Positions 1-64,000 of a stretch of DNA of 64,000 nt are shown one piece after another (position 1 is the first letter of the stretch; each line of letters begins with the position of its first letter). The stretch covers positions 1,600,017 through 1,664,016 of the forward strand of contig CATOSZ010000001.1 in assembly GCA_951812805.1 (NCBI GenBank), read 5' to 3'. The stretch comes from an uncultured Alphaproteobacteria bacterium. Its GTDB lineage: Bacteria > Pseudomonadota > Alphaproteobacteria > GCA-2731375. A program made the translations under genes and the position numbers. A model generated the notes under the pieces. That model searched no databases. It had not been told where the DNA came from and saw only the letters and a program-made list of their open reading frames with translations.

Positions 1-368
1 ACGGCCCCGACGCTCGCCAGCAGGCCGAACAGGCCCCAGACCTCGCTCGCCTCGCCGATGAACAGCCAGCCGAAGGCGAAGATCAACGCCGGCACGAAGG
101 TCACGACGGCCGCGACGCCTTCGCGGCTGAGCCAGGAGGAACGCCATTGCGTCAGCGCGCGCCAGGCCCGTTCCGGGTGGCCGAGATGGAAGGTGGAGGA
201 GACCAGGCCGGCGGCGATGAACAGCAGGGCGACGAACATCGCCGGTGCGACGAAACCCGGCCGGTCGCTCAACAGCTGCAACGGGCCGAACAGGCCGAGC
301 CAAGCCAGCATGCCGTAGCCCATGCCGGAAACGGTGGTGAAGAAGATGATGGATGGCGCGGGATTCAT
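1..368 (-). CDS. Membrane anchor subunit of a DMSO-reductase-family complex (DmsC/YnfH-like), 3' end cut by the window edge
   Basis: Minus-strand ATG at 368 (plus 'cat' 366-368). It translates to MNPAPSIIFFTTVSGMGYGMLAWLGLF..., a polytopic hydrophobic protein. It lies immediately downstream of the Fe-S and catalytic subunits on the same strand. Confidence 0.55.
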   Translation of the reverse strand, partial: MNPAPSIIFFTTVSGMGYGMLAWLGLFGPLQLLSDRPGFVAPAMFVALLFIAAGLVSSTFHLGHPERAWRALTQWRSSWLSREGVAAVVTFVPALIFAFGWLFIGEASEVWGLFGLLASVGA

Positions 369-378
369 GGGCGGACAC

Positions 379-1113
379 TCAGGCCGAGAGGAGACGATCG
401 ATCCAGCCGAGGACGCCGCCGGGGCTTTCGGCGTCGGCAAGGACTTCATCGCCACCCTCGCCGCCCTTGCGGGCCGGACGGGGCGGCAGATACTTGTTGG
501 TCGGCGCGCAGCCCATCTCCGGCATCAGGTCGTAGCCGCCACGCTCGCGCGTGAGGCGCGAGACGTCGGAGTCGGGATCGTTGAAGTCGCCGTAATGGCG
601 GGCGTTTGCCGGACAGGTGGAAACACACGCGGGCACCCGTTCCACCTCTTCCAGGTTCTCGTTGTAGATCCGGTCGATGCAGAGGGTGCATTTCTTGATG
701 ACGCCGGCACTGGCGTCATATTCGCGCGCACCGTAGGGGCAGGCCCACGAGCAGAGCTTGCAGCCGATGCAAAGGTCCTCGTCGACCAGGACGATGCCGT
801 CCTCGGCCCGCTTGTAGCTGGCACCGGTCGGACAGACCGTGACGCAGGGGGCGTCGTCGCAATGCAGGCAGGACCGCGGAAAATAGACCGTCCGGCCGGC
901 GGCCCCTTCGCCGGCCTCGAAGGCGTGTACCCGGTTGAACCAGATGCCGTCCGTGCCGGCCGCGTAGGGCTGCTCGTCGGTCAGGGGCGCGTGATAGCCG
1001 CCGGTATTCCATTCCTTGCAGTTCACCGCGCAGGCGTGACAGCCGACGCAGGTGTCCAGGTCGATGACCAGGCCCAGCCGTTTCTCAGGCGCGCGCTCGG
1101 GAAGATCCGTCAT
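379..1113 (-). CDS. 4Fe-4S ferredoxin-type iron-sulfur (beta) subunit of a molybdopterin oxidoreductase
   Basis: Four CxxCxxCxxxCP-type cluster motifs (CVGCHACAVNC, CLHCDDAPCVTVCP, CIGCKLCSWACP, CTLCIDR...CVSTCP). ATG at 1113 overlaps the stop of the catalytic subunit. Confidence 0.85.
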   Translation of the reverse strand: MTDLPERAPEKRLGLVIDLDTCVGCHACAVNCKEWNTGGYHAPLTDEQPYAAGTDGIWFNRVHAFEAGEGAAGRTVYFPRSCLHCDDAPCVTVCPTGASYKRAEDGIVLVDEDLCIGCKLCSWACPYGAREYDASAGVIKKCTLCIDRIYNENLEEVERVPACVSTCPANARHYGDFNDPDSDVSRLTRERGGYDLMPEMGCAPTNKYLPPRPARKGGEGGDEVLADAESPGGVLGWIDRLLSA

Positions 1114-1114
1114 C

Positions 1115-4006
1115 TCAATTCCTCCGCCGGCGGAAATCGGCACCGTAATCCAGTCGGCCGACGCGGCCGCCGACACTCGGCGGCGGGGTCAGCGGCGCGG
1201 GCTTTGGCGACGTTTCGTCGCCCTCGCCCTCGCCCGCCTTCACGATCCGGATCCTGAGGTCGTACCAGGCCGCCTGACCGGTCACCGGATCGGCCAGGCC
1301 GTAACGGTGACCGCTTTCGTCCGCCGGCAACAACTCGTCGATGATGTGGTTCAACAGGAACCCCTCGCGCGCTTCCGGCGCGTTCGGGTCCAGGTTCCAG
1401 GCGCCGGCCCGCTTGCCGATGGCGTTCCAGGTCCACACCGTATCGGCGTTCACCCCCTCCATCAGCTTGGCCCGGGCCTTGACCCGGCCATGCCGGCTGA
1501 TCAGCCAGACCCAGTCCCCCTCGCCGATCCCCATGGCGCCGGCGCGCCCGCGTGGCAGGTAGATCGCGTTGGCGGCATGGATCTGCCGCAGCCATGCGTT
1601 CTGCGAGCCCCAGGAATGGTACATCGCCGCCGGACGCTGGGTGATCGCGTGGAAGGGATATTGTTCCAGGTCCTCGCTCGCCTGCTCCTCCAGCGGCGGG
1701 TACCAGATCGGCAGGGGATCGAAGTAGCGTTCGACCCGTTCGCGATGCCGATCGGGCGGCTGCACGGGACCATGGCCCCGGGCCGCTTGGCGGAAGCCGG
1801 CCAGGACCTCGCTATAGAGCTGCAGCACGATCGGCTCCGGCGCCGGGATGAAGCCGAGCCTTGCCGCCTTCTCCAGATAGGCCTTGTTGGCGTGCTTGTA
1901 ATAGCGCTCGTCCGGGGCCAGCTCGTGGCGCCAGAAGCACTGGTTGTCGATATAGGCCTGCAGCTGGTCCGGGTTGACCTCGCCCTTGCCCTCCGATTTG
2001 CCGTCGACGCCGCGGAAGCCGGCGAGCGAGCCGACGCCCGGCGTGCGTTCGTGATTGACGATATAGTCGGAATATCCGCCCGGATAGCGCGCCTTGCCCT
2101 CCTCCGTCGTCATCCCCGGCAGGCCGAGGCGGAAGCCGAGGTCGAGCAGGACGTCCTGGAAGGGACGCACGTCGCGGTCGGGCCGGAGCACCGGCTGGCG
2201 GATGGCGTCCGCCGCCCCGTCGGCGCCCGAGATCGGCCGGTCGAGCATCGAGATGCAGTCCCAGCGCTCGAGATAGGTCGTATCGGGCAGGATGATGTCG
2301 GCATAGGCCACCATCTCGGAATAGAAGGCGTCGACATAGAGGATCCGGGGGATCTTGTACTCACCGGTGTCCGGGTCCTTGTCGGTCAGCATCTCCGCGG
2401 TGCCGGTGGTGTTCATCGCCGAGTTCCAGGCCATGTTGGCCATGAACATGAAGAGCGTGTCGATTTTGTAGGGATCGCCCTTCCAGGCGTTGGTGATCAC
2501 CCGGTGCATGATGCCGTGGGCGGAGATCGGCGCCTCCCAGGAGAAGGCGTGATCGATCCGCCGCGGCGTGCCGTCCGCCTCGACCAGCAGATCCTCGGGC
2601 CCGAAGGTGAAGCCGAGCGGCGGGCCACCCATGGGCGAGCCGGCGGTGACCTGGTCGGGCTTGCCCGCGGGCTTCGGCCCGGGCGGGGCCGGCTTCGGGT
2701 ACGGCGGCTTGTAGCGAAAGCCGCCCGGCACGTCGATCGAGCCGAGCAACATCTGCAGCAAATGCAGGGCCCGGGTCGTATGGAAGCCGTTCGAATGGGC
2801 CGAGACGCCGCGCATGGCATGCATCGATACCGGGCGGCCGATCATCTTCTCGTGCCGGTGTCCGGTCCAGTCGGTCCAGGGCTGGTCGATCTCGATCTGT
2901 TCCTCGAAGGCGACCCGGGCCATCTCGGCGGCGATGCGCTGGATCGTCGCCGCGTCGATGCCGATTTCCCGTGCGACCTTCTCCGGCGCGTATTTGGCGT
3001 CGAGATAGCGTTCCGCCATCAGCTGGAAGGCCGGCACCGCCCGCCGCCCGTCGGCGAGCGTGACTTCGCCCTTGAGCGCCGGCGCCACGCCGGGCGCGCG
3101 TGCATTGGCCTCGGCGTCCGCGTTGCGGTCCCAGCACAGCGGGTTGCCGTCCCCGTCGCGGGCGAACAGCCCGTCCTCGGCCCCGCCCTCGTCGCGGATC
3201 ACCAGCCAGGGCGCGTTGGTATAGCGGATGAGATAGTCGACATCGACCTTACCGGCACGCAGCAGCTCATGCGCGAGGGAGAGCGCGAACAGTCCGTCGC
3301 GGCCGGGCCGGATCGGCAACCATTCGTCGGCGATCGCCGAATAGCCGGTGCGCACCGGATTGACCGAGATGAACTTGGCGCCCCGCGCCTTCAGGGTGGC
3401 GAGGCCGGTCTTGATCGGATTGCTGTCGTGATCCTCGGCGACGCCGAACATGATGAAATACTTGCTCTGTTCCCAGTCCGGCTCGCCGAACTCCCAGAAC
3501 GAGCCGCCGATGGTGTAGAGGCCGCCGGCCGCGATGTTGACGGAACAGAAGCCGCCGTGTGCGGCATAGTTGGGCGTGCCGAACTGGCTCGCCCACCAGC
3601 CGGTCAGGGCCTGGCTCTGGTCGCGGCCGGTGAAGAAAGCGAGCTTGCGGGGATCGTCCTTGCGGATTTCGCCCAACCACTCACTGGCCGTGGTCAAGGC
3701 CTCCTCCCACTCGATTTCCTTGAACTCCCCGCTGCCGCGCGGCCCGACGCGCTTCAGCGGTTTGGTCAATTTCGCCGGCGAGTTCTGGTGCATGATCCCG
3801 GCCGAACCCTTGGCGCAGAGCACGCCCTTGTTGACCGGATGATCGCGGTTGCCCTCGATATAGCGGATTTGCCCACCCTTCAGGTGAACCTTGATGCCGC
3901 AACGGCAGGCGCACATGTAGCAGGTCGTGTACTTCACCTCGTCCGATACATGCGGAGAGGTTTCCGCGGGCGCCGCAGGATGCGCCCAGCTTGCCGTTGA
4001 CGCCAC
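1115..4006 (-). CDS. Molybdopterin (bis-MGD) oxidoreductase catalytic subunit, DMSO reductase/polysulfide/tetrathionate reductase family
   Basis: 963-aa ORF with an N-terminal Cys cluster (TTCYMCACRCG) and molybdopterin oxidoreductase-like sequence throughout. GTG start at 4006 is preceded by GGGAGGAAGAGG. No RRxFLK twin-arginine motif is visible. Confidence 0.85.
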   Translation of the reverse strand: MASTASWAHPAAPAETSPHVSDEVKYTTCYMCACRCGIKVHLKGGQIRYIEGNRDHPVNKGVLCAKGSAGIMHQNSPAKLTKPLKRVGPRGSGEFKEIEWEEALTTASEWLGEIRKDDPRKLAFFTGRDQSQALTGWWASQFGTPNYAAHGGFCSVNIAAGGLYTIGGSFWEFGEPDWEQSKYFIMFGVAEDHDSNPIKTGLATLKARGAKFISVNPVRTGYSAIADEWLPIRPGRDGLFALSLAHELLRAGKVDVDYLIRYTNAPWLVIRDEGGAEDGLFARDGDGNPLCWDRNADAEANARAPGVAPALKGEVTLADGRRAVPAFQLMAERYLDAKYAPEKVAREIGIDAATIQRIAAEMARVAFEEQIEIDQPWTDWTGHRHEKMIGRPVSMHAMRGVSAHSNGFHTTRALHLLQMLLGSIDVPGGFRYKPPYPKPAPPGPKPAGKPDQVTAGSPMGGPPLGFTFGPEDLLVEADGTPRRIDHAFSWEAPISAHGIMHRVITNAWKGDPYKIDTLFMFMANMAWNSAMNTTGTAEMLTDKDPDTGEYKIPRILYVDAFYSEMVAYADIILPDTTYLERWDCISMLDRPISGADGAADAIRQPVLRPDRDVRPFQDVLLDLGFRLGLPGMTTEEGKARYPGGYSDYIVNHERTPGVGSLAGFRGVDGKSEGKGEVNPDQLQAYIDNQCFWRHELAPDERYYKHANKAYLEKAARLGFIPAPEPIVLQLYSEVLAGFRQAARGHGPVQPPDRHRERVERYFDPLPIWYPPLEEQASEDLEQYPFHAITQRPAAMYHSWGSQNAWLRQIHAANAIYLPRGRAGAMGIGEGDWVWLISRHGRVKARAKLMEGVNADTVWTWNAIGKRAGAWNLDPNAPEAREGFLLNHIIDELLPADESGHRYGLADPVTGQAAWYDLRIRIVKAGEGEGDETSPKPAPLTPPPSVGGRVGRLDYGADFRRRRN

Positions 4007-4097
4007 TTACCTCTTCCTCCCGGGCTCGCGCGTGAGTGGGCCGGACTGTACCCGCCGCCGGGCGCGGCCGGCAAGGGACGTTTGTCCGGCCCGTCGC

Positions 4098-5219
4098 TCA
4101 GTCGTCTGTCGAAGTGTCGTCGCCGTCCAGGCTGCGCAGCGCAAATCCGTAGGGCGGTTGCCAGGCCGCCTTGTCCGGATCGATGCCGAGCGAATCGGCC
4201 GCATGCAGGGGCCAGTTCGGATTCCAGATTGTCGGACGGACGAGGGCCACGAGCTCACCCAACCCGTCGGAAAGCGCGGCCTCGGAATCGACGTGCCCCT
4301 CGAGGCCACCGCCCACCATCACCGGCAGGCCGACCTCGCGGCGGATGGCGCGGGCCGTCGCCGCCTGTGCGCCATCGACGATGCCGTCCCCGGCCGCGAT
4401 CGGGCTGGCCCCGGAGGCGAGATCGATCACGTCGACGCCGGCTTGTTGCAACTCGTCGGCGAAGGCAACGGAATCCGCGACCCGCCAGCCGACCCTGCCG
4501 CTATCGACCGGTGCGGCGCGATAGAACAATGGCCGATCTTCCGGCCAGGCGGACCGTACGACCTCCGCCAGTTGCACCGGGAAGCTGATACGGGATTCCA
4601 CCACGCCGCCGTATTCATCGCCGCGCTTGTTGTCCTGGGGCGAGAGGAAGGCATGCGGGATGGTGCCGCGCCCGCCGTGAATCTCCAAGACGTCGAAGCC
4701 GGCCTCCGCACCGCGCCGCGCCGCCTGTTCGTAAATGCCGAGCAGTTCCTCGAGATCCTCGCGTGCGTATTCATGCGCGAGTGGATCCGACGCCACCTCG
4801 GTCATCGCCGGGTCCATGTCCCAGATCCCGAGGTTGGCCACATAAGGATCGACATCGCCTTCGGGCTCGTCCCAGGGCCGGAGGTTCAGCATGTCGTCGC
4901 CCCGGCAGGTCAGCTGGAGACCGACGGCCACCCCTTGCTGGTGTAGGAAATCCGTCAACCGGCGCAGCGCCACGATCTGCTCGTCCTGCCAAATGCCCAC
5001 CGCGCCTTGGAACATGCGGCCTTGCCGAGAGATGGCCGCCGCCTCGAGAAAGACGAGGGCCGAACCGCCGGCGGCGATCCGGCTCAGATGCGTCAAATGC
5101 CAATCACCGACCGTGCCGGCGACAGCCGAATAGGTCGCCATCGGTCCGAAAACGATACGATTGTCGAGGGTCAGGCCGCGAATCTCCAGCGGCGAGAACA
5201 GTTGTGGATCCCCGGGCAT
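4098..5219 (-). CDS. NADH:flavin oxidoreductase, Old Yellow Enzyme family
   Basis: 373 aa with the OYE TIM-barrel pattern (…GPMATYSA…HGGRGTIPHAFLSP…). ATG at 5219 with a GGAG RBS. Confidence 0.9.
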   Translation of the reverse strand: MPGDPQLFSPLEIRGLTLDNRIVFGPMATYSAVAGTVGDWHLTHLSRIAAGGSALVFLEAAAISRQGRMFQGAVGIWQDEQIVALRRLTDFLHQQGVAVGLQLTCRGDDMLNLRPWDEPEGDVDPYVANLGIWDMDPAMTEVASDPLAHEYAREDLEELLGIYEQAARRGAEAGFDVLEIHGGRGTIPHAFLSPQDNKRGDEYGGVVESRISFPVQLAEVVRSAWPEDRPLFYRAAPVDSGRVGWRVADSVAFADELQQAGVDVIDLASGASPIAAGDGIVDGAQAATARAIRREVGLPVMVGGGLEGHVDSEAALSDGLGELVALVRPTIWNPNWPLHAADSLGIDPDKAAWQPPYGFALRSLDGDDTSTDD

Positions 5220-5304
5220 GGCCTACTCCAGATGGGCGGCGCGTCGCTAATCCCAACGAGCCTAGCACACCTGTGCCCCGGCGGGCCATGGAGAGTGTGA
5301 GAAA

Positions 5305-6756
5305 TCAGCAGTTCTCATTATGGCTCTTGTTTCTGTCTCCTGGGTGATACTCGCTTGGGGTTCGGTTTCGGTTCAGAGGCTGGCTCTGGCAGGCGGTGGC
5401 TGCCCAGTGATGAGGGTCCGCACGAGGGCCGCCCAGGAGGGGAAGACGATGTAGCTGGTAATGGTGCGTAAGTGTTCGAAGAAGCGCCGACGTGAGCCAA
5501 GGGCGCCGCGGGCCTTTTCCCAGACGGCTTCGAGGATCTCGCACACGCCGTGGCAGGCGAAGGCGAAGAGGTTCATGGTGGCGAGCAGGGCCGAGAGGTT
5601 CTGTTTGCCATGTCCGAAGTTGTGCTCGAGATTGTAGCCGTTGTTCTTGAGCACGTTGAAGGTCTCGTTCTCGATCTTCCAACGGGCCCGCCCGCAGGCG
5701 GCGAGTTCGGCGACGTTGCTCCGGTCGACAGCGATGTCGGTGACGAAGCTGTTGCGGTACGTGACCTTTCCGGCCTTGTTGACGATCTCGATGTTGAGCC
5801 AGTTGACCCGGAGCGCGTCCTTACCGTCGCGGATCGGCACGTCGGCGAGCCAACGGTAGCGATGGGTCTGGAAGCCACGGCCTTTCTTGACCCGTTCCTC
5901 GTGGATCGGCAGTTCGATGCCGTCGAGCCATTCGTGGAGCGTCGGATGCGAGCCTGGCTTGGCGACGAACAGGAAGTTGCCGCCAACCGCTTGAACGGCC
6001 TCGCAAATCGGCTGGCGGGAATAGAGATCGTCGCCGAGATAGATCGGCTTCAGCCGGGCCAGGCCGGGCCCGTGCGCGACCAGCCAGCGCCGCGTCGCCC
6101 GGCTTTCGCAGTCCTGCTTCTCCCCGCCATCCTGGGGAACGACGAACTCCGGAGCCAGCGGTATCGCCCGGGCGTGGCCCGGGGCGACAAGCGCTGCCGT
6201 GACCATGTTGTGGTGATACTCCACGGCCCCGTCGTTGCGCTTGCGCTGCGAGCAGTTGGGGCAGGAGATCTTCCGCGAGCAGAAATATTCGGTGCCGTCG
6301 AGCGCGACCAGGAGATGGCCGTCCAGGCGTCGGAAGGGGCCGAGCCCACCGCCCGCCTCCAGACGTTCCAGCAGGGACGAGAAGAGCGGATAGAGCCTGT
6401 CCGGCACCACCGGGTCCAGCATCGCCCGGATCTGGTTGTCCGTCGGGATCCGCGACATGGAGAACAAGCTCTCACAATTCGAGCGCCCGTGCGCCCGCGC
6501 CAACGTGCGCTGATGGGACAGGAACGAGGGGCTCTGCATGAAGAACAGCGAGAAGGCCGAAAGCCCGAAGTCGGCCATGTCATAGCGGCTGTTGCTCCCC
6601 GTCCGCTTGTCCGGGAAGGACCCGCAGAGCGAGCGCAACTCCAATATCAGGTCTTTGAGCACCTTCATCGCCACTTTGAATCAGAAACCGGGCTCCTTGC
6701 ATAGGAAAAAATCAACGCAAATCGCCAAAATGAGAATTGCTGTCTACAGCCTGGGG
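5305..6756 (-). mobile_element. IS element (about 1.45 kb) carrying one DDE transposase; terminal IR approximately GCCAWAATGAGAAYTGCTG
   Basis: Imperfect inverted repeats at 5305-5326 (cagcagttctcattatggc) and 6738-6756 (gccaaaatgagaattgctg) flank the transposase ORF. Confidence 0.4.
5373..6668 (-). CDS. DDE transposase (IS4/IS701/ISNCY-like; family not resolved)
   Basis: 431 aa. The pattern VALDGTEYFCS…CPNC…YHHNMV…WKIENETFNVLKN is typical of IS4-superfamily transposases. Both ends of the ORF are flanked by IRs. Confidence 0.8.
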   Translation of the reverse strand: MKVLKDLILELRSLCGSFPDKRTGSNSRYDMADFGLSAFSLFFMQSPSFLSHQRTLARAHGRSNCESLFSMSRIPTDNQIRAMLDPVVPDRLYPLFSSLLERLEAGGGLGPFRRLDGHLLVALDGTEYFCSRKISCPNCSQRKRNDGAVEYHHNMVTAALVAPGHARAIPLAPEFVVPQDGGEKQDCESRATRRWLVAHGPGLARLKPIYLGDDLYSRQPICEAVQAVGGNFLFVAKPGSHPTLHEWLDGIELPIHEERVKKGRGFQTHRYRWLADVPIRDGKDALRVNWLNIEIVNKAGKVTYRNSFVTDIAVDRSNVAELAACGRARWKIENETFNVLKNNGYNLEHNFGHGKQNLSALLATMNLFAFACHGVCEILEAVWEKARGALGSRRRFFEHLRTITSYIVFPSWAALVRTLITGQPPPARASL

Positions 6757-6815
6757 GAAGTGATCCTGGGCTGAGCATCGGCTAGAATTCCCGCGATAGG
6801 CGCGATGGGTGGGGC

Positions 6816-8750
6816 ATGGTGGACGGCGGGCCGACACGGAGACTGACGACGATCCTCGCCGCCGATGTCGCCGGGTACAGCCGCCTGGTCGCCGCGGACG
6901 AGGAAGGCACACTCGCCCGGCTCGGGGACTATCGCCGCGGGCTGATCGACCCGAAGCTCGCCGGCTATCGTGGCCGCGTCGCTAACACGGCGGGCGACAG
7001 CCTGCTGATCGAATTCCCGAGCGTCGTCGACGCGTTGCGCTGCGCGCGCGAGATCCAGGCCGCCGTGGCCACCGCCAACGCCGACCTGCCGGAGGACGAG
7101 CGCCTGCACTTCCGCATTGGCCTCAACGTCGGCGACGTGGTCGAGGCGGGCGCGGACCTGCTCGGCGACGGGGTCAACGTCGCCGCCCGCCTGGAGGGCC
7201 TGGCGGAGCCGGGCGGCATCTGCCTTTCGCGCGCCGTTCGCGACCAGATCCGCGACCGCATGGACGTGTCGTTGGAGAACCTGGGCGAGGTCGAGGTGAA
7301 GAACATCGAGCGGCCCGTGCGGGCCTTCCGTGTCGCGGGGAAAGGCGCTGTGCCTCTGCCGCCTTCCGCGCCGACGGCGCGCCGCAAACTCCCGGTAGCA
7401 CTCGGTCTTCTCGTCCTTCTCGCCGTCGCGGCCGGCGGGGGCTGGTGGTGGCAGTCGGGGGCCGACGTCGCCCCCGGCGCCCCCGGCGAGGCGGTGCTTC
7501 CGCTGCCCGACAAGCCGTCGATCGCCGTGTTGCCGTTCGACAATCTCTCCGGCGACCCGGAACAGGCCTATTTCGCCGACGGCATGGCCGAAGACATCAT
7601 CACCGACCTCTCGAAACTCGACGGCCTGTTCGTCATCGCGCGCAATTCCTCGTTCCGTTATCGGGGTGGGGCGGTCGACCTGAAGGCGGTCGGGCGCGAG
7701 CTCGGCGTCAGATACGTGCTGGAGGGCTCGGTCCGCCGGGCCGGCGACGCCGTGCGGATCAACGCCCAGCTGATCGACGCGCAATCCGGCGGCCACCTTT
7801 GGGCGGATCGCTACGACGGCTCGCGGGCGAACGTCTTCGCGTTGCAGGACAAGGTGACGGCCGAGGTGGTCGCCGCGCTGGCCCTGAAACTCGATCCCGA
7901 GGCGAAGGCCCGCCTTGCCGCGCATGACGCCGGCAATCCGGAAGCCCACGACGCCTATCTCAAGGGCTGGCGGTTGATGCAGGTGGAGTCCCTGGAAAAC
8001 CTGCGTGCCGCCGAGCCCTATCTGAAGCAGGCGGTCGAGTTGGACCCGGGCCATGGCCGGGCGCATGCGGCGCTGGCATGGCTCTACTACGCCACGACCA
8101 TCATCGCGCGTGAATGGTACCCGGACTTCGGCTTCCTCTTCGCCTCCGACGCGGTCGCCCGCGCCCGCGGCCTGCTTGCCGTAGCGCTTCGCACCCCCTC
8201 CGCCTATGCGCACGGCGTCGAGGGTCGAATGCTTCGCTTTGCCTTGAAATCCGAGGACGCGCTTGCCGCGTTCGACCACGCGCTCCGCCTCAATCCCAAC
8301 GATGCCGGCACGCTCGCCTATCTCGCCGATACGCTGAACCGGCTGGGGCGGCCGGGCGAGGGGCTGGCGCATGCGGCGCGAGCACTCCGTCTCGATCCGA
8401 GGGGACCGGCCGTCTACCGGAAGGTGTTGGGGCAATTGCGCTTCGCCACCGAGGACTATGCGGGCGCGGTCGAGATCCTGGCGCCGGCGCTCCGGGACGA
8501 GCCGGACGACCTGTTCTCGCACTACTATCTGGTGGCCGCGCTCGGCTATCTCGGCCGAAAGGAAGACGCCGTGGCCGCCATCCGTCATTTCGACGAGCAG
8601 GTGGTGCCGGCCTATCTGCGGGCGGCGGACAACACGTTCAACATGGCCTGGGCACCCATGAGGGCGGGACACCTGGAACATGCCAAGTTGCTATCCAAGC
8701 GTCAGAAACAACAAATCCACGAGGGTCTGAGGCGCACCGGCGCGTTGTAG
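6816..8750 (+). CDS. Class III adenylate/guanylate cyclase with a TM segment, TolB-N-like domain and TPR repeats (paralog 1 of 5)
   Basis: N-terminal CYCc motifs (LAADVAGYSRL…NTAGDSLLIEF…GLNVGDVV…GDGVNVAARLE). One TM segment (LLVLLAVAAGGGWWW). TolB_N-like motif PSIAVLPFDNLSGDPEQAYFADGMAEDIITDLSK. C-terminal TPR region. Confidence 0.85.
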   Translation: MVDGGPTRRLTTILAADVAGYSRLVAADEEGTLARLGDYRRGLIDPKLAGYRGRVANTAGDSLLIEFPSVVDALRCAREIQAAVATANADLPEDERLHFRIGLNVGDVVEAGADLLGDGVNVAARLEGLAEPGGICLSRAVRDQIRDRMDVSLENLGEVEVKNIERPVRAFRVAGKGAVPLPPSAPTARRKLPVALGLLVLLAVAAGGGWWWQSGADVAPGAPGEAVLPLPDKPSIAVLPFDNLSGDPEQAYFADGMAEDIITDLSKLDGLFVIARNSSFRYRGGAVDLKAVGRELGVRYVLEGSVRRAGDAVRINAQLIDAQSGGHLWADRYDGSRANVFALQDKVTAEVVAALALKLDPEAKARLAAHDAGNPEAHDAYLKGWRLMQVESLENLRAAEPYLKQAVELDPGHGRAHAALAWLYYATTIIAREWYPDFGFLFASDAVARARGLLAVALRTPSAYAHGVEGRMLRFALKSEDALAAFDHALRLNPNDAGTLAYLADTLNRLGRPGEGLAHAARALRLDPRGPAVYRKVLGQLRFATEDYAGAVEILAPALRDEPDDLFSHYYLVAALGYLGRKEDAVAAIRHFDEQVVPAYLRAADNTFNMAWAPMRAGHLEHAKLLSKRQKQQIHEGLRRTGAL

Positions 8751-8759
8751 GCGCGGTCG

Positions 8760-9248
8760 CTAGAGCCTGCCGCCCTTCAGCCATTTCAGTTGCCAGCGGC
8801 CGTCCTGGGCCTCGGCTTCGAAGGCGAAGACCACGGTGCCCGCCTCGAAGCCGGCGCGCACCGTGCCGCCGCCCCACATCCAGCCGTCGCCCTGCTGGAA
8901 CTCGAATCCATCGAGGCCCTCGTAGGTGACGAGTTTGCCGAGCCCCCGCCAGCGCGCCAGCAGCTTTTCGCCCTCGGCCTGGTCCAGGCTCTCGCGGAAT
9001 ATCGGATTGGCGAAGGAATCGAAGGCGTCGGCGGTCCAGCCGTCGGCCGCCACGCTTTCGAACATCGGCTCGAGGAAGAGATCCAGCCGGGCCCGCTCCT
9101 CGGCAGCACCACTGAGCGCGACGACGAAGAGGGCGACGGCGCCGGCCAGCCCGAGCACCGGTGCGGCGACGAGGGCCGCGACCACCAGCTTCGCCTTGCC
9201 GCCGAGCGCCCGCCAGAAACCGCCGATACCCTTGCCGTCGCCCGCCAT
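8760..9248 (-). CDS. Hypothetical membrane-anchored protein
   Basis: ORF with an N-terminal hydrophobic helix (KLVVAALVAAPVLGLAGAVALFVVAL). High GC3. The start is uncertain (ATG 9248 or ATG 9302). Confidence 0.4.
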   Translation of the reverse strand: MAGDGKGIGGFWRALGGKAKLVVAALVAAPVLGLAGAVALFVVALSGAAEERARLDLFLEPMFESVAADGWTADAFDSFANPIFRESLDQAEGEKLLARWRGLGKLVTYEGLDGFEFQQGDGWMWGGGTVRAGFEAGTVVFAFEAEAQDGRWQLKWLKGGRL

Positions 9249-9355
9249 CGTACGGCCCCCGCCATTGTCCCCGACCGCGAGGGTCCCCCGGGCAGCCGGC
9301 ATCGTCAAGCCGTCGCGCGATTGACGCCGAATGCGAAACGACGGGATGATGTCGC

Positions 9356-10384
9356 ATGACCGAGAGCGAGATCCACCAACGCCCCGTAACGGACGCCAGC
9401 GCCTGGACCCGTGCGGAGATCGAGGTCGATACCGGTTGGCTGCATGTCCTGAACGCGGCGGAGATCGAAGATCTCGACCGTGCCCTACAGGGGGTACGCG
9501 GCTGGGCGGGAAAACTGTCCGACCTCTCGCGCGGAGACTTTCCGCTGCCGGTTTTGGCGCCGCGGCTCGCCGTGCTCGAGGCCGAGGTGCGCGCGGGGCG
9601 CGGCTTCGCGTTGCTGCGCGGCATCCCGGTCGAACGCTACGACGTCGACGACCTGTTCGTGATGAAATGGGGCATCGGCACGCATCTCGGTCGGGCGATA
9701 TCGCAGAACGTCTATGGCGACGTCCTGGGCCATGTCTTCGATCATGGCAACGAGGATCCGACGGCGACGCGAACGCGCGGCTATCAGACGAGCGGCGCGC
9801 TCGATTTTCATGTCGACCGGGCCGACATGACCTCGCTGCTCTGCGTGCGCCAGGGACGCTCGGGCGGGTTGAGCCGGATCGTCAGTTCGATGTCGGTGCA
9901 TAACGCCATTCTCGCCGCGCACCCGGAATACCTGCCCCCGCTCTATGAGGGCCTGCCCTACATCGTGACCGAGGCCGCCGGCGCCATGAAGACCTGGAAC
10001 GGGCCGGTGTTCGACGTGACCGACGGCGTGTTGAGCTGTTCGTTCCGCCGCGGCACCATCCAGAAGGCGATCGATACGCCGGGCGTCGAGCTGGCGCCCC
10101 CGAAGGCGGCGGCGCTCGCCTGTATCGACGAGGCCATGAACGACCCCGCGCTGGTCTACACCATGGTGCTGCAGCCGGGAGACATCCAGTTCGTGAACAA
10201 CTACACGGTGCTGCACGGCCGCACCGCCTTCGTCGACGGCCCGGACGCGGGCAAGCAGCGCCATGTGGTCCGGCTGTGGCTGAAGTTCCTCACGCCGCGG
10301 CCGGCCAGCGCCTATATCCAGGACCAGTACAAGGGTATCGCGAAGCGGCTGGAGCAGAACCCGGCGGGCTATCGAACGCAGTAG
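9356..10384 (+). CDS. TauD/TfdA-family Fe(II)/2-oxoglutarate-dependent dioxygenase
   Basis: 342 aa with an HxD…H facial triad context (FHVDRAD…, VLHGRTAF). Typical length and sequence character for taurine-dioxygenase-like enzymes. Confidence 0.85.
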   Translation: MTESEIHQRPVTDASAWTRAEIEVDTGWLHVLNAAEIEDLDRALQGVRGWAGKLSDLSRGDFPLPVLAPRLAVLEAEVRAGRGFALLRGIPVERYDVDDLFVMKWGIGTHLGRAISQNVYGDVLGHVFDHGNEDPTATRTRGYQTSGALDFHVDRADMTSLLCVRQGRSGGLSRIVSSMSVHNAILAAHPEYLPPLYEGLPYIVTEAAGAMKTWNGPVFDVTDGVLSCSFRRGTIQKAIDTPGVELAPPKAAALACIDEAMNDPALVYTMVLQPGDIQFVNNYTVLHGRTAFVDGPDAGKQRHVVRLWLKFLTPRPASAYIQDQYKGIAKRLEQNPAGYRTQ

Positions 10385-10397
10385 GCCGTGGCGGCGC

Positions 10398-10715
10398 TCA
10401 GGCCGGATCGGGGCGGTTCTTCTCGAAACCGGACCGGTACTCGGGATAGAGGCCGCAAATCTCCGCCCAGCCGATATAGCGCCCGTCGGAATAGCTCGTG
10501 ATGCCATCGGCGGCGGTGATGTCGGGGTTGTTCTTCGCCGCCGCCTCCGGGCCGCCCTGCAAGAAAACCCAGAAGCAGACGACGGCGAGGCTTTCCGCGT
10601 CGCGCGCGCGACAGGCCGCGCAAATCGAATAGGCGGTCGGCGCAATGCCGCTGTCGACAACCGTCCCGGGCCCCCGGCCGCAGACCGCGCAGGTGCCATT
10701 CGCCTCGGTTTCCAT
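10398..10715 (-). CDS. Small Cys-rich hypothetical protein (CxxC…CxxC, zinc-ribbon-like)
   Basis: 105-aa ORF with high GC3 containing CAVCG…CAAC. No recognisable family. Confidence 0.35.
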   Translation of the reverse strand: METEANGTCAVCGRGPGTVVDSGIAPTAYSICAACRARDAESLAVVCFWVFLQGGPEAAAKNNPDITAADGITSYSDGRYIGWAEICGLYPEYRSGFEKNRPDPA

Positions 10716-10823
10716 AGCTGTTCCCCGTCCCCGTGCCGCAACGCCTTGGTGCTACAGTCCGCTGGAATGTTAATCGAAGCCGGCCCGATGTCGAAAACGG
10801 GGCGGTGGGGGGAGGAGACGGAG

Positions 10824-11615
10824 ATGGATTTTGCGAGTTACCAGCGCCTCGGATTCGAGCGGCGGGGCCGCGAGCTTCGGGTCAGCATCGACAACGGGCG
10901 GATGAACGCCGTCGACTTTGAGATGCACGAGGAACTGGCACGGGTTTTCCCGGAGTTGCAGGGCGATGCGGAGAGCGACCTGATCGTGCTGACCGGGGCG
11001 GGTCGCGCCTTCTGCGCCGGCGGCGACATGGACTGGTTCCAGGCGATGATCGACGATCCGGCGCTGTTCCGCGGCATCGCCAACGACGCCAAGAAGATCG
11101 TCAACGGCCTGCTGGAGCTGGAGAAGCCGATCCTGTGCCGGCTGAACGGGGCGGCGGCGGGGCTCGGCGCGTCCATCGCGTTGCTCTGCGACGTCATCGT
11201 CGCCGACGAGACGGCGAAGATCGGCGATCCCCACGTCAAGGTCGGGCTGGTGGCCGGCGACGGTGGCGCCGTGATCTGGCCACAGCTGATCGGCTTCGCC
11301 CGGGCGAAGGAGATGCTGTTGACCGGCGACATGATCACCGGGGCGGAAGCCGCCGCCATGGGCCTGGTCAACCATGCCGTGCCGGCCGACCGGCTCGACG
11401 CCAAGACCGATGAGATCGTCGCCAAGATCCTCGGCAATCCCCGCTGGGCGGTGCGCTGGACCAAGACGGCGGTCAACCTGGTGCTGCGCGACGTCGCCAA
11501 CCGGGTGATGGACGCGGCGATCGCCTACGAGATCAGCTCCAACGCCACCGCCGACCGGCAGGAGGCGGTGACCGCCTTCGTCGAGAAACGCGCGCCGAAC
11601 TTCACCGGCGATTGA
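10824..11615 (+). CDS. Enoyl-CoA hydratase/isomerase (crotonase) family protein
   Basis: Crotonase fold motifs (FCAGGDM, LNGAAAGLGASIALLCDVIVA). ATG at 10824 is preceded by GGGGAGGAG. Confidence 0.85.
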   Translation: MDFASYQRLGFERRGRELRVSIDNGRMNAVDFEMHEELARVFPELQGDAESDLIVLTGAGRAFCAGGDMDWFQAMIDDPALFRGIANDAKKIVNGLLELEKPILCRLNGAAAGLGASIALLCDVIVADETAKIGDPHVKVGLVAGDGGAVIWPQLIGFARAKEMLLTGDMITGAEAAAMGLVNHAVPADRLDAKTDEIVAKILGNPRWAVRWTKTAVNLVLRDVANRVMDAAIAYEISSNATADRQEAVTAFVEKRAPNFTGD

Positions 11616-11687
11616 GGCGAGGAGCGCGAACGTGCGCCGACCGATCCGCAAGGACCCCGCCGGACGCCGGCCCGGCCGGCCCCAGGG

Positions 11688-12898
11688 GTGACGCCCGTCC
11701 GACTGATCGCCACCATGTGCGTGGTGCAGGTGCTGGGGATGTTGAGCTTCTCGAGCTTCCCGGCCCTGCTGCCGATGTTCCTGGACGAATGGTCGCTCAG
11801 CGGTACGGAGGCGGGCTGGCTCTCCGGCCTGTTCTTCGTCGGCTATATGGCGGCGGTGCCGCTGCTGGGCGCGGCGACGGACCGGATCGACGCCCGCATC
11901 GTCTATCTCGCCTCGACCGCGCTCGGCGGTGCGGCGATCCTCGGCTTCGCGGTGCTGGCCGAGGGGTTCTGGAGCGCGGCACCGCTCCGCGTGCTGGCCG
12001 GCGCCGCGCTCGCCGGGACCTACATGCCGGGCCTCAAGGCGCTCACCGACAGGATCGAGGACGCGCGCGCGGAAACCCGCGCCGTCACCTTCTACACATC
12101 GTCCTTCGCGATCGGCGTTTCCGTCTCCTACCTGTTGGCCGGCGAAATCGCCCGGGACTTCGGCTGGCGCTGGGCCTTCGCCCTGCCGGCCTGCTGACTT
12201 CGGTCAGTTTTGTCGTCGCCTGGATCGTCTTGCGGCCGAAACCGGTCGCGCGGCCCGTCGGCCACCGCCTCGACTTTCTCGATTTCCGCCCGGTCCTCAC
12301 CAACCGGCGGACCATGGCTTACGTCTTCGCCTACGCCGCCCACAACTGGGAGCTTTTCGGCATGCGGGCCTGGATCGTCGCCTTCCTCGCCTTCGCGGCG
12401 GCGCGCGCGCCCGGCGGCGAAGCGCCCTTCATCGCCGCCACGACGGTGGCCGCCCTGGTCGGCCTGCTCGGCATGCCGGCGAACGTGCTCGGCAACGAGT
12501 TGGCGCTTCGCTTTGGACGTGCGCGGGTGATCCCGGTGTTCATGGTGATCTCGGTGCTGGTTTGCGGCGGAATCGGCTTTTCCGCCGGCCTGGCCTACGG
12601 CGTGGTGGTCGGCCTCTGCCTGCTGCACGGCGTGACCGCAACCTGGGAGAGCGCGGCGGTGACGTCCGGGGCGGTGCAATCGGCCGAGCGGTCGCGCCGG
12701 GGCGCCACCATGGCGGTGCACACCTTCATCGGCCTCGGCATCGCCGTCCTCGGCGCCGCCGTGCCCGGCATCGCCCTCGATCTCGGTGGTGGGCCGGAGA
12801 GCGCGGTGGCCTGGCGCTGGACCTGGATTACCATCGCCGCCGGCGCCGCCTTCGGGCCGCTGGCGTTGCGGTTGTTGCCTCGCGAAGATATCAGTTGA
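11688..12898 (+). pseudogene. MFS transporter, interrupted by a frameshift near 12185-12195
   Basis: The N-terminal half (11688-12197: MTPVRLIATMCVVQVLGML…GWRWAFALPAC*) and the C-terminal half (frame of 11612..12898: …LLTSVSFVVAWIVL…LRLLPREDIS) form one 12-TM MFS protein only if a 1-nt shift is introduced around 'gccctgccggcctgctgacttcg'. Confidence 0.6.
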
Positions 12899-12981
12899 TT
12901 AATAAATATATAATCTTGACCACGACTATAATGTTTCTTAAAGTTGCAGATCTAACCCTAATTCATATGGAGAGTAGAATC

Positions 12982-13395
12982 ATGCGTCGCTTAACCAGCC
13001 TTTCCACCCTTCTGATATTCCTGCTGTGGGCACCGATGGCCGTGAATGCCGCGTCGGACTCCCTTAAGCTCGTGGCGGGTCAGACGTGGGTCAATCAGAG
13101 TGGATCGACATTGACGATCACCGGCTACGGGGCGAACAACTCGTTCACCGGCTATTACATCAACCGGGCGGCCGGCTTCGGCTGTCAAAACACGCAGTAC
13201 CCGGTTTCGGGCTGGGTGAACGGCTTCACGATCGGTTGGTCGGTCAACTGGGCCAACAGCACCCAGAACTGCGGTTCCGTCACCGCCTGGGCCGGATACT
13301 ATAGTTCGGCATCGGGCCAGATCCTCACCAAATGGAGCCTCGCGACGTCCGCCCCGGACATCATCGTCGGCGGCGACACGTTTACGGCGCAATAG
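12982..13395 (+). CDS. Avidin/streptavidin-family biotin-binding protein (rhizavidin/bradavidin-like), secreted
   Basis: Signal peptide (MRRLTSLSTLLIFLLWAPMAVNA). Core WVNQSGSTLTITG…GYYINRAAGFGCQNTQYPVSGWVNGFTIGWSVNWANSTQNCGSVTAWAGYY…ILTKWSLAT…GGDTFTAQ matches avidin-family beta-barrel strands and the rhizavidin Cys pair. Sits in a low-GC islet with a GGAGAG RBS. Confidence 0.8.
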   Translation: MRRLTSLSTLLIFLLWAPMAVNAASDSLKLVAGQTWVNQSGSTLTITGYGANNSFTGYYINRAAGFGCQNTQYPVSGWVNGFTIGWSVNWANSTQNCGSVTAWAGYYSSASGQILTKWSLATSAPDIIVGGDTFTAQ

Positions 13396-13436
13396 GTGGT
13401 TATCGGACCGGGCGGTCGCAGCCGCTCGGTCCGGGA

Positions 13437-13916
13437 CTACAAGGGAAAGACCAGCAGGACGTCCACGCGACGGCTTTCCAGGATCACCCGGCGTTCCGCC
13501 AGGCGCGGTGCGCCGTCCTCGAGGACGATGCGATCCAGGTATTTGCCGACCGCGAACAGCTCGCTCGCGCCGTCCTGCATAGTGCGCACCACGGTGAAAT
13601 TGGTCCGCGCCGTGATGCCTGCGCCGTTGGACGAGAGGGCCGAGCGGCTCAGCATGTGACAATAGGTGTGCGGCTCGAAGATGTTGGCGGTGCGCAGAGC
13701 TAAAATCCGGTCCGACATCATCGCCCGGCTCTCGCAATAGAAAATACCGAGCGGCAGGCCCGCCTCGTGGTTCTCCCGCGTGGTGATCTGATAGACCGCG
13801 TCCTCGGTGAAGTATCCGGGCCAGGCTTCCAGGTCGCCGTCGTCGATGGCGTGCGCATAGGCGAGGAGGAAATCCTCAATTCTTCCCCGCGTTCCGGGCT
13901 CGATTCCCTCGCTCAC
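13437..13916 (-). CDS. Aromatic ring-hydroxylating dioxygenase beta (small) subunit
   Basis: 159 aa, SnoaL-like small-subunit pattern. GTG start overlaps the alpha-subunit stop (GTGA). Confidence 0.8.
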   Translation of the reverse strand: MSEGIEPGTRGRIEDFLLAYAHAIDDGDLEAWPGYFTEDAVYQITTRENHEAGLPLGIFYCESRAMMSDRILALRTANIFEPHTYCHMLSRSALSSNGAGITARTNFTVVRTMQDGASELFAVGKYLDRIVLEDGAPRLAERRVILESRRVDVLLVFPL

Positions 13917-15172
13917 GCCTCGATCCCCATGATGCGGCGATAGCCGGTCCAGAAGCCGCGGATCGCGACCTCGGTGGCACGGCTGGCGTCGCTCGATTCG
14001 ACGTCGCGACCGCCCATTTCGATGAAGGCGTTGCGATCCCCGCTGCCGGCCGTGCCGCGCTGCACAAACTCGTTGATGCAGCCGTCCTCCAGGCTGACCA
14101 GGCCGGCGGCGCCGGTCAGGTTGCCCTGCATCACCCGCATGGCGGTCTTCGCTTCGTCGTCGTCGTCATAGCCGAGGTAGTGCCAGAACAGCTCCGTCTG
14201 ATCGACGCCGCGCGGCGCGAAATAGCGCACGCAGAGCGAATTCAAGGTGAAGTGGATGCCGAGATTGGGGAATACCGCCTGAATCGAATGGGTGATGCCG
14301 TCGTCGAATTCGTCCCAGGCGTCCAGCAGCTCCGGGCCTTCCAGCTTGGAATCGAACTGGTCCGAGTGGACGTCCGCCTTCTGGTATTCCTCCGCCTCGT
14401 CGAAGGTGGCGCGCTTGGCGTAGCTCACGTGGTGCCATTTGTCGTCGGCCATGATGATGCCGCCGTCCATGTCGAGGCGGTTGATCTTGAAGGTCGTGTA
14501 GAAGGTGTGCAGCAGGGTCGCGTGATAGGAATCGCGCAAGTTCTCCGCATAGAGCTTCCAGTTGTTGTGGATGATCTGGCTATGCATGCCGAGGCGGTGC
14601 AGGGGTCGGTCGAGGTTGCGGCGGATGAACTTGCTCATCACCGGGCCGAGGTAGCTTTCGACCGAGGGCATGTCGGGATCGAAGGTGCCGAAGACCAGGC
14701 CGGAAAACACCTCGACGCGGATCGGCTCCATGCGATGGCGGGCGAGATCGAAGTCTTCCGGCATGCCGCCCTTGCCCCGGAGGCCATGGCGAAAGGCCAG
14801 GCCCTTCAGACGCCCGCCCATGTCGTAGGTCCAGGAGTGATAGACGCAAGTCAGCATCTTGGCGTTGCCGCGTTCCTTCAGGCAGACCAGGGCGCCCTTG
14901 TGGGCGCAACGGTTGATCAGGCCGTGCACCTCGCCCTCCTCGTCCCGGGTGACGACGATCGGCACCTCGCCGACGTGGGTCGTCTTGAAGTCGCCCGGGT
15001 TCGGGATGTCGATCTCGAGACAGAGAAAATTCCACACCGGCCCGCGAAAGATCCGCTCCTGCTCCAACCGATAGATCTCCGGGTCGGAGAACAGGCGGAA
15101 GGGAATGCGCGTCACGCCCTCCTCCGGCCAGACCAGGGGTTCGCTCAACTCGTCGATTGCCGCGATGCTCAT
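13913..15172 (-). CDS. Rieske non-heme iron ring-hydroxylating dioxygenase alpha (large) subunit
   Basis: Rieske motif CAHKG…CVYHSW, followed by a mononuclear-iron catalytic-domain-like C-terminal half. 419 aa. Confidence 0.9.
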   Translation of the reverse strand: MSIAAIDELSEPLVWPEEGVTRIPFRLFSDPEIYRLEQERIFRGPVWNFLCLEIDIPNPGDFKTTHVGEVPIVVTRDEEGEVHGLINRCAHKGALVCLKERGNAKMLTCVYHSWTYDMGGRLKGLAFRHGLRGKGGMPEDFDLARHRMEPIRVEVFSGLVFGTFDPDMPSVESYLGPVMSKFIRRNLDRPLHRLGMHSQIIHNNWKLYAENLRDSYHATLLHTFYTTFKINRLDMDGGIIMADDKWHHVSYAKRATFDEAEEYQKADVHSDQFDSKLEGPELLDAWDEFDDGITHSIQAVFPNLGIHFTLNSLCVRYFAPRGVDQTELFWHYLGYDDDDEAKTAMRVMQGNLTGAAGLVSLEDGCINEFVQRGTAGSGDRNAFIEMGGRDVESSDASRATEVAIRGFWTGYRRIMGIEA

Positions 15173-15252
15173 GGCGGGGGCTCTCCAGTCGTCTCAAGTC
15201 GCCGGCATTATAGGAAAGGCGGGCGCGGGGTCGAGTTTGCTCCGCCGCTATT

Positions 15253-16962
15253 TCACCCGCCACCTTTCGGCAGGCCGCCGCCGGGGCGTGAGGCGCGGAT
15301 GGCGTGGCTCAGCAGGATGACCGGCAGGATGCCGACGACGACGATGGTGAGCGCCCAAAGGCCGCATTCCTCGAAGCGTTCGTCGCTGGCGTATTCGTAG
15401 ATCCGGGTGGCGAGCGTCGAGAAATTGAACGGGCGCAGAATCAAGGTCGCCGGCAGTTCCTTCATCACGTCAACGAAGACGAGGAGGGCGGCGGTCAGCA
15501 CGCCGCCGCGGATCAACGGCAGATGGACCGAGACGAGGGTCCCGCCCAGGCCGCGCCCCAGCGTGCGGCTGGCGCCGTCCATGTTCTGGGTCACCCGGCC
15601 GAGGCTCGCCTCGATGGTGCCGAAGGAGAGGGCGAGGAAGCGAACCAGGTAGGCGAAGCCGACGGCGACGACGGTGCCGCTCAACACCAGGCCGAAGGTG
15701 ATGCCGAAGACCGCCTCGCCGACGTCGTTCAGGACATGGTCGGCCCAGGCGAAGGGCATCAACACGCCGACGGCGATGATCGAGCCCGGCACCGCATAGC
15801 CGGTGCTGGCCAGCCGCACGGCGAGCGAGAGGCCGCGGCCGGCGCCTGCGATGCGCATGGCATAGGCGAGGTAGAGGCCGACGGCGACGGCGAGCGCCGC
15901 CGCGCCCGCCGCGAGCGCCAGCGTCGTCACGATGTCGGAGACGTAGTCCTCGACCCGGGCCAGCGCCACGGACTCGAGCGTCCAGCCGGCCAGCACCAGG
16001 GCCGGCAGGACGAAGCCGAGGATCAGCGGCGCGGCGCAGGCGGTTTGCGCGGCGAGCGCGCGCAGCCCGGTGAGCCGATAACCCGGCAGGGTCCGATAGC
16101 GGCGCGAGGTCTGGTGATAGCGGCGTTGGCGGCGGGAATGACGCTCCAGCGCCAGCACCGCCAGGACGAAGACCAGCAGCAGGCAGGCGAGCTGGGCCGC
16201 CGCCGGCGCGTTGTGCATGCCGAGCCAGACGTCGTAGATGCCGGTCGTGAAGGTGGTGACGGCGAACTGGCGGACGGCGCCGAAATCGTTCAACACCTCC
16301 ATCAGTGCCAGTGCCAGCCCGACGGCGATCGCCGGACGGGCGAGCGGCAGGGCGGTGGTGAGGAAGCCGCGCCAGGGCCCGCGGCCGAGCGTCCGGCTGA
16401 CCTCAAGGGCGCAGACCGACTGGTCGAGGAAGGCGGCGCGGGACAGCAGAAAGACATAGGGATAGAGCACGAGACTAAGGACGATCATGGCGCCCGGCAG
16501 GGAGCGGATCTCCGGGAACCAGTAGTCCCTGGGCGTTTGCCAGCCGGCGAGTTCGCGCAGCATCCCCTGCAGCGGGCCGGCGTATTCCAGCATCTCGACA
16601 TAGACGATGGCGATGACATATGTCGGCATGGCGAGCGGCAGCAGCAAGGCCCACTCGAACAGGCGGGAGCCCGGAAACCGGCACATGGTGACGAGCCAGG
16701 CCGTGCCGACACCGATCAGCACGACGCCGAGCCCGACGCCGAGCAGCAGGCCGGCCGTATTGAAAATATAGCCGGCGAGGACCGTTTCGGCGAGATGGGC
16801 GAAGGCGCCGCCGCTCGAGCGGAGCGCCAGGGTGGCGACGGCGATCAGCGGCAACGCGACCATGGCGGCGACCAGGAAGGCGCCGAGCGTCAGGCCGAGG
16901 CGGCCGGCGTCGCGCGCGGGCAGCCGCGCCGTCGATCCCGCCCCCTCGTCCAGCACCGCCAT
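15253..16962 (-). CDS. Iron(III) ABC transporter permease (FbpB-like, duplicated permease domains)
   Basis: 569 aa, about 12 TM, with two ABC-permease EAA-like regions. It lies adjacent to a periplasmic Fe3+-binding protein gene. Confidence 0.9.
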   Translation of the reverse strand: MAVLDEGAGSTARLPARDAGRLGLTLGAFLVAAMVALPLIAVATLALRSSGGAFAHLAETVLAGYIFNTAGLLLGVGLGVVLIGVGTAWLVTMCRFPGSRLFEWALLLPLAMPTYVIAIVYVEMLEYAGPLQGMLRELAGWQTPRDYWFPEIRSLPGAMIVLSLVLYPYVFLLSRAAFLDQSVCALEVSRTLGRGPWRGFLTTALPLARPAIAVGLALALMEVLNDFGAVRQFAVTTFTTGIYDVWLGMHNAPAAAQLACLLLVFVLAVLALERHSRRQRRYHQTSRRYRTLPGYRLTGLRALAAQTACAAPLILGFVLPALVLAGWTLESVALARVEDYVSDIVTTLALAAGAAALAVAVGLYLAYAMRIAGAGRGLSLAVRLASTGYAVPGSIIAVGVLMPFAWADHVLNDVGEAVFGITFGLVLSGTVVAVGFAYLVRFLALSFGTIEASLGRVTQNMDGASRTLGRGLGGTLVSVHLPLIRGGVLTAALLVFVDVMKELPATLILRPFNFSTLATRIYEYASDERFEECGLWALTIVVVGILPVILLSHAIRASRPGGGLPKGGG

Positions 16963-16974
16963 CGTGCGCGCCGC

Positions 16975-18045
16975 CTACTCGAAGCCGACCCGGTCGAAGA
17001 TGCGCAAGGCCTCCGGCGCCCGTTCGGCGATGCCCTGCAGGTTCTCGTCGTCGGGGCGAAAGCGGCCCCAGGAGGCGACCTCCGGGTTCCAGGGCACCGC
17101 CGGATTGACCGGATATTCGTAGTTGCTCGCGGCGTAGATCGCCTGCGCCTCGGGCCCGGCGAGGAATTCCATCAGCTTGCGGGCGGCGGCGGCGTTGGGC
17201 GCGCTCTTGGTCATCGCCATGCCGGAGAGATTGACGTGGGTGCCCCGGTCGCTCTGGTTCGGGAAGATCAGGCCGACGGCGGCGGCCCATTCCTTCTGCT
17301 CCGGCCGTTTGTCGTTGAACTTCATGACGCCGTAGTAATAGTGGTTGCCGATCGCCACGTCGCATAGGCCTTCCTTGATCGCCTTCACCTGGCCCCGGTC
17401 GCCGCCCTGCGGCTTGCGGGCGAGGTTGGCGCGCAAGCCTCGCGCCCAGGCCTCCGCCGTCTCCGCGCCGGCGGCAACGATGATGGAGGCCAGCAGCGCC
17501 TGGTTGTAATAATGGCGGGAGGAGCGCACGCAGACCCGTTCGCGCCACTTGGGATCGGCCAGGTCCTCGTAGCGGGTGATCGCATCTTCGGCGACCCGCG
17601 CCTTGGCGTAATAGATCACCCGCGCGCGCATGGTGAGGCCGAACCAGAGGTCGCCCGGATGGCGGTAGGCGGCGGGAATGGCGGCCCGCAGGCTGTCGGA
17701 GGGGACCGGGCGGGCGAGATCCGCCTCGACCAGGGCGTTGAGACGGGCGATGTCGGAGGTCAACACCAGGTCGGCCGGGCTGTGTCGGCCCTCGGCCTTC
17801 AGCCGCTCGATCATGCCGGTCTTGGCGAAGACGACGTTGACCTCGATACCGGTTTCGGCCGTGAACCGGTCGAGCAGGGGACGGATCAGGAATTCCTGGC
17901 GGTAGGAATAGACGTTGACCTCTTCGGCTTGCGCCGCGGACAGGACAAGCGGCGGGGCGATCAGGGCGCACAGCAGCGCCACCAACAGTCCACGGCCGAA
18001 CCCCCTTCGCGATGCGGATTTCCGCGCCTTCGATCGACTTGGCAT
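16975..18045 (-). CDS. Fe(3+) ABC transporter periplasmic substrate-binding protein (FbpA/AfuA-like)
   Basis: SBP fold with signal peptide (…RGLLVALLCALIAPPLVLSAAQA). ATG at 18045 is preceded by GAGG. Alternative ATGs exist at 18063 and 18093. Confidence 0.85.
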   Translation of the reverse strand: MPSRSKARKSASRRGFGRGLLVALLCALIAPPLVLSAAQAEEVNVYSYRQEFLIRPLLDRFTAETGIEVNVVFAKTGMIERLKAEGRHSPADLVLTSDIARLNALVEADLARPVPSDSLRAAIPAAYRHPGDLWFGLTMRARVIYYAKARVAEDAITRYEDLADPKWRERVCVRSSRHYYNQALLASIIVAAGAETAEAWARGLRANLARKPQGGDRGQVKAIKEGLCDVAIGNHYYYGVMKFNDKRPEQKEWAAAVGLIFPNQSDRGTHVNLSGMAMTKSAPNAAAARKLMEFLAGPEAQAIYAASNYEYPVNPAVPWNPEVASWGRFRPDDENLQGIAERAPEALRIFDRVGFE

Positions 18046-18067
18046 GTCTGAACCTCGGGTCATGGTT

Positions 18068-18118
18068 CCCAGTCCCGGTTTTGAGAATGACAATCATTCT
18101 CAAAACCGGGACTGGGAA
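18068..18118. promoter_or_regulatory. Perfect 23-bp-arm palindrome with Fur-box-like core (GAGAATGACAATCATTCTC) upstream of the Fe3+ ABC transporter genes
   Basis: cccagtcccggttttgagaatga caatc attctcaaaaccgggactggg. The core resembles the Fur consensus GATAATGATAATCATTATC. Confidence 0.45.
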
Positions 18119-18224
18119 ATTATCCTGACACCGTCATTTTGCGCAAGCCATATGGCAGGCCTGCGACAATGATGCGCAGTGTGACGTGTGATCGGGCGGC
18201 TTCGGTGGCGAGGCGGGCCGGCGG

Positions 18225-19325
18225 CTATGGGCGCAGCAACGCGACGACCTCGCGGGCCACGGCCCGGGTGCCCATGTCGCCGCCGAACTCCATGGGCCGC
18301 AGGCGGTTCTCCGCGAACCCCTGATGGACCGCCTGTTCGATCAGGGCGGCGGCCTCGCCCGGCGCTTCCAGATCCGCACGCTCGCCCAGGTAATCCAGCA
18401 TGAGGGCGCCGCTCAGAATCGCGGCGAGCGGGTTCGCCTTGTCCTGGCCGGTGATGTCGGGTGCGCTGCCGTGGGCGGGCTGGAACAGACCGTGCGCGTC
18501 GCCGATCTCGGCGCAGGCCGCCATGCCCATGCCGCCGACCAGGCCGCCGCCGAGATCGGAGAGGATGTCGCCGAACATGTTCTCCATCACCAGCACGCCG
18601 AAGGCCCAGGGCTGGCGGACCAGGTCCAGGGCCTGGGCGTCGACATAGTTGTAGGACACGTCGATATCGGGAAAGCCGGCGCGGCGCTCGTCGAAGATCT
18701 TGCGAAAGAAGGCCATGGAGCGGAAGACGTTCGCCTTGTCGACGCAGGTGACCAGGCCTTTGCCGCCACGCGCCCGGCGCCGTCCGGCGAGGCGGAAGGC
18801 GAAGTCGTGCAGCTTTTCCGTCGTCGCCCGGGTGATCCGCAGGATGTCCTGGACTTCCGCGTCGGTCTCGACCGGGGAGCGGTCGTGCACGGCGGCCGAA
18901 TAGAACAGGCCTTCGGTCGATTCCCGCAGGATCACCAGGTCGATCTCGCCGGCCCGGGGATCGGCCAGGCGTTGCGGCGCGTTCGGATAGGCCTTGACCG
19001 GACGGACGCCCGCATAGAGCTGGAGGTCCTCGCGCAGCCGCAGGTGGGGCGAGATTTCCGTGCCGTCGGCGTGGCGAACTTCCGGCAGGCCGATGGCGCC
19101 GAGCAGGATAGCGTCGGCTCCCGCCGCCGCGGCCTCGGCGCCGGGCGCCATGTCGCGCCCGGTTTCGCGGTAATAGGCAGCCCCACCGTCCAGGTCTTCC
19201 GCCACCAGACGAAACCCGCCGACCCGCGCCTCGGCCGCCGCGAGCACCGCGAGGGTGGCCTCGGTGACGTCGATGCCGATACCGTCGCCGCGGATCACGG
19301 CGACCTGGAAATCCCGGGTGTTCAT
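18225..19325 (-). CDS. Tartrate dehydrogenase/decarboxylase or 3-isopropylmalate dehydrogenase family (isocitrate/isopropylmalate DH superfamily)
   Basis: …ILLGAIG…NMFGDILSDL…GSAPDI… signature. The start overlaps the upstream SDR stop. Confidence 0.85.
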   Translation of the reverse strand: MNTRDFQVAVIRGDGIGIDVTEATLAVLAAAEARVGGFRLVAEDLDGGAAYYRETGRDMAPGAEAAAAGADAILLGAIGLPEVRHADGTEISPHLRLREDLQLYAGVRPVKAYPNAPQRLADPRAGEIDLVILRESTEGLFYSAAVHDRSPVETDAEVQDILRITRATTEKLHDFAFRLAGRRRARGGKGLVTCVDKANVFRSMAFFRKIFDERRAGFPDIDVSYNYVDAQALDLVRQPWAFGVLVMENMFGDILSDLGGGLVGGMGMAACAEIGDAHGLFQPAHGSAPDITGQDKANPLAAILSGALMLDYLGERADLEAPGEAAALIEQAVHQGFAENRLRPMEFGGDMGTRAVAREVVALLRP

Positions 19326-20206
19326 TACAGCTCGCTCGCCTTCGGCACCTCGAAGTAATCCGGCTTGGTATGGCACCAGGGATCACCCCAGTTCTGCTGG
19401 CCGCCGTCGACGGTGACGACCTCGCCGGTGATGAACTTGCCGGAAGGCGCGGCGAGATAGACGCAGGCCTCGGCGATGTCCTGCACGTCGCCGGTGCGCA
19501 TCATCGGATTGGCATAGCTGTAGAGCTTCGCGGCGTGCGGCGGATAGACGTTGAAGCCTTCCGTCTCGACACAGCCGGGGGCGACGCAGTTGACGCGGAT
19601 CTGGTTCGGCGCCCACTCGATGGCGACGGTCTTCGAGAGGTAGGTGACGCCGGCCCGCGCGGCGCAGGTGTGCGCGATGTCGGGCATGCCGCGAAAGAAC
19701 ACGGCGACGATGTTGATGATGCAGCCGGGCCGTTTCGCGGCCATCCAGCGCCGGGCCGCGGCCTGCATCATGTACCAGGTGCCGTTGAGGTTGGTGTCGA
19801 TCACCGCGTTCCAGCCCTTGACCGAAAAGTCGATGGCCTTCTGCGGGAACTGGCCGCCGGCATTGTTGACCAGGATGTCGATACCGCCCTGCGCCTCCCA
19901 GGCCGCGTCGATCATCGCGTCGACCTGCTCGGGGTCGCGGATCGTCATGGCGTGGATGTCGACCTCGGCGCCGAGCTCGCGCAGCCAGGTCTCGGTGCCG
20001 CGCAGCTTCTCCTCGTCCCGTCCGCAGATCACCAGGTCGGCGCCGAGCCGGGCGTAGAGATAGGCGACCGCCTTGCCGAGCCCGCTGCCGGCGCCGGAAA
20101 CCAGCGCGACCTTGCCTTTCAGCAGATCGTCCCGGAACACCGTTGGGAGTTTGACCAGCTCCTCGTCGGCCATGCCGTAGGTCTGGCGTTCGCTGGCGTC
20201 GCTCAT
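19325..20206 (-). CDS. SDR-family oxidoreductase (2,4-dienoyl-CoA reductase / peroxisomal enoyl reductase-like)
   Basis: VSGAGSGLG Rossmann motif, NNAG, catalytic S…Y…K context. 293 aa. Confidence 0.85.
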   Translation of the reverse strand: MSDASERQTYGMADEELVKLPTVFRDDLLKGKVALVSGAGSGLGKAVAYLYARLGADLVICGRDEEKLRGTETWLRELGAEVDIHAMTIRDPEQVDAMIDAAWEAQGGIDILVNNAGGQFPQKAIDFSVKGWNAVIDTNLNGTWYMMQAAARRWMAAKRPGCIINIVAVFFRGMPDIAHTCAARAGVTYLSKTVAIEWAPNQIRVNCVAPGCVETEGFNVYPPHAAKLYSYANPMMRTGDVQDIAEACVYLAAPSGKFITGEVVTVDGGQQNWGDPWCHTKPDYFEVPKASEL

Positions 20207-20221
20207 GACGTTCTCCCCAAA

Positions 20222-21316
20222 TTAGTTGTTGGCGCCGACGATGGAGTCGATTTCCGCCTGGTCGAGGCCGACGCCCCGCGCCGTTTCCAGAATGGCCGCC
20301 CAGGCTGCATCCGAGAGCGGGATGCCGTCGCGCCGCCGCTCCGCCTCGCGCCGCCGCTCGGGCTCGCCTGGCACGAGGACCTCGCCGCCGGGTTCCGTCG
20401 GCCGGCTGGCTTTCACGAAGTCGACATAGTCGCGCACCATGGCACCGACGCCATGGCCGTCGTCGAAGGCACCGACCGAAAGGTAGAAAGACAGCATGCC
20501 GTTGGCGACCTGGCGAACCTCCGGCCCGGCGCAGCCCGAACCGGTGAAGGCGCCCGCCAGCAGTTCGCACATCAGGGCCAGGCCCGAGCCCTTGTGATCG
20601 CCCATGGCACGCAGCGCGCCCGGGCCGTTGCGCGGGTTCGGCGCGCCGCCGCTGGCATCGGCCCCATAAAGCAGCAGCGGGTCGCCGGAGATCTCGCCGT
20701 CCGGCCCGACCAGGCTGTCGTCGGGAAGCGGCTTGCCCCCGTTGTAGGCGACCAGCGCCTTGCCCTCGGCGACGACGGAGGTGGCGAAGTCGAGGATGAT
20801 CGGCGGCCCGTCCTCGGAAGGAATGCCGACGGCGAACGGCGCGGTCGAGAAACGTCGGTCGATGCCGCCGAAGGGCGCGACCAGGCAGGAGCCCGCGACA
20901 TTGACGAAATGCACCGAGACCAGGCCTTCGGCGGCCGCGCGCAGGGGATAGTCGCCGATCCGGCCGAGATGGCCCGCGTTGCGCAGGGCCACCACGCCGA
21001 CCCCGTTGTCGCGCGCCATGTCCATGCCGAGGCGCGCCGCCTTGGGCCCGACGGTCTGGCCGAAGCCGAAACAGCCGTCGACCAGGACGAAGGACTCGGA
21101 CCGCGTCACCACGTCGATATCGCCGCCGGGCGTGATCTTGCCGTCGTCGATATATTGGACGTAGCGCGGCACGCGGATCACGCCGTGGCTGTCGTGCCCG
21201 GCGAGATTGGCGGCGACGAGGAAGCCGGCGATACGGTCGGCCTCGTCGGCCGGGCAGCCGCGCCGTTGGAAGATGGTGTCGACGAGACGGGTGAGCGGGT
21301 CGGCGTGAATGAGCAC
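20222..21316 (-). CDS. Ldh_2 family malate/L-lactate/ureidoglycolate-type dehydrogenase
   Basis: …AGHDSHGV…GHLGRIG…HKGSGLALMCELLAG… GTG start at 21316 sits 9 nt after AGGAGG. The longer ORF in the track is an upstream extension. Confidence 0.8.
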   Translation of the reverse strand: MLIHADPLTRLVDTIFQRRGCPADEADRIAGFLVAANLAGHDSHGVIRVPRYVQYIDDGKITPGGDIDVVTRSESFVLVDGCFGFGQTVGPKAARLGMDMARDNGVGVVALRNAGHLGRIGDYPLRAAAEGLVSVHFVNVAGSCLVAPFGGIDRRFSTAPFAVGIPSEDGPPIILDFATSVVAEGKALVAYNGGKPLPDDSLVGPDGEISGDPLLLYGADASGGAPNPRNGPGALRAMGDHKGSGLALMCELLAGAFTGSGCAGPEVRQVANGMLSFYLSVGAFDDGHGVGAMVRDYVDFVKASRPTEPGGEVLVPGEPERRREAERRRDGIPLSDAAWAAILETARGVGLDQAEIDSIVGANN

Positions 21317-21490
21317 GGGATCGAACCTCCTGAAGCGGAATGCACGCTGCGCTGATAGCACGTCGGTGAAACCGGCTCTAGGGAGCGCGAAACTTCCCGC
21401 ATCGGTGGCCGGGCTCTGGTAAGTGGTTCGCTGTTTTGGCAATATCCCGTCCCAGGTGCCATAGGGGGCACCCCGACAATTTGGTGGCCG

Positions 21491-21913
21491 ATGGGTAGCG
21501 GGTACGAGATCACGATGATCGCGGACGATGGCGTCATGGCGATTACGTGGCAGGGTGAAGTGGAAATCGGGTTGTGGCGGACGTTCGTCTCCGACCTGGT
21601 CGATGACCCGCGCATCCGCCCGGGGCTCGGTCGGCTGCATGATTTCCGTGCCGTGAAGGTCGATTTCAACCAGGACACGGTACGCCAGATGGCCGCCGTC
21701 ATCGATGCCAACGACGACAAGCTCGGCCGGCGGCGTGTCGCCCTCCTGGTCGGGGGTGATGTCGATTTCGGCGTCATGCGGATGCTGGCCTCGATGTCGG
21801 ATCCGCAAGGCTCGGACATGCGGGTCTTCCGGGACGGTGTGGCCGCGCTCGCCTGGGTCGGTGCGCCCGACGACAGCGTCCTTCCGGCGGATGGAGGGGG
21901 CGAAGGCCGATGA
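21491..21913 (+). CDS. Hypothetical protein, translationally coupled (ATGA) to the downstream SDR gene
   Basis: 140-aa ORF with high GC3. Its stop overlaps the SDR start at 21910. Confidence 0.45.
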   Translation: MGSGYEITMIADDGVMAITWQGEVEIGLWRTFVSDLVDDPRIRPGLGRLHDFRAVKVDFNQDTVRQMAAVIDANDDKLGRRRVALLVGGDVDFGVMRMLASMSDPQGSDMRVFRDGVAALAWVGAPDDSVLPADGGGEGR

Positions 21914-22704
21914 GCGACAATGCGGAAATCGACACGCTTCGGACCCCGAGCTTCGCCCTGCATGGCCGCACGGCCCTGGTGACCGGAGCGGGCCGTGGCC
22001 TCGGTGCCGGGGCGGCGATCGCGCTCGCCGAAGCCGGCGCCGACCTGGTGCTGATGAGCCGGACGGAGAGCGAGCTGGACCGGGTCGCGGAACGGGTTCG
22101 GGCGGAGGGCCGCGAGGCGCGGGTCGCGGTCTGCGACGTCACCGACACGGCCCGGCTGGAGGCGACGATCGCCGGGCTCGACGCCCTCGACATCGTGGTC
22201 AACAACGCGGGCATCAACTTTCCAATGCCGATGCTCGAACTGCCGGTCGAGAAGCTCGACCAGATGCTGAACCTCAATCTCCGCGCCTGCCTGATGGTCG
22301 CCCGCTTTTCCGTCGAGCGGATGCTGCGCGAGGAGAACCGCAAGGCGCGGGGCGGTGCCATCATCAACATGAGCTCGCAGATGGGCCATGTCGGCGCGCC
22401 CACCCGGGTGGTCTATTGCGCCACCAAGCACGGGCTCGAAGGCATGACCAAGGCCCTGGCGCTGGAGCTTGCGGAAAGCGGCATTCGGGTGAACTCCCTC
22501 GGCCCGACGTTCTTTGAAACTCCGCTCGCCCGGCCGATGCTGGCGGACCCGCAGTTTCGCACCGACGTGCTCGACCGTATCGCGCTTGGCCGGCTCGGCA
22601 AGACCGAGGACCTGATGGGCGCGATCGTCTTTTTGGCCTCGCCCGCCGCCGCGATGATCACCGGGACCAGCCTGCTGGTCGACGGCGGCTGGACCGCGCG
22701 CTGA
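21910..22704 (+). CDS. SDR-family oxidoreductase
   Basis: TGAGRGLG, NNAG, S…YCATK catalytic motif. Confidence 0.9.
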   Translation: MSDNAEIDTLRTPSFALHGRTALVTGAGRGLGAGAAIALAEAGADLVLMSRTESELDRVAERVRAEGREARVAVCDVTDTARLEATIAGLDALDIVVNNAGINFPMPMLELPVEKLDQMLNLNLRACLMVARFSVERMLREENRKARGGAIINMSSQMGHVGAPTRVVYCATKHGLEGMTKALALELAESGIRVNSLGPTFFETPLARPMLADPQFRTDVLDRIALGRLGKTEDLMGAIVFLASPAAAMITGTSLLVDGGWTAR

Positions 22705-22710
22705 CGCGGG

Positions 22711-23766
22711 CTATTCCCGACGGACCCGGGTCACGTGGCCCATCTTCCGCCCCGGCCGCACCTCCGCCTTGCCGTAGAGATGGACATGGGCGCCGGGCTC
22801 GGCCAGCAGGGCGGGGACCGTCGCGACGTCGTCACCGATCAGGTTGGTCATTTCGGCCCGGCCCAGCGAGGTCGTCGGGCCGAGCGGCAGGCCGGTGACC
22901 GCGCGGACATGTTGCTCGAACTGCGAGGTTTCCGCGCCCTCGATCGTCCAATGGCCGGAGTTGTGGACCCGGGGGGCGATCTCGTTCAACAGCAAGCCGC
23001 CGTCGGCGAGATGGAACAGCTCGATCCCCATGACACCCACATAGTCGAGGCCGTCCAGCAGCAAACCGGCGATCTCCCGCGCCCGGACCGCCACTTCGGG
23101 CGCCAAAGCCGCCGGTGCCGTCGAGGTGTGCAGGATGTGGTGGCGATGCACGTTCTCGACCGGATCGTAGCAGGCGATTCCGCCCTTGCTGTCGCGCGCG
23201 GCGATGACGGAAATTTCCCGTTCGAAACGGACCAACCCTTCGAGCAGGGCCGGCGCCCTGCCGATGTCGTGCCAGGCAGCCTCGGCCGCCGCCGGTTCCG
23301 CGGCTTCGATCCGGGTCTGACCCTTGCCGTCATAGCCGAACCGCCGGGTTTTCAGGATCGCCGGCGTGCCGATCTCCGCCAGTGCCGTGACCAGGTCGCC
23401 GGGACCGTCGACCGGGACGAAGGGCGCGGTCGGAATGGCGAGGTCCCTGGCGAAGCGTTTCTCCAGCAGCCGGTCCTGTGCCGTTTCGAGTGCCGCGGCG
23501 CCCGGCTGCACCGGTACTCGTTCGGCCAGATGACGCACGGTGTCGGCGGGCACGTTTTCGAATTCGTAGGTGACGACGTCGACGGTCGCGGCAAAGGCGT
23601 CGAGCGCGGCCAGATCGTCATAGGCGGCAACGGTCTCGGCCGTGGCCACCTGGGCCGCGGGTCCGCCCGGCGTCGGGTCCAGCACGTGGGTGGCGACGCC
23701 GAGATTGGCCCCGGCGAGTGCCAGCATGCGGCCGAGCTGGCCGCCGCCGAGGATCCCCAGCCTCAT
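22711..23766 (-). CDS. purK: N5-carboxyaminoimidazole ribonucleotide synthase
   Basis: ATP-grasp protein [14 protein letters not shown]… with conserved PurK sequence. The ATGA overlaps the purE stop. Confidence 0.9.
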
Positions 23767-24260
23767 GCCGGGTCGACCGGCATGAGCGGCACGGACTCCG
23801 TCAAGCGGTCCCGCCAGGCGGCCAGCGCGCGCGCGACCGCATCGTCCGACAAGGCGACGATCTGGGCGGCGAGTAGCCCGGCGTTGGTCGCACCGGCCCG
23901 TCCGATGGCGAGCGTCGCGACCGGCACGCCGCCCGGCATCTGGACGATGGACAGCAGGCTGTCGAGGCCGGAGAGGGCCTTGCTCTCGACGGGGACCCCC
24001 AATACGGGCAGGCGGGTCATCGAGGCGGCCATGCCCGGCAGATGGGCGGCACCCCCGGCCCCGGCGATGATGACCTGGAGACCGCGGTCCGCCGCACGCC
24101 GCGCATAGTCGTAAAGCCGGTCGGGCGTGCGGTGGGCGGAGACGACGCGTGTCTCGCGCGCCACCCCCAGCTCGTCGAGGATCTCGACGGCGTGACGCAT
24201 GGTCTCCCAGTCCGAGCGACTGCCCATGATGACGCCGACCAGGGGTGTCGAACTCTCCAT
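23763..24260 (-). CDS. purE: N5-carboxyaminoimidazole ribonucleotide mutase
   Basis: [14 protein letters not shown]…[14 protein letters not shown]… RBS GGGAGGAAGG. Confidence 0.9.
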
Positions 24261-24388
24261 GCCTTCCTCCCGAAAAAAGGGGGCCGACTATAGAGGATCG
24301 ATGGGGAGATCGGAACGGGGACGGCACCGGCGGCCGGGGTCGTCGAATCATATTCGCGTGCCCGAGAAGATTTGGTAATCTTTTTGGG

Positions 24389-25566
24389 TGTTATACCAAT
24401 CGACAATGATCAGAACCCGATGGCCCATGATCTTCGTCCGATGGATTTGATTCTGTCCGGCTGTGCGATGAGGTTGTTCCAGGCCTTGCAGCAATGATCG
24501 GTGATGTCGTCCTGGTCTTCGAAGACGATGTCGGAGAGCCAGTTGTTTCGGATGTACTGCCAGACGTTCTCGGCAGGATTGAGTTCGGGCGATCTCGGCG
24601 GCAGCGGCAGGAGGGTTATGTTGGCCGGGACGTCGAGCCGTTTCGTGGTGTGCCAGCCGGCCCGGTCGAGCAGCATCAAGGCATGGGCTCCGGGTTGAAC
24701 CTGGACGGAGATTTCCTCCAGATGCTGCTGCATGGCGGCGGTGTTGCAGCGTTGCTGGACGATGGCGGCGCCGGTGCCGCGCTCGGGGCAGATGGCGCCG
24801 AAGATATAGGCCGACTTGGTGCGCTGATCGTGCGGGGTGCGTGGCCGTGTGCCGCGCCGGGCCCAGCGCCGGGCATGCTTGTTCTTCTGTCCGACGCGGG
24901 TTTCATCCTGCCACCAGATCTCTATCCCGGTGCCGTCGGGGAGTGCTTTGCGAGCCCGCGCGACCAGCTCGGGGAATTTTTTTTGAAGTCCTCGATCACC
25001 CCCGGCTCCTGGGCGTGATGGCGCGGCCGCATCGTCATCCTGGCGAAGCCCATCGCCTTCAGCTCCCGGCTCACCGTCCGCTGGTCGAGCGTGATCGCGA
25101 AGCTCTCGCCGATCCAGTCGACCAGATCCGCTAGCCGCCAGCGCATGACGCCGTCGCGCGCCGGATCCGGTCCCGCTTCCACCCGGGCCGCCAAGGCGTC
25201 CCGTTGCGCCGGGTCCAGTTTCTTCGCCGCGCCCGGCGCCTTGCGGTCGATCAGGCCGGCCGGGCCCTCCGCGTTGAAACGCAGCACCCAGTCACGGATC
25301 ACCTGAAGGCCGACGTCCCCCGTCCGCGCGGCCTCCGTCCGACTCCCGCCCTCGTAGATCACAGCAAGCGAAAGCAAGCGCCGGATCTGTTTAGCATCCC
25401 TCGATCCCTTGGCCAGACGTCGCAACGCCGCCGCATCGAAATCCTCGCGCAAGGCAATACCCCGACCCATGGTGATCCCCCTCTTCCGAATCACCACAAT
25501 TGAGTCAGAAATCAGCCAGCAAGGGAATCCAACCGCGAGTTGACATCAATGTCGACTGGTATTACA
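24389..25566 (-). mobile_element. IS630-family insertion sequence (about 1.18 kb) with about 26-bp terminal IRs (TGTTATACCAATCGACAATGATCAGAAC / TGTAATACCAGTCGACATTGATGTCAAC)
   Basis: Inverted repeats at 24389-24416 and 25539-25566 flank a two-frame IS630-type transposase. Confidence 0.7.
24410..25497 (-). CDS. IS630-family transposase split into two frames at an A8 run (24974-24982): programmed -1 frameshift or inactivating slip
   Basis: N-terminal HTH part 24922-25497 (…VIEDFKKNSPSW…). The C-terminal DDE part (…QQHLEEISVQV…WHTTKR…NPAENVWQY) continues in the -1 frame after AAAAAAAA. Confidence 0.75.
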
Positions 25567-25611
25567 TGCGGGGGGCGCGATGTAAGGCGCCCTGGTACGA
25601 GTGGATTGGCC

Positions 25612-26346
25612 ATGAAGATCGGCGACGACAAACCGATTTCCCGTGCCCCGGCGCCGCGCGCGGCCGGGCGGGACGCGGCGCGTGCCTACCGCGCGGCGGA
25701 GGCCGTGGCGCCGGCGGGCCCGAGCGACAGCGCCACCATTCTCGGCATTCCCGAGGCCGAGCTGACGCCGAAGGTACGCGAAGCGATCATGGGGCTGATG
25801 CACGAGGTGGAAACACTTCGCCGCGAGCTGGACCGCACGCACGAGCGGTTGAACCAGATGGAGAAGCTGGCCGACCTCGACACCTTGGCGCCGATCGCCA
25901 ACCGGCGGGCCTTCGTCCGCGAGCTGACCCGTGCCATATCCTTTGCCGAGCGCTATCAAAATCCGTCCAGCCTGATTTACTTCGATTTGAATGGCTTCAA
26001 GGCCATCAACGACAATCACGGTCACGCCGCCGGCGACAAGGCACTGCTGCACGTCGCCGGAATCCTGCTGGAACGGGTGCGGGAATCGGATGTGGTCGGC
26101 CGCCTGGGCGGCGATGAATTCGGTGTCATTCTCGCCCAAACGGACGATCGCGGCGCACGGGAAAAGGCCATGCAGCTGGCTCAGGCGATCGAGGAACAGC
26201 CGATCGACTGGGAAGGCAAGGCTCTGCCGATCCAGCTCGCCTACGGCATCACGACATTCCGCGGCGGAGAGTCCGTCACCGATACCCTGGCCGCCGCGGA
26301 CCGGGAGATGTACGAACGCAAGGCCGACATGAAGGCCGGCCGCTAG
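25612..26346 (+). CDS. GGDEF-domain diguanylate cyclase
   Basis: …IANRRAF…DLNGFKAINDNHGHAAGD…RLGGDEFGVIL… (GGDEF motif intact). The start lies 46 bp from the IS630 end. Confidence 0.85.
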   Translation: MKIGDDKPISRAPAPRAAGRDAARAYRAAEAVAPAGPSDSATILGIPEAELTPKVREAIMGLMHEVETLRRELDRTHERLNQMEKLADLDTLAPIANRRAFVRELTRAISFAERYQNPSSLIYFDLNGFKAINDNHGHAAGDKALLHVAGILLERVRESDVVGRLGGDEFGVILAQTDDRGAREKAMQLAQAIEEQPIDWEGKALPIQLAYGITTFRGGESVTDTLAAADREMYERKADMKAGR

Positions 26347-26617
26347 CCCGCATTTCTCCCACCCTCCACGGCCTCAACGGTGCTGTCGGCCCGACAGGGC
26401 AGGAGCGGCGCGCCGTTCGATGTGGTTCATCGTACAAGCGGTGCGACGCACGCTTGATCGGGACGACAGCACCGCCCGAAGGGTCGACCTGGGCTGGCCG
26501 CTCGGCGAGGCGCGGTCCCTCGACGTAGCCCCGCTACGCCTTTGGGCCCGCACCTCGCCGAATCGACTCGGCCCAGGTCGATTGAGGCCATGGAGGGTGT
26601 GAGAAATACGGGCTAGG
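26343..26617. repeat. MITE-like element bounded by about 36-bp terminal inverted repeats (TTGAGGCCRTGGAGGGTGKGAGAAATRCGGGCTAG)
   Basis: The revcomp of 26343-26380 is ccgttgaggccgtggagggtgggagaaatgcgggctagcg. 26578-26617 is cgattgaggccatggagggtgtgagaaatacgggctaggtg. Related half-copies occur at 5281-5302 and 27288-27314. Confidence 0.4.
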
Positions 26618-26678
26618 TGAAAATCGTCGGGCGTTCGGCCCGGTCGGGCCACGCCCCGTCAGGGGCGCGGCGGTGCCG

Positions 26679-26960
26679 TTATTCCGGCCGTTCGACGATG
26701 ACGCGTCCCCGTCCGCGGCGAAGGATGTAGCCCCCACGCGGAATGGCGAGGCGGCCGTCGTCGATCAGTCCTTGCAGCGCCTCCTGGATCATCTCGGCGT
26801 TACGATCGACCACCATCGACGAGGGCGCCGGTTTATTCGCCAGCCATTCGGCGAATGCCTGGTCTGCAATTTCATCGCCCACGGATTTTCTCAGAGCATT
26901 GAGTTTTCTTATTTCCATGCGCGTAAGCGTACTCTCGTCGACGCGTTTACCTTTAGCCAT
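26679..26960 (-). CDS. Hypothetical protein in an AT-rich islet
   Basis: 93-aa ORF (MAKGKRVDESTLTRMEIRKLNALRK…) in a low-GC segment. No recognisable family. Confidence 0.3.
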   Translation of the reverse strand: MAKGKRVDESTLTRMEIRKLNALRKSVGDEIADQAFAEWLANKPAPSSMVVDRNAEMIQEALQGLIDDGRLAIPRGGYILRRGRGRVIVERPE

Positions 26961-27385
26961 GCCGATCACCAACTATCCTGTGTTTCAGAGACATCACCCG
27001 TCGATGTCACCGCTGGAAATAGACTGATTTGCTATTCAGTCAAGAAAGTCTTCGAAATAAATGTCGGGATTATGAAAATTATGCCAATGCTTATGTTGTT
27101 GGAGTTCGCGGTCCGAACGATGAGATTAATATTGGTTAACGATATGGTGAGCAACGGAATGGCCTTCTTGTGGGTAATACCGAGTTGATCGATAAAGTTG
27201 CCAATTGCCTCCCGGAACCTTGATGCTTGATTGTGATTAACCTCATGCACTGCGAACCGGCATGACCTGGATCTACCGGGAGCGTGGCTAGGGTGACGAA
27301 TACGAGCTAGGATCCCTCCGGCGTCGGGGTTCGGCCCGAACGCGGGATGGACGAGCCATGGGGCGTCCAGCGGGAGAGACGGACA

Positions 27386-27793
27386 ATGCGGGATGTATCC
27401 GCCTTCGGCGCAAAGGAAGCGCTCGTCGTCGAGGACTCCGAGTTTTCCGCAAAGATGCTGGAGCGGATTTTGAGCGTCGTCGGCTTTCGTCAAGTGACGG
27501 TGGCGCGCAACGGCGCTGAGGCTTTGGCGCTGCTGGCGGAGGTGCCGGGGCGGTTCGACGTCCTGGTAACCGACCTGGTGATGCCGGAAATGAACGGCTA
27601 CGAACTCGCATCCTCGGTGCGCGGCAACGAGGATGCGCAGATCAGCAACCTGCCGATTCTGGTGATCACCGCCTCGGACACGGACACCGCGCAGGGGCAG
27701 GCGGCGCCGTTGCCCCGTATCGATGGTTTCGTGCGTAAGCCGGCCACGGTCGGTGCCGTCTACGAGGCCCTGGTCCCCATGCTGCAGGCCTGA
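27386..27793 (+). CDS. Single-domain response regulator (CheY-like receiver)
   Basis: …EALVVEDSEF…VLVTDLVMPEMNGYEL… with conserved D/D/T/K positions. GGAGAG RBS. Confidence 0.8.
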   Translation: MRDVSAFGAKEALVVEDSEFSAKMLERILSVVGFRQVTVARNGAEALALLAEVPGRFDVLVTDLVMPEMNGYELASSVRGNEDAQISNLPILVITASDTDTAQGQAAPLPRIDGFVRKPATVGAVYEALVPMLQA

Positions 27794-27811
27794 AGAAGAT
27801 CGAGGACCATC

Positions 27812-28951
27812 ATGTCGCTTGCCGAGGAACAACGAATTATCCAGCACATGGCGCGGGAGTTCGCGGAGAGTGAACTTCGACCCCATGCCCGCGAGTGGGA
27901 TCGCGAGGGCCGGATCCCGCCGGACGTGTTGGCGCGTATGGGTGAACTCGGCCTGATGGGGGTCTGTGTCGACGAGGCCTGGGGCGGCGCGGGTGCCGAC
28001 TTCATGTCCTATATCCTGGCGCTCGAGGAAATCGCCGCGGGCGAGGGCGGGTGTTCCACGGTGATGAGCGTCAACAATTCACCGGTTTGCGCGGCGCTGG
28101 AAAAATACGGTTCGGAAGAACAGAAGGCGCGCTTTCTCACACCGCTCGCCCGGGGCGACGTCATCGGCTGTTTCCTGTTGAGCGAGCCGCAAGCGGGCTC
28201 GGACGCATCCAACCTGCGTACCCGTGCCGTTGCGGACGGCAATCACTGGGTCATCACCGGCAGCAAGCAATTCATCACCTCGGGTAGCATCGCCAAGCTG
28301 GCGATGATCTTCGCCGTCAGCGATCCAGATGCCGGAAAGCGCGGCATTTCCTGTTTTCTGAGCCCCCTGCCGGCCGAGGGCTATACGGTCGCGGCGCTCG
28401 AGGACAAACTCGGCCAGCGCAGTTCCGATACCTGTCATATCGTGCTCGACGGCCTGCGGGTCAGTGCTGACGACATGCTGGGCGCGCCCGGGGAAGGCTA
28501 TAAAATCGCGCTCGCCAATCTCTCGACCGGGCGTATCGGCATCGCCGCGCAGGCGATCGGCATGGCGCGGGCCGCCTGGTCCCAGGCGCACGCCTACGCC
28601 CAGGAGCGCGAGTCCTTCGGGCGCAAGATCATCGAGCACCAGGCGGTGGAATTCCGCCTCGCCGAGATGGCGACGGAGATCGAGGCGGCGCGCCAGCTGA
28701 CGCATCATGCCGCCCGGTTGCTGGACGCGGGCGAATCGAGCTTGAAGCAGGCCTCGATGGCCAAGCTGTTCGCCTCGGAAATGGCGGAGCGGGTCTGCTC
28801 GGCGGCGATCCAGACCTTGGGCGGCTACGGTTATCTCGCCGACTATGGGGTGGAGCGGATCTACCGCGACGTCCGCGTGACGCAGATCTACGAAGGCACC
28901 AGCGACGTGCAGAAACTGGTGATCGGCCGGGCGTTGCGGGCCGAAGGGTGA
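27812..28951 (+). CDS. Acyl-CoA dehydrogenase
   Basis: 379 aa with ACAD N-terminal, middle and C-terminal domain signatures (…GSDASNL…, …YEGTSDVQ…). Confidence 0.9.
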   Translation: MSLAEEQRIIQHMAREFAESELRPHAREWDREGRIPPDVLARMGELGLMGVCVDEAWGGAGADFMSYILALEEIAAGEGGCSTVMSVNNSPVCAALEKYGSEEQKARFLTPLARGDVIGCFLLSEPQAGSDASNLRTRAVADGNHWVITGSKQFITSGSIAKLAMIFAVSDPDAGKRGISCFLSPLPAEGYTVAALEDKLGQRSSDTCHIVLDGLRVSADDMLGAPGEGYKIALANLSTGRIGIAAQAIGMARAAWSQAHAYAQERESFGRKIIEHQAVEFRLAEMATEIEAARQLTHHAARLLDAGESSLKQASMAKLFASEMAERVCSAAIQTLGGYGYLADYGVERIYRDVRVTQIYEGTSDVQKLVIGRALRAEG

Positions 28952-28955
28952 GGCC

Positions 28956-29855
28956 ATGGAACAGGCCATCACATTCGACAGCGACGGTGTGGAAATCGCC
29001 GGCATTCTCTATTCGCCGGACCGTCCAGCCGCGGCCGGCCATCCCGGCGTCGTCCTCTGCCAGGGCATGATCGGCGTCAAGGAATTCTTCTGGTTTCCCC
29101 ACATCGGCCGGCGCCTCGCCGAGCTCGGCCATGTCGCGCTGATCTGGGATTTTCGCGGCGTCGGCGAGAGCGGTGGCGAGCCGGGCCGTCTCTATCCGCT
29201 GGAACAGGCCAACGACATTCGCAACGCGCTGACCTTCCTGGAAACCCGGGCGGAGGTCGACGCCGACCGCCTCGCCCTCGTCGGTTTCAGCTTCGGCGCC
29301 GGCATGGTGCCCTATGTCGCCGGCATCGACGAACGGGTACGGGCGGCGGTCAGCGTCGTCGGCTGGGGCGACGGGCGGCGCTGGATGCGCAGCGTGCGCC
29401 GCCAGGGCGAATGGCTCGACCTGCTGGCCCGCATCGCGGAGGATCGCAAGGCCCGGGTCGGTGGCGCGCCCTCAGCCTTGATGGGCCCGATGGGCGGCAT
29501 CCTGGTCGGCGATCCCAAGACCGCCGCCGCGCGCGGCGACATCGTCAAGGACATTCCGCACATGGACCGACCGGTGGCGACGGACTATTCGCTGGCGACG
29601 GCGGAGAAGTTGATCGAGTTTCGCCCCGTCGAGGTCGTCGCGCGGATCAGCCCGCGCGCCATCCTCTTCATCGCCGCCGAATTGGATGCGGTGACGCCGG
29701 CCGACGACGTCGTCGACATGTACGACGCGGCCCGCGCACCGAAGGACCTCTGGCTGATCCCCGGCGCCGGCCATTACGACGTCTATCTGCCGGACCTGCG
29801 TGATGCGATCTTCGAGCGGACCGTCGCCTGGCTGGCCGAGCACATGCCGGCCTAG
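28956..29855 (+). CDS. Alpha/beta hydrolase (dienelactone hydrolase/BAAT-like)
   Basis: GFSFG nucleophile-elbow motif, about 300 aa. No signal peptide. Confidence 0.8.
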   Translation: MEQAITFDSDGVEIAGILYSPDRPAAAGHPGVVLCQGMIGVKEFFWFPHIGRRLAELGHVALIWDFRGVGESGGEPGRLYPLEQANDIRNALTFLETRAEVDADRLALVGFSFGAGMVPYVAGIDERVRAAVSVVGWGDGRRWMRSVRRQGEWLDLLARIAEDRKARVGGAPSALMGPMGGILVGDPKTAAARGDIVKDIPHMDRPVATDYSLATAEKLIEFRPVEVVARISPRAILFIAAELDAVTPADDVVDMYDAARAPKDLWLIPGAGHYDVYLPDLRDAIFERTVAWLAEHMPA

Positions 29856-30520
29856 CCGCGGTTCTCCATCCCGAAGACGAGGTCGTAACGGCCGGTGACG
29901 ATGTCGCCGGCACCGCGCGCCCGCAAACCCGCCTCGAGGTCGGCGGCGGCGAGCGCGGGGGCGAGCCACTCGGCGCCGATACCCTCGACGATGATTCCCC
30001 AGGGCGCCCAGGCGTTGCCGCCGGTCTCGCCACGCATGCGGGCTTCGGTCGTGTCGGGCATGCTCTGTTCCGCGTCGGCCTCCAGCAGGCGTGTGCGGCA
30101 GATGCCGGACGCCTGGGCGAGGGCCGGCAAAGCCTCCTCCGCCAGCCAATCCCGGGCGTCCTCGCCGGCGCCATAGCGGATGGTGGCGATCGCGCCGCCG
30201 TATTGCGCGCCCCAGGTCTCCCGGACATGGAACACCGTACGCACGGTATTGCGGAAGTGCGGCATGATCCGGTTGGTCCAATCCGTCGGGTTGTTCAGCC
30301 GTTCCCGGTAGGCCTCGCTGGCGAAGACCTCGACGCCCGTCGCCTCGTAGAGTGCCAGGAACCGATTGGCTTGCGCCCCGGGTGCCGTATAGCGCCGGCC
30401 GGAGAGAAAGCCCGGCAGGGTCACTCGTTCGGGCACGTGCTCGCGAAAATACCAGTCCTGGAATTCGCTTTCCGCCTCGGCCGTGATGTCGACCCAGGCG
30501 GCCATCAATGCGTTCGCCAT
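29852..30520 (-). CDS. Hypothetical protein
   Basis: 222-aa ORF from ATG 30520 (MANALMAAWVDITAEAESEFQDWYFREHV…) preceded by GGAGG. The longer ORF in the track is an upstream extension. Confidence 0.5.
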   Translation of the reverse strand: MANALMAAWVDITAEAESEFQDWYFREHVPERVTLPGFLSGRRYTAPGAQANRFLALYEATGVEVFASEAYRERLNNPTDWTNRIMPHFRNTVRTVFHVRETWGAQYGGAIATIRYGAGEDARDWLAEEALPALAQASGICRTRLLEADAEQSMPDTTEARMRGETGGNAWAPWGIIVEGIGAEWLAPALAAADLEAGLRARGAGDIVTGRYDLVFGMENRG

Positions 30521-30650
30521 CACCACGCCTCCATCTTCCTTGCCGGGCGACGGTATCGGGTCGGACGGGGCGGCGCAAACGAGGGCGCGTCGGCGCGTTT
30601 GTTCCGTTGCCGCCGCCGTTCTAGTCTTTTGGTGCGGGGAGGGGGCCGGC

Positions 30651-32579
30651 ATGGCTGGACGCGAGCGGAAGCTGACAACGATCGTGGCGATCGATGTTGC
30701 CGGATACAGCCGGTTGATGCACGACGACGAGACGGGAACATTGGATGGCCTGAACCAGGTCCGCGCCACCCTGGACACGCTCGCCCTCACGCATTCCGGG
30801 CGGTTGTTCGGCTCGGCCGGAGATGGCTTTCTGCTCGAGTTCCCGAGTGTCGTCGAGGCCGTCGGTTTCGCGCTCCGCGCACAAACGCGCAACCAGGAGC
30901 ACCAGGCCGGGTCGTCCGAGGATCGGCGTCTGCTTCTGCGCATGGGCATCAATATCGGCGACGTGCTCGTCGAGGACGAGCAGTTGTTCGGAGATGGCGT
31001 CAATATCGCCTCGCGCCTCGAGGGGTTGGCCGAGCCGGGCGGTATCTGTCTCAGTCGTGCCGCGCGCGATCAGGTCCGTGATCGCCTCGACCTGGAGTTC
31101 GACGATCTCGGCGACGTCGAGGTCAAGAATATTGCCCGTCCGGTTCGCGCGTTTCATGTCCGGGCGGCGCCCGACGTCATCGCGGACCTGGCGCCGAGGG
31201 CTCCCGGCCATGTCGTGACACCGCCTCGACGGCTGCCGGTCCGGGTGCTGCTTGCCGTTGCCCTGTTGATTTTCGCCGCGGCGGCGATCGGGTTCTGGTG
31301 GACGGAACGACCCGACTTCGAGCCCCCGGATCCGTCCAAGTTTGCGTTTGCACTGCCCGAGAAGCCGTCGATCGTCGTTCTCCCGTTCGAAGATCTCTCC
31401 CGGGAAAAGGGTCAGGCCTACTTGGCGAACGGACTGACGGAGAACATCACATCGGTGCTGGCGGCGACGCCGGACATCTTCGTGATCTCCCGGGCCGCGA
31501 CGCCGTCGGCAAAAGGGACGACAGCGGAAATCCGGGAGGCAGCGGAACGCTATGGCGTTAGATATGTCCTGACGGGAAGCGTGCAACGCGAGGAGGATCG
31601 GCTGCGGGTTTCCGTCCAGCTTGCGGATACGCAGAACCGCCGTCATTTGTGGGCCGAGCGTTACGACCGCGAGCTTCGCGATCTGATGGTCCTTCAAGAT
31701 GAAATCGCCGACAAGGTCCTGACCGCGATGCAGGTCCGGTTGAGCCTGGGAAAGAGTGCCGCGACCTGGCGTGAGCAAGTCGGCACCCTGGACAACTATC
31801 TCTTGTTCCTCCGTTGCCGGGAAGAATTCCAGAAGTTCTCCAAACAGGGCCATGCGGATGCTAAAGCCAGCTGCGGCGAGCTCTATTCCCGGCTGCCCGA
31901 TGTCGCTATCGCCAACGACATGATGGCCTACCTGCTCTGGCAGCGTGTCCAATTCGGGCTCAGCAGCGATGCCCGCGGCGACATGGCAAAGTCGCGTGAG
32001 TTCGCCGAGCGGGCATTGTCGCTGGGCGGAGATCGTCGCCCAGCGACGCTGGTCCTGCTCGCGCAACTCGACGTGTACACGGGCAAGCATGATTCGGCGA
32101 TCGCCCATATCGACCGGGCCCTGGAACTCGCGCCCAATCACTCCACGGCTTACACCGTGGGCGGTTTTGTCAAACACGCAAGCGGTCAGGCGGCGGAGGG
32201 TGCCGCCCTGCTGAGGTTCGGCATGCGGATACAGCCTGTCTATCCGACCTTCGTCCCCCGGAACCTATCCTTTGCCCTGCTGGAAATGGGCGATTACGCG
32301 CAGGCGATGGACGTGGCCAAGGGTGTACTGCCGAGAGTGGCCGACAATCCACGAAACAAGGCGATTGTGCTGCGTCTCCTGGCCGCGGCGGCTGTGTTGG
32401 CTGGCGACGAGGACGCGGGGCGCCGCCACATGGACGAAATGCGGCGGATCGACCCGAAATTGACCGTTCAGGGTCAACGAAAACGCGCTTATTTCATGAA
32501 GAATCAAGACTTCGTCGAACGCTACGTCGGGGCTCTCCGTCGCGCCGGCCTGCCCGAGGCGCCGGAAGTCGAAAAATAG
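30651..32579 (+). CDS. Class III adenylate/guanylate cyclase-TolB_N-TPR protein (paralog 2 of 5)
   Basis: ATG 30651 after GGGGAGGGGG. Cyclase domain (IDVAGYSRLM…GDGFLLEF…GDGVNIASRLE), TM segment, TolB_N-like motif (PSIVVLPFEDLS…), TPR region. Confidence 0.85.
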   Translation: MAGRERKLTTIVAIDVAGYSRLMHDDETGTLDGLNQVRATLDTLALTHSGRLFGSAGDGFLLEFPSVVEAVGFALRAQTRNQEHQAGSSEDRRLLLRMGINIGDVLVEDEQLFGDGVNIASRLEGLAEPGGICLSRAARDQVRDRLDLEFDDLGDVEVKNIARPVRAFHVRAAPDVIADLAPRAPGHVVTPPRRLPVRVLLAVALLIFAAAAIGFWWTERPDFEPPDPSKFAFALPEKPSIVVLPFEDLSREKGQAYLANGLTENITSVLAATPDIFVISRAATPSAKGTTAEIREAAERYGVRYVLTGSVQREEDRLRVSVQLADTQNRRHLWAERYDRELRDLMVLQDEIADKVLTAMQVRLSLGKSAATWREQVGTLDNYLLFLRCREEFQKFSKQGHADAKASCGELYSRLPDVAIANDMMAYLLWQRVQFGLSSDARGDMAKSREFAERALSLGGDRRPATLVLLAQLDVYTGKHDSAIAHIDRALELAPNHSTAYTVGGFVKHASGQAAEGAALLRFGMRIQPVYPTFVPRNLSFALLEMGDYAQAMDVAKGVLPRVADNPRNKAIVLRLLAAAAVLAGDEDAGRRHMDEMRRIDPKLTVQGQRKRAYFMKNQDFVERYVGALRRAGLPEAPEVEK

Positions 32580-32678
32580 GACGACGGTGCTGGGCGCGAT
32601 GTCCGCCCCGCCATGACAGCGTGCGACGCCCGGCCTAAGATCGCTGCGCACGACGGCGGACAAGGGAGGACACGCGCC

Positions 32679-33527
32679 ATGGGCCCGGAACTGGTCGACT
32701 ATCTGCTTTACGAGAAGGAGGAGATCGGCATCCTCTGGATCAAGTTCAACCGGCCGGAAAAGATGAACGCGCTCTATGGTACGGCCGAGGCCATGGGCAC
32801 GGTCGCCAAGGTCGGCGAGTACATGCGGGCGGGCGATGATGATCCCGACGTCAGGGTCATGGTACTGACCGGTGTCGGGCGCGGCTTCTGCTCCGGCGCC
32901 GATCTCAAGAGCCGGCCGAGCGAGGACGAGATCGGCCCCAACGTCGACGGCGCGCGCGGTGCGCACGAGGGGCCGGACGCCATGCGGCAGCACTTCTTTC
33001 ATGGCTTCACCAAGCTGCACCGCGATATCTCCCAGGTCCGCAAGCCGACCATCGCCATGATCAACGGCGCCGCCGTCGGCTCGGGCATGGACATGGCGCT
33101 GCATTGCGACATCCGCCTCGGCTGCGAGAACACCCGCTTCATCGGCTATCAGCAGGCCGGCCAGATCATCGAGAACGGCGGTTCCTACTATCTGCCGAAG
33201 ATGGTCGGCCTCGGCCGCGCGCTGGAGTTCGCCTATACCGGCGCGCTGGACGCCGAGCGGGCCTATGCGTGGGGCATGCTGAACCATCTGGTCGCCGCGG
33301 AAGACCTGGAAACGACGACGCGCGAGCTCTGTGGCCGCATCATCGCCCAGCCGCCGCTGGTGCAATGGGTCTCCAAACGGATCATGCGCCAGGCCCTCGA
33401 CAGTTCGATGGAGACGACGACGGTACTGACCTCGAACGCCGGCGGCATCCTGCAAAGCTCGGAAGACGCGACGGAAGCCCGCCGCGCCTTCGTCGAGAAG
33501 CGCAAGCCGGAATTCAAGGGCGTGTGA
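32679..33527 (+). CDS. Enoyl-CoA hydratase/isomerase family protein
   Basis: Crotonase motifs (FCSGADL, INGAAVGSGMDMALHCDIRL). RBS AGGGAGGA. Confidence 0.85.
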   Translation: MGPELVDYLLYEKEEIGILWIKFNRPEKMNALYGTAEAMGTVAKVGEYMRAGDDDPDVRVMVLTGVGRGFCSGADLKSRPSEDEIGPNVDGARGAHEGPDAMRQHFFHGFTKLHRDISQVRKPTIAMINGAAVGSGMDMALHCDIRLGCENTRFIGYQQAGQIIENGGSYYLPKMVGLGRALEFAYTGALDAERAYAWGMLNHLVAAEDLETTTRELCGRIIAQPPLVQWVSKRIMRQALDSSMETTTVLTSNAGGILQSSEDATEARRAFVEKRKPEFKGV

Positions 33528-33552
33528 GGACAAACGGAGGAGGAGCATCGTC

Positions 33553-33948
33553 ATGCGCATGGCGGGCAAGAAGGGCATGGTCACGGCGGCGGCCTCGGGC
33601 ATCACGGGGTCGCCCTTCTCGCCTGTGTATTCGGCGGCCAAGCACGGTGTCGTCGGCTTCGTCCGCGCGCTCGCCAAGCGCCACGGCCCTGAAGGGATCC
33701 GGGCCAACGTGGTCTGCCCGGGGACGACGGACACGCCGATGCTGCGCGTCTTCCTGGCCCGACCCGACCAGCAGTCGACGCACGGCATGGACCCTGAGGA
33801 ACTGGTGGCCAAGCGGGCCGGGCAGAACGCGCTCGGCCGACCCGCCCGGCCGGAGGAGATCGCCAACGCGGCTCTTTTCCTGCTCTCGGACGAGGCCTCC
33901 TTCATCACCGGCACGGCGCTTCCCGTCGACGGCGGCAATACCGCATGA
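33553..33948 (+). pseudogene. SDR-family dehydrogenase remnant: C-terminal half only (YxxxK catalytic region), N-terminal Rossmann half absent
   Basis: 131 aa starting …SPFSPVYSAAKHGVVGFVRALA… No TGxxxGIG N-terminal part lies upstream; the enoyl-CoA hydratase stop is only 25 bp away. Confidence 0.55.
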
Positions 33949-35174
33949 CGCCGCTTGCCGACATTCGCGTCCTCTCGGTGACCGTCTTCCTGGCCGGTCC
34001 CTTCCTCTCCATGAGCCTGGCTCGCTTCGGCGCCGAGGTGATCAAGGTGGAGATGCCGGGGACCGGCGATCCGATCCGGGGCATCGGGCCCTTCACCGGG
34101 CCGAACGGCATCACGGCGGAGCGGGAAAGCGACGAGGATCTCTCCGTCCGTTTCCTCAAACGCTCCGAAGGGGTGAAGAGCGTCACCCTGAACCTGAAGG
34201 ACGACGAAGGCCGGGCCATGTTCCTGGAACTGGCGAAGCAGGCCGACGTGGTGATCGAGAATCTCTCGCCCGGTTCCCTGACCCGCCTCGGCCTCGGCTA
34301 TGACGAGGTGGCGGCGGTCAATCCGAAAATCATCTATTGCTCCATCGCCGGCTACGGCCAGAGCGGGCCCTACAAGGACCTGCCCGCGCACGACCACCAG
34401 ATCCAGGCGATGAGCGGCATCATGGACATGAACGGGGCCGCCGACGGCCCGCCGACGCGGCTCGGCGTCTTCGTCGGAGATCTGGTAACGCCGCTTTATG
34501 CCGCCTATTCGATCCTGGGCGCGCTGCGCCACCGGGACGCCACGGGGGAAGGACAGTATCTCGACGCCTCCATGATCGACACGCTGGCGACCTTGATGTT
34601 CATGGAGCCGTTGGAACACGTGCTGCACGAGGGCCTGCCGGTCAGGGCCGGCAACGATGCCCGCAACAACGTCACCGGCCTTTACCGGTTGACGGACGGC
34701 GACGTCATCATCACGGCGGGCAGTGCCGGGCGCTGGGAAAAGCTGTGCCGCGCCCTCGGCCTCGACCAGCTGCTGGAGGATCCGCGTTATGCCGGGACCG
34801 AGGGGCGCCAGGCCCATGTCGTCGAACTCCGCGCCGAGGTCCAGGCAAAGCTCGGCCAATATGGTTGCGCGGAGGGTATCGCCCTGCTGGAGGGCGTCGG
34901 CGTGCCGATCGCCCGGGTCCGTACCCTGCCGGAGGTGATCGAAGATCGCCATTTCTGGGATCGCGGCACCTTGAAGCCGATGCGCCGCCACGGTTCGCCC
35001 GAGCCGGTCGAACGGAGTATCATCCCTGGCTTTCCGGTAACCTTTTCCGGCGGCGACCTGCCGGCGCTGGAAGGCGGCGCGCCGCTCGGCGAGCACAACG
35101 ACGATATCTACGGCCGCTTGCTCGGCCTCGATCCGGCCGCGCTCGCAGAGTTGAAGCGCAAGGGCGTCATCTGA
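33945..35174 (+). CDS. Family III CoA-transferase (CaiB/BaiF)
   Basis: …RVLSVTVFLAGPF…VIENLSPG… family-III signature. ATGA overlap with the upstream ORF. Confidence 0.9.
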   Translation: MTPLADIRVLSVTVFLAGPFLSMSLARFGAEVIKVEMPGTGDPIRGIGPFTGPNGITAERESDEDLSVRFLKRSEGVKSVTLNLKDDEGRAMFLELAKQADVVIENLSPGSLTRLGLGYDEVAAVNPKIIYCSIAGYGQSGPYKDLPAHDHQIQAMSGIMDMNGAADGPPTRLGVFVGDLVTPLYAAYSILGALRHRDATGEGQYLDASMIDTLATLMFMEPLEHVLHEGLPVRAGNDARNNVTGLYRLTDGDVIITAGSAGRWEKLCRALGLDQLLEDPRYAGTEGRQAHVVELRAEVQAKLGQYGCAEGIALLEGVGVPIARVRTLPEVIEDRHFWDRGTLKPMRRHGSPEPVERSIIPGFPVTFSGGDLPALEGGAPLGEHNDDIYGRLLGLDPAALAELKRKGVI

Positions 35175-35187
35175 GGGAGAAGGCTCC

Positions 35188-36090
35188 ATGAGCGATCTCG
35201 GCGATATCCTGAAGCCGCAGGATGCGGTGCGCCTGGCGACCGGCTATGTCTTTACCGAAGGGCCGCTCTGGCATCCGGGCGGCTTTTACTATTTCAACGA
35301 TATCCGCCCGGGCGCGCTCTATCGGATGGTGCCGGGCGAGACGCCGGCGCTGATCCGCCGTACCGACAACGCCAACGGCATGACCTTCGACCTCGAAGGC
35401 CGGCAGATCCATTGCGAGGGGTTCGGCCGCCGGGTCACCCGGACCGGCGCCGACGGCGTGGTCGAAACCCTGGTCGACCGCTTCGAGGGTCGCCGCTTCA
35501 ACCGGCCGAACGACGTGATCTGCCGCAGCGACGGCAGCCTCTATTTCACCGACCCCTCCTACCGGGTGCCGTTCGCGGAACGGGAACAGCCGGGGCCGGA
35601 GGGGGTCGACGACGTCTGGGGTGGCGCCCGGGTCTACCGGGTCTTTCCCGATGGTCGCATCGAGATCGTCTTCGAGTGCGAATATCCCAACGGCCTCGCT
35701 TTCTCGCCCGACGAGCGCACGCTCTATGTCGCCAACACCCGGCTGACGAAATACATCCATGCCGTCGATCTCGATGCCGAGGGCTGCATGACCGGCCGGC
35801 GGATCTTCGCCGACCTCAGCGCCGGCGACGCGCCGGGCATTCCCGACGGCATGAAGGTCGACGAGGAAGGCCGGGTCTACTGCACCGGCCCCGGAGGCAT
35901 CTGGGTGCACGAGCCGGACGGCCGGCATATCGGCATCATCGAGCTGCCGGAAATGGCGGTGAACTTCTGCTTCGGCGGCGAGGACTTGAAGACGCTTTTC
36001 GTCTGCGCGGTGACCTCGGTCTATACGCTCAGGCTCGAGACGGCGGGCGATCCGCTTCCCTGGTATCGTGTACGTGACACGGCGGATTGA
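35188..36090 (+). CDS. SMP-30/gluconolactonase/LRE-family protein
   Basis: Beta-propeller lactonase-like sequence (…FTEGPLWHP…NGMTFD…PNGLAFSPD…PDGMKVD…). RBS GAGGGAGAAGG. Confidence 0.9.
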   Translation: MSDLGDILKPQDAVRLATGYVFTEGPLWHPGGFYYFNDIRPGALYRMVPGETPALIRRTDNANGMTFDLEGRQIHCEGFGRRVTRTGADGVVETLVDRFEGRRFNRPNDVICRSDGSLYFTDPSYRVPFAEREQPGPEGVDDVWGGARVYRVFPDGRIEIVFECEYPNGLAFSPDERTLYVANTRLTKYIHAVDLDAEGCMTGRRIFADLSAGDAPGIPDGMKVDEEGRVYCTGPGGIWVHEPDGRHIGIIELPEMAVNFCFGGEDLKTLFVCAVTSVYTLRLETAGDPLPWYRVRDTAD

Positions 36091-36107
36091 GATTGATCTG
36101 AAGCGCC

Positions 36108-36182
36108 CGGCCACCCACGCCCCCGGCCCAGCCACCCATGGTGTGTACCCTTGGGGTGGTTGGGCCGGGGGCGTGGGTGGCC
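36108..36182. repeat. Near-perfect 30-bp-arm inverted repeat (stem-loop) between convergent/serial genes
   Basis: cggccacccacgcccccggcccagccaccc [15-nt loop] gggtggttgggccgggggcgtgggtggccg (29/30 complementary). Confidence 0.4.
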
Positions 36183-36209
36183 GGGACTCAACTCGAAAGG
36201 ACTGAAAAA

Positions 36210-37436
36210 ATGGACGGCAACGGCACGGCTGCGGCACTCGACGGCATCAAGGTTCTGGATTTCACCCAGTTCGAGGCGGGTCCGTCCTGCACCCAGGCGC
36301 TGGCCTGGTTCGGCGCCGAGGTGGTGAAGGTGGAGGAGCCGACCCGCGGCGAGCCCGGGCGCTGGGGCTTCACCAACAAGCAGGGCGTCGATTCGCAATA
36401 CTTCATCTTCTACAACACCAACAAGAAGAGCGTGACCTGCAACCTGAAGTCGCCCGAGGGCAAGGCGCTGATCGAGGACCTGGTGAAGCATGCCGACGTC
36501 GTCGTCGAGAACATGGCGCCCGGCACCTTCGCCCGCCTCGGCTTCGACTGGGCGCGGTTGCGCGAGCTGAACCCCCGGCTGATCTTCGCCCAGGTGAAGG
36601 GCTTCGCCGCCGACGGCCCGCACGGCGACTTCCTTGCCTTCGACATGATCGCCCAGGCGGCGGGCGGTACCTATGCCATCAACGGCATGCCAAACCAGCC
36701 GCCGGTCCGCCCCGGCCCGACCATCGGCGATACCGGCACGGGCATGCTGGCGGCGATGGGCATCCTCGCCGCGCTGTTCCAGCGCAACGTCACCGGCACG
36801 GGGCAGCATATCGAGCTCGCCATGCGCGACGCCATGGTCAACTACAGCCGTACCTCGATGAGCCGCCAGGCCGCGCTCGAGGATGACAGCCTGCTGCCCC
36901 GCATCGGTAACGAGGTCTTCGGCACGGCGCCCGGCGGCCTCTTTCCCTGCAAGCCCGGCGGCCTCGACGACTGGGCCTATGTCTATACGAGCCGCGGCAA
37001 CGAGGAGCACTGGCGGCGCCTGTGCCGGGCGATCGGCCGCGAGGACCTGCTGGAGGACGAGCGGCTCGGCAACGGCGTGATGCGCTATGAGCACAAGGAC
37101 ATCGTCAACACGGCGATCAGCGATTGGACCAGCCAGCGCACCAAGCGCGAGGTGATGGACATCATCGGCGGCGCGGGCGTGCCCTGCGGTGCGGTGCTGA
37201 ACATGAAGGAACAGCTGGAGGACGCGGATCTGCATGCCCGCGGCATCATGGCGACGATCGATCATCCCCAGCGCGGCGAGATGACCGTGCCGGCCTGGCC
37301 GATCAAGATGTCGGAAAGCCAGGTGCCGATCCGTTCGGCACCGCTGCATGGCGGCGACAACGAAGAGATCTACGGCGACTGGCTCGGCCTGTCGGCCGAC
37401 GAGGTGGCGCGGATGCGCACCGAGAACGTGATCTGA
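36210..37436 (+). CDS. Family III CoA-transferase (formyl-CoA transferase/Frc-like)
   Basis: …IKVLDFTQFEAGPSCTQALAWFGAEVVKVE… ATG 36210 after AAAGGA. Confidence 0.9.
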   Translation: MDGNGTAAALDGIKVLDFTQFEAGPSCTQALAWFGAEVVKVEEPTRGEPGRWGFTNKQGVDSQYFIFYNTNKKSVTCNLKSPEGKALIEDLVKHADVVVENMAPGTFARLGFDWARLRELNPRLIFAQVKGFAADGPHGDFLAFDMIAQAAGGTYAINGMPNQPPVRPGPTIGDTGTGMLAAMGILAALFQRNVTGTGQHIELAMRDAMVNYSRTSMSRQAALEDDSLLPRIGNEVFGTAPGGLFPCKPGGLDDWAYVYTSRGNEEHWRRLCRAIGREDLLEDERLGNGVMRYEHKDIVNTAISDWTSQRTKREVMDIIGGAGVPCGAVLNMKEQLEDADLHARGIMATIDHPQRGEMTVPAWPIKMSESQVPIRSAPLHGGDNEEIYGDWLGLSADEVARMRTENVI

Positions 37437-37467
37437 GGCGACGACGGATTTCCGGAAAGGAAACGAC

Positions 37468-38124
37468 ATGACCAAAATCTGGGGCCGCAACGACGGCTCG
37501 AACGTCATCAAGGTAATGTGGTGCGTCGGCGAACTCGCCATCGCGCACGATCGGATCGACTGGGGCGGCGGCTTCGGCGGCAACGACGATCCCGAATACC
37601 GGGCCAAGAACCCGAACGGCCGCCTGCCGACCCTGGAAGAGGCCGACGGTTTCACGCTCTGGGAATCAGGCGCGATCATCCGCTATCTCTGCGCCAAACA
37701 CGCGGCCGGCACGCTCTATCCGGAAGATCCGCGGGCGCGGGCGGCGGCGGACAAGTGGATGGATTGGAGCTCGCTCAACTTCGCCGGCTTCAACGCGGCC
37801 TACCTCGACTATTACTTCCGGCTTTCGGAGGCCGAACGGGACCCGGAGGCGATTCCGCGCACCGTTGCCGCGCTCCGCCCCCAGCTGGAGATCCTGGAGG
37901 CCCATTTGGGCGAGAACGACTACCTCGGCGGTTCGGACCTGACGATCGCCGATTTTCCGGCCGGCTCCCTGATCGACCGCTGGATCCGCTGGACCCCGAA
38001 CCGGCCGGGCTATGCCAACGTCGAGGCCTATTACGATCGTCTCGCCGCCCGCCCGGCCTACCAGGCGCATGTCATCCAACCGAACGATGCCCGCACCGCC
38101 CAGGCCCAGGCGAGCTGGAGTTAA
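37468..38124 (+). CDS. Glutathione S-transferase
   Basis: GST N- and C-terminal domain pattern. 218 aa. Confidence 0.85.
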   Translation: MTKIWGRNDGSNVIKVMWCVGELAIAHDRIDWGGGFGGNDDPEYRAKNPNGRLPTLEEADGFTLWESGAIIRYLCAKHAAGTLYPEDPRARAAADKWMDWSSLNFAGFNAAYLDYYFRLSEAERDPEAIPRTVAALRPQLEILEAHLGENDYLGGSDLTIADFPAGSLIDRWIRWTPNRPGYANVEAYYDRLAARPAYQAHVIQPNDARTAQAQASWS

Positions 38125-38130
38125 TCGGGG

Positions 38131-39132
38131 TTAGATTCCCTCCTCGCGGAAGGGGCGGGCCAACAGGCGTTCGATCTCGCCGGCGAGATCGGCGCCCTCG
38201 TTGCAAATGCGGTGCACGGCCTGGGTGATCGGCATATCGAGGCCGAGCGTGTCGGCCCGCGCCGCCAGTGCCGCCGCGGTCGCCACACCCTCGGTGACGG
38301 CCCGGCGGGGCCCGAGGATCTCGTCGATGGTACGGCCCCGGCCGAGCGCGATGCCGAGGGACATGTTGCGTGACTTCTCGCTTCCACAGGTGAGCGCCAG
38401 GTCGCCCAGGCCGGCGAGCCCCATCAGGGTTTCGGCGCGCCCGCCCGCGGCCAGTGCGTACCGCATGATCTCCGCCAGGCCCCGGGTCATCAGGGCGGCA
38501 CGAGCGTTCTCGCCGAGGCCGGCGCCGGCGACGATGCCGCAGGCGATCGCGACGACGTTCTTGACCGCGCCGCCGATCTCGGTGCCGGTAACGTCGTCCG
38601 TCAGGTAGGGCCGGAAGTGCGGCAGGCCGATAGCGTCGCGAATGGCGCCGCCCTGTTCCCCGTCCGTGCAGGCGAGGGTGACGGCGGCGGGCAGCCCGCG
38701 CGCCAGCTCGTCCGCAAAGGTCGGGCCGGACAGGATGGCGATTCCGCGGCCGGGTAGCGCCTCGGCGACGACCCGGCTCATCGGCCGGCCCGAGGCCCGC
38801 TCGATCCCCTTGGCGGCGATCAGGACCGCGGCATCGGCGGCGATTTCGCCCGCCAGGCGCGCTGCGACCTCGCCCGTCGCCTGGGCGGGTGCGGCGAACA
38901 GCACGAGCTCACGCCCGGCCAGCACGGCGGGATCGGCACTCGCGTCGAGCCGCGGGTCGAGGTCGATTCCCGGCAGATAGACCTCGTTCCGTCGCGTCTC
39001 GACGATCGCCCGGGCGAGCTCGGCGTCCCGCGTCCAGAGCACGACATCGCGTCCCGCCGCCGCTAACAAAGTCGCCAGCGCCGTCCCGAAGGCACCTGCG
39101 CCGACAACGGCGATCGAGGTCATTCCTGCCAT
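38131..39132 (-). CDS. gpsA: NAD(P)H-dependent glycerol-3-phosphate dehydrogenase
   Basis: …IAVVGAGAFGTALA…GAVKNV…, typical GpsA length. ATG 39132 after GGGAGG. Confidence 0.9.
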   Translation of the reverse strand: MAGMTSIAVVGAGAFGTALATLLAAAGRDVVLWTRDAELARAIVETRRNEVYLPGIDLDPRLDASADPAVLAGRELVLFAAPAQATGEVAARLAGEIAADAAVLIAAKGIERASGRPMSRVVAEALPGRGIAILSGPTFADELARGLPAAVTLACTDGEQGGAIRDAIGLPHFRPYLTDDVTGTEIGGAVKNVVAIACGIVAGAGLGENARAALMTRGLAEIMRYALAAGGRAETLMGLAGLGDLALTCGSEKSRNMSLGIALGRGRTIDEILGPRRAVTEGVATAAALAARADTLGLDMPITQAVHRICNEGADLAGEIERLLARPFREEGI

Positions 39133-39190
39133 AGCACTACGCCTCCCATCCCGCCTTGTGCTGCATCCATGCGAATCTGCACGCTCCCTC

Positions 39191-40921
39191 TCATGCCGGC
39201 AGTCCGAGGCGACCCAGGACGTCGTCGACATGGGCCAGCAGCCCGGGGTCGTCATGCATGAAGAACTGCGGCAGATGACTTCGTCGGAACATCGGGGCGA
39301 AGCGCTGGAGTTCGGTCATAGCGGCCCGCGCCTCGTCGTGCCGGCCCAGGCATTCGAGGGCGTGGGCCCGGTAGATCCAGGTCATCTGAAAGCCGAGCCC
39401 GTGTTTCAGCAACCGCTCCGTGGCGGCGAGGCATTCGACGTGGCGCTCGAGGCACAGCAAGACGCGTGCATGGCCGTAGTGATACCAGCTCGGCGTCAAC
39501 GGATTGAGGTCGATCGCCGCCTCGAAGTGCTGGACCGCCTCGTCGTAGCGCCCGGCGTGCATCAGCGTGAAGCCGTAGATGGCGCGCGTGTCGGCGTTGC
39601 CGGGATGCAGGGTAAGGCCCCGCCGGGCGATCTCGACGCCGTCCGCATGGCGGTTCAACGCCGCCGCGAGCATGGCGTTCAGGCTGATCGCCGCCGGCTC
39701 GCTCTCGTTGAGGACAAGCGCCTTGCGGGCGTAGGTGTCGGCCTCCTCGAAGTGGGCCATCGCCTCCGGTCCCAGCGACAATCGACCTTCGTACATGACC
39801 GTCCAGCCGACCAGCGCCCAGGCGGTCGCATAGTCCGGGTCGATATCGATGGCACGCCGGGCCAGTTCCCGCGCCTTCGAGGCGGCGGCGGCGTCGAACT
39901 TCAGCCACAGGTCCCAGGCGGTGACGCAGTTTCGCCAGGCCTCGACATTGTTGGTGCCGCGGGACAACATCAGGGCCCGTTCGCCGTCGGTCAGGCGAAG
40001 GCGCAGGTTGGTGACGATTTCCTTGACGATCTCGTCCTGGATCTCGAAGACGTCGTCCATTCGCCGGTCGTAGCGTTCGGCCCAGAGATGGGTGCCGTCG
40101 GCGGCGTCGATCAGCTGTGCCGTCACCCGGATACGGCTGCCGCCGCTCCGCACGCTGCCCTCCAGCACATAGCGCACGCCGAGTTCCGTCGCGACCCGGC
40201 CAAGATCCGTCGCGTCGCCCTTGTAGGCGAAGCTCGAATTTCGGGCGATGACCTTGAGCCGGGAAACCATCGAAAGCGCGGTGATGACATCCTCGGCGAT
40301 GCCGTCGCAGAAGAATTCCTGTTCCGGGTCGCTCGACCTGTTGGCGAAGGGCAGCACGGCGATCGAGGGGATCTCGTCACGCGGCGCGACGGCCGGCATG
40401 GATCGCGCGGTTGTCTCCGGTGCCCAGCGCCAGACCCGGACGGGGCGCCGGATATTCTTCACCTCGTGCTCGCCATCGTCGCTGAAGACGGCATCGAGCT
40501 TGCCCCGGACCTGGTCGTGAACGGTGCCCGAGACGGCGATCCCGCCCGGTTCGGCCAATGCTTCCAGGCGGGCGGCGATGTTGACGCCCTCGCCCAGGAT
40601 ATCCTCGCCGTCGACGACGACGTCGCCGAGATTGATGCCGATACGGAACCGCATGCCGTCTGTCGTCGTCGCCATGGCCTTCTGGACCCCGAGCGCGCAG
40701 CCGACCGCGGCGACGGCGCTGGCGAACTCGAGCAGCATGCCGTCGCCCGTGGTCTTGACGATGCGCCCGCCGTTCGCGGCAATCGCCGGGTCGACATGGT
40801 CGCGCCGATGCGCCTTGAGGGTGCGGATCGTGCCCGCTTCGTCCGCCTCCATCAGCCCGGAATAGCCGACCACGTCCGCCATCATGATCGCCGCCAGACG
40901 GCGTTCCTCGCCGGCGCTCAC
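39191..40921 (-). CDS. Class III cyclase-TolB_N-TPR protein (paralog 5; third gene of tandem triplet)
   Basis: The probable GTG start at 40921 overlaps the upstream stop (GTGA), giving VSAGEERRLAAIMMADVVGYSGL… This parallels the N-termini of the two upstream paralogs. Confidence 0.75.
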   Translation of the reverse strand: MSAGEERRLAAIMMADVVGYSGLMEADEAGTIRTLKAHRRDHVDPAIAANGGRIVKTTGDGMLLEFASAVAAVGCALGVQKAMATTTDGMRFRIGINLGDVVVDGEDILGEGVNIAARLEALAEPGGIAVSGTVHDQVRGKLDAVFSDDGEHEVKNIRRPVRVWRWAPETTARSMPAVAPRDEIPSIAVLPFANRSSDPEQEFFCDGIAEDVITALSMVSRLKVIARNSSFAYKGDATDLGRVATELGVRYVLEGSVRSGGSRIRVTAQLIDAADGTHLWAERYDRRMDDVFEIQDEIVKEIVTNLRLRLTDGERALMLSRGTNNVEAWRNCVTAWDLWLKFDAAAASKARELARRAIDIDPDYATAWALVGWTVMYEGRLSLGPEAMAHFEEADTYARKALVLNESEPAAISLNAMLAAALNRHADGVEIARRGLTLHPGNADTRAIYGFTLMHAGRYDEAVQHFEAAIDLNPLTPSWYHYGHARVLLCLERHVECLAATERLLKHGLGFQMTWIYRAHALECLGRHDEARAAMTELQRFAPMFRRSHLPQFFMHDDPGLLAHVDDVLGRLGLPA

Positions 40922-42654
40922 ACCGCCATCCCCGCGTCGGTCAGGACCCCGGCCAGCCGTTCCAGCATCTCCGGGTCGTTCAGCAGGAAGAATTGCGGCA
41001 GGTGGCCGACCCGCAGCATCGGTGCCAGCTGCGACGCGCGGGTCATCGCCTCGCGCGCCTCGGCGTCGCGGCCCTGGCATTGATAGATATAGGCACGGTA
41101 GAGCCAAGCCTGATGATGGTCCGGCTGGGCTTCCAACAGGCCGTCGATCGCTTGAAGGGATTCGTCCAGCCGGCCGAGGCAGAGCAGCGCGCGGGCATGG
41201 CCGTTGCGATACCAGACCGGCGGCAGCGGATTGAGCGCGAAGGCGGATGCGAAGTGCACCAGCGCCGCCTCGTAGCGTCCGCCATGCAGCAGGGCGAAGG
41301 CGAGAAAGCCGCGGGCATCCGCATTGCTCGGCAGGTGCGAGAGCGCTTCTTCGGCGATGGCCACGGCCTCGACGAAATTACCGTCCGAAAGCGCTACCAT
41401 CGTGGCGATGCCGGCGGTGACGCTGTTGCGTGCGTCGAGCGCGATCGCCCGTTCGGCGCAGTCGCGCGCGGTCGCAAAACTTTCCCGCGACGTCTCCGCC
41501 ACGGTCATCCGGCCCTCGAACCAGTGGGCGAAGGCCAGCGTCCCCCAGGCCGCCGCATAGTCGGGGTCGAGCGCGATGGCCCGCTCCGCGTGCTCGCGCG
41601 CCCGCAGGTGGCCGGAAGCGTTGTGCTTGATGTATTCGTCCATGGCACGCTGGCAGTGTTGCCAGGCCTCGATATTGTCGGTGCCGCGGGAGAGCATCAG
41701 GGCCTGCTCGCCGTCGGTCAGGCGGAGACGCAGGTTGGTGACGATTTCCTTGACGATCTCGTCCTGGATCTCGAAGACGTCGTCGAGGCGGCGATCATAA
41801 TGCTCGGCCCAGAGGTGGCCGCCGTCGGTGGCGTCGATCAGCTGCGCGGTGACCCGGATGCGGCTCCCGCCGGTCCGCACACTGCCTTCCAGGACGTAGC
41901 GCACGCCCAATTCCTCGGCGACGCGGCGGATGTCGGGCGAGGTGCCCTTGTAGGCGAAGCTGGAATTGCGCGCGATGACCTTGAGGCGGGCGATCTTCGA
42001 CAGCGCGGTGATCACGTCCTCGGCGATGCCGTCGCAGAAGAATTCCTGTTCGGGATCGGCCGACATGTTGGCGAACGGCAGCACGGCGATCGAGGGATCG
42101 TCGCCCGTTGCGCGGGCGCTCGGCTCGGCCCCGGGCGCCGTCGGGGCCTCCGCACTCCAGCGCCAGACCTGGACGGGGCGCTGGATGTTCTTCACCTGTT
42201 GCGCGCCGTCGTCCGTGAAGACCGCGTCCAGTTTGCCCTGGACCTGGTCGTGAACGGTCCCCGAGACGGCGATCCCGCCCGGATCGGCCAATGCTTCCAG
42301 GCGGGCGGCGACATTGACGCCTTCGCCCAGGATATCCTCGCCGTCGATGACGATGTCGCCGAGATTGACGCCGATGCGGAAGCGCATGTCGCCCGCCCTA
42401 TCGGCCATCGCCCGCTGGATCCACAGCGCGCAGTCGACGGCGGCCACGGCGCTGGCGAATTCGACCAGCATGCCGTCGCCCGTGGTCTTGACGATGCGTC
42501 CGCCGTGCGCGTGGATCGCCGGGTCGACGATATCGCGCCGGATGGCCTTCAGGCGCCGGATCGTCCCCGCCTCGTCCACCTCCATCAGTCCGGAATAGCC
42601 GACGACGTCCACCGCCAGGATCGCCGCCAGCCGACGTTCCACACCCCCGCTCAT
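40918..42654 (-). CDS. Class III cyclase-TolB_N-TPR protein (paralog 4; middle gene of tandem triplet)
   Basis: ATG at 42654 overlaps the upstream stop (ATGA): MSGGVERRLAAILAVDVVGYSGL… The rest of the 1087-aa ORF in the track is an upstream read-through. Confidence 0.8.
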   Translation of the reverse strand: MSGGVERRLAAILAVDVVGYSGLMEVDEAGTIRRLKAIRRDIVDPAIHAHGGRIVKTTGDGMLVEFASAVAAVDCALWIQRAMADRAGDMRFRIGVNLGDIVIDGEDILGEGVNVAARLEALADPGGIAVSGTVHDQVQGKLDAVFTDDGAQQVKNIQRPVQVWRWSAEAPTAPGAEPSARATGDDPSIAVLPFANMSADPEQEFFCDGIAEDVITALSKIARLKVIARNSSFAYKGTSPDIRRVAEELGVRYVLEGSVRTGGSRIRVTAQLIDATDGGHLWAEHYDRRLDDVFEIQDEIVKEIVTNLRLRLTDGEQALMLSRGTDNIEAWQHCQRAMDEYIKHNASGHLRAREHAERAIALDPDYAAAWGTLAFAHWFEGRMTVAETSRESFATARDCAERAIALDARNSVTAGIATMVALSDGNFVEAVAIAEEALSHLPSNADARGFLAFALLHGGRYEAALVHFASAFALNPLPPVWYRNGHARALLCLGRLDESLQAIDGLLEAQPDHHQAWLYRAYIYQCQGRDAEAREAMTRASQLAPMLRVGHLPQFFLLNDPEMLERLAGVLTDAGMAV

Positions 42655-44402
42655 GCCGGCAGCCCGGCCCGGCCCAGGGCGTCCGTGAAGTGGACCAGCA
42701 ATTCGGGGTCGTCGTGCAGGACGAGATTTGGCAAATGTCCCAGGCGGAATAGGGGGGCCAGGCGCACAACCTCCGCCACGCAGGCTCGCGCATCGTTCGA
42801 TCGGCCGAGGGATTCGAACGCGTAGGCGCGGTAGATCAACACCGTCTGATGACTGCCCTCGAGTTCCAGGGCCCGGTCGGTGGCGGCCAGCGCCGCCTCG
42901 TAGCGTTCGAGGCCGAGCAAGGCGCTCGCGTAGCCGCCGTGGTACCAGCTGGGCGTGATGGGGTTGAGGGAAATCGCCGCCTCGAAATGAAGCGCCGCGT
43001 CCTCGTAGCGCGCGGCCTGCGCCAGGGCCAAGGCGTAGTAGGCGCGCATATCGGCGTTGCCCGGATGATGGGCGAGGCCGCGCTCGGCAATGTCGACGCC
43101 GTCGCCATATCGCCCGAAAGCCACGGCCACCATGGCCTCGAGGCCGATGGCCATGGGCACCGTCGCATCCAGCGCAAGGGCCCGTTGCACATATCGGGCC
43201 GCCTGCTCGAACTTCTCCGTCGCCGCTGCGCCGAGCGATGTCCGTGCCTCGAACCAGAAGGACCATCCGGCCAGCGCATGGGCGACGGCATAGTCGGGAT
43301 CCAGCGCGATCGCTCCCTCGGCCAACGCCCGGGCACGGAGGTTTGTCGCAACCTCGAATTTCAGGAAAAGGTCCCAGGCCGTGGCGCAGTTCTGCCAAGC
43401 CTCGACGTTGCGGGTGCCACGGGCGATCAACAGCGCGCCGTCGCCATCCGAGAGGCGGACGCGCAGGTTGGCGACGATTTCCTTGACGATCTCGTCCTGG
43501 ATCGCGAAGACGTCGTCCATCCGCCGATCGTAGCGTTCGGCCCACAAGTGTGCGCCGTCCGTCGCGTCGATCAGCTGCGCCGTCACGCGGACACGACCGC
43601 CCCCGCTCCGCACGCTGCCCTCCAGCACGTGGCGCACGCCGAGGTCCTCGGCGACGCGGCGGATATCCGGCGATGTGCCCTTGTAGGCGAAGCTCGAATT
43701 GCGCGCGATGACCTTGAGGCGGGAGATCTTCGAGAGGGCGGTGATCACGTCCTCGGCGATGCCGTCGCAGAAGAACTCCTGTTCCGGATCGGCCGACATG
43801 TTGGCGAAGGGCAGCACGGCGATCGAGGGCGTCGCCGTTGTGGGCGCGTCCGCCACGGCGGGCTCCACCGCCAACATCTCCGGTTCCCAGCGCCAGATGT
43901 GGACCGGGCGGGCGATGTTCTTGACCTTGTGCATGCCACCGTCGGCCCAGGCGAGGTCGAGGCGGTCGCGGATCTGGCGGTGCGCGTCGTCCGAAATGGC
44001 GATGCCGCCGGGTGTGGCCAGGGCTTCGATACGGGCCGCGATGTTGACCCCATCGCCGAGCAGGTCCCCGCCCTCGGCGACGACGTCGCCGACATGAATG
44101 CCGACCCGGAACTCGATCCGCCGGTCCGCGTCGACGGCCCGGTTGCGTTCCGCCATGGCGTTCTGTGCGGCCGTGACGCACTTCACGGCGTCGACTGCGC
44201 TCGGGAATTCCAGCAGCAGGCTGTCGCCGGCGGTGTTGGCGATACGCCCGCCGTGGGTGTCGACGAGGCCGTCGATCAGCTCGCGCCGGTGCGCGCGCAA
44301 GGCGGCCAGCGTCGCCTCCTCGTCCGCGCCGACGAGACGCGAATAGCCGGCAACGTCCGCCGCCACGATCGCCGCAAGTCGTCTCACCGTGTTCTCCGCC
44401 AT
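42651..44402 (-). CDS. Class III cyclase-TolB_N-TPR protein (paralog 3; first gene of tandem triplet)
   Basis: 583 aa: MAENTVRRLAAIVAADVAGYSRL…, TolB_N motif PSIAVLPFANMSADPEQEFFCDGIAEDVITALSK, TPR tail. Confidence 0.85.
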   Translation of the reverse strand: MAENTVRRLAAIVAADVAGYSRLVGADEEATLAALRAHRRELIDGLVDTHGGRIANTAGDSLLLEFPSAVDAVKCVTAAQNAMAERNRAVDADRRIEFRVGIHVGDVVAEGGDLLGDGVNIAARIEALATPGGIAISDDAHRQIRDRLDLAWADGGMHKVKNIARPVHIWRWEPEMLAVEPAVADAPTTATPSIAVLPFANMSADPEQEFFCDGIAEDVITALSKISRLKVIARNSSFAYKGTSPDIRRVAEDLGVRHVLEGSVRSGGGRVRVTAQLIDATDGAHLWAERYDRRMDDVFAIQDEIVKEIVANLRVRLSDGDGALLIARGTRNVEAWQNCATAWDLFLKFEVATNLRARALAEGAIALDPDYAVAHALAGWSFWFEARTSLGAAATEKFEQAARYVQRALALDATVPMAIGLEAMVAVAFGRYGDGVDIAERGLAHHPGNADMRAYYALALAQAARYEDAALHFEAAISLNPITPSWYHGGYASALLGLERYEAALAATDRALELEGSHQTVLIYRAYAFESLGRSNDARACVAEVVRLAPLFRLGHLPNLVLHDDPELLVHFTDALGRAGLPA

Positions 44403-44504
44403 GGCCCGACTTTAGCGAAAGCGATGCCAGACCGGAATAGCGTGCGATGTTTGCGGGCGTCGGCTAGGCTAACGGCCGGTTTCTGGCAAGCTAGGGAGGC
44501 AACG

Positions 44505-44951
44505 ATGGGGCTGCAGCGGGTAGGGCATGTGGTGTTGAAGATGCGGGACCTGGACAAGGCGAAGCACTTCTATCGCGATATCCTGGGCATGGAAATCACG
44601 GACGAGCGCGAGGGCTTCGGCGTCTTTTTCCGCTTCTCCGACTATCACCACGATCTCGCGGTCTTCAAGGTCTCGGACGGCGCGGCGGCACCGGAAGCCG
44701 ACCAGGTCGGCCTCAGCCATCTCGCCATCGTCGCCGACGGTTGGGACACGGTGCGCGCCTATCACGCCAAATTCGTCGAGAACGACATCGAGATCGTTCG
44801 CACGGTGGACCACGGCGTCACCCGCTCGGTCTATGCCAAGGATCCCGAAGGCAACGAGGTCGAGATCTATTGCGAGGTGCCCGAGGTCCGCTGGCAGGAC
44901 GTCGATACCATCATCGTCGCCGATCCGATCGACATGGAGGCCGCCGACTAG
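44505..44951 (+). CDS. VOC-family protein (glyoxalase/bleomycin resistance/extradiol dioxygenase fold)
   Basis: MGLQRVGHVVLKMRDLDKAKHFYRDILGM… RBS AGGGAGG. Confidence 0.8.
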   Translation: MGLQRVGHVVLKMRDLDKAKHFYRDILGMEITDEREGFGVFFRFSDYHHDLAVFKVSDGAAAPEADQVGLSHLAIVADGWDTVRAYHAKFVENDIEIVRTVDHGVTRSVYAKDPEGNEVEIYCEVPEVRWQDVDTIIVADPIDMEAAD

Positions 44952-44963
44952 CCGGGACCGGCC

Positions 44964-45824
44964 TCAGGCGACCGCGCGCGTGGCATCGCGGACCTCGAAC
45001 GGTTCGAGATGCGCCTCGACCTCGGAGAAGCCGACCGCGCGTTCCGCGAAGGTGAAGCCGCCGTCCTCCCGCACCTCGGCGACGGCGCGCAGGAACTCGC
45101 CGAGCGCGGCGCGGAAGAAGGCGGATCCCAGGCTGATGCGAACGACGCCCGCCGCCGCCAGTTCGTCGACCCTGAGGGTCGCGCCCGGCATGCCCATGAC
45201 CACGTTCACCGGCTTGCCGACGGCCGAGGTGACGGCGCGGACGGTCTCGATGTCGTGCAGGCCCGGCGCATAGAGCACGTCGGCGCCCGCCGCCTCGAAA
45301 GCCTGGAGGCGGCGAATGGTATCGTGCAGGTCGTCGACGCCACAGACCAGGTTTTCCGCCCGCGCCGTCAGCACGAAGCCGTCGTCGCCGGCCCGCGCGG
45401 CTTCGACCGCGGCCTCGACCCGTTCGACGGCGAAGCCGAAGTCGTAGATCGGATCGTCCCGGTGGTTGGTGTAATCCTCGATCGAGCAGCCGGCGAGCCC
45501 GGCCTCGCGGGCGAGGCGCACCGTCTCCGCCACCCCTTCGGGGCTGTCGGCGAAGCCGTTCTCCAGGTCGGCCGAAACGGGCAGGTCCGTCGCTTGGACG
45601 ATCTGGCGGCAGTGCGCCAGGACCTGATCGCGGCTCGGGGAGCCGTCGCGCACGCCGAGGGAAAACGCCAGGCCGGCGCTGGTCGTCGCCAGGGCCTCGA
45701 AGCCGAGGGAGGCGAGCAGCCGGGCCGAGCCGACATCCCAGGGGTTGGGGATGACGAAACAGGCCTCGCGCGCATGCAGGGCACGGAACCGGGTCGTGGT
45801 GGAACGCGGATCGGGGGTGGTCAT
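44964..45824 (-). CDS. Isocitrate lyase/PEP mutase superfamily protein (methylisocitrate-lyase/oxaloacetate-decarboxylase-like; KRCGH motif not evident)
   Basis: …ACFVIPNPWDVGSARLL…GCSIED… RBS GAGGAG. The ATGA overlaps the upstream CGNR gene stop. Confidence 0.8.
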   Translation of the reverse strand: MTTPDPRSTTTRFRALHAREACFVIPNPWDVGSARLLASLGFEALATTSAGLAFSLGVRDGSPSRDQVLAHCRQIVQATDLPVSADLENGFADSPEGVAETVRLAREAGLAGCSIEDYTNHRDDPIYDFGFAVERVEAAVEAARAGDDGFVLTARAENLVCGVDDLHDTIRRLQAFEAAGADVLYAPGLHDIETVRAVTSAVGKPVNVVMGMPGATLRVDELAAAGVVRISLGSAFFRAALGEFLRAVAEVREDGGFTFAERAVGFSEVEAHLEPFEVRDATRAVA

Positions 45825-46459
45825 GGCGCATCTCCTCGTGTTGTGGTCCCGCGCGCGCCGCGCCGGACCTGGTAGTGGCGGGCGACCTTTTCGCGGTTGC
45901 CGCAGACCTTCATCGAACACCAGCGCCGCCGTCGGCCCTTTGAGCTGTCGCGGAACAGCCAGCCGCAGCGTGGACAGGCGTGCACGCGGCCCCGCGGCAG
46001 GCGAAAGACGCCGTCCAGCACCAGCAACGCCAGCGCGGCGATGAGGCCCGGCGTGTCGAGCCGGGCGGGCCGGACCCGCGCCGCCGTCTTGCCGTCGTCC
46101 GGCACCTGGGCGAGTTCCGCCGCGCCGTCACCGGCGAGGCCCAGGATTTGGGCGAGGGCGGTCGGTGGCGGTGGTTGGTCGGCGGCGGCGGCGTCGAACA
46201 CGTGCGCCGCGGCGGCCCGCAGCCGGGCGACGCCGGGGACCAGGCCGTCGGGGGCCAGCCCCGCCGCCTCCCCCGCCGTCAGCACGCCGACCTCGACCAT
46301 CCAGGTCGCGATCTTGCCGGGCGCGTTCATGCGATCGACGGCGAGCGTCGGGTCCAGCCGGTGCGAGATCGTGTTCACCAGATCCAGCGCCGGATGCCCG
46401 CCGACGAAATGCCGGGGGCGCCAGGGCGGGACGTCTTCGAATTGCGATTGACTGACCAT
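45821..46459 (-). CDS. CGNR zinc-finger domain protein (ABATE + CGNR; putative stress-responsive regulator)
   Basis: C-terminal CPRCGWLFRD…RRRWCSMKVCGNREK motif. Confidence 0.8.
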   Translation of the reverse strand: MVSQSQFEDVPPWRPRHFVGGHPALDLVNTISHRLDPTLAVDRMNAPGKIATWMVEVGVLTAGEAAGLAPDGLVPGVARLRAAAAHVFDAAAADQPPPPTALAQILGLAGDGAAELAQVPDDGKTAARVRPARLDTPGLIAALALLVLDGVFRLPRGRVHACPRCGWLFRDSSKGRRRRWCSMKVCGNREKVARHYQVRRGARGTTTRGDAP

Positions 46460-46482
46460 TAAAAAGGATTTATAGGGTTAGT

Positions 46483-46723
46483 ATGGAAACGTCAAGCCCC
46501 CCGATCCCCGACCTCGTCATCCGCCCGCTCACCCCCCGTCTGATGGACGCCATGGGCCAGGCCCTGAAGGGCAGCTGGGGGGCAACCTGTTGGTGCCTCT
46601 ATCCCCGGATGTCGGACCGGGAAATGCGGGAATTGCCGGGGGACGGGCCGCTCGGTCCGCGCCGGCGGGCGGTGATGACGCGCCTCGCCCGCAAGCGCCG
46701 CGCGCCCGGTTTGCTGGCCTTCG
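46483..46723 (+). pseudogene. GNAT-like N-acetyltransferase N-terminal fragment, truncated by IS21 insertion
   Basis: METSSPPIPDLVIRPLTP…WGATCWCLYPR…RRAPGLLAFVR then runs into the IS21 left terminal repeats at about 46724. Confidence 0.45.
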
Positions 46724-46895
46724 TGCGCGTTTCGGAAAGTCCCGGACACCGATTACGGAAAGTCCTGGCCAGAGATTTCAGTAAGTCGCGGCCAGTGATT
46801 CCGGAAAGTCCCGGACAGCATCACGGGGCGATCTGAGTTCAGCTTTCGGGTGCGCCGTCTCGGCGTCTACCTCTTGGCTTTTGCCGGGAGGGGAC

Positions 46896-48449
46896 ATGCC
46901 CAGACGGAAGCAGACGAGACGAACGACGGTGAGAGATGCACGAACGATCCTGCGGCTGACGCATGACCAAGGCCTCTCGGCGCGAGAGGTGGCGGAACGG
47001 CTGAAGGTCTCCAAGACGACAGTGTCGACCTATTTGCTGCGGGCCCGCGAGGTCGGCCTTACCGCCTGGCCGCTGCCGGCGGAATACGAGGACGACGCGG
47101 TCCTGCAAGAGACGCTGTTCCGCCGCATGGGCCGGCCCCCGCGCGACAGGTGCGAGCCGCACTGGCCGACGGTCGCGGCCGAGCTGAAGCGCAAGGGGGT
47201 GACGCTGACCCTGCTCTGGCAGGAATACCGCGCCTCACATCCCGATGGCTACGGCTACACCTGGTTCTGCGAAGCCTTCACGGCGTTCAAGCGGCGCACC
47301 GGCGCCACCTGGCGCAACCGCCACGAGGCCGGTGCGGTCATGCAGACCGATTATGCCGGCCAGACGGTGGACATCGTCGACCCCGAGACCGGCGAGGTGC
47401 ACGACGCGCAGATCTTCGTCGCCGTGCTGGGCGCTTCCTCGCTCACCTTCGCCACCGCCAGCCTGACCCAGCGCCTGCCCGACTGGGTCGCCGGACAATG
47501 CCGGGCGCTCGCCTACTTCGGCGGCGTGCCCAAGAGCATCGTCTGCGATAACCTCAAGGCCGGCGTCGCCAAGCCGCTCTGGTTCGAGCCGACCCTCAAC
47601 CCGACCTTCGCCGCGCTCGCCGAGCACTACGACACCACCGTCCTGCCGACCCGGGTCCGCAAGCCGCGCGACAAGGCCAAGGTCGAAGTCGCCGTCCAGG
47701 TCGTCGAGCGCTGGATCCTGGCAAGACTGCGCAATACGCGCTTCTTCTCCCTCGACCAGCTCAACCGGGCGATCCGCGACCTCCTCGAGGAGCTCAACGA
47801 GCGGCCCATGCGCAACCTTGGAAAGAGCCGGCGCCAGATGTTCGAGGCCATCGAGCGCGAGGCCCTGGCACCCCTGCCGACGACGCCCTTCGAATATGCC
47901 GAATGGAAGACCGCCAAGGTCCATTCCGACTATCACGTCGACGTCGAGCGCAGCTTCTACTCCGTGCCGCACGGCCTGATCGGCCGCAAGGTCCAAGTCC
48001 GGCTCACTCACCGCACGGTCGAGATCTTCCACAACCACAAGCGCGTCGCCAGCCATCTCCGCCGCTCACCGCATGGCGGCCATGCCACGATCCCGGCCCA
48101 CATGCCCAAGGCGCACCAGCGCTATGCCGAGCGAACGCCACAAAGCCTGATCGACCAGGCCAGCCGCATCGGCCCCAACGCCGCCCTCCTGGTCGAGCGG
48201 ATGATCCGCGATCGGCCCCATCCCGAGCAAGGCTATCGCAGCGCCATGGGCGTCTTGTCGCTCGCCCGCCGATACGAACCGGAACGCGTCGAGGCCGCCT
48301 GCGCACGCGCGCTCACCATCAACACGACCAGCTACTCATCGCTCGCCGCCATCCTCAAGTCCGGCCTCGATCGCACACGCCCCGAGCGCGAACCGCTTCT
48401 GCCGCTGCCGCCACACACCAACATCCGCGGCCCCGGCTACTACCGATAA
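46896..48449 (+). CDS. istA: IS21-family transposase IstA
   Basis: HTH N-terminus plus DDE integrase core (…[33 protein letters not shown]…). ATG 46896 after GGGAGGGG. Confidence 0.9.
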
Positions 48450-48466
48450 CCAGGAGAAGACACCTC

Positions 48467-49243
48467 ATGCTGACACACCCGACCCTCGACCAGATGCAGG
48501 CCCTCGGCTTCAAGGGCATGGCAGAGGCTTACCGCGACATGGCCGAGCGAGGCCAATCATCGGAATTGAACCGCGAGGACTGGCTCGCCCTCATGCTCGA
48601 CCGCGAGGCCGCCACCCGCGCCGACAAGCGCCTCGCCAACCGCCTCAGACAGGCCAGGCTACGCTTCCCCGAGGCCTGCATCGAGGACATCGACTTCGCC
48701 GCCGAACGAGGCCTCGACCGCCGCGCCGTCCTCTCTCTCGCCCAGGGCGTCTGGCTCAAGGCACACGAGAACCTCATCGTCACCGGCCAGACCGGAACCG
48801 GCAAGACATGGCTCGCCTGTGCCATCGCCCATCAGGCCGCCAGGCTCGATCATTCCGTCCTCTACGTCCGCATGCCCAGGCTCTTCGAGGACCTCGCCAT
48901 GGCCCGCCTCGACGGCCGGCTGCCCCGCCTGATCGACCGCCTCGCCCGGGTCCAGCTGCTCGTCCTCGACGACTGGGGAACCCATGGCCTGACCGACCGC
49001 CAGCGCCTCGATCTCCTGGAAATCTGCGAGGAACGATACCACCGACGCTCAACCCTCATCACCGCGCAGATCCCCGTGACCGCCTGGCACGACCTGATCG
49101 GCGAGGCCACCATCGCCGACGCCATCCTCGACCGCGTCATCCACAACGCCCACCGCATCGGCTTGAAAGGCGACAGCATGCGAAAGAAGAAATCGACGAC
49201 CGACTTGACCCAGCCAACCACAACGGAAAACAATCCCGACTGA
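48467..49243 (+). CDS. istB: IS21-family helper ATPase IstB
   Basis: Walker [14 protein letters not shown]. Walker B LLVLDDWG. Confidence 0.9.
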
Positions 49244-49529
49244 CGGCAACAAGGCACCCGAAGCCAAACTCCCGGAACCGGCCGGGACTTTATGAAATCG
49301 GTGGCCAGGACTTACTGAAACCGCCGTCCGGAACTACCGAAATCCGCAGCCCGCCACGGAGGAAGAACTTTTCCCGTTCCTTGAAGGTCCTGGTGTCCCC
49401 GAAGGGGAGCGGTGTCCTGGGCCCGCGCACGCATCGAATCCAGTGTCGCCGCCTCGACGATCGCAGCCAGACGTCCTGCATCCAGAGCGGCGTCGAAAAT
49501 CCCCGCCAAAACTCTGGTGTCCCCAGATT

Positions 49530-51461
49530 TCAGACAGGATTATACCCGGGTATAATCGGGTAGGAGGGGTCCTCTCGGCGCCCCTCCTCCCACACCACCG
49601 GGCATACGTTCTACGTACCACGGCGGTTTCCGGTCAGTTGTAACGCGAGATACCTATCGGTCATAGGGACAAGCCCCTGGCCTTCGAACCAAGCCAGGGT
49701 CATGGCTTCGGTGGCTTGATAGCTGAGGGACTTGCGCCACCAGCCCTTGCCGGAGAGAGCCAAGATCCAGGCCCGCCGCTCGGGCACCCCGAGGCTTCGC
49801 AGGAAGTCCGCTTGCGCCTTGGTGCGCTTGCATTGCTTGAGCCGGACACAGCGCAGTTTTCGACGGATCCAGCCGTCGAGACGCCGAAGCTGGCTCGCGC
49901 AACGGGCATGGCGGAAGTACGTCACCCAGCCGGCGAGGAAGCCGTTGAGTTCGCCGACCATGCGCGCGAGGCTGATGCCCCGGTTGCGCCGGGTGATCTC
50001 GCGAACCCGTTGCTTCGCCCGCCGCAGGCTTTGCGGCGCGATGCCGAGCGATCCATCCGACAACAGCCGGTGGCCGAGGAACTTGCGGTCCCCGGCCGGA
50101 GCGACGGCACTTTTCTCCTGGTTGACCCGCAGATGCAACCTGCCTTGGAGGAATTCGGCGACCGAGGCCATCACCCGCTCGCCCGCCGCTCGAGTGCGAA
50201 CGTAGATGTTCACGTCGTCGGCATAACGGCAGAAGCTATGGCCCCGCGCCTCCAGCATCCGGTCCAGATCGTCCAGTAGAAGATTGGCCAGCAGCGGCGA
50301 CAGCGGGCCGCCTTGCGGCGTGCCCTCATGGCGCCGGATGCAGACGCCGGTCTGCATCATCCCCGCTTGCAGAAAGCGACGGATGGTGCGCAGCAGGCGC
50401 TTGTCGCCAATCCGCCCAGCCAGTCGGGACATCAGAATGTCGTGATTGACCCGGTCGAAGAACGCCTCCAGATCCAGGTCGACCACAATCCCGCGGCCTT
50501 CGGCAACGTACTTACCCGCTTGGGCCAGAGCATCGTGAGCGCTCCGGCCCGGACGGAAGCCGAAACTCGAAGCCGAGAAACCCGGATCGAGGATCGGCTG
50601 AAGGACGTGCAGGATGGCTTGCTGAACCAGACGATCCAGCACCGTCGGGATGCCCAATTGCCGCATCCCGCCTCCCGGCTTGGGGATCGAGACCCCCTTC
50701 ACCGGTTGGGGCCGATAGTCGCCTCGCGACAACGCCGCCACCAGCGCGTCCTTGTGATCGACGAGCCAGAGCCGCAGGTCTTGGATGGTCATCCCATCCA
50801 CGCCCGCCGACCCCTTGTTCGCCTTCACCCGCTTGTAGGCTTGGTTCAGGTTGGCGGAACTCACCACCCGTTCCATCAGGTCTTGCGTCAAGGCTCGTTG
50901 CCGGTCCAACGCCGTGCGCACTTGTGGCACCTCGCAGGCTCCAGTTCCGGTTCCGCCGTCACCAGGGGCCTCGGGGCGCAGCGCCTTCATCAGGGCCTCG
51001 TCGAAAAGGTCCAATTGATAGCCACCGCCTTGCTGCCGCTCCATGCTCATCGAGTTGGTCCAGACTGCTCCTTGCTATTCGGATTCGGCCCTTCGGCGCC
51101 TCGCGGCCCCTACTATGGCCTCGGCTGACTTCTCCACCGCCGTCGCTCCCCGTCGCCGGGTCGCTACTCGGTTCCCCCGAGAGCGCTGGAGATCTCCCTG
51201 GGTAAAACCTTGATCTTTCCGCCGGTCGCGGCCGGATTTACCAATGCGATGTCCGAACGACTATCGGGCATCGCCATCCATTGCTGGCTTACCCCATCGC
51301 ACCGGCCTGATATCCGGTTTCTGTTCGTCCGCTCCGGATTTTGCCTCCGGCTTCCTCCCCACCCCACCTCGCGGCGACGCAGTTGCCTTCAGCTAACGGT
51401 TCCGGTCGTTACGGCCCGTAGAGAACTTCCATCTCCTAGATCAACGCCATGCCAGGCACAC
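49530..51461 (-). mobile_element. Group II intron (class C-like, about 1.9 kb) inserted immediately 3' of a terminator hairpin; 3' boundary approximate
   Basis: The minus-strand 5' end GUGUG at 51461-51457 directly follows the hairpin plus U-run. A 479-aa RT/maturase ORF sits in domain IV. GNRA-capped D5-like hairpin at 49558-49596. 20-bp palindrome at 49538-49557. Confidence 0.6.
49611..51050 (-). CDS. Group II intron-encoded reverse transcriptase/maturase
   Basis: RT domains 0-7 (…AYKRVKANKGSAGVDGMTI…FGFRPGRSAHDAL…YADDVNIYV…) and X/maturase region. 479 aa. Confidence 0.9.
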   Translation of the reverse strand: MSMERQQGGGYQLDLFDEALMKALRPEAPGDGGTGTGACEVPQVRTALDRQRALTQDLMERVVSSANLNQAYKRVKANKGSAGVDGMTIQDLRLWLVDHKDALVAALSRGDYRPQPVKGVSIPKPGGGMRQLGIPTVLDRLVQQAILHVLQPILDPGFSASSFGFRPGRSAHDALAQAGKYVAEGRGIVVDLDLEAFFDRVNHDILMSRLAGRIGDKRLLRTIRRFLQAGMMQTGVCIRRHEGTPQGGPLSPLLANLLLDDLDRMLEARGHSFCRYADDVNIYVRTRAAGERVMASVAEFLQGRLHLRVNQEKSAVAPAGDRKFLGHRLLSDGSLGIAPQSLRRAKQRVREITRRNRGISLARMVGELNGFLAGWVTYFRHARCASQLRRLDGWIRRKLRCVRLKQCKRTKAQADFLRSLGVPERRAWILALSGKGWWRKSLSYQATEAMTLAWFEGQGLVPMTDRYLALQLTGNRRGT

Positions 51462-51488
51462 AAGAAAAGGGGCCGCCGAAGCGGCCCC
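51462..51488 (-). terminator. Rho-independent terminator (GGGGCCGC-UUCG-GCGGCCCC + UUUUCUU) serving as the intron target
   Basis: Perfect 8-bp GC stem with a UUCG loop and a U-run on the minus strand. The intron 5' end abuts it. Confidence 0.55.
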
Positions 51489-51680
51489 TAACGATGTCCT
51501 CGATAACCTCACCATTTCCCGGAACATTGGGCGGATGCTCCCGATGTCCATGATGCCGTCAGCAAGTTCATCCTCCTTCAACCACGAAGTTGGTGGAAGA
51601 TGCGCCCTCGGCGATTCCCTGTCAAGGGCAAATGTGAGGCCGTCGGAGATATCGCCCGGTCCCGCCCCGGTCGATCAACC

Positions 51681-53081
51681 ATGCAACAGCACAACACCTC
51701 CCACACCAGCTCCACCCCCCGTCCCTGGCTCGCCAACGAGAGCCTCAACCCGAGCGGCGGCCGGGAACGCTCCCCGGTCCACAAGCAGGCCGAGAGGGGC
51801 GCGGAGAGCTTTCTCGGCCTGCCCGAGGGCATCAAGCGCTTCGAGATCCTCGCCGTCCTGCGCCGGGTCGGCCTCGAGGACGGCTGGACACGCGGCCTGA
51901 TCAGCCACTACGAGCTGCTGCTCACCTACACCAGGGAGAGCGACTGGGCGCCGGGCGGACGACCCGTCGTCTGGCTCTCGGTGGAGAAGGCGGCCCAACA
52001 GCTCGGTATCTCCCCCCGCCAGGTCCGGCGCAACGAGCGGCGGATGATGGAACTGGGCGCCCTGGCCTTCCGTGATTCTCCCAACCACCGCCGCTTCGGG
52101 CGCCGCGACGGCGAGGGCCGGATCGTCGAGGCCTATGGCCTGGACCTCTCGCCCGCCGCCGCCCTGCTGCCCCGCCTGGCACGGCTGGAACAGACCCTGG
52201 TCCGGAACAGGGCCGAATGGCGCCGGCTCAAGCGGGAGATCGGCACGGCCCGCAAGGGCATCCGCGCCGCCATCGAATGGGCCCTCGAACACCAGCGCGT
52301 GAGCGACGAGATCGCCGAGACGCTCTGGCAGGGATTACAGGGCTTCGCAGAGCGGATCCGCGCCGAAACACCCCTCGATGGCTTGCGTCAACGACTGGCC
52401 GAACTCCGCGCCTTCGACGCCCGTCTGTGGCGTCTGATCGGGGAAGATCGGCCCGTGGACCCGCCCGGGGACAATTCCCCCAACGACGACAATGACTTGC
52501 CGGCCAATATGTCCGCCACGGGGGACCGATATGTCCGCCCTGGCGGACATCCGTGTCCGCCACCATTAGATGACAATACAAACCTAGTTCCTGATCAAGG
52601 AATACCGGTAAGCGGCGGCGAAGCGGCCGCCGGGCCGGCAAGGGACGAAGGGGGCGCGGCGGTGGCGGCTCACCGGCACCCGCCGGGGCGCGGCGGAGAG
52701 GAAGGGGGCCGGCACGGGGATGTGCCCCGGCCCCGGGTGTCGTGGGACAACCTGCTGGCGATCCTGCCGCCGGGCCTGCGCCATCGGCTGCCGCTCGATG
52801 AACATCCCTCCTGGTCCTCGTTGATCGACGCGGCGGGCGAGCACGCCGCCGAACTCGGCATCTCGCCCCATGCCTGGGGGGAGGCCTGCCGGGCAATGGG
52901 CCGGGAGGGGGCGGCGATGGCGGTGATCGTCGTCGCCGCCAAGCACCACCGGGGCGAGGTGCGCCGCCCCGGCGGCTACTTGCGCGCACTGACGGCGCGG
53001 GCCGGGACGGGGGAGCTGCATCTCGCCCGCTCCGTGTACGGCCTGCTCAACACAACCACGGGAAAGGAACAGAACCGATGA
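51681..53081 (+). CDS. repC: Replication initiator protein, RepC-like (HTH)
   Basis: …WLSVEKAAQQLGISPRQVRRNERRMMELGALAFRDSPNHRRFGRRDGEGRIVEAYGLDLSPAAALLPRL… matches the RepC family core. Followed by parA-parB with ATGA overlap. Confidence 0.7.
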   Translation: MQQHNTSHTSSTPRPWLANESLNPSGGRERSPVHKQAERGAESFLGLPEGIKRFEILAVLRRVGLEDGWTRGLISHYELLLTYTRESDWAPGGRPVVWLSVEKAAQQLGISPRQVRRNERRMMELGALAFRDSPNHRRFGRRDGEGRIVEAYGLDLSPAAALLPRLARLEQTLVRNRAEWRRLKREIGTARKGIRAAIEWALEHQRVSDEIAETLWQGLQGFAERIRAETPLDGLRQRLAELRAFDARLWRLIGEDRPVDPPGDNSPNDDNDLPANMSATGDRYVRPGGHPCPPPLDDNTNLVPDQGIPVSGGEAAAGPARDEGGAAVAAHRHPPGRGGEEGGRHGDVPRPRVSWDNLLAILPPGLRHRLPLDEHPSWSSLIDAAGEHAAELGISPHAWGEACRAMGREGAAMAVIVVAAKHHRGEVRRPGGYLRALTARAGTGELHLARSVYGLLNTTTGKEQNR

Positions 53082-53803
53082 CGAAGACCCACAACATTCA
53101 CCCCTTCCCGCGCCCCCTGGCGCGGAATACACAACCCCCGGGCGGACTTCGCCGGTTGGCGGTGCTCTCGCGCAAGGGCGGGGCGGGCAAGACGACGCTG
53201 GCGGTCAATCTGGCGGTGGCGGCGCAAGCGCGCGGTCTCCCCTCGGCGGTGCTGGACGTGGACCCGCAGGCCTCGGCCAGCGCCTGGGCGGAGGTCCGTG
53301 GCGCCACATCGCCGGTGGTCCGGCATTGCCCGGCGCGTCATGTCGAGCGTGTGCTGGGCGAGGCGGCCGAGGACGGCATCGCCCTGGCGCTGATCGACAC
53401 GGCGCCGCACGCGGAGGGGGCGGCGTTGACGGCGGCGCGGGCGGCCGATCTGGTGGTCATTCCCTGCCGCCCGGCGTTGTTCGATCTCTGCGCGGTCACC
53501 GACAGCCTGGACATGGCCCGGCTGGCAAATGTTCCGGCGGTGGCGGTGGTGAACGCGGCGCCGGCGCGGGGCCGGTTGGCGGCGGAGACGGCGGCGGCGC
53601 TGGCGAACCTGGGCCTGGACGCGGTGGCGCCGCCTCTCGGACAGCGCGCCGCCTTCGTGCATGCCCTGACGGCGGGCCAAGGCGTGGTGGAGTACGCGCC
53701 CCGTGGCAAGGCGGCGGGGGAGGTTCTGGCGCTGCTGGATCGATTGTTGGCCCATCCCGCCGTGCGGGCGACGGCGAAGAACAACGAAGGGAGGCTGGCA
53801 TGA
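53078..53803 (+). CDS. parA: ParA-family partition ATPase
   Basis: Deviant Walker A KGGAGKTT. 241 aa. Confidence 0.9.
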   Translation: MTKTHNIHPFPRPLARNTQPPGGLRRLAVLSRKGGAGKTTLAVNLAVAAQARGLPSAVLDVDPQASASAWAEVRGATSPVVRHCPARHVERVLGEAAEDGIALALIDTAPHAEGAALTAARAADLVVIPCRPALFDLCAVTDSLDMARLANVPAVAVVNAAPARGRLAAETAAALANLGLDAVAPPLGQRAAFVHALTAGQGVVEYAPRGKAAGEVLALLDRLLAHPAVRATAKNNEGRLA

Positions 53804-54759
53804 CGAAACAACGGAACTTGGCGGAAGCGTTCCGCTCGCTATCGCCGGAAGCAAGGACGGGCAATGGGGAAGGCCAAGCCGAACAGAGCGAACTGGAAAC
53901 GGCGCGTCCCCGGCGGACGCTGTCGGTGGCGCTGGCGGCGATCCGGGTCGAGGACCGCTTGCGGCTGGGTCTCGATGAAGCGAAGATCGAGACCATTGCC
54001 GCCTCGATGCGGGACATCGGCCTGCAATCGCCGGTGCTGCTGCGCCCCTGGCGGGAGGCGGATACGACGCGTCCCCATGCCTGGGGGGCGTCCGACGCGG
54101 GGGTGTTCGCCCTGGTGGCGGGCGCGCACCGGTTGGCGGCGGCGCGGGTGTTGGGCTGGACGGAGATCGAGGCGATGATCGTGGACGGCACGCCGGACGA
54201 AGTGCGTTTGATGGAGATCGACGAGAACCTGGCCCGGGCCGAGTTGACGGCGCTGGACCGGGCGCGGTTCCTGGCGGCGCGCAAGGCGGTGTACGAGCGG
54301 CTGTTTCCCGAAGCATGCAATGGGGGAGACCGCAAGAGCATTGAATTCGCGGAGAAAAATCGGATGGAAAACATTTCCATCCGATCCTTCGCCGACGATG
54401 CGAGCGCGAAGATGGGGCTGACGTCGCGCGCGGTTCGCCGCGCGGTGGCGATCGGCGAAGGCATCGACGACGAGGCCGCCGAAGCGCTTGCCGGGACGGC
54501 ATTGGCGGACCGGGAGGGGGATCTGCACCGCCTGTCGAAACTGTCGCGCGCGCGCCAGCGCGTGGTGGCGGGAGTTTGCGCGTCGATGCCGGGGTCGGCG
54601 ACGCTGGACAAGGCCTTGTCGGCGATCGACGGCAAGGCGGCGAGCGGCAGGGCGAGGTCATCGGAGGCGGCGCAGCTGGAGGCGCTACGCCGGGCCTGGC
54701 GGAAGGCGTGTCCCGAAGCCCGGCGGCGGTTCCGGGATGAGGTGTGCCGGGAGGCGTGA
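53800..54759 (+). CDS. parB: ParB-family partition protein
   Basis: ParB/Srx N-terminal domain plus HTH (…LQSPVLLRPW…, …GLTSRAVRRAVAIGE…). ATG 53800 after GAAGGGAGG. ATGA overlap with parA. Confidence 0.8.
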   Translation: MTKQRNLAEAFRSLSPEARTGNGEGQAEQSELETARPRRTLSVALAAIRVEDRLRLGLDEAKIETIAASMRDIGLQSPVLLRPWREADTTRPHAWGASDAGVFALVAGAHRLAAARVLGWTEIEAMIVDGTPDEVRLMEIDENLARAELTALDRARFLAARKAVYERLFPEACNGGDRKSIEFAEKNRMENISIRSFADDASAKMGLTSRAVRRAVAIGEGIDDEAAEALAGTALADREGDLHRLSKLSRARQRVVAGVCASMPGSATLDKALSAIDGKAASGRARSSEAAQLEALRRAWRKACPEARRRFRDEVCREA

Positions 54760-54764
54760 AGCAA

Positions 54765-54796
54765 GGGGGAGGAACGAATCTCTCCGTTCCTCCCCC
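54765..54796. terminator. Bidirectional terminator hairpin between convergent parB and recombinase genes
   Basis: gggggaggaacg aatctctc cgttcctccccc (perfect 12-bp stem). Confidence 0.5.
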
Positions 54797-54841
54797 TTCC
54801 GTGCCGCTGTTCATGCTGGTTTGCGATTTCCGGTTGGCCGT

Positions 54842-56422
54842 CTACGCGGCGGCAATGGCCAGGTCGACCAATCCGTCCGTGCGGGGGGTGACGGTGAGGT
54901 TCATGTCGTAACGATTGTCCGGATCGGGCGCGGCGACGATGCGTTCGATCAACGTGGAGAGGGTCATCAGCGCGTCATGCCGCTTGACCGGCGCGCGCGC
55001 GTTGGCGATGGCGGCGGCGAGCGTGTCGAGTTTATCCAGCAACCGTGCCGTCAGCACGTCGGGATCGACGGTGGGCGGGCTGGCGAGCGCGGCGTATTCG
55101 TATTTCAGCCGGGCCTCGGTGTTTTCCAGTGTCAATAGCTGGCGGTGCAAGCTCTGGGCCGCGGTGCCCTCCTGGATGGCCGAGACGATATTGGCGATGT
55201 GGCGCTGGTTGGCGGCCATGTGTTCGGCCATGGCCTCGCGGGCGGCCTGCCTGGCGGCGGCGGCTTCGGCCAGCAGGGCGGGCCAATCCTGCTGCCGCGA
55301 GAGTTGCCGGTGCAGGCTCTCCATGGCGTGCCGTTCCACGACATCGACGGCGATGCGCCGGTTCATCTCGCAGGTGCCGCTCTGGCGGCGATTGGTGCAG
55401 CCGTAGCGCCCCTTGTTGATGACGCTCATGGAGCCGCCGCAGACGGCGCAGTGGAGGAGAGGGCTGAGCGGCAGGGGGACGCGGGTGGCGTGGGCCTGGC
55501 GGCGGTCGTAGCCCTTGAGGCGGCGGGTTTGGACGGCGTCCCAGAGCGCGTCGTCGACGATGCGCAGGTTGGGGACGTCGGTCACGATCCATTCGGCGGG
55601 CGGATTATCGCGGGCGACGTGTTTGCCGGTGTCGGGGTTTCGTTTCTTGCGGGTGCGATTGAAGACGATCCGGCCGCGATAGAGTTCGTTGTTGAGGATG
55701 CCGGTGCCGCGCCGGGGCCGGCCGTTGATGGTGTAGGCGGTCCAGAGGCCCTTGCGAGGTCCGGGAATGCCATCGGCGTTGAGCAGCGCGGCGATGTTGC
55801 GCGGACTGGCGCCGTCGGCATAGAGGCGAAAGATACGGCGGACGACCTTGGCCTGTTCGCGGTTCACGGTGCGCAGGCCACGCGTGAGCTTGCCGTCGGG
55901 GCCTACTCTGTTGGCGACGTTGTATCCGTAGCTGAGCCCGCCGCCGGCGCGGCCCTCGCGGACACGGCCCATCTGGCCGCGCCGGGTCTTGCTGGCGAGG
56001 GCGACGAGTTGGCCCTGGTTCATGACGCCCTTGAAGGCGATGTGAATGGGCTGGACTTCGCCTTCCTCGATGGTGACGAGGTCGAGATCGTGAAAGACGA
56101 GGCGGTCGTAGATGCCGGAGGTGTCGGTCTGTATACGGCTGATCCGGTCGAGGGCCTCGGTGTAGATGGCGTCGAAGAGGCCGGCCTTGGCGTCCTGGAG
56201 CATTTGCGCGAGGCCGGGACGTTCGTGGAGGGTCTGGCCGGTCGAGGTTGAATCTGTATAGATGCCGGCGACGGTGCCGCCACGTGCGCGGATGCGTTCC
56301 TCGCAGAGGGCGATCTGGTCCGGGATGGAGCGCGGGTCCTGGAGGTGGGAAGAGTAGCGGGCATAGATGGCGTAACGCTGTGTCGTGCGGGCAAGCGCAG
56401 TCGGCATGATGGCATGGTTCAT
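54842..56422 (-). CDS. Large serine recombinase (resolvase/invertase catalytic domain + recombinase + zinc-ribbon domains)
   Basis: …YAIYARYSSHLQD…GGTVAGIYTD… catalytic Ser region. Recombinase domain and CxxC…C zinc ribbon (CAVCGGSM…GRYGCTNRRQSGTC). ATG 56422 after GGAGAC. Confidence 0.85.
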   Translation of the reverse strand: MNHAIMPTALARTTQRYAIYARYSSHLQDPRSIPDQIALCEERIRARGGTVAGIYTDSTSTGQTLHERPGLAQMLQDAKAGLFDAIYTEALDRISRIQTDTSGIYDRLVFHDLDLVTIEEGEVQPIHIAFKGVMNQGQLVALASKTRRGQMGRVREGRAGGGLSYGYNVANRVGPDGKLTRGLRTVNREQAKVVRRIFRLYADGASPRNIAALLNADGIPGPRKGLWTAYTINGRPRRGTGILNNELYRGRIVFNRTRKKRNPDTGKHVARDNPPAEWIVTDVPNLRIVDDALWDAVQTRRLKGYDRRQAHATRVPLPLSPLLHCAVCGGSMSVINKGRYGCTNRRQSGTCEMNRRIAVDVVERHAMESLHRQLSRQQDWPALLAEAAAARQAAREAMAEHMAANQRHIANIVSAIQEGTAAQSLHRQLLTLENTEARLKYEYAALASPPTVDPDVLTARLLDKLDTLAAAIANARAPVKRHDALMTLSTLIERIVAAPDPDNRYDMNLTVTPRTDGLVDLAIAAA

Positions 56423-56461
56423 GGCGTTCGGTCTCCGTAAGACGATGAAAAGCGCCCGCCG

Positions 56462-56700
56462 CTGGTCTCCAGGCGGCCCTCCAGCCTCGCTCGGGCTCCC
56501 CTCCGATGCGCGGTGCCGGCTGCGGGTTGTATCGCGGCACGAGCGAGCTGAAACGTCGTATCGAAGACGGCGACGAAACACCCATACATTAGCGATACCC
56601 GTATTGACTGCTGGTCCCTTGGAGTCATATGCTGGCGGCCTCTTCACGGGGCCTCTTTCTACACGCTAGGAGCCCTGAAGTGATGTTGATCTCTCGAAAG
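56462..56700. repeat. Copy A of an about 240-bp duplicated divergent promoter/5'-UTR segment (copy B at 60885-61190)
   Basis: Near-identical sequence (…ggtctccaggcggccctccagcctcgctcggg…cgacgaaacacccatacattagcgatacccgtattgactg…) upstream of both SLP genes and of both divergent minus-strand genes. Confidence 0.6.
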
Positions 56701-57951
56701 CCCCAGTGGGGAGTGCCAGCCGCGGCCATGGCTGCGGCGCTGCTTGTCGCCGGATGCGGCAGCAGCACCACAGGCACTACGTCCGATGCGGCGACGCCAT
56801 CGAAGCCGGTTGCGCCGACCGAGCAGGAAAAGGCTGACGCCGCGAAACCGGTTGCGCCGAACGAGCAGGAAAAGGCTGACGCCGCGAAACCGGTTGCGCC
56901 GAACGAGCAGGAAAAGGCTGACGCCGCGAAACCGGTTGCGCCGAACGAGCAGGAAAAGGCTGACGCCGCGAAACCGGTTGCGCCGAACGAGCAGGAAAAA
57001 GCTGACGCCACGGCAGTATTGAGTAGCGACAGTTTTGTTAGTATTAGTAGCCCTCCTGCCAATCAACTGATCGCTGCGGCCACGGCAGCTGATGATGTCA
57101 CGAAGAAGGTAGCTGAGGAAATTGCGAGTGCAGCAGCCGCTACTCCTTCACTCGGCAGTGTTCACCAATCAACGGCTGCTCCCGATGCGCGTAGGAAGAA
57201 GATTGGCGTGTTGTCGTCCCGGCACTACAAGAACAATGTAGTGTTTTATGCCAAAGACGGTAATGGAAACTTTTTCCACGATTCAATAACTGACGGCACC
57301 GTCGTGAACGCTCCTATCGATGGATGGAATGGTGTTGAGTGGAAAAATAAGGATGATACCGGCACACTTCGTGTCAGGGGTTATGGAACAGAGCGCGGCG
57401 TCATGCCTCTTTTTGCCCTCGGTTATTGGCTCCATGTTCCAGACGATGCCACGAGTGCCGATTCCTATGAGGTTGGGGTCTTCGCCCTCGGCGGCGGCGG
57501 TGGTTTCAATACGGGACATCTCTCGGGCCTCACCGGCACTGCCACATACGAAGGCGATGCGGTCGGTCTGTATGCCAAGAGAGCCGCAGTCGAAGACACC
57601 CCTGACATCAAGGAGTTCACTGCCGATGTCGCTCTGACGGCGGATTTCGGCGCTAACACCGAACTCGGTAGCGTGAGCGGGACGGTATCCAACTTCAATG
57701 TCGGCGGCATGGAGAAAGCGCTGAAGTTGAGCCTCGGAAGCGCAACTATCACTGGCACCCGATACGGAGGCTTCTTCAAGGGAGGAGACACCAGCGCCGC
57801 TGGCGGGTTCTCGGGCAAGTGGGCAGGCGCGTTCTACGGCGACGGACAAGCCACCACCGACAAGCCAGCCAGCATCGTCGGGACCTTCGGCGCTGCGAAG
57901 AGTGATAAGTTGGAGAGCTTCATTGGGGCCTTCGGCCCCAAGAAGCAGTAG
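56683..57951 (+). CDS. Surface lipoprotein (SLP) with TbpB/fHbp-like C-terminal 8-strand barrel (copy 1)
   Basis: Lipobox LLVAGC. 5× in-frame 13-aa repeats (KPVAPNEQEKADAA). C-terminal domain …ATYEGDAVGLY…FTADVALTADF…LGSATITGTRYGGFFKGG…GAFYGD…IVGTFGAAKSDKLESFIGAFGPKKQ, characteristic of Slam-dependent lipoproteins. RBS AGGAG. Confidence 0.75.
   Translation: MLISRKPQWGVPAAAMAAALLVAGCGSSTTGTTSDAATPSKPVAPTEQEKADAAKPVAPNEQEKADAAKPVAPNEQEKADAAKPVAPNEQEKADAAKPVAPNEQEKADATAVLSSDSFVSISSPPANQLIAAATAADDVTKKVAEEIASAAAATPSLGSVHQSTAAPDARRKKIGVLSSRHYKNNVVFYAKDGNGNFFHDSITDGTVVNAPIDGWNGVEWKNKDDTGTLRVRGYGTERGVMPLFALGYWLHVPDDATSADSYEVGVFALGGGGGFNTGHLSGLTGTATYEGDAVGLYAKRAAVEDTPDIKEFTADVALTADFGANTELGSVSGTVSNFNVGGMEKALKLSLGSATITGTRYGGFFKGGDTSAAGGFSGKWAGAFYGDGQATTDKPASIVGTFGAAKSDKLESFIGAFGPKKQ
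56806..57000 (+). repeat. 5× tandem 39-bp in-frame repeat within SLP1
   Basis: aaaccggttgcgccgaacgagcaggaaaaggctgacgccgcg repeated head-to-tail. Confidence 0.85.
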
Positions 57952-57975
57952 CTCCGGGCGGGCTTGACTTCAAAC

Positions 57976-58029
57976 GGGCGGGGTCCGGAGAGAAACGCTC
58001 CGAGCCCCGCCCGGCTTTTTTCCGTTTTT
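57976..58029 (+). terminator. Rho-independent terminator after SLP1 (identical arrangement after SLP2 at 63437-63490)
   Basis: gggcggggtccggag agaaacg ctccgagccccgccc followed by ggcTTTTTTccgTTTTT. Confidence 0.6.
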
Positions 58030-58041
58030 AGTTTTCCATGT

Positions 58042-58102
58042 GGGCTTCTCCGAGGCGAGCGAGGCCGCTCCGGCGGAGGCCCCGCTCGCCTCGGAGAAGC
58101 CC
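58042..58102 (+). promoter_or_regulatory. 20-bp perfect inverted repeat overlapping the putative SD of Slam (also at 63503-63565)
   Basis: gggcttctccgaggcgagcg [21 nt] cgctcgcctcggagaagccc ends 5 nt before the ATG. The GGAGAAG SD candidate lies in the 3' arm. Confidence 0.5.
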
Positions 58103-58107
58103 ATCTC

Positions 58108-58760
58108 ATGCATCCGTTATCGATATTCCGTGCGCTGGCGTTGGGAACGGCGCTGGCATGTGCCGTACCAGCCTGGGCAAGACCGGATTCGACGCCACCC
58201 CGCGCCGATGCGGCCGAGGCCCAGGAACTTGTCCGCGATGGCCGGTTCGAGGACGCGCTGGAGCGTCTCCGCCCCCTGGCCGAAGGGGGCACGGTGGATG
58301 CGGCGGCGATGTTCCAGTTGGGCCTCGCGGCGGTGGGCGCGGCGCAAGAAGCGGATTTGGCGGAGGCGAAGCGCGAGGCGCTGCTGGCCGAGGCGATCGC
58401 GGCCTTCCGGTCGCTTCTGGTGCGTCGGCCGGGCCTGGTGCGGGTACGCCTGGAGCTGGCCCGTGCCTTCTTCTTGAAGGGCGAGGACGATCTTGCGAAG
58501 GCGCATTTCGAGCGCGTGCTGGCGGGCAAGCCACCGGCGGCGGTGATTCACAACGTCAACCGCCTTCTGGCGGAGATCCGCGCACGTAAGCGCTGGAGCC
58601 TCAATCTCGGCTTCGCGCTCGCGCCGGACAGCAACGTTTCGGCGGCGTCGGACAATCGGACGATCTGGATCGACACGGCCTACGGTCGTCTGCCGTTTAC
58701 CTACGAGACGGCGCCGAAGTCGGGTATCGGCGTCTCGGTGTGGGCCGGGGGTGAGTACCA
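58108..58760 (+). pseudogene. Slam-like (DUF560) surface-lipoprotein translocator, copy 1: N-terminal TPR + start of barrel, truncated by an IS1182-family fragment
   Basis: Signal peptide MHPLSIFRALALGTALACAVPAWA. TPR-like region. …KRWSLNLGFALAPDSNVSAASDNRTIWIDTAYGRLPFTYETAPKSGIGVSVWAGGEYQY, then IS-derived sequence from about 58757. Confidence 0.6.
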
Positions 58761-59340
58761 GTATCCGCGACGGACCCGGACTCGCGCATCATGCCGGTGG
58801 CCGGCGGCGGCTTCGAGCAGTGCTACAACGCCCAGGCTGCGGTGGCCGCCGGCAGCCTGCTGGTGGTCAGCGCCGACGTGGTGCAGGCGGCGAACGACAA
58901 GCAGCAGATCGAACCGACGCTCGAAGCACTCGCCGGCCTGCCGGACGGGCTTGGCGAGGTCGAGACCCTGTTGGCGGACAGCGGCTACTTCAGCCAGGCC
59001 AACGTCGAGGCCTGCGGGGAAGCGGAGATCGCGCCGCTGATCGCGCTCGGCCGGGAGCACCACCATCTTTCCTGGCGGGACCGCTTCGCCGAGGCGCCGC
59101 CAGCGCCCGAGGATCCGACGCCGCTCGAGGCGATGTGCCATCGCCTGGCCACACCCGAGGGCCGGGCGCTCTACGCGCTTCGCAAGCAGACGCCGGAGCC
59201 GGTGTTCGGCATCATCAAATCGGTGATGGGCTTGCGTCAGTTCAGCCTGCGCGGCCTCGACAAGGCGAAGGGGGAATGGACCTTGGCCACGCTCTCCTGG
59301 AACATCAAGCGGATGTTCGTCCTCAGCCACGCCTGAACGG
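58757..59340 (+). mobile_element. IS1182/IS5-superfamily transposase fragment (C-terminal about 190 aa only)
   Basis: …TDPDSRIMPVAGGGFEQCYNAQAAV…ADSGYFSQANVEAC…EPVFGIIKSVMGLRQFSLRGLDKAKGEWTLATLSWNIKRM… There is no N-terminal half upstream. Confidence 0.6.
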
Positions 59341-60001
59341 GCGGGCCAACCCGCGTTCGCAACTTCATGGGGGTAAATCCATGACATCGACGCCCGCCAA
59401 GCCAATTTTACCAATCCTTGCATGCCCGAGTCCGACAGGCTGCTAGGCCCACTCGTTGGCCCTCCTCTGACCTCGCACGAAGACATCGAGCGGATGCTGG
59501 ACAGATCAGTAGGCGCTCGGGCGGAGAATGATGATGAAATCCCACCCGAGGCCGCCGCCGAGATCATGCGCGAATACCAGGACGATCATTATCGACGAGC
59601 GCTAGGCGATCCCTTGCCCATGCTTGACGGGAAGACGCCGCGACGCCGTCCTCCAACCCCTGATAACATGTCGGGGCAGGCCAAAAACCTGCATGGGGAT
59701 CTCCTTCAAGCTGTTGGTCTCGCAACTCACAGCTTCGGAGATCCCCGCCTCTGCCGCCAGAGGCGCGTCTCACATCTATCTGAACCTAGTCACCTCGCCC
59801 GGCGAAGCAAGACGCGAAAAGCGCTCCCACACCACGCGACGGGACACGACGTGCTGCCCGCCGCACCCGGGCTATGGGCCGGTCACGGTCCCAGAGCTGG
59901 GTAGTTTCTGCAAGGTACAGGCCGTCCTCCAGCCCCATGCCGATACCCCGGCTGATCTCCTGTTTCTGGCGGTGCGTTGGTTTCTCGCGGAACCACGGTG
60001 C

Positions 60002-60841
60002 TCAATCGCGCCGGCGAAGTCGACCCGCCCCGGCGACGGTCTCGGCGAGGCTCCGGCCCGGCTGTAGGGTGTATCCGGTCTTCTGTTCCAGGGCCGCGTA
60101 GCGGCGGTAGAGCGCGGGCCGGGCGCGGGCGGCGATGGTTAGATCGGCTTTACTGGCGAAGAGGCAAAAGCTGCACGACAGGCGTGAGGCGCCGAGATCG
60201 TAGGCTTCGTGCCGGCGCTGCCCGGAGGCCTGGATGGTTCGCCACACCTGATCCAGGGTCATGTCGCGGATAGGCAGGAAGTCGTATACCGTGCGTTTGG
60301 CGGTGGAGAGGCGTTTGTTCAGCGCCCAAGCGTCCCGGGCCGCGCGGCTGTGGGATTCTTCGGCGCGCAGACCGAGGCAATTCATGACCAGGGGCGCGCC
60401 GAGGCCGCGGATGAACTTTTCTACTGGGGCGCGCTTTAGATCCGAAGTGCGGAACCTCTGATTCGCCGAAGGGAAGGGTGAGGCGTCCCGCCCGTCGGCG
60501 CGCAACTTGCGGCGGCGGCAACGGACCATGTCGAGCAGGTGTTTTTCCGAGCCGTCGCGCCAGACGGCTTTCACCACGTTGAGCTCATGGGCGATATTGG
60601 CCCGAATGTGGTCCTGGACGCCGGGCCATTCCACCTCGCCGAGATCGGCGTGCACGACGATGATCCGCTCGTGGGGCACGAGGGAGGAGACGACGGCGTA
60701 CATGGCCTGGCTATCCTTGCCACCTGAATGGTTGAGGACGAAGACGGCGCCGGCGGCAAGGCTCTCGTGGCGTGACGGCCCTATCGGTAAACGCGGCCCA
60801 ATCGCATGGGGATGTGAGGAGGGCGTGGTGGCGTGGCTCAT
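60002..60841 (-). CDS. PP-loop ATPase, PAPS-reductase/DndC-like family protein
   Basis: PP-loop VLNHSGGKDSQAMYAV. ATG 60841 is preceded by GGAGAC and the shared promoter repeat. Confidence 0.75.
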   Translation of the reverse strand: MSHATTPSSHPHAIGPRLPIGPSRHESLAAGAVFVLNHSGGKDSQAMYAVVSSLVPHERIIVVHADLGEVEWPGVQDHIRANIAHELNVVKAVWRDGSEKHLLDMVRCRRRKLRADGRDASPFPSANQRFRTSDLKRAPVEKFIRGLGAPLVMNCLGLRAEESHSRAARDAWALNKRLSTAKRTVYDFLPIRDMTLDQVWRTIQASGQRRHEAYDLGASRLSCSFCLFASKADLTIAARARPALYRRYAALEQKTGYTLQPGRSLAETVAGAGRLRRRD

Positions 60842-61062
60842 GGTGGATTGTCTCCGAGACTGATGTTGAGAGAGGCGAGCCCGCTGCGGTCTCCAGGCGG
60901 CCCTCCAGCCTCGCTCGGGTTCCCCTCCGATGCGCGGTGCCGGCTGCGGGTTGCAGCGCGGCACGAGCGGGCTGAAACGTCGTTTCGAAGACGGCGACGA
61001 AACACCCATACATTAGCGATACCCGTATTGACTGATGGTCCCTTGGAGCCATATGCTAGCGG

Positions 61063-61140
61063 CCTCTTCACGGGGCCTCTTCACGGGGCCTCTTCACGGG
61101 GCCTCTTCACGGGGCCTCTTCACGGGGCCTCTTCACGGGG
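61063..61140 (+). repeat. 13-bp tandem repeat (cctcttcacgggg) ×5+ in the SLP2 promoter/5' region; single copy at the equivalent position of SLP1 (56646-56660)
   Basis: ggcctcttcacgggg cctcttcacgggg cctcttcacgggg cctcttcacgggg cctcttcacgggg cctcttg…. Confidence 0.85.
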
Positions 61141-61168
61141 CCTCTTGCTAAACGCTAGGAGCCCTGAA

Positions 61169-63421
61169 GTGAAGTTGATCTCTCGAAAGCCCCAGTGGGG
61201 ACTGCCCGCCACCGCGATGGCTGCGGCGTTACTCGTCGCCGGATGCGGCGGTGGAAGTAATAAGAACGATTCGGCGGCGGCGGAGCCCCCGCCGGTGGCA
61301 TCGACCGAGCAGGAGCGGTTTGATGCGCGTGATGCGGTGAGGGCAGCCGAGAGTGCCCGGGCGGCTGCGGAGCGGGATGTTGCGGATAACGCGGTGTCTG
61401 AGATCGCGGCAGTATTGAATGCCGTCGAAGGTGAAGTGGCGAGGGCCAATGAGGCCGTTGACGCGGCCAGACTCGCAGGCACGGATGATGCCAGAGCTTC
61501 GGAGGCTGCCGACAGCGCTGCGTCTGAAGTAGAGATGGTGAACCAGGCGATGCAAGAAGTAGAAGCGGCGAGGCTTGCGCTGGACCAGGCGACTGCCGAT
61601 TACGAACAGGCCACGAGGGATGCGGACATTGAGACGCAGGCAGGCGCGACGGTCATCCAGACGGCGGCAAACACTCTGAAGGACGCAGCCGAGAACGCGA
61701 GTATGGCAGCGGCGACGGCCATGGAAAATGCCAACGTTGCCCTTGACGAGGCCATGTCATTCGCCCAGATGGCGGCTGACGCTGCGGAGCCGGTGGCATC
61801 GACCGAGCAGGAGCGGTTTGATGCGCGTGATGCGCGGAGTCTTGCTGAGGACGCACGTGCGGAAGCGCTGCAGATAGTTACCGACGACGCGGCATCTCGC
61901 TCAGAAAGATACGCGGACGTCGCTTCTGAAGCGCAAGAAAGGGCTAGGGCCGCTCGCACAGATGCTAGGACGGCTTCGGAGCAGAGTGAGAGGGCGTCCG
62001 AGCAAGCGGAGATCGTGAGGTCCGCAAGGGCTGCCCTGGATGAGGCTATTGCCGAGTACGAAAGGGCAACGCAGGATGCGGACATTGAAACGCAGCAAGG
62101 CGCGAGGGCCATCACGGATGCTGCGAACAACTTGAGGGACGCTGCCGACACGGCAAGGACGAGTGTCGAAGCGGCCATCGTCTCCGCCGAGACTTTTGCC
62201 GAGGAGGCAACCGCCGCTGCGGGTACGCATGTGCTTGAGCTGTTCAGGACGGCGAATGCATACGGCGAAGAGGCCGCAGAGCAAGATGCTTTCATCGAGG
62301 CGGCCGGTGAAGCGATTGTGGGGGCAGCCAATGCTAATAACGCCGACACCGTTTCGGTCACCCCTATCTGGAACAATGTGCCGGTCAACGGCGATACGCC
62401 AGCCGACGTGGATTTGAAATTCCAAGTTGATGACATCGAAGTAGACAGCGACAACGTGAGGGTCATCGACCCGCTCGGCGACTTCGAGCATGGGCGTGAG
62501 ATGGAGGTGGAAAATGGGTTCAAGCTAATCGTCTTCACGGACAAAAAGCAGGCCGATGCTCCAAGAGAAGGAGTAACAGCAATAGAAGCCAAGGAATTCA
62601 ATACCGCCTCGGTCCGTCTCGGCAAAGTCCAAGGCGACAGGAGCGATCCTGCTAACGTCACCTTCTACGACGAGGAGGATTTAGTTGGTGGGGCATCGAG
62701 GGATTTTCCAGATGCCGCGTACGCGTATTCTGGAGGCTTGACATGCCCAGATGCCACAGTTTGCTCCATCGAAACGGACGGCACTGTCGTGGGCTACGTG
62801 TTCACGGGGAAACGAGAGGCCGTAGCTGCTGTTTCAGCAAGAACTGGGAGGGAGCAAAACGACGACTACCTCTCGTTCGGCATCTGGTTGAAGGGGGATA
62901 ACGTCAGTAATCTTGCCTTCGGTGCTTTCGAGGACGGTGGCGATCCGATTGGGACAACAGATGGCTTAACGGGGATCACGGGCAACGCGACCTACAGTGG
63001 TTCGGCTGCTGGTGCCCATCACAAGACCGGCGAAGGCGTGAACTGGTTCGATGGCAAAGCGAGCCTGACTGCCAAGTTCGGGGATGCTTCGAGTCGGGGT
63101 ACCGTCGAAGGTGATATTAGCGAGATCAGAGTGGGTGGTGGCGCAGCACTGGAGGACAAGATTCGCCTGCAAACGACTCCTATTGGGGTCAGTGATACTG
63201 TTGCGGCCGGTGTGGCTGTGATGGGTTCGATCCTGGATGCGAATTCGAACGTACAGCACAAGTTCGAGGGCACGTGGAACGCGACTTTCTACGGGCCGGA
63301 TACGAACGATGAGGAAGAGAACATCGCCCCCAAGGCGATTGGCGGCACTTTTGGCGTCAGTGATACCACCGATGAGATTACCGAGAGCTTCATTGGTGCC
63401 TTCGGCGCCAAGAAGCAGTAG
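61169..63421 (+). CDS. Surface lipoprotein (SLP) copy 2: conserved signal/lipobox and C-terminal TbpB-like barrel, divergent Ala/Glu/Asp-rich repeat-containing middle
   Basis: GTG start (the ATG of copy 1 is AAG here). Lipobox LLVAGC. Two about 170-aa internal repeats (VASTEQERFDARDA…ATxDADIETQxGA…). C-terminus …NATFYGPD…IGGTFGVSDTTDEITESFIGAFGAKKQ. Confidence 0.75.
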   Translation: MKLISRKPQWGLPATAMAAALLVAGCGGGSNKNDSAAAEPPPVASTEQERFDARDAVRAAESARAAAERDVADNAVSEIAAVLNAVEGEVARANEAVDAARLAGTDDARASEAADSAASEVEMVNQAMQEVEAARLALDQATADYEQATRDADIETQAGATVIQTAANTLKDAAENASMAAATAMENANVALDEAMSFAQMAADAAEPVASTEQERFDARDARSLAEDARAEALQIVTDDAASRSERYADVASEAQERARAARTDARTASEQSERASEQAEIVRSARAALDEAIAEYERATQDADIETQQGARAITDAANNLRDAADTARTSVEAAIVSAETFAEEATAAAGTHVLELFRTANAYGEEAAEQDAFIEAAGEAIVGAANANNADTVSVTPIWNNVPVNGDTPADVDLKFQVDDIEVDSDNVRVIDPLGDFEHGREMEVENGFKLIVFTDKKQADAPREGVTAIEAKEFNTASVRLGKVQGDRSDPANVTFYDEEDLVGGASRDFPDAAYAYSGGLTCPDATVCSIETDGTVVGYVFTGKREAVAAVSARTGREQNDDYLSFGIWLKGDNVSNLAFGAFEDGGDPIGTTDGLTGITGNATYSGSAAGAHHKTGEGVNWFDGKASLTAKFGDASSRGTVEGDISEIRVGGGAALEDKIRLQTTPIGVSDTVAAGVAVMGSILDANSNVQHKFEGTWNATFYGPDTNDEEENIAPKAIGGTFGVSDTTDEITESFIGAFGAKKQ

Positions 63422-63576
63422 GTCCTGGCGGGCTTGACTTTAAACGGGCGGGGTCCGGAGAGAAGCACTCCGAGCCCCGCCCGGCTTTTTTCCGTTTTGT
63501 TTTTCCATGTGGGCTTCTCCGAGGCGAGCGGGGCCGCTCCGGTGGAGGCCCCGCTCGCCTCGGAGAAGCCCATCTC

Positions 63577-64000
63577 ATGTATCCGTTATCGATATTCCGT
63601 GCGTTGGCGTTGGGAACGGCGCTGGCATGTGCCGTACCAGCCTGGGCAGCGCCGGATCCGGCACGGCCCAGCGCCGATGTGGCCGAGGCCCAGGAACTTG
63701 TCCGCGATGGCCGGTTCGAGGACGCCCTGAAGCGTCTCCGCCCCCTGGCCGAAGGGGGCACGGTGGATGCGGCGGCGATGTTCCAGTTGGGCCTCGCGGC
63801 GGTGGGCGCGGCGCAAGAAGCGGATTTGGCGGAGGCGAAGCGCGAGGCGCTGCTGGCCGAGGCGATCGCGGCCTTCCGGTCGCTTCTGGTGCGTCGGCCG
63901 GGCCTGGTGCGGGTACGCCTGGAGCTGGCCCGTGCCTTCTTCTTGAAGGGCGAGGACGATCTTGCGAAGGCGCATTTCGAGCGCGTGCTGGCAGGCAAGC
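63577..64000 (+). CDS. Slam-like (DUF560) translocator copy 2, 3' end cut by the window edge
   Basis: MYPLSIFRALALGTALACAVPAWA… is more than 90% identical to copy 1 over the available 141 codons and is not interrupted within the window. Confidence 0.7.
   Translation, partial: MYPLSIFRALALGTALACAVPAWAAPDPARPSADVAEAQELVRDGRFEDALKRLRPLAEGGTVDAAAMFQLGLAAVGAAQEADLAEAKREALLAEAIAAFRSLLVRRPGLVRVRLELARAFFLKGEDDLAKAHFERVLAGK

Follow-up and report, generated by a model that had tools for sequence, protein, structure and literature searches.

Judging from the sequence, two paralogous, neighboring surface-lipoprotein (SLP)/Slam operons share the duplicated segment in the window (i.e., the whole stretch of 64,000 nucleotides that was analyzed) as their front end, and the whole operon is present twice. 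The leaders of the two SLP genes contain a 13-nt tandem unit, GGCCTCTTCACGG, with 1.6 units before SLP1 and 6.6 perfect units (100% identity) before SLP2. This array probably tunes or switches expression of the surface proteins. Specifically, we have reasonable, but not high, confidence in the explanation that the duplicated front ends and their leader array constitute a slippage-variable expression control of both operons that masks the ribosome-binding site.

Two direct repeats delimit the duplicated operons

The original prediction had described a divergent-promoter segment that is duplicated in direct orientation, at 56462-56700 and 60885-61190. Alignment and blastn (E 6e-89, far above chance) confirm the direct duplication at these places, but its borders are corrected to 56403-56760 and 60822-61249 (Table 1). 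Identity is 88-96% overall, with a 194-nt core at 96% (56464-56657 versus 60888-61081), and the repeat resumes past an indel with 91% identity (56637-56760 versus 61126-61249). It extends through the ribosome-binding site and the entire lipoprotein signal peptide, up to the lipobox cysteine. Copy B is 65 bp longer than copy A, and the sole length difference is the 13-nt tandem array. The array is the most divergent feature between the copies, and had previously been overlooked.

On the left, a weaker tier (56403-56463 versus 60822-60887, ~67% identity, with indels) spans the GGAGAC ribosome-binding sites and the opening 20 nt of both minus-strand genes (ATGAaCCAtGCCAtCAtGCC versus ATGAgCCAcGCCAcCAcGCC). 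The spurious N-terminal extensions that these genes were said to share are real, and correspond to ORFs 55605-56585 and 60002-61009. Because the repeat is essentially their whole upstream region, whatever promoter the minus-strand genes use is common to both. The idea of a divergent promoter could not be upheld, as the sole consensus promoter-like site in the segment faces the SLP genes, and a relaxed consensus scan of the minus strand of the front-end segment found no promoter. Rfam 15 covariance models gave no relevant match to 56300-61400 at E <= 1.

A second, longer direct repeat that had been missed is located at 57913-58768 and from 63383 to beyond 64000, with 95.7% identity. It takes in the 3'-terminal 13 codons of the SLP gene, a hairpin between the genes and the opening 220 Slam codons. 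The two SLPs are 69% identical at the N-terminus and have identical last 12 residues, whereas their bodies are 31% identical over the C-terminal 190 aa. Because the bodies between them differ so strongly, we read the conserved ends as reflecting recent gene conversion or cassette replacement, rather than a recombinase site. The extreme SLP C-terminus is conserved throughout the SLP family in the profile alignment.

Both SLPs carry the lipobox ...AAALLVAGC-G, and neither has a direct Pfam match. A profile of SLP C-termini (19 domains, including both window proteins) matches TbpB (5kkx, E 1.9e-5), HpuA (0.07) and fHbp (0.08); the SLP substrates are thus predicted to have a TbpB-like C-terminal eight-stranded barrel. 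Full-length Slam2 (L062 1414-2778, which is the same as the window in their overlap) matches SlipAM (E 8e-30) and TPR_Slam (E 5.5e-6), i.e., an N-terminal TPR region and a C-terminal DUF560/SlipAM barrel. Slam1 is a pseudogene, because it is cut off by the IS fragment. Domain matches bear out the earlier gene calls (large serine recombinase, PP-loop gene, Slam and IS fragment).

It had also been proposed that the front-end copies bracket SLP1, Slam1 and the IS fragment, and that homologous recombination could delete or amplify this module. The bracketing is correct, with the qualifications that Slam1 is truncated and that the PP-loop gene is also inside the bracket. Given their direct orientation and this bracketing, the front-end copies would be a physical substrate for such recombination, and the 856-bp back-end repeat would be an even better one.

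Table 1. Features of the analyzed region, in window coordinates
Feature	Position	Strand	Description
Large serine recombinase	54842..56422	-	526 aa, start ATG 56422; Resolvase + Recombinase + Zn_ribbon_recom; next to repC-parA-parB
Front-end repeat copy A	56403..56760	none	56403-56463 is the weakly conserved tier: recombinase ribosome-binding site + first codons
Copy A, highly conserved tier	56464-56760		Upstream region, promoter-like site, leader, ribosome-binding site, signal peptide to lipobox Cys
Promoter-like site before SLP1	56604..56633	+	TTGACT-18-TATGCT; consensus match only
13-nt array, SLP1 leader	56637..56657	+	1.6 units of GGCCTCTTCACGG
SLP1 ribosome-binding site and start	56668..56682	+	AGGAG + CCCTGAA + GTG start; partly complementary to repeat unit
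SLP1	56680..57951	+	Lipoprotein, lipobox LVAGC; TbpB-like C-terminal barrel by sequence; public annotation start ATG 56683
Back-end repeat copy A	57913..58768	none	SLP 3' end, intergenic hairpin, Slam 5' part
Slam1	58108..58768	+	First 220 codons left; pseudogene
IS1182-family DDE transposase fragment	58791..59336	+	
PAPS-reductase/PP-loop family gene	60002..60841	-	Common plasmid gene
Front-end repeat copy B	60822..61249	none	Contents as copy A, +65 bp; adjoins PP-loop gene
Promoter-like site before SLP2	61028..61057	+	Identical to that of SLP1; consensus match only
13-nt array, SLP2 leader	61061..61146	+	6.6 perfect units
SLP2 ribosome-binding site and start	61157..61171	+	GTG start, as SLP1; predicted pairing with last repeat unit
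SLP2	61169..63421	+	750-aa lipoprotein; signal peptide + last 12 residues same as SLP1
Back-end repeat copy B	63383..64000	none	Passes window end; reaches ~64238 in L062/L063
Slam2 5' part	63577..64000	+	Full gene 454 aa in L062, TPR + SlipAM domains

The 13-nt array belongs to a family with a common layout

Arrays of the unit, with 1.6-35 units, were found in 62 places in 15 uncultured-bacterium genomes and four metagenome contigs, and the exact 21-mer (1.6 units) in 57 stretches, also from 15 genomes and 4 metagenome contigs. Two of the four array-bearing metagenome contigs are from the sponge Sarcotragus foetidus (PMC5099237). An ORF follows in the same orientation at 59 of the 62 arrays, and the remaining three are interrupted by a contig end. 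The distance from the array to the start of the ORF is 0-34 nt, or 72-85 nt in 11 leaders with one to two units. A promoter-like TTGnnn-N16-19-TAnnnT ends 13-19 nt upstream of most arrays (50/61). The family's layout is a promoter-like site, the array and a ribosome-binding site, followed by a gene for a lipoprotein, an autotransporter or another secreted protein, and this is common to all 59 scorable array loci. In the window, the SLP2 array likewise lies between the promoter-like site and the ribosome-binding site. The putative -10 element ends 3 nt upstream of the array, and therefore the first unit may not be transcribed.

A lipobox is present in 40 of the 59 array-gene products, whose Pfam matches include Autotransporter (6), TbpB_B_D (5), FHBP_C (2) and YadA (1), and SLP-Slam pairs like those of the window are downstream of seven arrays. 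A single genome can carry the unit at up to 11 or more loci, before unrelated protein families, and one promoter-leader cassette was found before non-homologous genes in other genomes. The unit is identical at 13 of 13 positions across lineages with SLP and Slam proteins that are just ~31-56% identical.

Unit numbers spread widely, without an obvious preferred value, and arrays are perfect up to 35 units. Three pairs of near-identical paralogs differ in unit number (1.6 versus 6.6, 9.6 versus 6.6 and 32 versus 35), these being the only pairs with flanks that could be aligned end to end at 96-97%. Among three assembled contigs (haplotigs) of the source sample, unit numbers are the same, and so is the arrangement across the module.

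The ribosome-binding region is complementary to the unit

The ribosome-binding regions of array genes are specifically complementary to the unit. The duplex energy between the two is -18.9 kcal/mol for array genes versus -14.4 in 183 control genes (p 9e-15), where this and the following pairing statistics overstate independence, because many array loci are paralogs. With the real unit, the duplex energy is -19.2, as compared to -11.7 +/- 1.8 for shuffled units, of which 0/300 reach the real value; among shuffles that keep the CCUCU core (-14.7 +/- 2.1), 6/300 do so. Moreover, 36 of 57 array genes, versus 11 of 183 controls, have RGGYCC beside the start codon.

Folding predictions for the contexts tested almost always pair the ribosome-binding site with the last unit in a hairpin. 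The SLP2 leader folds more stably than shuffles (z = -2.8), while the SLP1 leader as a whole is no better than shuffles (z +0.4), and the window's own ribosome-binding regions are among the family's weaker pairers (-16.3 kcal/mol). Predicted exposure of the ribosome-binding site varies with odd or even unit number in some contexts, not including that of SLP2; these are equilibrium folding predictions, and the effect is context-dependent.

Proposed function of the array

Under the masking explanation, the front end would supply an upstream region, a sigma-70-like promoter, a 5' leader, a ribosome-binding site and a lipoprotein signal peptide, and its functional element would be the 13-nt tandem array with which the leader opens. 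The unit is similar to the anti-Shine-Dalgarno sequence and has an imperfect inverted counterpart in the downstream ribosome-binding region. Once transcribed, the last unit or units would pair with the ribosome-binding site and thereby hold translation down, while neighboring units would pair with one another. Slippage would add or remove units (1.6 versus 6.6 here, and up to 35 elsewhere), and a changed unit number would change the folding of the leader and probably its stability. The expected outcome is heritable yet reversible differences in the amount of each surface protein. Directly observed are the anatomy, a common layout throughout the family, complementarity to the ribosome-binding region and unequal unit numbers in near-identical paralogs; we infer that the array is transcribed, that it affects expression and how often it slips.

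Pure cis pairing would not require the unit to be identical at 13 of 13 positions, which hints at a trans-acting reader. It is possible, although we propose this only tentatively, that the unit serves as an "address" for a trans-acting factor (protein or sRNA) in addition to pairing in cis. In each genome, dozens of surface-protein genes would then form one regulon, with the output of each gene individually and reversibly set by the length of its own array, possibly by its odd or even number. If true, this would amount to genome-wide repeat-coded surface variation in uncultured, partly sponge-associated Alphaproteobacteria, with the window's two SLP operons as differently set members of the regulon.

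Alternative explanations

The adjacent large serine recombinase had raised the possibility of programmed rearrangement, in which the enzyme would act on the repeat copies or on sites inside them, and the SLP1 module would thereby be excised, inverted or amplified. Its gene abuts copy A, the repeat extends into its first codons, and one alternate source-assembly contig ends at window position 56470, at most 6 bp from the left edge of the copy A core, which could stem from a structural branch there. However, serine recombinases act at short specific sites, not at ~300-bp homology, and large serine recombinases are not known to act on direct repeats of 300-850 bp. A search for short inverted-repeat crossover sites or att-like sites in or around the copies found only chance-level inverted repeats. 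The linkage is also not conserved: no homolog of the recombinase or PP-loop gene occurs near the 57 related arrays examined, and in the two plasmid neighborhoods that were read, recombinase homologs (H14 and H16) adjoin toxin-antitoxin genes in plasmid maintenance regions, with no SLP or Slam. Considering in addition that the cargo between the copies comprises a broken Slam, a piece of an IS and a plasmid gene that is unrelated, and that the arrangement is identical in the three source contigs, we regard programmed rearrangement as extremely improbable. The recombinase gene, like the PP-loop gene, appears to be a plasmid-backbone neighbor that chances to adjoin one of the copies and is outside the mechanism.

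A different role for the repeats would be as homology arms, whose ends are kept alike so that SLP bodies can be exchanged, deleted or amplified through RecA (antigenic variation by the swapping of cassettes), with the array being secondary. This idea fits the mosaic of flanks that are 91-96% identical in DNA around bodies that are 31% identical in protein, and both ends are long enough for homologous recombination; the cassette that precedes non-homologous genes in other genomes is similarly consistent with it. We nonetheless find it rather doubtful, as recombinant forms are absent among the three haplotigs, the conserved parts are the functionally constrained ones (promoter, leader, signal peptide, SLP C-terminus and Slam), and the array family, its fixed position and its complementarity to the ribosome-binding site are left unexplained. 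It is, in any case, compatible with masking of the ribosome-binding site and not exclusive of it. The array might instead act as DNA, either as a row of regulator binding sites or through a G-quadruplex or R-loop arising from the non-template GGGG every 13 nt, which would hinder transcription or promote recombination, much as happens with the G4 that precedes Neisseria pilE. Although the regular GGGG tracts and the location of arrays just downstream of a promoter-like site agree with this, and unit identity across distant lineages fits a trans-acting reader, the strict single orientation with respect to the gene, together with the specific complementarity to the ribosome-binding region, argues for an action as RNA. 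A 13-bp period also puts sites on differing helix faces, and 9-nt loops would make weak quadruplexes with which GC hairpins compete, so an action at the DNA level seems unlikely. The arrays could also be satellites, selfish or neutral, which travel with the promoter cassette without any regulatory effect, the duplication in the window then being just a decaying tandem duplication. This would accord with the wide range of unit numbers and with the identity of the three haplotigs. We consider it very unlikely, because position and orientation are invariant at 59/59 scorable arrays, which are confined to surface- or secreted-protein genes, the unit is perfectly conserved in 15 species and the downstream ribosome-binding regions are co-adapted to it.

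Relation to known systems

In the hmw1A and hmw2A genes of H. influenzae, the transcribed 5' leader includes an (ATCTTTC)n repeat, which forms base pairs with a G-rich region further downstream and, through its variable copy number, determines how much adhesin is made (PMC12721329; PMC8262952). The arrays described here are similar in that a pyrimidine-rich tandem repeat lies in the interval from promoter to start codon of a surface-protein gene and differs in copy number between paralogs. However, the unit is 13 nt rather than 7 nt, the predicted partner is the ribosome-binding site itself, and the unit recurs within a genome (up to 11 or more loci), with unrelated protein families, and in 15 species.

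Contingency loci are known from host-adapted bacteria, e.g., the poly-G of Neisseria hpuA, which encodes a Slam-dependent lipoprotein. Classical simple-sequence-repeat units are 1-7 nt and are located in coding regions or promoter spacers. As in contingency loci, our arrays are perfect tandem repeats at surface-protein genes, and in the three alignable paralog pairs, though not among the three source contigs, their unit number differs between near-identical copies. Unlike in the classical cases, reading frame and promoter spacing are unchanged, because the long, conserved unit lies in the leader.

In Beggiatoaceae, cyanobacteria and Bacteroidetes, dispersed TAACTGA direct repeats precede start codons, in up to 43 copies, and a post-transcriptional role has been proposed, with no complementarity to the ribosome-binding site reported (PMC4679880). 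They share with the 13-nt arrays the use of one short unit in tandem just upstream of many genes, across lineages. However, the unit is another one, and nearly all genes with 13-nt arrays are surface or secreted, whereas those with TAACTGA have no functional theme.

ROSE and fourU RNA thermometers are leaders that mask the Shine-Dalgarno sequence. For tlpB of H. pylori, the RepG sRNA acts on a variable G-repeat in the leader, and the length of this repeat grades the effect (PMC8295292). The proposed control of translation by pairing at the ribosome-binding site resembles both; in contrast to them, the masking sequence here would be the tandem repeat itself, in cis, with no known temperature or sRNA input.

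Slam/SLP gene pairs of the TbpB, HpuA and fHbp type have been described (PMC5449769). The window's pairs are like them in consisting of a lipobox lipoprotein with a predicted TbpB-like C-terminal barrel beside a TPR + DUF560/SlipAM outer-membrane protein. A leader array is, to our knowledge, undescribed for Slam operons. The pairs also differ from known ones in that their hosts are uncultured and partly sponge-associated, the operon is doubled and one Slam is broken.

Two operons with common front and back ends

According to the original prediction, a divergent-promoter segment of about 240 bp is duplicated in direct orientation, and the adjacent large serine recombinase might rearrange it in a programmed manner. 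The direct duplication is real (repeat search and self-BLAST, E 6e-89), and we were able to extend it, while the recombinase interpretation found no support. As to divergence, no promoter was detected on the minus strand of the repeat at a threshold of at least 8 of 12 consensus matches.

The repeat consists of a core, delimited by both repeat search and self-BLAST, and of a further part in which similarity resumes beyond an indel (see table). To the left of the core, identity falls abruptly. It is in this weaker tier that the GGAGAC ribosome-binding sites lie, within both copies as had been stated, together with the initial 20 nt of each minus-strand gene; the spurious N-terminal extensions were also traced to two ORFs. 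The existence of two tiers points to an older duplication, which would have reached into the start of a minus-strand gene, and to later homogenisation from position 56464 rightwards. At its right end the repeat is not confined to intergenic DNA: it passes AGGAG, the GTG start codon and all of the signal peptide, and reaches the lipobox cysteine of both lipoproteins.

A second, longer direct repeat takes in the final 13 codons of SLP, a hairpin whose arms measure 26 bp, and Slam up to codon 220. Taken together, the two repeats imply that the whole SLP-Slam operon is present in two copies, whose front and back ends are common. The SLP bodies are dissimilar (422 versus 750 aa), with 31% identity over the C-terminal 190 aa; identity is 69% across the first 52 aa, and the last 12 residues are identical. 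There is nothing exceptional in this duplication as such, the two operons being paralogues whose ends are conserved. When we compared positions 54800-64000 with a plasmid database by megablast, the IS1182 fragment was the sole match, hence there is no close relative in that database.

Neither SLP has a direct match in Pfam or NCBIfam. A profile built from 19 related SLP C-terminal domains matches TbpB (E 1.9e-5), HpuA and fHbp, which are classical Slam substrates (PMC5449769). Slam1 is truncated after 220 codons by an IS1182-type fragment, and Slam2, at full length from a contig of the same sample, matches SlipAM (E 8e-30).

Some further features of these genes were observed. The hairpin that separates the SLP stop codon from the start of Slam has 26-nt arms, complementary at 100% in copy B and 96% in copy A, and an 11-nt loop; it may be an attenuator or a stabiliser that fixes the SLP:Slam ratio. 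A spurious microRNA match on this hairpin was all that Rfam returned at E <= 1. In SLP1, a 42-bp tandem repeat encodes KPVAPNEQEKADAA in the linker just past the lipidated Cys, and would be a second length-variable repeat of this gene, in this case coding. Internal duplications in SLP2 suggest that its long N-terminal part grew through domain duplication.

Coordinates of features in the window (copy A precedes SLP1, copy B precedes SLP2)
Feature	Copy A or single position	Copy B	Strand	Remarks
IS21-type element	46799-49348			
Divergent patch	51460-51719			260 bp
Large serine recombinase	54842-56422		minus	ATG 56422; Resolvase, Recombinase, Zn_ribbon_recom domains
PAPS-reductase/PP-loop family gene		60002-60841	minus	
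ORFs with spurious N-terminal extensions	55605-56585	60002-61009	minus	
Front-end repeat, left of core	56403-56463	60822-60887		about 67% identity, with indels
Front-end repeat, core	56464-56657	60888-61081		194 nt, 96% identity
Front-end repeat, beyond indel	56637-56760	61126-61249		124 nt, 91% identity
13-nt array	56637-56657	61061-61146		1.6 and 6.6 units
SLP	56680-57951	61169-63421	plus	
SLP codons 6-10	56698-56712	61184-61198	plus	
SLP1 tandem repeat	56793-57009			in frame, 42 bp, 5.1 copies, 97% identity
SLP2 internal duplication		61291-61399 vs 61789-61897; 61568-61722 vs 62024-62178		period about 456-498 bp, 71-76% identity, 46-nt perfect core
Back-end repeat	57913-58768	63383 to past window end		95.7% identity
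SLP-Slam intergenic hairpin	58041-58103	63510-63572		
Slam	58108-58768	from 63577		

A 13-nt repeat array in the leader

Both front ends contain a perfect tandem repeat of a 13-nt unit, GGCCTCTTCACGG (as RNA, GGCCUCUUCACGG). The length gap between them is exactly 65 bp, i.e., five additional units in the SLP2 leader. Allowing 3 mismatches, we found the unit nowhere else in the window.

We searched for the array in one genome per species, using an exact match of 21 nt (1.6 units). This search yielded 57 stretches in 15 genomes, with a maximum of 11 loci in one genome. All 15 genomes are metagenome-assembled, and they are mostly labelled Alphaproteobacteria. The array also occurs on four metagenome contigs, two of them from the sponge Sarcotragus foetidus; it was not found in viral contigs. 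Across the family, arrays range from 1.6 to 35 perfect units.

The context of the arrays is consistent. An ORF in the same orientation follows 59 of 62 arrays, and the remaining three are cut by contig ends. The distance from array to ORF is 0-34 nt, except for a group of leaders with 1.6 units, where it is 72-85 nt. Upstream of 50 of 61 arrays, a TTGnnn-N16-19-TAnnnT motif ends 13-19 nt before the array, often with ATTTT before it and a TG extension. In the window, 3 nt separate the end of the -10 element from the first full unit; the geometry is the same provided that this unit is taken to correspond to the family’s partial unit CTTCACGG. The window’s promoter 22-mer, CATTAGCGATACCCGTATTGAC, had no match in the metagenome scan, and the window’s own promoter cassette is not widespread. 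A lipobox is present in 40 of the 59 array-gene products, and others have autotransporter-like ends. Pfam matches are to Autotransporter (6), TbpB_B_D (5), FHBP_C (2) and YadA (1), and SLP-Slam pairs like those in the window lie behind seven arrays.

One genome, OZ241752.1 (loci L008, L012, L032, L037, L040 and L045), has arrays of only 1.6-2.6 units in leaders that are ~80 nt longer and that also contain a hairpin (GAGGCCTCGTAAGAGGTCTC) and one more unit in inverted orientation (AGAGGCC). Such leaders resemble an elaborated form of the array leader, without expansion. On two short-read contigs of the Sarcotragus foetidus metagenome LXNI01 (L058 and L060), the arrays are at the extreme ends, which indicates that short-read assemblies break at the 13-nt repeats. 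The family is probably under-counted in such data.

The arrays remain perfect at lengths of as much as 35 units, while the flanks of paralogues have diverged by 3-4%. End-to-end alignment of the flanks at 96-97% is seen in just three pairs of paralogues, and all three differ in unit number: 1.6 versus 6.6 (the window), 9.6 versus 6.6, and 32 versus 35. Such differences have the appearance of slippage-prone repeats. We also compared the window’s contig with two alternate contigs of its source assembly (ENA ERZ18545485). No variation in unit number was found among these three contigs, which are identical over 51720-64000, both arrays included, and fast within-population variation is therefore not supported here.

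Complementarity to the ribosome-binding site

Within the unit, CCUCUUCAC resembles the anti-Shine-Dalgarno end of 16S rRNA. The ribosome-binding regions behind the arrays have the form GGAGG-YCC-YGT, an imperfect inverted copy of ACGGGGCCUCU. Of 57 array genes, 36 have RGGYCC just ahead of the start codon, compared with 11 of 183 controls, which are non-array genes from the same DNA that have a Shine-Dalgarno motif. The duplex between the unit and the ribosome-binding region has a mean energy of -18.9 kcal/mol, versus -14.4 for the controls (p 9e-15). Over 45 distinct ribosome-binding regions the value is -19.2, versus -11.7 +/- 1.8 for shuffled units, of which 0/300 reach -19.2; when only the flanks are shuffled and the CCUCU core is retained, it is -14.7 +/- 2.1, and 6/300 reach -19.2. 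The complementarity of the unit to the ribosome-binding regions is specific.

In nearly all contexts, the ribosome-binding site is predicted to fold into a hairpin with the last unit, and adjacent units to pair together at about -15 kcal/mol per two units. We conclude that the array probably provides the mRNA leader with a variable number of anti-Shine-Dalgarno units, and that candidate routes from unit number to output would be competing pairings, stability and processing. On this model, the leader-repeat family probably modulates the expression of surface proteins. In both SLPs, codons 6-10 (GCCCCAGUGGGGA; GCCCCAGTGGGGA) constitute a further, partial copy of the unit in inverted orientation. 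In the predicted fold of the SLP1 leader, these codons pair with the first unit of the array; an unsystematic look at other array loci revealed no such early-coding copy.

Alternative explanations

It might seem that the array is a reading-frame switch operating from an upstream ATG, and in copy A the ATG at 56629 is indeed in frame with SLP1. We rejected this idea because the ATG, which is situated within the -10 element, lacks conservation across the family, and because every array gene has its own ribosome-binding site and N-terminal signal peptide right after the array. Plasmid iterons were ruled out, as the same arrays precede genes at dozens of chromosomal loci. A more specific version of control by pairing is a switch between odd and even unit numbers. 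In SLP1-type contexts and those of the type of array locus L042, equilibrium folding leaves the ribosome-binding site unpaired at 0.4 with an odd number of full units versus 0.05 with an even number. There is no such effect in the contexts of SLP2 and of array loci L002, L010 and L001, where the site stays masked. This context dependence rules out the switch as a general rule, and we retain it as a hypothesis only.

Programmed rearrangement by the serine recombinase lacks convincing inverted-repeat crossover sites, in that no short inverted repeats fit this role, and also any linkage to the array loci: in none of the 57 does a recombinase or PP-loop homologue lie beside the array. The recombinase gene directly follows repC, parA and parB, its relatives (37-41% identical) are found on alphaproteobacterial plasmids and chromids, and two annotated relatives adjoin toxin-antitoxin genes, not SLP or Slam. 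The PP-loop protein’s family is likewise common on plasmids. In both proteins the conserved domain begins after residue 10-30, so the few common first codons stem from the duplicated DNA and not from the protein families. The bracketed DNA, comprising a broken Slam, an IS fragment and an unrelated gene, looks unlike designed cargo. A remaining hint is that one alternate contig of ENA ERZ18545485, atg000079l, stops at 56470, 6 bp inside the left edge of the copy A core, after matching the window at 100% all the way from 64000 to that point. This end may reflect a structural branch of the assembly graph or a mere coverage break.

Comparison with known systems

The switching of surface proteins by repeats has been studied in detail in a small number of human pathogens, in which each gene has its own short repeat. 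In our family, a single long unit of conserved sequence stands in the leaders of lipoproteins, autotransporters and further secreted proteins. It is found in 15 uncultured bacterial species, some of them sponge-derived, and the number of loci per genome reaches 11 or more. If the array controls expression, animal symbionts beyond pathogens would vary their whole surface in a similar manner. The leader would then be a compact, portable module (promoter, n units, masked ribosome-binding site), with its output perhaps set by unit number. For annotation, the arrays account for breaks of short-read assemblies at array genes, and long ORFs that run through arrays should be regarded as spurious.

The closest known case is the heptamer repeat of H. 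influenzae hmw, which lies in the transcribed leader and pairs with a downstream G-rich region; it is subject to RNase III processing, and the adhesin level is inverse to repeat length (PMC12721329). A multi-locus parallel is presented by the TAACTGA repeats, of unknown function, that are dispersed ahead of start codons in Beggiatoaceae (PMC4679880), and a trans-acting one by the RepG sRNA, which acts on a variable G-repeat in the H. pylori tlpB leader (PMC8295292). Our family differs from these cases in its 13-nt unit length, in its hosts, in the predicted pairing with the ribosome-binding site itself, and in that one unit is identical over many loci, protein families and species. A literature search for the unit gave a single occurrence, in an unrelated dendritic-cell cancer-immunology paper, and no earlier description of a 13-nt leader-repeat family was found in the literature or in Rfam. 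The family, exposed by the duplication, is previously undescribed.

Differences between haplotigs

Variation between haplotigs concerns mobile elements, not the SLP module. Relative to the alternate contig atg002227l (L066), all 38 differences are inside the divergent patch, the other 12.3 kb being identical. The patch covers the repC start and the DNA just upstream of repC; it looks like a replaced tract, and is possibly a replication-control or incompatibility determinant. Left of 50005, this haplotig diverges from the window, and it carries two tandem group II intron reverse-transcriptase genes (L066 15308-18653). The IS21-type element has an inverted second copy past Slam2, at 198-2747 of the sequence L063, with 99.96% identity.

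Follow-up and report, generated by a model that had tools for sequence, protein, structure and literature searches.

The window, by which we mean the whole 64-kb stretch of DNA that was analysed, looks like a repABC-type replicon of a G+C-rich alphaproteobacterium and carries genes for RepC, a large serine recombinase, IS elements and group II introns. One group II intron reverse transcriptase gene (RVT_1 + GIIM; 49554-51460) adjoins repC and is single copy in the window, and two tandem copies of such a gene are found at 963-4365 of contig L098, which is otherwise 99.8% identical to the window. Two paralogous cassettes share the same order of elements, namely a promoter-like site, a lipoprotein gene (SLP), an intrinsic terminator, a 19-nt U-rich spacer, a hairpin and a Slam gene (Table 1).

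Table 1. Features of the two SLP-Slam cassettes, in window coordinates
Feature	Position	Strand	Description
Sigma-70-like promoter, SLP cassette 1	56604-56633	+	TTGACT-18-TATGCT; sole promoter-like site upstream of SLP1-Slam
SLP1	56683-57951	+	422-aa lipoprotein; lipobox LLVAGC; 5x 14-aa repeat; C-terminal ...FIGAFGPKKQ and stop; gene caller uses same start
Intrinsic terminator after SLP1	57975-58021	+	stem 57975-58013 (10+5 bp, -33 kcal/mol), GC, T6 at 58016-58021
U-rich unpaired spacer	58022-58040	+	CCGUUUUUAGUUUUCCAUG; 19 nt, last four bases CAUG
Hairpin copy 1	58041-58103	+	26-nt arms 58041-58066 / 58078-58103, A.C mismatch at 58062, 11-nt spacer
Slam copy 1	58108-58768	+	signal peptide and TPR domain alone; pseudogene
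DDE transposase remnant	58791-59336	+	replaces remainder of Slam copy 1; PF01609, PF13751
Promoter-like site, cassette 2	61028-61057	+	conserved counterpart of cassette 1 promoter
SLP2	61169-63421	+	750-aa lipoprotein; same as gene 4700-6952 of contig L099 (offset 56469)
Intrinsic terminator after SLP2	63445-63491	+	stem 63445-63483, T6 at 63486-63491
Hairpin copy 2	63510-63572	+	perfect 26-bp arms 63510-63535 / 63547-63572, 11-nt spacer
Slam copy 2	63577-64000	+	runs off window; intact 454 aa on contigs identical to window

The downstream genes are identified as Slam by TPR_Slam and TPR_16 matches on the fragments in the window and by a PF04575 (SlipAM/DUF560) match on the full-length copy-2 protein (P0121, 454 aa), which was recovered from contigs identical to the window and possesses an N-terminal TPR region, a full C-terminal barrel and a C-terminal Phe. 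The Slam ATG is the true start, as the signal peptide aligns with the N-termini of homologues and the gene caller picks the same start in related contigs. Homology of copy 1 to Slam ends at about codon 219, after which the remnant of a DDE transposase follows (58765-59336). Copy 1 is thus a pseudogene, and its truncation at codon 219 means that regulation can matter for copy 2 alone. On a related contig, L001, Slam is split by IS21 (3362-5989, 100% identical to 46723-49350 of the window), and P0123 is another truncated allele, of 129 aa, so that of the four Slam alleles known behind this leader three (copy 1, L001 and P0123) are truncated or IS-split. Slam protein homologues in a large database are mostly 200-380 aa long, below full Slam length.

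Both SLPs carry the lipobox LLVAGC, and each SLP gene lies directly upstream of Slam, an adjacency that serves as a criterion for Slam-dependent surface lipoproteins (PMC5449769). The SLP label rests on the lipobox, on this adjacency and on TbpB_B_D matches in the family of the C-terminal domain, which is weakly TbpB_B_D-like (5 of 19 aligned homologous domains match PF01298, best E = 2.7e-4); sequence searches with the window SLP proteins themselves gave no Pfam, NCBIfam or PDB match. Within SLP1, positions 56793-57009 consist of 5.1 tandem copies of a 42-nt unit that encodes a 14-aa repeat, KPVAPNEQEKADAA.

The hairpin before Slam and its predicted fold

A sequence-only reading of this DNA had described a 20-bp perfect inverted repeat ending 5 nt before the Slam ATG, and both statements hold: the arms GGGCTTCTCCGAGGCGAGCG and CGCTCGCCTCGGAGAAGCCC lie at 58042-58061 and 58083-58102 and are followed by ATCTC and the ATG at 58108-58110. 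The repeat is in fact longer than described, with arms of 26 nt and a total length of 63 nt, and the 26-nt stem ends 4 nt (TCTC) before the ATG. Pairing in the arms is purely Watson-Crick, with G.U pairs absent; the stem of copy 1 comprises 21 + 4 bp around a single mismatch and that of copy 2 comprises 26 continuous bp. A near-identical second copy does exist before the copy-2 ATG at 63577, as had been reported, but the coordinates given for it, 63503-63565, are about 7 nt too low.

The sole SD-like motif before Slam is GGAG, at 58093-58096 in copy 1 and 63562-63565 in copy 2 (-15 to -12 relative to the ATG), and it lies inside the 3' arm, where the same reading had placed it. The SLP1 gene has AGGAG at a spacing equal to that of the Slam GGAG, so the organism appears to use SD motifs of this kind. 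The CAUG at 58037-58040 can in addition pair with the CAUG at 58107-58110, which holds the Slam start codon, and this would extend the stem by 4 bp.

Perfect inverted repeats of this length are not expected by chance. The longest one here measures 26 nt, compared with 10-13 nt in ten simulated Markov-1 sequences of 64 kb, and the 20-mer arm, allowing at most three mismatches, is expected 0.07 times in the 64-kb window and was found four times, these being the four arms. Across 888 kb of related genomes there are just two perfect inverted repeats of at least 18 nt, when a poly-C/poly-G stretch of locus L034, taken as an assembly artefact, is left aside. The hairpin is real, non-random and physically striking. 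Elsewhere in the window, a perfect 25-bp inverted repeat with a 3-nt loop (18066-18118) lies between convergent ORFs and may be a bidirectional terminator or a protein-binding site.

Folded alone, the hairpin reaches -58.3 kcal/mol in copy 1 and -64.7 kcal/mol in copy 2, the upstream terminator of copy 1 folds at -33.1 kcal/mol, and the z-scores of the whole-region folds are -5.5 and -8.0 for the two copies. The occlusion of the ribosome-binding site (RBS) on the RNA that had been proposed is what these folds predict, since the hairpin buries GGAG and the CAUG:CAUG extension buries part of the start codon (P(unpaired) of the Slam AUG is 0.16-0.35 at 37 °C). Opening the ribosome footprint from -20 to +13 would cost +35.7 and +36.2 kcal/mol in the two window copies, and the range is 35.7-36.2 kcal/mol when the L001 allele is included.

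The sequence-only reading had further suggested that such a hairpin could be gated by temperature, by an sRNA or by a protein. There is a precedent in the same secretion system (Slam / surface lipoprotein), as the mRNA of one of its cargos, fHbp of Neisseria meningitidis, contains a heat-labile RNA thermosensor in which the RBS pairs with an anti-RBS in a hairpin (PMC10914675). The hairpin studied here likewise pairs the RBS, with the SD in the 3' arm paired and the AUG partly paired in silico. However, the fHbp sensor controls the cargo and yields to heat, whereas the present hairpin stands before Slam and is predicted to be folded at any physiological temperature. Folding at different temperatures gave a mean P(unpaired) of the SD of 3e-4 at 37 °C, 5e-3 at 75 °C and 0.1 at 100 °C, and over this in silico melting to 100 °C the marginal stability of a thermometer, with melting inside the temperature range of the organism, was not seen. 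Because the stem stays folded in silico up to at least 90 °C, with the SD still paired far above physiological temperatures, an RNA thermometer is ruled out at the level of prediction and thermal gating is largely refuted.

The other gates fare no better. In the 64-kb window the only complement of an arm is the other arm, which leaves no sRNA candidate there; invasion of a 26-bp GC duplex by an sRNA strand would be kinetically implausible, and nothing points to a protein gate. The hairpin matches no Rfam family, as a search at E <= 1 returned only plant and animal miRNA-precursor models at 25-32 bits, against gathering thresholds of 60-150, a generic artefact of long hairpins, and it is not conserved in relatives. 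We therefore consider a gated riboregulator, whether it answers to temperature, to an sRNA or to an RNA-binding protein, very unlikely despite the sequestered SD and AUG.

Transcription into Slam

The SLP promoters are all the promoters predicted for the cassettes, and neither a promoter scan nor a reading of the sequence found sigma-70-like hexamers between the SLP terminator and Slam. As only 19 nt separate the T-run from the hairpin and no promoter is predicted there, we infer that Slam would be transcribed solely by read-through of the SLP terminator. A promoter of its own or a leaderless start for Slam was rejected on the absence of the hexamers. In the SLP leaders, between the -10 box and the SLP start, there is a 13-nt tandem repeat, GGCCTCTTCACGG, with 6.6 copies in cassette 2 (61061-61146), 4.6 in L001 (1834-1893) and about 1.8 in cassette 1 (56637-56660); this tract could provide phase variation or expression tuning.

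Translation of Slam from an upstream start or by coupled read-through, a scenario that had been raised as a challenge to the occlusion, was also rejected. The SLP and Slam ORFs of cassette 1 share a frame, with a single TAG as the sole stop between them (57949-58110), whereas a 1-nt deletion in cassette 2 places them in different frames. As the frame relation differs between the cassettes, the shared frame in cassette 1 was judged coincidental and an SLP-Slam read-through fusion was dismissed; the Slam ATG is, moreover, the true start. An ORF from an ATG at 58038, which would run 183 codons out of frame across Slam, has no SD and was deemed spurious as a leader peptide.

The hairpin is a G+C-rich stem-loop as intrinsic terminators are, but it was rejected as one because a U-tract 3' of the stem is absent: UCUCAUGC / TCTCATGC comes directly after the stem, and the upstream hairpin (58002-58017 / 63472-63487) is all that the terminator scan reports. 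A derivation of the hairpin from that terminator was likewise rejected, as the two align locally with a score of 16, which 266 of 500 shuffles equalled or exceeded.

These observations also bear on whether the hairpin might protect RNA ends, either as a barrier to 3' exonucleases or as a 5' stabiliser after an RNase E cut in the U-rich spacer, or might serve as a weak backup terminator. It does come after a U-rich single-stranded stretch, stabilising intercistronic hairpins are known in alphaproteobacterial operons such as Rhodobacter puf, and a further long hairpin that lacks a U-tract lies between two genes of the window, at 36106-36185. Yet the SLP mRNA already ends at a canonical terminator, the missing U-tract and the terminator scan argue against a second one, and a stabiliser need not swallow the SD, which the 36106-36185 hairpin leaves free; we consider this reading improbable. 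The 36106-36185 element is an inverted repeat with 32-nt arms that are 97% complementary and a 16-nt spacer; it lies between co-directional genes and ends 25 nt before an ATG at 36211.

Intercistronic terminators and hairpins set the stoichiometry of operons such as Rhodobacter puf and, with REP sequences, E. coli malEFG. The arrangement here would resemble them in that a terminator and stem-loops separate a product made in abundance upstream from a scarce one downstream, whereas the hairpins of those operons chiefly affect the stability of the mRNA and leave the downstream SD outside.

Copies, relatives and the origin of the palindrome

The two hairpins differ at 2 of 63 positions, an A/G at 58062 and a C/T in the loop, and the sequence-only reading had taken their likeness as a sign of function. 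We cannot support this argument. The cassettes are about 95-97% identical both in the promoter/leader/lipobox block (56454-56760 / 60879-61249) and in a 3' block (57913-58768 / 63383-64000) that starts some 45 nt upstream of the SLP stop and continues across the intergenic region into the Slam gene, and about 300 nt of Slam coding sequence are identical between them; the SLP bodies are unrelated, and only the 5' leader/lipobox and the last 45 nt or so are common to SLP1 and SLP2. Variation in the hairpin is no lower than in the flanks, which are equally or more conserved. The block made up of the SLP 3' end, intergenic region and Slam is a recent duplication at about 97% identity, which accounts for the agreement of the copies, and their likeness is then no evidence of selection.

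ENA sample ERZ18545485, which contains contigs identical to the window, also yielded L001, and this third allele has A at the first of the two variable positions, as in copy 1, and T at the second, as in copy 2. Among the three near-identical alleles we found no compensatory change or covariation in the stem. Over a cassette divergence of about 3-5% the outer 21 bp have no stem-breaking change, for which P is about 0.1. The perfect stem occurs with the intact Slam of copy 2 and the A.C mismatch with the two disrupted Slams of copy 1 and L001, an association that is anecdotal.

In the L001 cassette (2059-3361), a mosaic, the body resembles that of SLP1 (89%) and the 3' block that of copy 2 (99.3%), a combination suggestive of recombination or gene conversion between SLP cassettes. 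One could imagine that the palindrome acts in this at the DNA level, forming a cruciform or hairpin that stalls replication or is nicked and so promotes recombination that shuffles variable SLP bodies between conserved flanks. In keeping with this idea, unrelated middles are flanked in the cassettes by conserved 5' and 3' blocks, and the 3' block contains the palindrome, whose arms are perfect in the Watson-Crick sense, G.U pairs being absent. Nothing, however, ties the mosaic breakpoints to the palindrome, relatives share the cassette layout without it, and at 63 bp it is smaller than the palindromes that SbcCD usually attacks, so that we give this reading little credence. A bolder version, equally hard to credit, combines the two levels: the palindrome DNA would trigger recombination of SLP cassettes, as an analogue of the Neisseria pilE G4, and diversify the lipoproteins of a sponge symbiont, while the RNA form would lock Slam until dsRNA-specific processing.

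All known copies of the palindrome, two in the window, one in L001 and those at the same loci on contigs L098-L101, lie in SLP-Slam spacers; for the same genome, this covers the 64-kb window plus some 25 kb on additional contigs. None turned up in 0.89 Mb of related MAG loci or in IMG/VR, the latter scanned with the 20-mer arm, and PLSDB contained no match, near or distant, to the cassette or the intergenic region. JGI metagenomes returned 17 matches, all of a single arm inside coding sequence, where the best partner arm has 7-10 mismatches, and these are chance coincidences; the GFSEAS that the arm encodes in them resembles a conserved helix-turn-helix motif of the AraC type. Among 5.8 billion protein clusters, peptides translated from the hairpin in all six frames matched only a spurious antisense ORF over copy 2 (P0124), in a search of low sensitivity in which a perfect match scores 29 bits (E = 0.43).

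This distribution argues against a dispersed palindrome of the REP, BIME or MITE kind that landed before Slam by chance. The element does look like such sequences, being short, G+C-rich and nearly perfect, it resembles an insertion into a short intergenic spacer, CATG is found on both sides (directly before the palindrome and, offset by 3 nt (TCT), after it), and the genome is full of mobile elements. However, there are no dispersed copies in the sequences searched, no clear target-site duplications and no associated transposase, and we hold this origin to be highly improbable.

The relatives comprise 78 Slam loci with 48-67% amino-acid identity, collected in a scan of GTDB species genomes; several have sponge-associated names (Poriferihabitaceae, Entotheonellaceae) and many others are labelled Alphaproteobacteria or Binatia. 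This Slam subfamily (loci L003-L080) is expanded in uncultured MAGs across several phylum labels, and some MAGs have multiple copies on one contig, for example four within about 100 kb of CBDCIT010000030.1. None of the 78 loci has a long hairpin adjoining the start codon. Among the 64 with a usable start, the median cost of opening -20 to +13 is 10.8 kcal/mol, and the maximum of 32.7 kcal/mol (L029) was discarded as a second high-cost case because it is an artefact of a mis-assigned start. A canonical terminator precedes Slam in 32 of these 64, mostly ending 30-45 nt upstream of the ATG; the spacer from terminator to ATG is about 19-47 nt, and many spacers have a weak GAGG, GGAG or AGAG some 8-11 nt before the ATG. 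The recurrence of a terminator followed by Slam is consistent with attenuated Slam expression as the ancestral logic, and compared with this conserved layout of terminator, spacer and Slam the palindrome is a lineage-specific addition.

The terminator stem AGGGTGGC...GCCACCCT is itself conserved in sequence in 21 related loci, and 20 of its 22 occurrences in the 0.89 Mb searched fall within the SLP-Slam spacer, most followed by a T-run. Loci with it include L004, L006, L009-L014, L016, L019-L021, L034, L038, L043, L045, L061, L066, L073 and L078, in MAGs labelled Alphaproteobacteria, Binatia, Entotheonellaceae and Acidobacteriota. Terminators are not usually conserved in this way, and the pattern suggests either horizontal spread of the cassette or a sequence-specific role.

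When one arm and the loop are removed in silico, the remaining spacer aligns with the spacers of relatives, including the GAGG/GGAG motif, and the palindrome may therefore have arisen by inverted duplication of the RBS segment. The main rival to the lock described below, possible if somewhat doubtful, is that nothing more than this happened: a template switch or inverted duplication of the RBS spacer would have occurred once, recently, and been copied with the cassette, leaving a palindrome without function that silences, or nearly silences, Slam genes already in decay. The hairpin-free relatives with their short spacers, the copies that are as similar as their flanks, the truncated or IS-split state of copy 1, the L001 allele and P0123, and the abundance of IS elements in the region all fit such a history. 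What fits it poorly is the copy-2 Slam, intact at 454 aa with a full SlipAM barrel and C-terminal Phe and lying beside a 750-aa lipoprotein that needs a translocator, and also the preserved outer 21 bp, although P is only about 0.1.

A candidate translational lock on Slam

The reading that we tentatively prefer, while holding it at less than even confidence, is that the hairpin is a lineage-specific static translational lock which joins with the upstream terminator to hold Slam at a level far lower than that of SLP and is opened only by processing, most plausibly by RNase III. The palindrome would have added about 63 nt (about 42 nt if one arm is ancestral) to a layout of SLP, terminator, spacer (about 30-45 nt) and Slam. 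Read-through of the SLP terminator would produce the Slam transcripts, each carrying the palindrome, and in these the palindrome would fold into a G+C-rich hairpin of 26-30 bp and -58 to -65 kcal/mol that buries the SD and part of the AUG. Such a hairpin would be a static lock and not a sensor, adding to the transcriptional attenuation, and under terminator and lock combined far less Slam translocon than lipoprotein cargo would be made. The cost of opening the ribosome footprint, about 36 kcal/mol and an outlier against the relatives' median of 10.8 kcal/mol, favours this reading. On the relation between RBS hairpin stability and expression reported by de Smit and van Duin, a hairpin this strong should abolish initiation unless it is actively removed.

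Some Slam expression is presumably needed, because the Slam of copy 2 is intact and so is the 750-aa lipoprotein encoded next to it. As the stem cannot be expected to open spontaneously, translation of copy-2 Slam would require active removal of the 5' arm, and RNase III is the most plausible agent, since no other ordinary activity of the cell suits a perfect RNA duplex of 26 bp. Unmasking of an RBS by RNase III is established for E. coli adhE and lambda cIII (PMC5371410). As in those cases, the RBS here is enclosed in a long duplex that precedes the start codon and spans at least about two helical turns; the 26-bp duplex suffices as a substrate for RNase III, and the predicted cut would free the 3' arm that bears the SD. 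The differences are that the stem here is perfect and much more stable, that its position is intercistronic, downstream of a terminator, and its occurrence limited to one lineage, and that its cleavage by RNase III is a prediction, the outcome of which could be activation or decay.

Several observations weigh against the proposed lock. Evolutionary support is absent, in that variation in the stem is not significantly below that of the flanks and the hairpin is missing from every relative examined; a stability of -60 kcal/mol far exceeds what tuning would need; and the IS-disrupted state of three of the four Slam alleles would fit relaxed selection. The hairpin belongs to a known kind of element, the RBS-occluding stem-loop. 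Since it occurs in one lineage only, draws no support for a function from the comparison with relatives and is far too stable to switch with temperature, we regard it as a curiosity of local interest and not as a conserved regulator.

Should the lock prove functional, no post-transcriptional control of the Slam/type 11 secretion translocon would have been described before it; it would also be an extreme case of RBS occlusion that requires processing to open, and would show by what means a cell can keep a potentially toxic pore in the outer membrane much scarcer than the abundant cargo. Should it lack a function, the palindrome would illustrate how a single inverted duplication can silence a gene while its coding sequence remains untouched, a change that is invisible to gene annotation. 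Either way its general significance is limited, as the effect is confined to one uncultured alphaproteobacterial lineage, and the more general regulatory feature of these cassettes is the SLP-Slam terminator that is found family-wide.

Follow-up and report, generated by a model that had tools for sequence, protein, structure and literature searches.

A 13-nucleotide tandem repeat at the predicted 5' end of a surface lipoprotein transcript looks like a leader element common to surface-protein genes of uncultured Proteobacteria

Nearly all that is known of repeat-driven phase variation comes, to our knowledge, from a few pathogens with small genomes, and most of the repeats have units of 1-7 nt. 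In promoter-spacer contingency loci, such as the TA repeat of hifA/hifB in Haemophilus influenzae and, in Neisseria, the homopolymers of porA, opc and fetA and the TAAA repeat of nadA, the tract has a unit of 1-4 nt and lies either between the -35 and -10 hexamers or 5' of them. Leaders that mask the Shine-Dalgarno sequence, including RNA thermometers, are exemplified by the cssA leader of Neisseria meningitidis with its 8-bp tandem repeat, the fHbp leader, ROSE and fourU; fHbp is a Slam-dependent lipoprotein. The (ATCTTTC)n repeat of hmw1A and hmw2A in H. influenzae forms part of the transcribed 5'-UTR, where it base-pairs with a G-rich arm and is a target of RNase III processing (PMC12721329). 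The length of this heptanucleotide repeat, which is also covered in PMC8262952, is inversely related to the adhesin level, and its unit number differs at the two paralogous loci (PMC12721329).

We analyzed a 64,000-nt stretch of DNA (the window) in which two paralogous lipoprotein genes, SLP1 and SLP2, are preceded by different numbers of the 13-nt unit CCTCTTCACGGGG. A literature search found neither this 13-mer nor a described 13-bp 5'-UTR repeat switch, and the closest known system is the hmw1A/hmw2A repeat. In both systems the promoter and the start codon of a surface-protein gene (an adhesin gene in hmw) are separated by a tandem repeat, and two paralogous loci of the same genome carry different unit numbers. 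The hmw repeat is transcribed in the 5'-UTR, as is predicted for the 13-mer from the position of the promoter; its pyrimidine-rich units pair with a downstream G-rich arm, as is likewise predicted for the 13-mer; and, by analogy, the 13-mer would act as a rheostat on the level of a surface protein and not as a frame switch. The two differ in that the 13-mer unit has 13 nt, is GC-rich and is partly self-complementary. Its G-rich partner is the ribosome-binding site itself, which is matched by about one unit, against roughly ten units in the hmw hairpin. In 15 genomes, the identical 13-mer serves dozens of genes for proteins as unrelated as Slam lipoproteins, autotransporters and YadA-type adhesins.

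The likeness to the other two groups is more partial. Like the promoter-spacer loci, the array is an intergenic simple repeat near surface-antigen genes whose length would be altered by slippage, but its unit has 13 nt and it lies 3' of the -10 hexamer; the repeat does not stand between promoter elements, whose spacer is a constant 18 nt. Like the thermometer leaders, it provides an upstream pyrimidine stretch for which pairing with the ribosome-binding site of a gene for a surface factor is predicted. In the 13-mer leaders, however, the masking sequence is multiplied up to 36 times, and the predicted stem of 10-12 bp is GC-rich and would not obviously melt.

The features of the two loci are listed in Table 1. 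As reported by Tandem Repeats Finder, the array upstream of SLP2 extends over 61061-61146 with a period of 13, 6.6 copies, 100% matches and a score of 172; it is the top-scoring non-coding tandem array in the window and lies far above chance expectation. The first-pass annotation had the unit, its strand and its place right but counted five copies, whereas six full units and a 6-nt partial unit are present, and its own interval of 61063-61140 amounts to 78 bp, or 6 x 13. The leader of SLP1 reads GG-CCTCTTCACGGGG-CCTCTT, equal to 1.6 copies, with the full unit at 56639-56651, and an exact search of the window for the 13-mer gave no significant match beyond this unit and the SLP2 array. A single occurrence had been claimed upstream of SLP1; this holds for the full unit, which is followed by the partial CCTCTT, so the two leaders differ by five units. 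When the two loci were aligned, a single clean 65-bp gap, exactly five units, was left in very similar surrounding DNA, the identity being 96% over the 194 nt upstream of the repeat and 91% over the 124 nt that run from the last unit into the signal peptide. The earlier description of the promoter segments as otherwise near-identical was thus borne out, whereas a distance of about 25 bp between repeat and ribosome-binding site was not: from the end of the last full SLP2 unit, 16 nt lead to AGGAG (61157-61161) and 28 nt to the GTG start at 61169. The exact sequence of the SLP2 locus is found on two more contigs of the same metagenome, all three being 100% identical, so the array is not an assembly artefact.

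Table 1. Positions of the SLP1 and SLP2 features, counted from the first nucleotide of the window
Feature	Position	Strand	Details
Sigma-70-type promoter of SLP2	61028-61057	+	TTGACT (61028-61033), 18-nt spacer, TATGCT (61052-61057)
Identical promoter 5' of SLP1	56604-56633	+	TTGACT-18 nt-TATGCT; promoter scan
Six perfect head-to-tail CCTCTTCACGGGG units 5' of SLP2	61063-61140	+	Exact search and Tandem Repeats Finder
Partial terminal unit CCTCTT, 6 nt	61141-61146	+	Anti-Shine-Dalgarno arm of the predicted leader hairpin
One full unit and partial CCTCTT 5' of SLP1	56639-56657	+	Exact search
Conserved upstream module	60888-61062	+	SLP1 counterpart 56464-56638 (96%); also in L067
Predicted leader hairpin	61136-61166	+	Minimum-energy and centroid structures
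SLP2, 750-aa lipoprotein	61169-63421	+	GTG start, lipobox LVAGC
SLP1, 422/423-aa lipoprotein paralogue	56680/56683-57951	+
Slam gene (5' part) after SLP2	63577-64000	+	Runs off the window end
PAPS-reductase-family gene, divergent	60002-60841	-	327-bp intergenic region common with SLP2

Within the conserved upstream module, which is common to the divergent PAPS-reductase gene, a palindrome, GAAACG-T-CGTTTC, was seen by eye at 60974-60986, about 42 nt 5' of the -35 hexamer, and again with one mismatch at 56550-56562; it could be an operator. A repeat tool found no inverted repeats of 10 nt or more in the module, the arms of the palindrome being below that length.

TTGACT-18-TATGCT was the only sigma-70-type match in each of the two intergenic regions, and in both window copies 5 nt separate the end of the -10 hexamer from the array. 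With the usual 7-nt distance, transcription is predicted to start at about 61062-61064, at the first unit, which would make the array the 5' end of the leader. The gap between the SLP2 array and AGGAG (10-16 nt) is too short for another promoter, leaving no promoter room 3' of the array. The idea that each 13-bp step alters promoter geometry does not fit this arrangement: the array lies 3' of the -10 hexamer, at the predicted start, and would belong to the leader RNA. An intrinsic terminator flagged by a scan at the SLP1 hairpin was rejected, as the count of such calls was below the shuffled expectation and its T-run is weak in SLP1 and lacking in SLP2.

The same geometry was seen in other genomes. 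We aligned upstream sequences at the first TTCACGGGG for the 61 arrays with enough upstream sequence, and in 55 of them a sigma-70-type -10 hexamer ends 9-13 nt, mostly 11-12 nt, before this point. Forty-two of these 55 promoters carry an extended -10 TG, and random positions in the same loci scored equally well in 1.1% of cases. The spacing between -10 hexamer and array is kept by at least 12 unrelated promoter sequences. This fixed spacing across unrelated promoters is the strongest available argument, drawn from comparison of sequences, that the array would start the transcript.

We next consider the structures predicted for these leaders. The segment GGGGCCUC is self-complementary if G-U pairs are allowed, so neighboring units are predicted to fold into 8-bp hairpins with a UUCAC loop. 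The fold of the SLP2 leader has an energy of -56.9 kcal/mol (z = -4.2 against shuffles). In its 3' hairpin, CGGGGC-C-UCUUGC, which comprises the end of unit 6 and the partial unit, pairs with GC-U-AGGAGCCCUG; this predicted pairing of 61136-61148 with GCUAGGAGCCCUG (61154-61166) masks the Shine-Dalgarno sequence AGGAG, which in the minimum-energy fold is paired with UCUU and C of the 61141-61146 segment. The mean unpaired probability of the SLP2 Shine-Dalgarno bases was 0.22 on folding. Among 49 folded leaders, the mean pairing probability of the Shine-Dalgarno sequence was 0.90, and the pairing partner was repeat-derived in 45. The median energy of the unit was -18.0 kcal/mol against the real ribosome-site regions and -15.9 kcal/mol against control ribosome sites in the same loci (p = 0.055), so that, in these models, complementarity beyond that of any Shine-Dalgarno region is borderline. 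A search against Rfam 15 gave no family over the array in the window at E <= 1, and no match in 15 array-bearing loci at gathering thresholds.

Folding of the window leader with 1-12 units gave a flat predicted Shine-Dalgarno accessibility of 0.22, and an equilibrium accessibility dependent on unit number was rejected for this leader; equilibrium folding offers no reason why one and six units should differ. In two other leader types, the modelled accessibility alternates between odd and even unit numbers (0.06/0.31 and 0.04/0.15), a weak effect that is suggestive at the level of modelling.

The 13-mer repeat is not a private simple sequence repeat of the SLP2 locus. Scanning databases with 1.6 units, GGCCTCTTCACGGGGCCTCTT, as the query gave four contigs among the metagenome contigs and 57 loci in 15 genomes in the collection with one genome per species, where about 0.3 matches to this 21-mer are expected by chance (an estimate). 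By their labels, 11 of the 15 array-bearing genomes are uncultured Alphaproteobacteria, one is Rhodospirillales, two are Paracoccaceae and one is Gammaproteobacteria. An exact 22-mer of the promoter had no match in the species-representative genomes, and the genome of the window is therefore not among them; a scan of viral contigs for the repeat found none. Together with the four metagenome contigs and the window, these 15 genomes hold 64 arrays of 1-36 units.

Wherever a downstream gene could be called (61 arrays), the array is on the strand of that gene and ends 4-84 nt before its start codon, and in all 61 evaluable cases it was found only at the 5' end of an exported-protein gene. Forty-two of the 61 downstream products have a lipobox, and most of the others have a Sec signal peptide. 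Jackhmmer found the C-terminal barrel of SLP2 in at least 22 of these products, and Pfam identified TbpB_B_D in five, FHBP_C in two, the autotransporter beta-domain in five, the YadA head in three and the YadA anchor in two, so the product types identified behind the arrays are Slam-type lipoproteins, classical autotransporters and YadA-type adhesins. Taken at the sequence level, the 13-mer looks like a leader element that SLP2 has in common with at least 60 other genes for surface proteins, spread over 15 genomes of uncultured Proteobacteria. In more distant SLP homologues the array is missing, and one GAGGCCTCTTCA motif lies immediately 5' of GAGGAG; the 13-nt unit may thus have arisen by amplification of an older anti-Shine-Dalgarno element.

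Two further observations concern array-bearing contigs. On OZ241752.1 (L014, L018, L038, L043, L046 and L051), 9-10 lipoprotein genes share a short, mostly degenerate array with one exact unit of about three and a constant unit number, followed by a much longer conserved leader of 73-84 nt (TAAGAGTAGAGGCCTCGTAAGAGGTCTCTCACTGGAGGCTCCCC...). Contigs also tend to stop at or within the 13-mer repeats, as at the end of L002 (window position 56470), the start of L003, the end of L005 and the start of L012; a 32-kb contig ends at the edge of the duplicated promoter module, and three short-read metagenome contigs start or stop inside an array. Given these breaks, the starts of surface-protein genes are likely under-assembled in short-read MAGs.

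The number of units differs between otherwise closely similar sequences. Within one metagenome, one promoter type carries 1.6, 4.6 or 6.6 units (SLP1, L067 and SLP2, respectively). L067, which was reached via a 90%-identity relative of the PAPS-reductase gene on another contig of this metagenome, is identical to SLP2 over about 130 nt upstream and about 65 nt downstream of the array and has 4.6 units where SLP2 has 6.6. L011 and L048, in the same genome, have identical promoters and leaders with 7 and 10 units, respectively; L019 and L052 have 32.7 and 35.7 units, both 100% pure, between flanks that are 94.5-96.5% identical; and L008 and L033 have 11 and 8 units between near-identical flanks. 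Judged from such near-identical flanks with different unit counts, the unit number changes much faster than the surrounding sequence. The arrays are also homogeneous, with 590 of 700 units exact and only 25 deviating internal units (about 96% internal purity), as would be expected for slippage. The variation seen is between paralogous or related copies, the three contigs with the exact SLP2 locus showing one unit number. Used as look-up queries, the proteins of the PAPS-reductase and recombinase genes led back only to contigs that match the window at 100% identity or to the L067 contig, and to no independent copy of the locus. These comparisons uphold the view that the unit number is labile (1, 4 and 6 on one promoter type; 7/10, 33/36 and 8/11 in near-identical pairs). 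The annotation had also taken the downstream genes for surface antigens, with which the lipobox, the adjoining Slam gene and the TbpB/fHbp-like, autotransporter and YadA-type products agree. With a labile unit number in front of surface-protein genes, level or phase variation of a surface protein driven by slippage is plausible, the more so in view of the comparisons between genomes, and a reasonable reading of the sequences.

SLP1 and SLP2 share the N-terminus M(M/K)LISRKPQWG...AAALLVAGC, which includes the lipobox cysteine (LLVAGC). The N-terminal part of SLP2 is Ala-rich and helical, and the C-terminal part is a putative handle and barrel resembling those of TbpB and fHbp. The two genes agree in promoter, leader, signal peptide and 3' end, whereas their bodies have diverged, with 31% identity in the C-terminal barrel; identity between the modules is 91-94% over the last ~40 nt of the SLP genes, the intergenic region and the beginning of the following gene. 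AlphaFold modelled the C-terminal 321 residues of SLP2 as a confident eight-stranded barrel (pLDDT 80-94), and the best structural matches of this model were the TbpB C-lobe and fHbp (E = 6e-5, probability 1.0), with a TM-score of only ~0.3-0.4. The sequence of the barrel gave nothing meaningful against the PDB, and Pfam and NCBIfam gave no direct match for the SLP proteins of the window. L010, a jackhmmer relative, scored 79.5 bits against NCBIfam NF041636 ("Slam-dependent surface lipoprotein"), just short of the 80-bit cut-off, and other array-linked relatives match PF01298 and PF08794. The Slam gene after SLP2, read in L001 and L002, which are 100% identical to the window, encodes 454 aa with PF04575 SlipAM and TPR_Slam. 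The lipobox, the adjoining Slam gene and the modelled TbpB/fHbp-like barrel therefore mark SLP1 and SLP2 as putative Slam-type surface lipoproteins. As in known Slam-dependent lipoproteins (TbpB, LbpB, fHbp and HpuA; NF041636, PF01298 and PF08794; Slam PF04575), a C-terminal barrel, here modelled as TbpB/fHbp-like, is followed by a Slam gene. The array-linked proteins differ from these in that their N-terminal parts are long Ala-rich helical regions and not transferrin-binding lobes, and their hosts are uncultured Alphaproteobacteria and not Neisseria, Moraxella or Pasteurellaceae. A homologue search with SLP2 returned 16 proteins, none above 43% identity and no close orthologues for strain comparison; the same search with SLP1 returned SLP1 itself only.

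Several other features of the SLP genes were seen. The Slam gene after SLP1 (58108-58760) has an intact signal peptide and TPR part, in which TPR_Slam was found, and loses sense after ~217 codons; next comes a DDE_Tnp_1 transposase fragment (58791-59336). SLP1, the one-unit copy, is thus without its own intact Slam. Between SLP stop and Slam start, both modules keep a 26-bp inverted repeat with an 11-nt loop (63510-63572 and 58041-58103; 100% and 96% complementary), a very strong hairpin that is perhaps a terminator, attenuator or processing site and is the source of spurious microRNA-like Rfam matches. The coding region of SLP1 contains at 56793-57009 an in-frame 42-bp tandem repeat (5.1 copies, 97% identity) that encodes KPVAPNEQEKADAA repeats directly after the lipobox; this is a possible second length-variable tract, with equal repeat numbers in L001 and L002, which are identical contigs. 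Within SLP2, the helical Ala-rich part is internally duplicated over ~460-500 bp at 71-76% identity (61291-61399/61789-61897 and 61568-61722/62024-62178).

The SLP-Slam modules resemble cassettes, in which 5' and 3' parts conserved at 91-96% enclose divergent protein bodies. The 5' part holds promoter, leader and signal peptide (56464-56760 and 60888-61249), and the 3' part holds gene end, spacer and Slam start (57913-58305 and 63383-63774). At L067 5600-5985, an SLP2-type leader is joined to an SLP1-like N-terminus, and in other genomes autotransporters and lipoproteins alike are headed by one 5' module that includes the first codons (MTVSK/MSVSK). These arrangements point to the apparent recombination of 5' modules onto different surface genes.

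The neighborhood of the SLP genes encodes a large serine recombinase, ParB, ParA, a RepC-type replication protein and group II intron reverse transcriptases. In the window at ~49000-56422 (via L068 8664-15581), ParB, ParA and the RepC-type initiator adjoin the serine recombinase, and two group II intron reverse transcriptases lie beyond. This gene content indicates that the SLP region is probably a repABC-type plasmid-like or chromid-like segment; repABC replicons point to an alphaproteobacterium. A 23-bp direct repeat of ~3.7 copies (also read as 46 bp x 1.9) was found at 46733-46818, and the same kind of 23-bp repeat abuts an IS21-family IstA/IstB pair at L067 4155-4243, so that the repeat probably represents multiple terminal repeats of an IS21-type element.

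The explanation that we favor, at somewhat better than even odds in our judgment, is that the array, transcribed as part of the leader and prone to slippage, tunes the expression of surface proteins via RNA structure at the ribosome-binding site. Transcription would start 0-2 nt before the first unit from TTGACT-18-TATGCT, placing the array at the 5' end of the SLP2 leader. Each unit would contribute a pyrimidine stretch, CCUCUU, which resembles an anti-Shine-Dalgarno sequence, and a G run; adjacent units would fold into GC-rich hairpins of the form GGGGCCUC-UUCAC-GGGGCCUC, and the last unit with the partial unit would pair with the ribosome-binding site AGGAGCCCUG. Slipped-strand mispairing would add or remove whole units and so change the length and structure of the leader, with altered mRNA fate or translation initiation as the inferred consequence and heritable yet reversible differences in the amount of surface lipoprotein as the outcome. 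As the module of promoter, array, masked ribosome site and signal peptide heads many surface-protein genes, the whole would form a multi-locus contingency system. Directly observed are the repeat, where it stands relative to promoter-like elements, its association with exported-protein genes only and the rapid change in copy number between near-identical sequences; transcription start, RNA folding and any effect on expression are put forward here as inferred from them. The 13-nt unit is long compared with those of classical contingency repeats, and this counts against reading the leader as a dial.

A bolder form of this explanation, to which we give about one chance in four, is that the 13-mer is a dedicated, sequence-specific cis-regulatory RNA module of the surface proteome in uncultured, probably host-associated Proteobacteria, either as the site of a trans-acting factor or as a toggle. 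As a toggle, the units would pair two by two through the self-complementary GGGGCCUC; an odd or even number could decide whether the last unit masks the ribosome-binding site, and each single-unit slip would flip translation. The narrower proposal that the array is a multimerised binding site for a factor acting in trans to co-regulate the surface proteome, for example an RNA- or DNA-binding protein or a small RNA, the unit number setting the sensitivity of each gene, seems to us improbable. The unit is exactly conserved over many genes, promoters and genomes while the flanks differ, it is associated exclusively with surface-protein genes, and it has a fixed position at the predicted transcript start, all of which would suit a recognition site. 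However, our searches turned up neither a candidate factor nor a small-RNA gene complementary to the repeat (each of the 64 arrays has the sense orientation, and the window has no other significant match), no Rfam family matches, and a period of 13 bp is out of step with the helical repeat of DNA. A neutral minisatellite, that is, a hairpin-prone leader that is tolerated in the untranslated region, slips with no regulatory effect and is spread by duplication or recombination of the promoter-leader module, is unlikely, though less so than such a binding site. It would account for unit numbers of 1-36 with no visible constraint, for the predicted masking of the window's ribosome site irrespective of unit number, for the co-duplication of promoter, leader and first codons as one module, and for distant SLP homologues that do with a single GAGGCCTCTTCA and no array. 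It accords poorly with the exact 13-mer behind at least 12 unrelated promoters in lineages labelled Alphaproteobacteria, Paracoccaceae and Gammaproteobacteria, with the placement of 61 of 61 evaluable arrays at the 5' ends of exported-protein genes, and with an internal array purity of ~96%.

Two further mechanisms fare far worse. In the first, changes in unit number would alter the distance among promoter elements, or that from an activator site to the core promoter. In the window, however, both hexamers lie 5' of the array and are separated by a normal 18-nt spacer on which the unit number has no bearing, the gap of 10-16 nt to the ribosome site has no room for a downstream promoter, and the geometry recurs at 55 of 61 arrays. 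We regard a spacing switch as very improbable, even though 13-bp steps would rotate or displace sites 3' of the array relative to upstream sites and the conserved 194-nt upstream module could hold regulator sites. A coding-frame switch is slightly less credible still. Translation would here start at the ATG in the TATGCT box (61053; 56629 in SLP1), which has GGAG 4 nt before it at 61053, and read through the array, the unit number modulo 3 setting the frame. The distances to the SLP starts (51, 90 and 116 nt) would put 1 and 4 units in frame and 6 out, and the array is open in three sense frames, with an ORF listed at 56629-57951. This ATG, however, lies within the -10 hexamer, 5' of the predicted transcription start; the product would have at least 17 residues before an already complete lipoprotein signal peptide; the corresponding region in other lineages is without ATG and has stop codons, e.g. 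GTGGTAGGGTAGGG; and a good AGGAG-7 nt-GTG start is available downstream. On these grounds, we rejected a frame switch from the -10-box ATG. The array being open in all three sense frames also gives rise to a long spurious ORF at 60833-63421.

The breadth of the 13-mer family makes the SLP2 array more than a single-locus simple sequence repeat or a one-off promoter quirk. In practice, short-read assemblies break at the arrays, exactly where surface-protein genes begin. If the favored leader-repeat explanation is true, the repeat would be a second system, beside hmw of H. influenzae, in which transcribed repeats act via RNA structure, and the unit CCTCTTCACGGGG would provide a simple sequence tag for finding the variable surface proteome. 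In uncultured, symbiont-like Proteobacteria, one conserved 13-nt repeat would then be the common 5'-leader of dozens of genes per genome for adhesins, autotransporters and Slam lipoproteins, and contingency-locus biology would extend to non-pathogenic, uncultivated bacteria.
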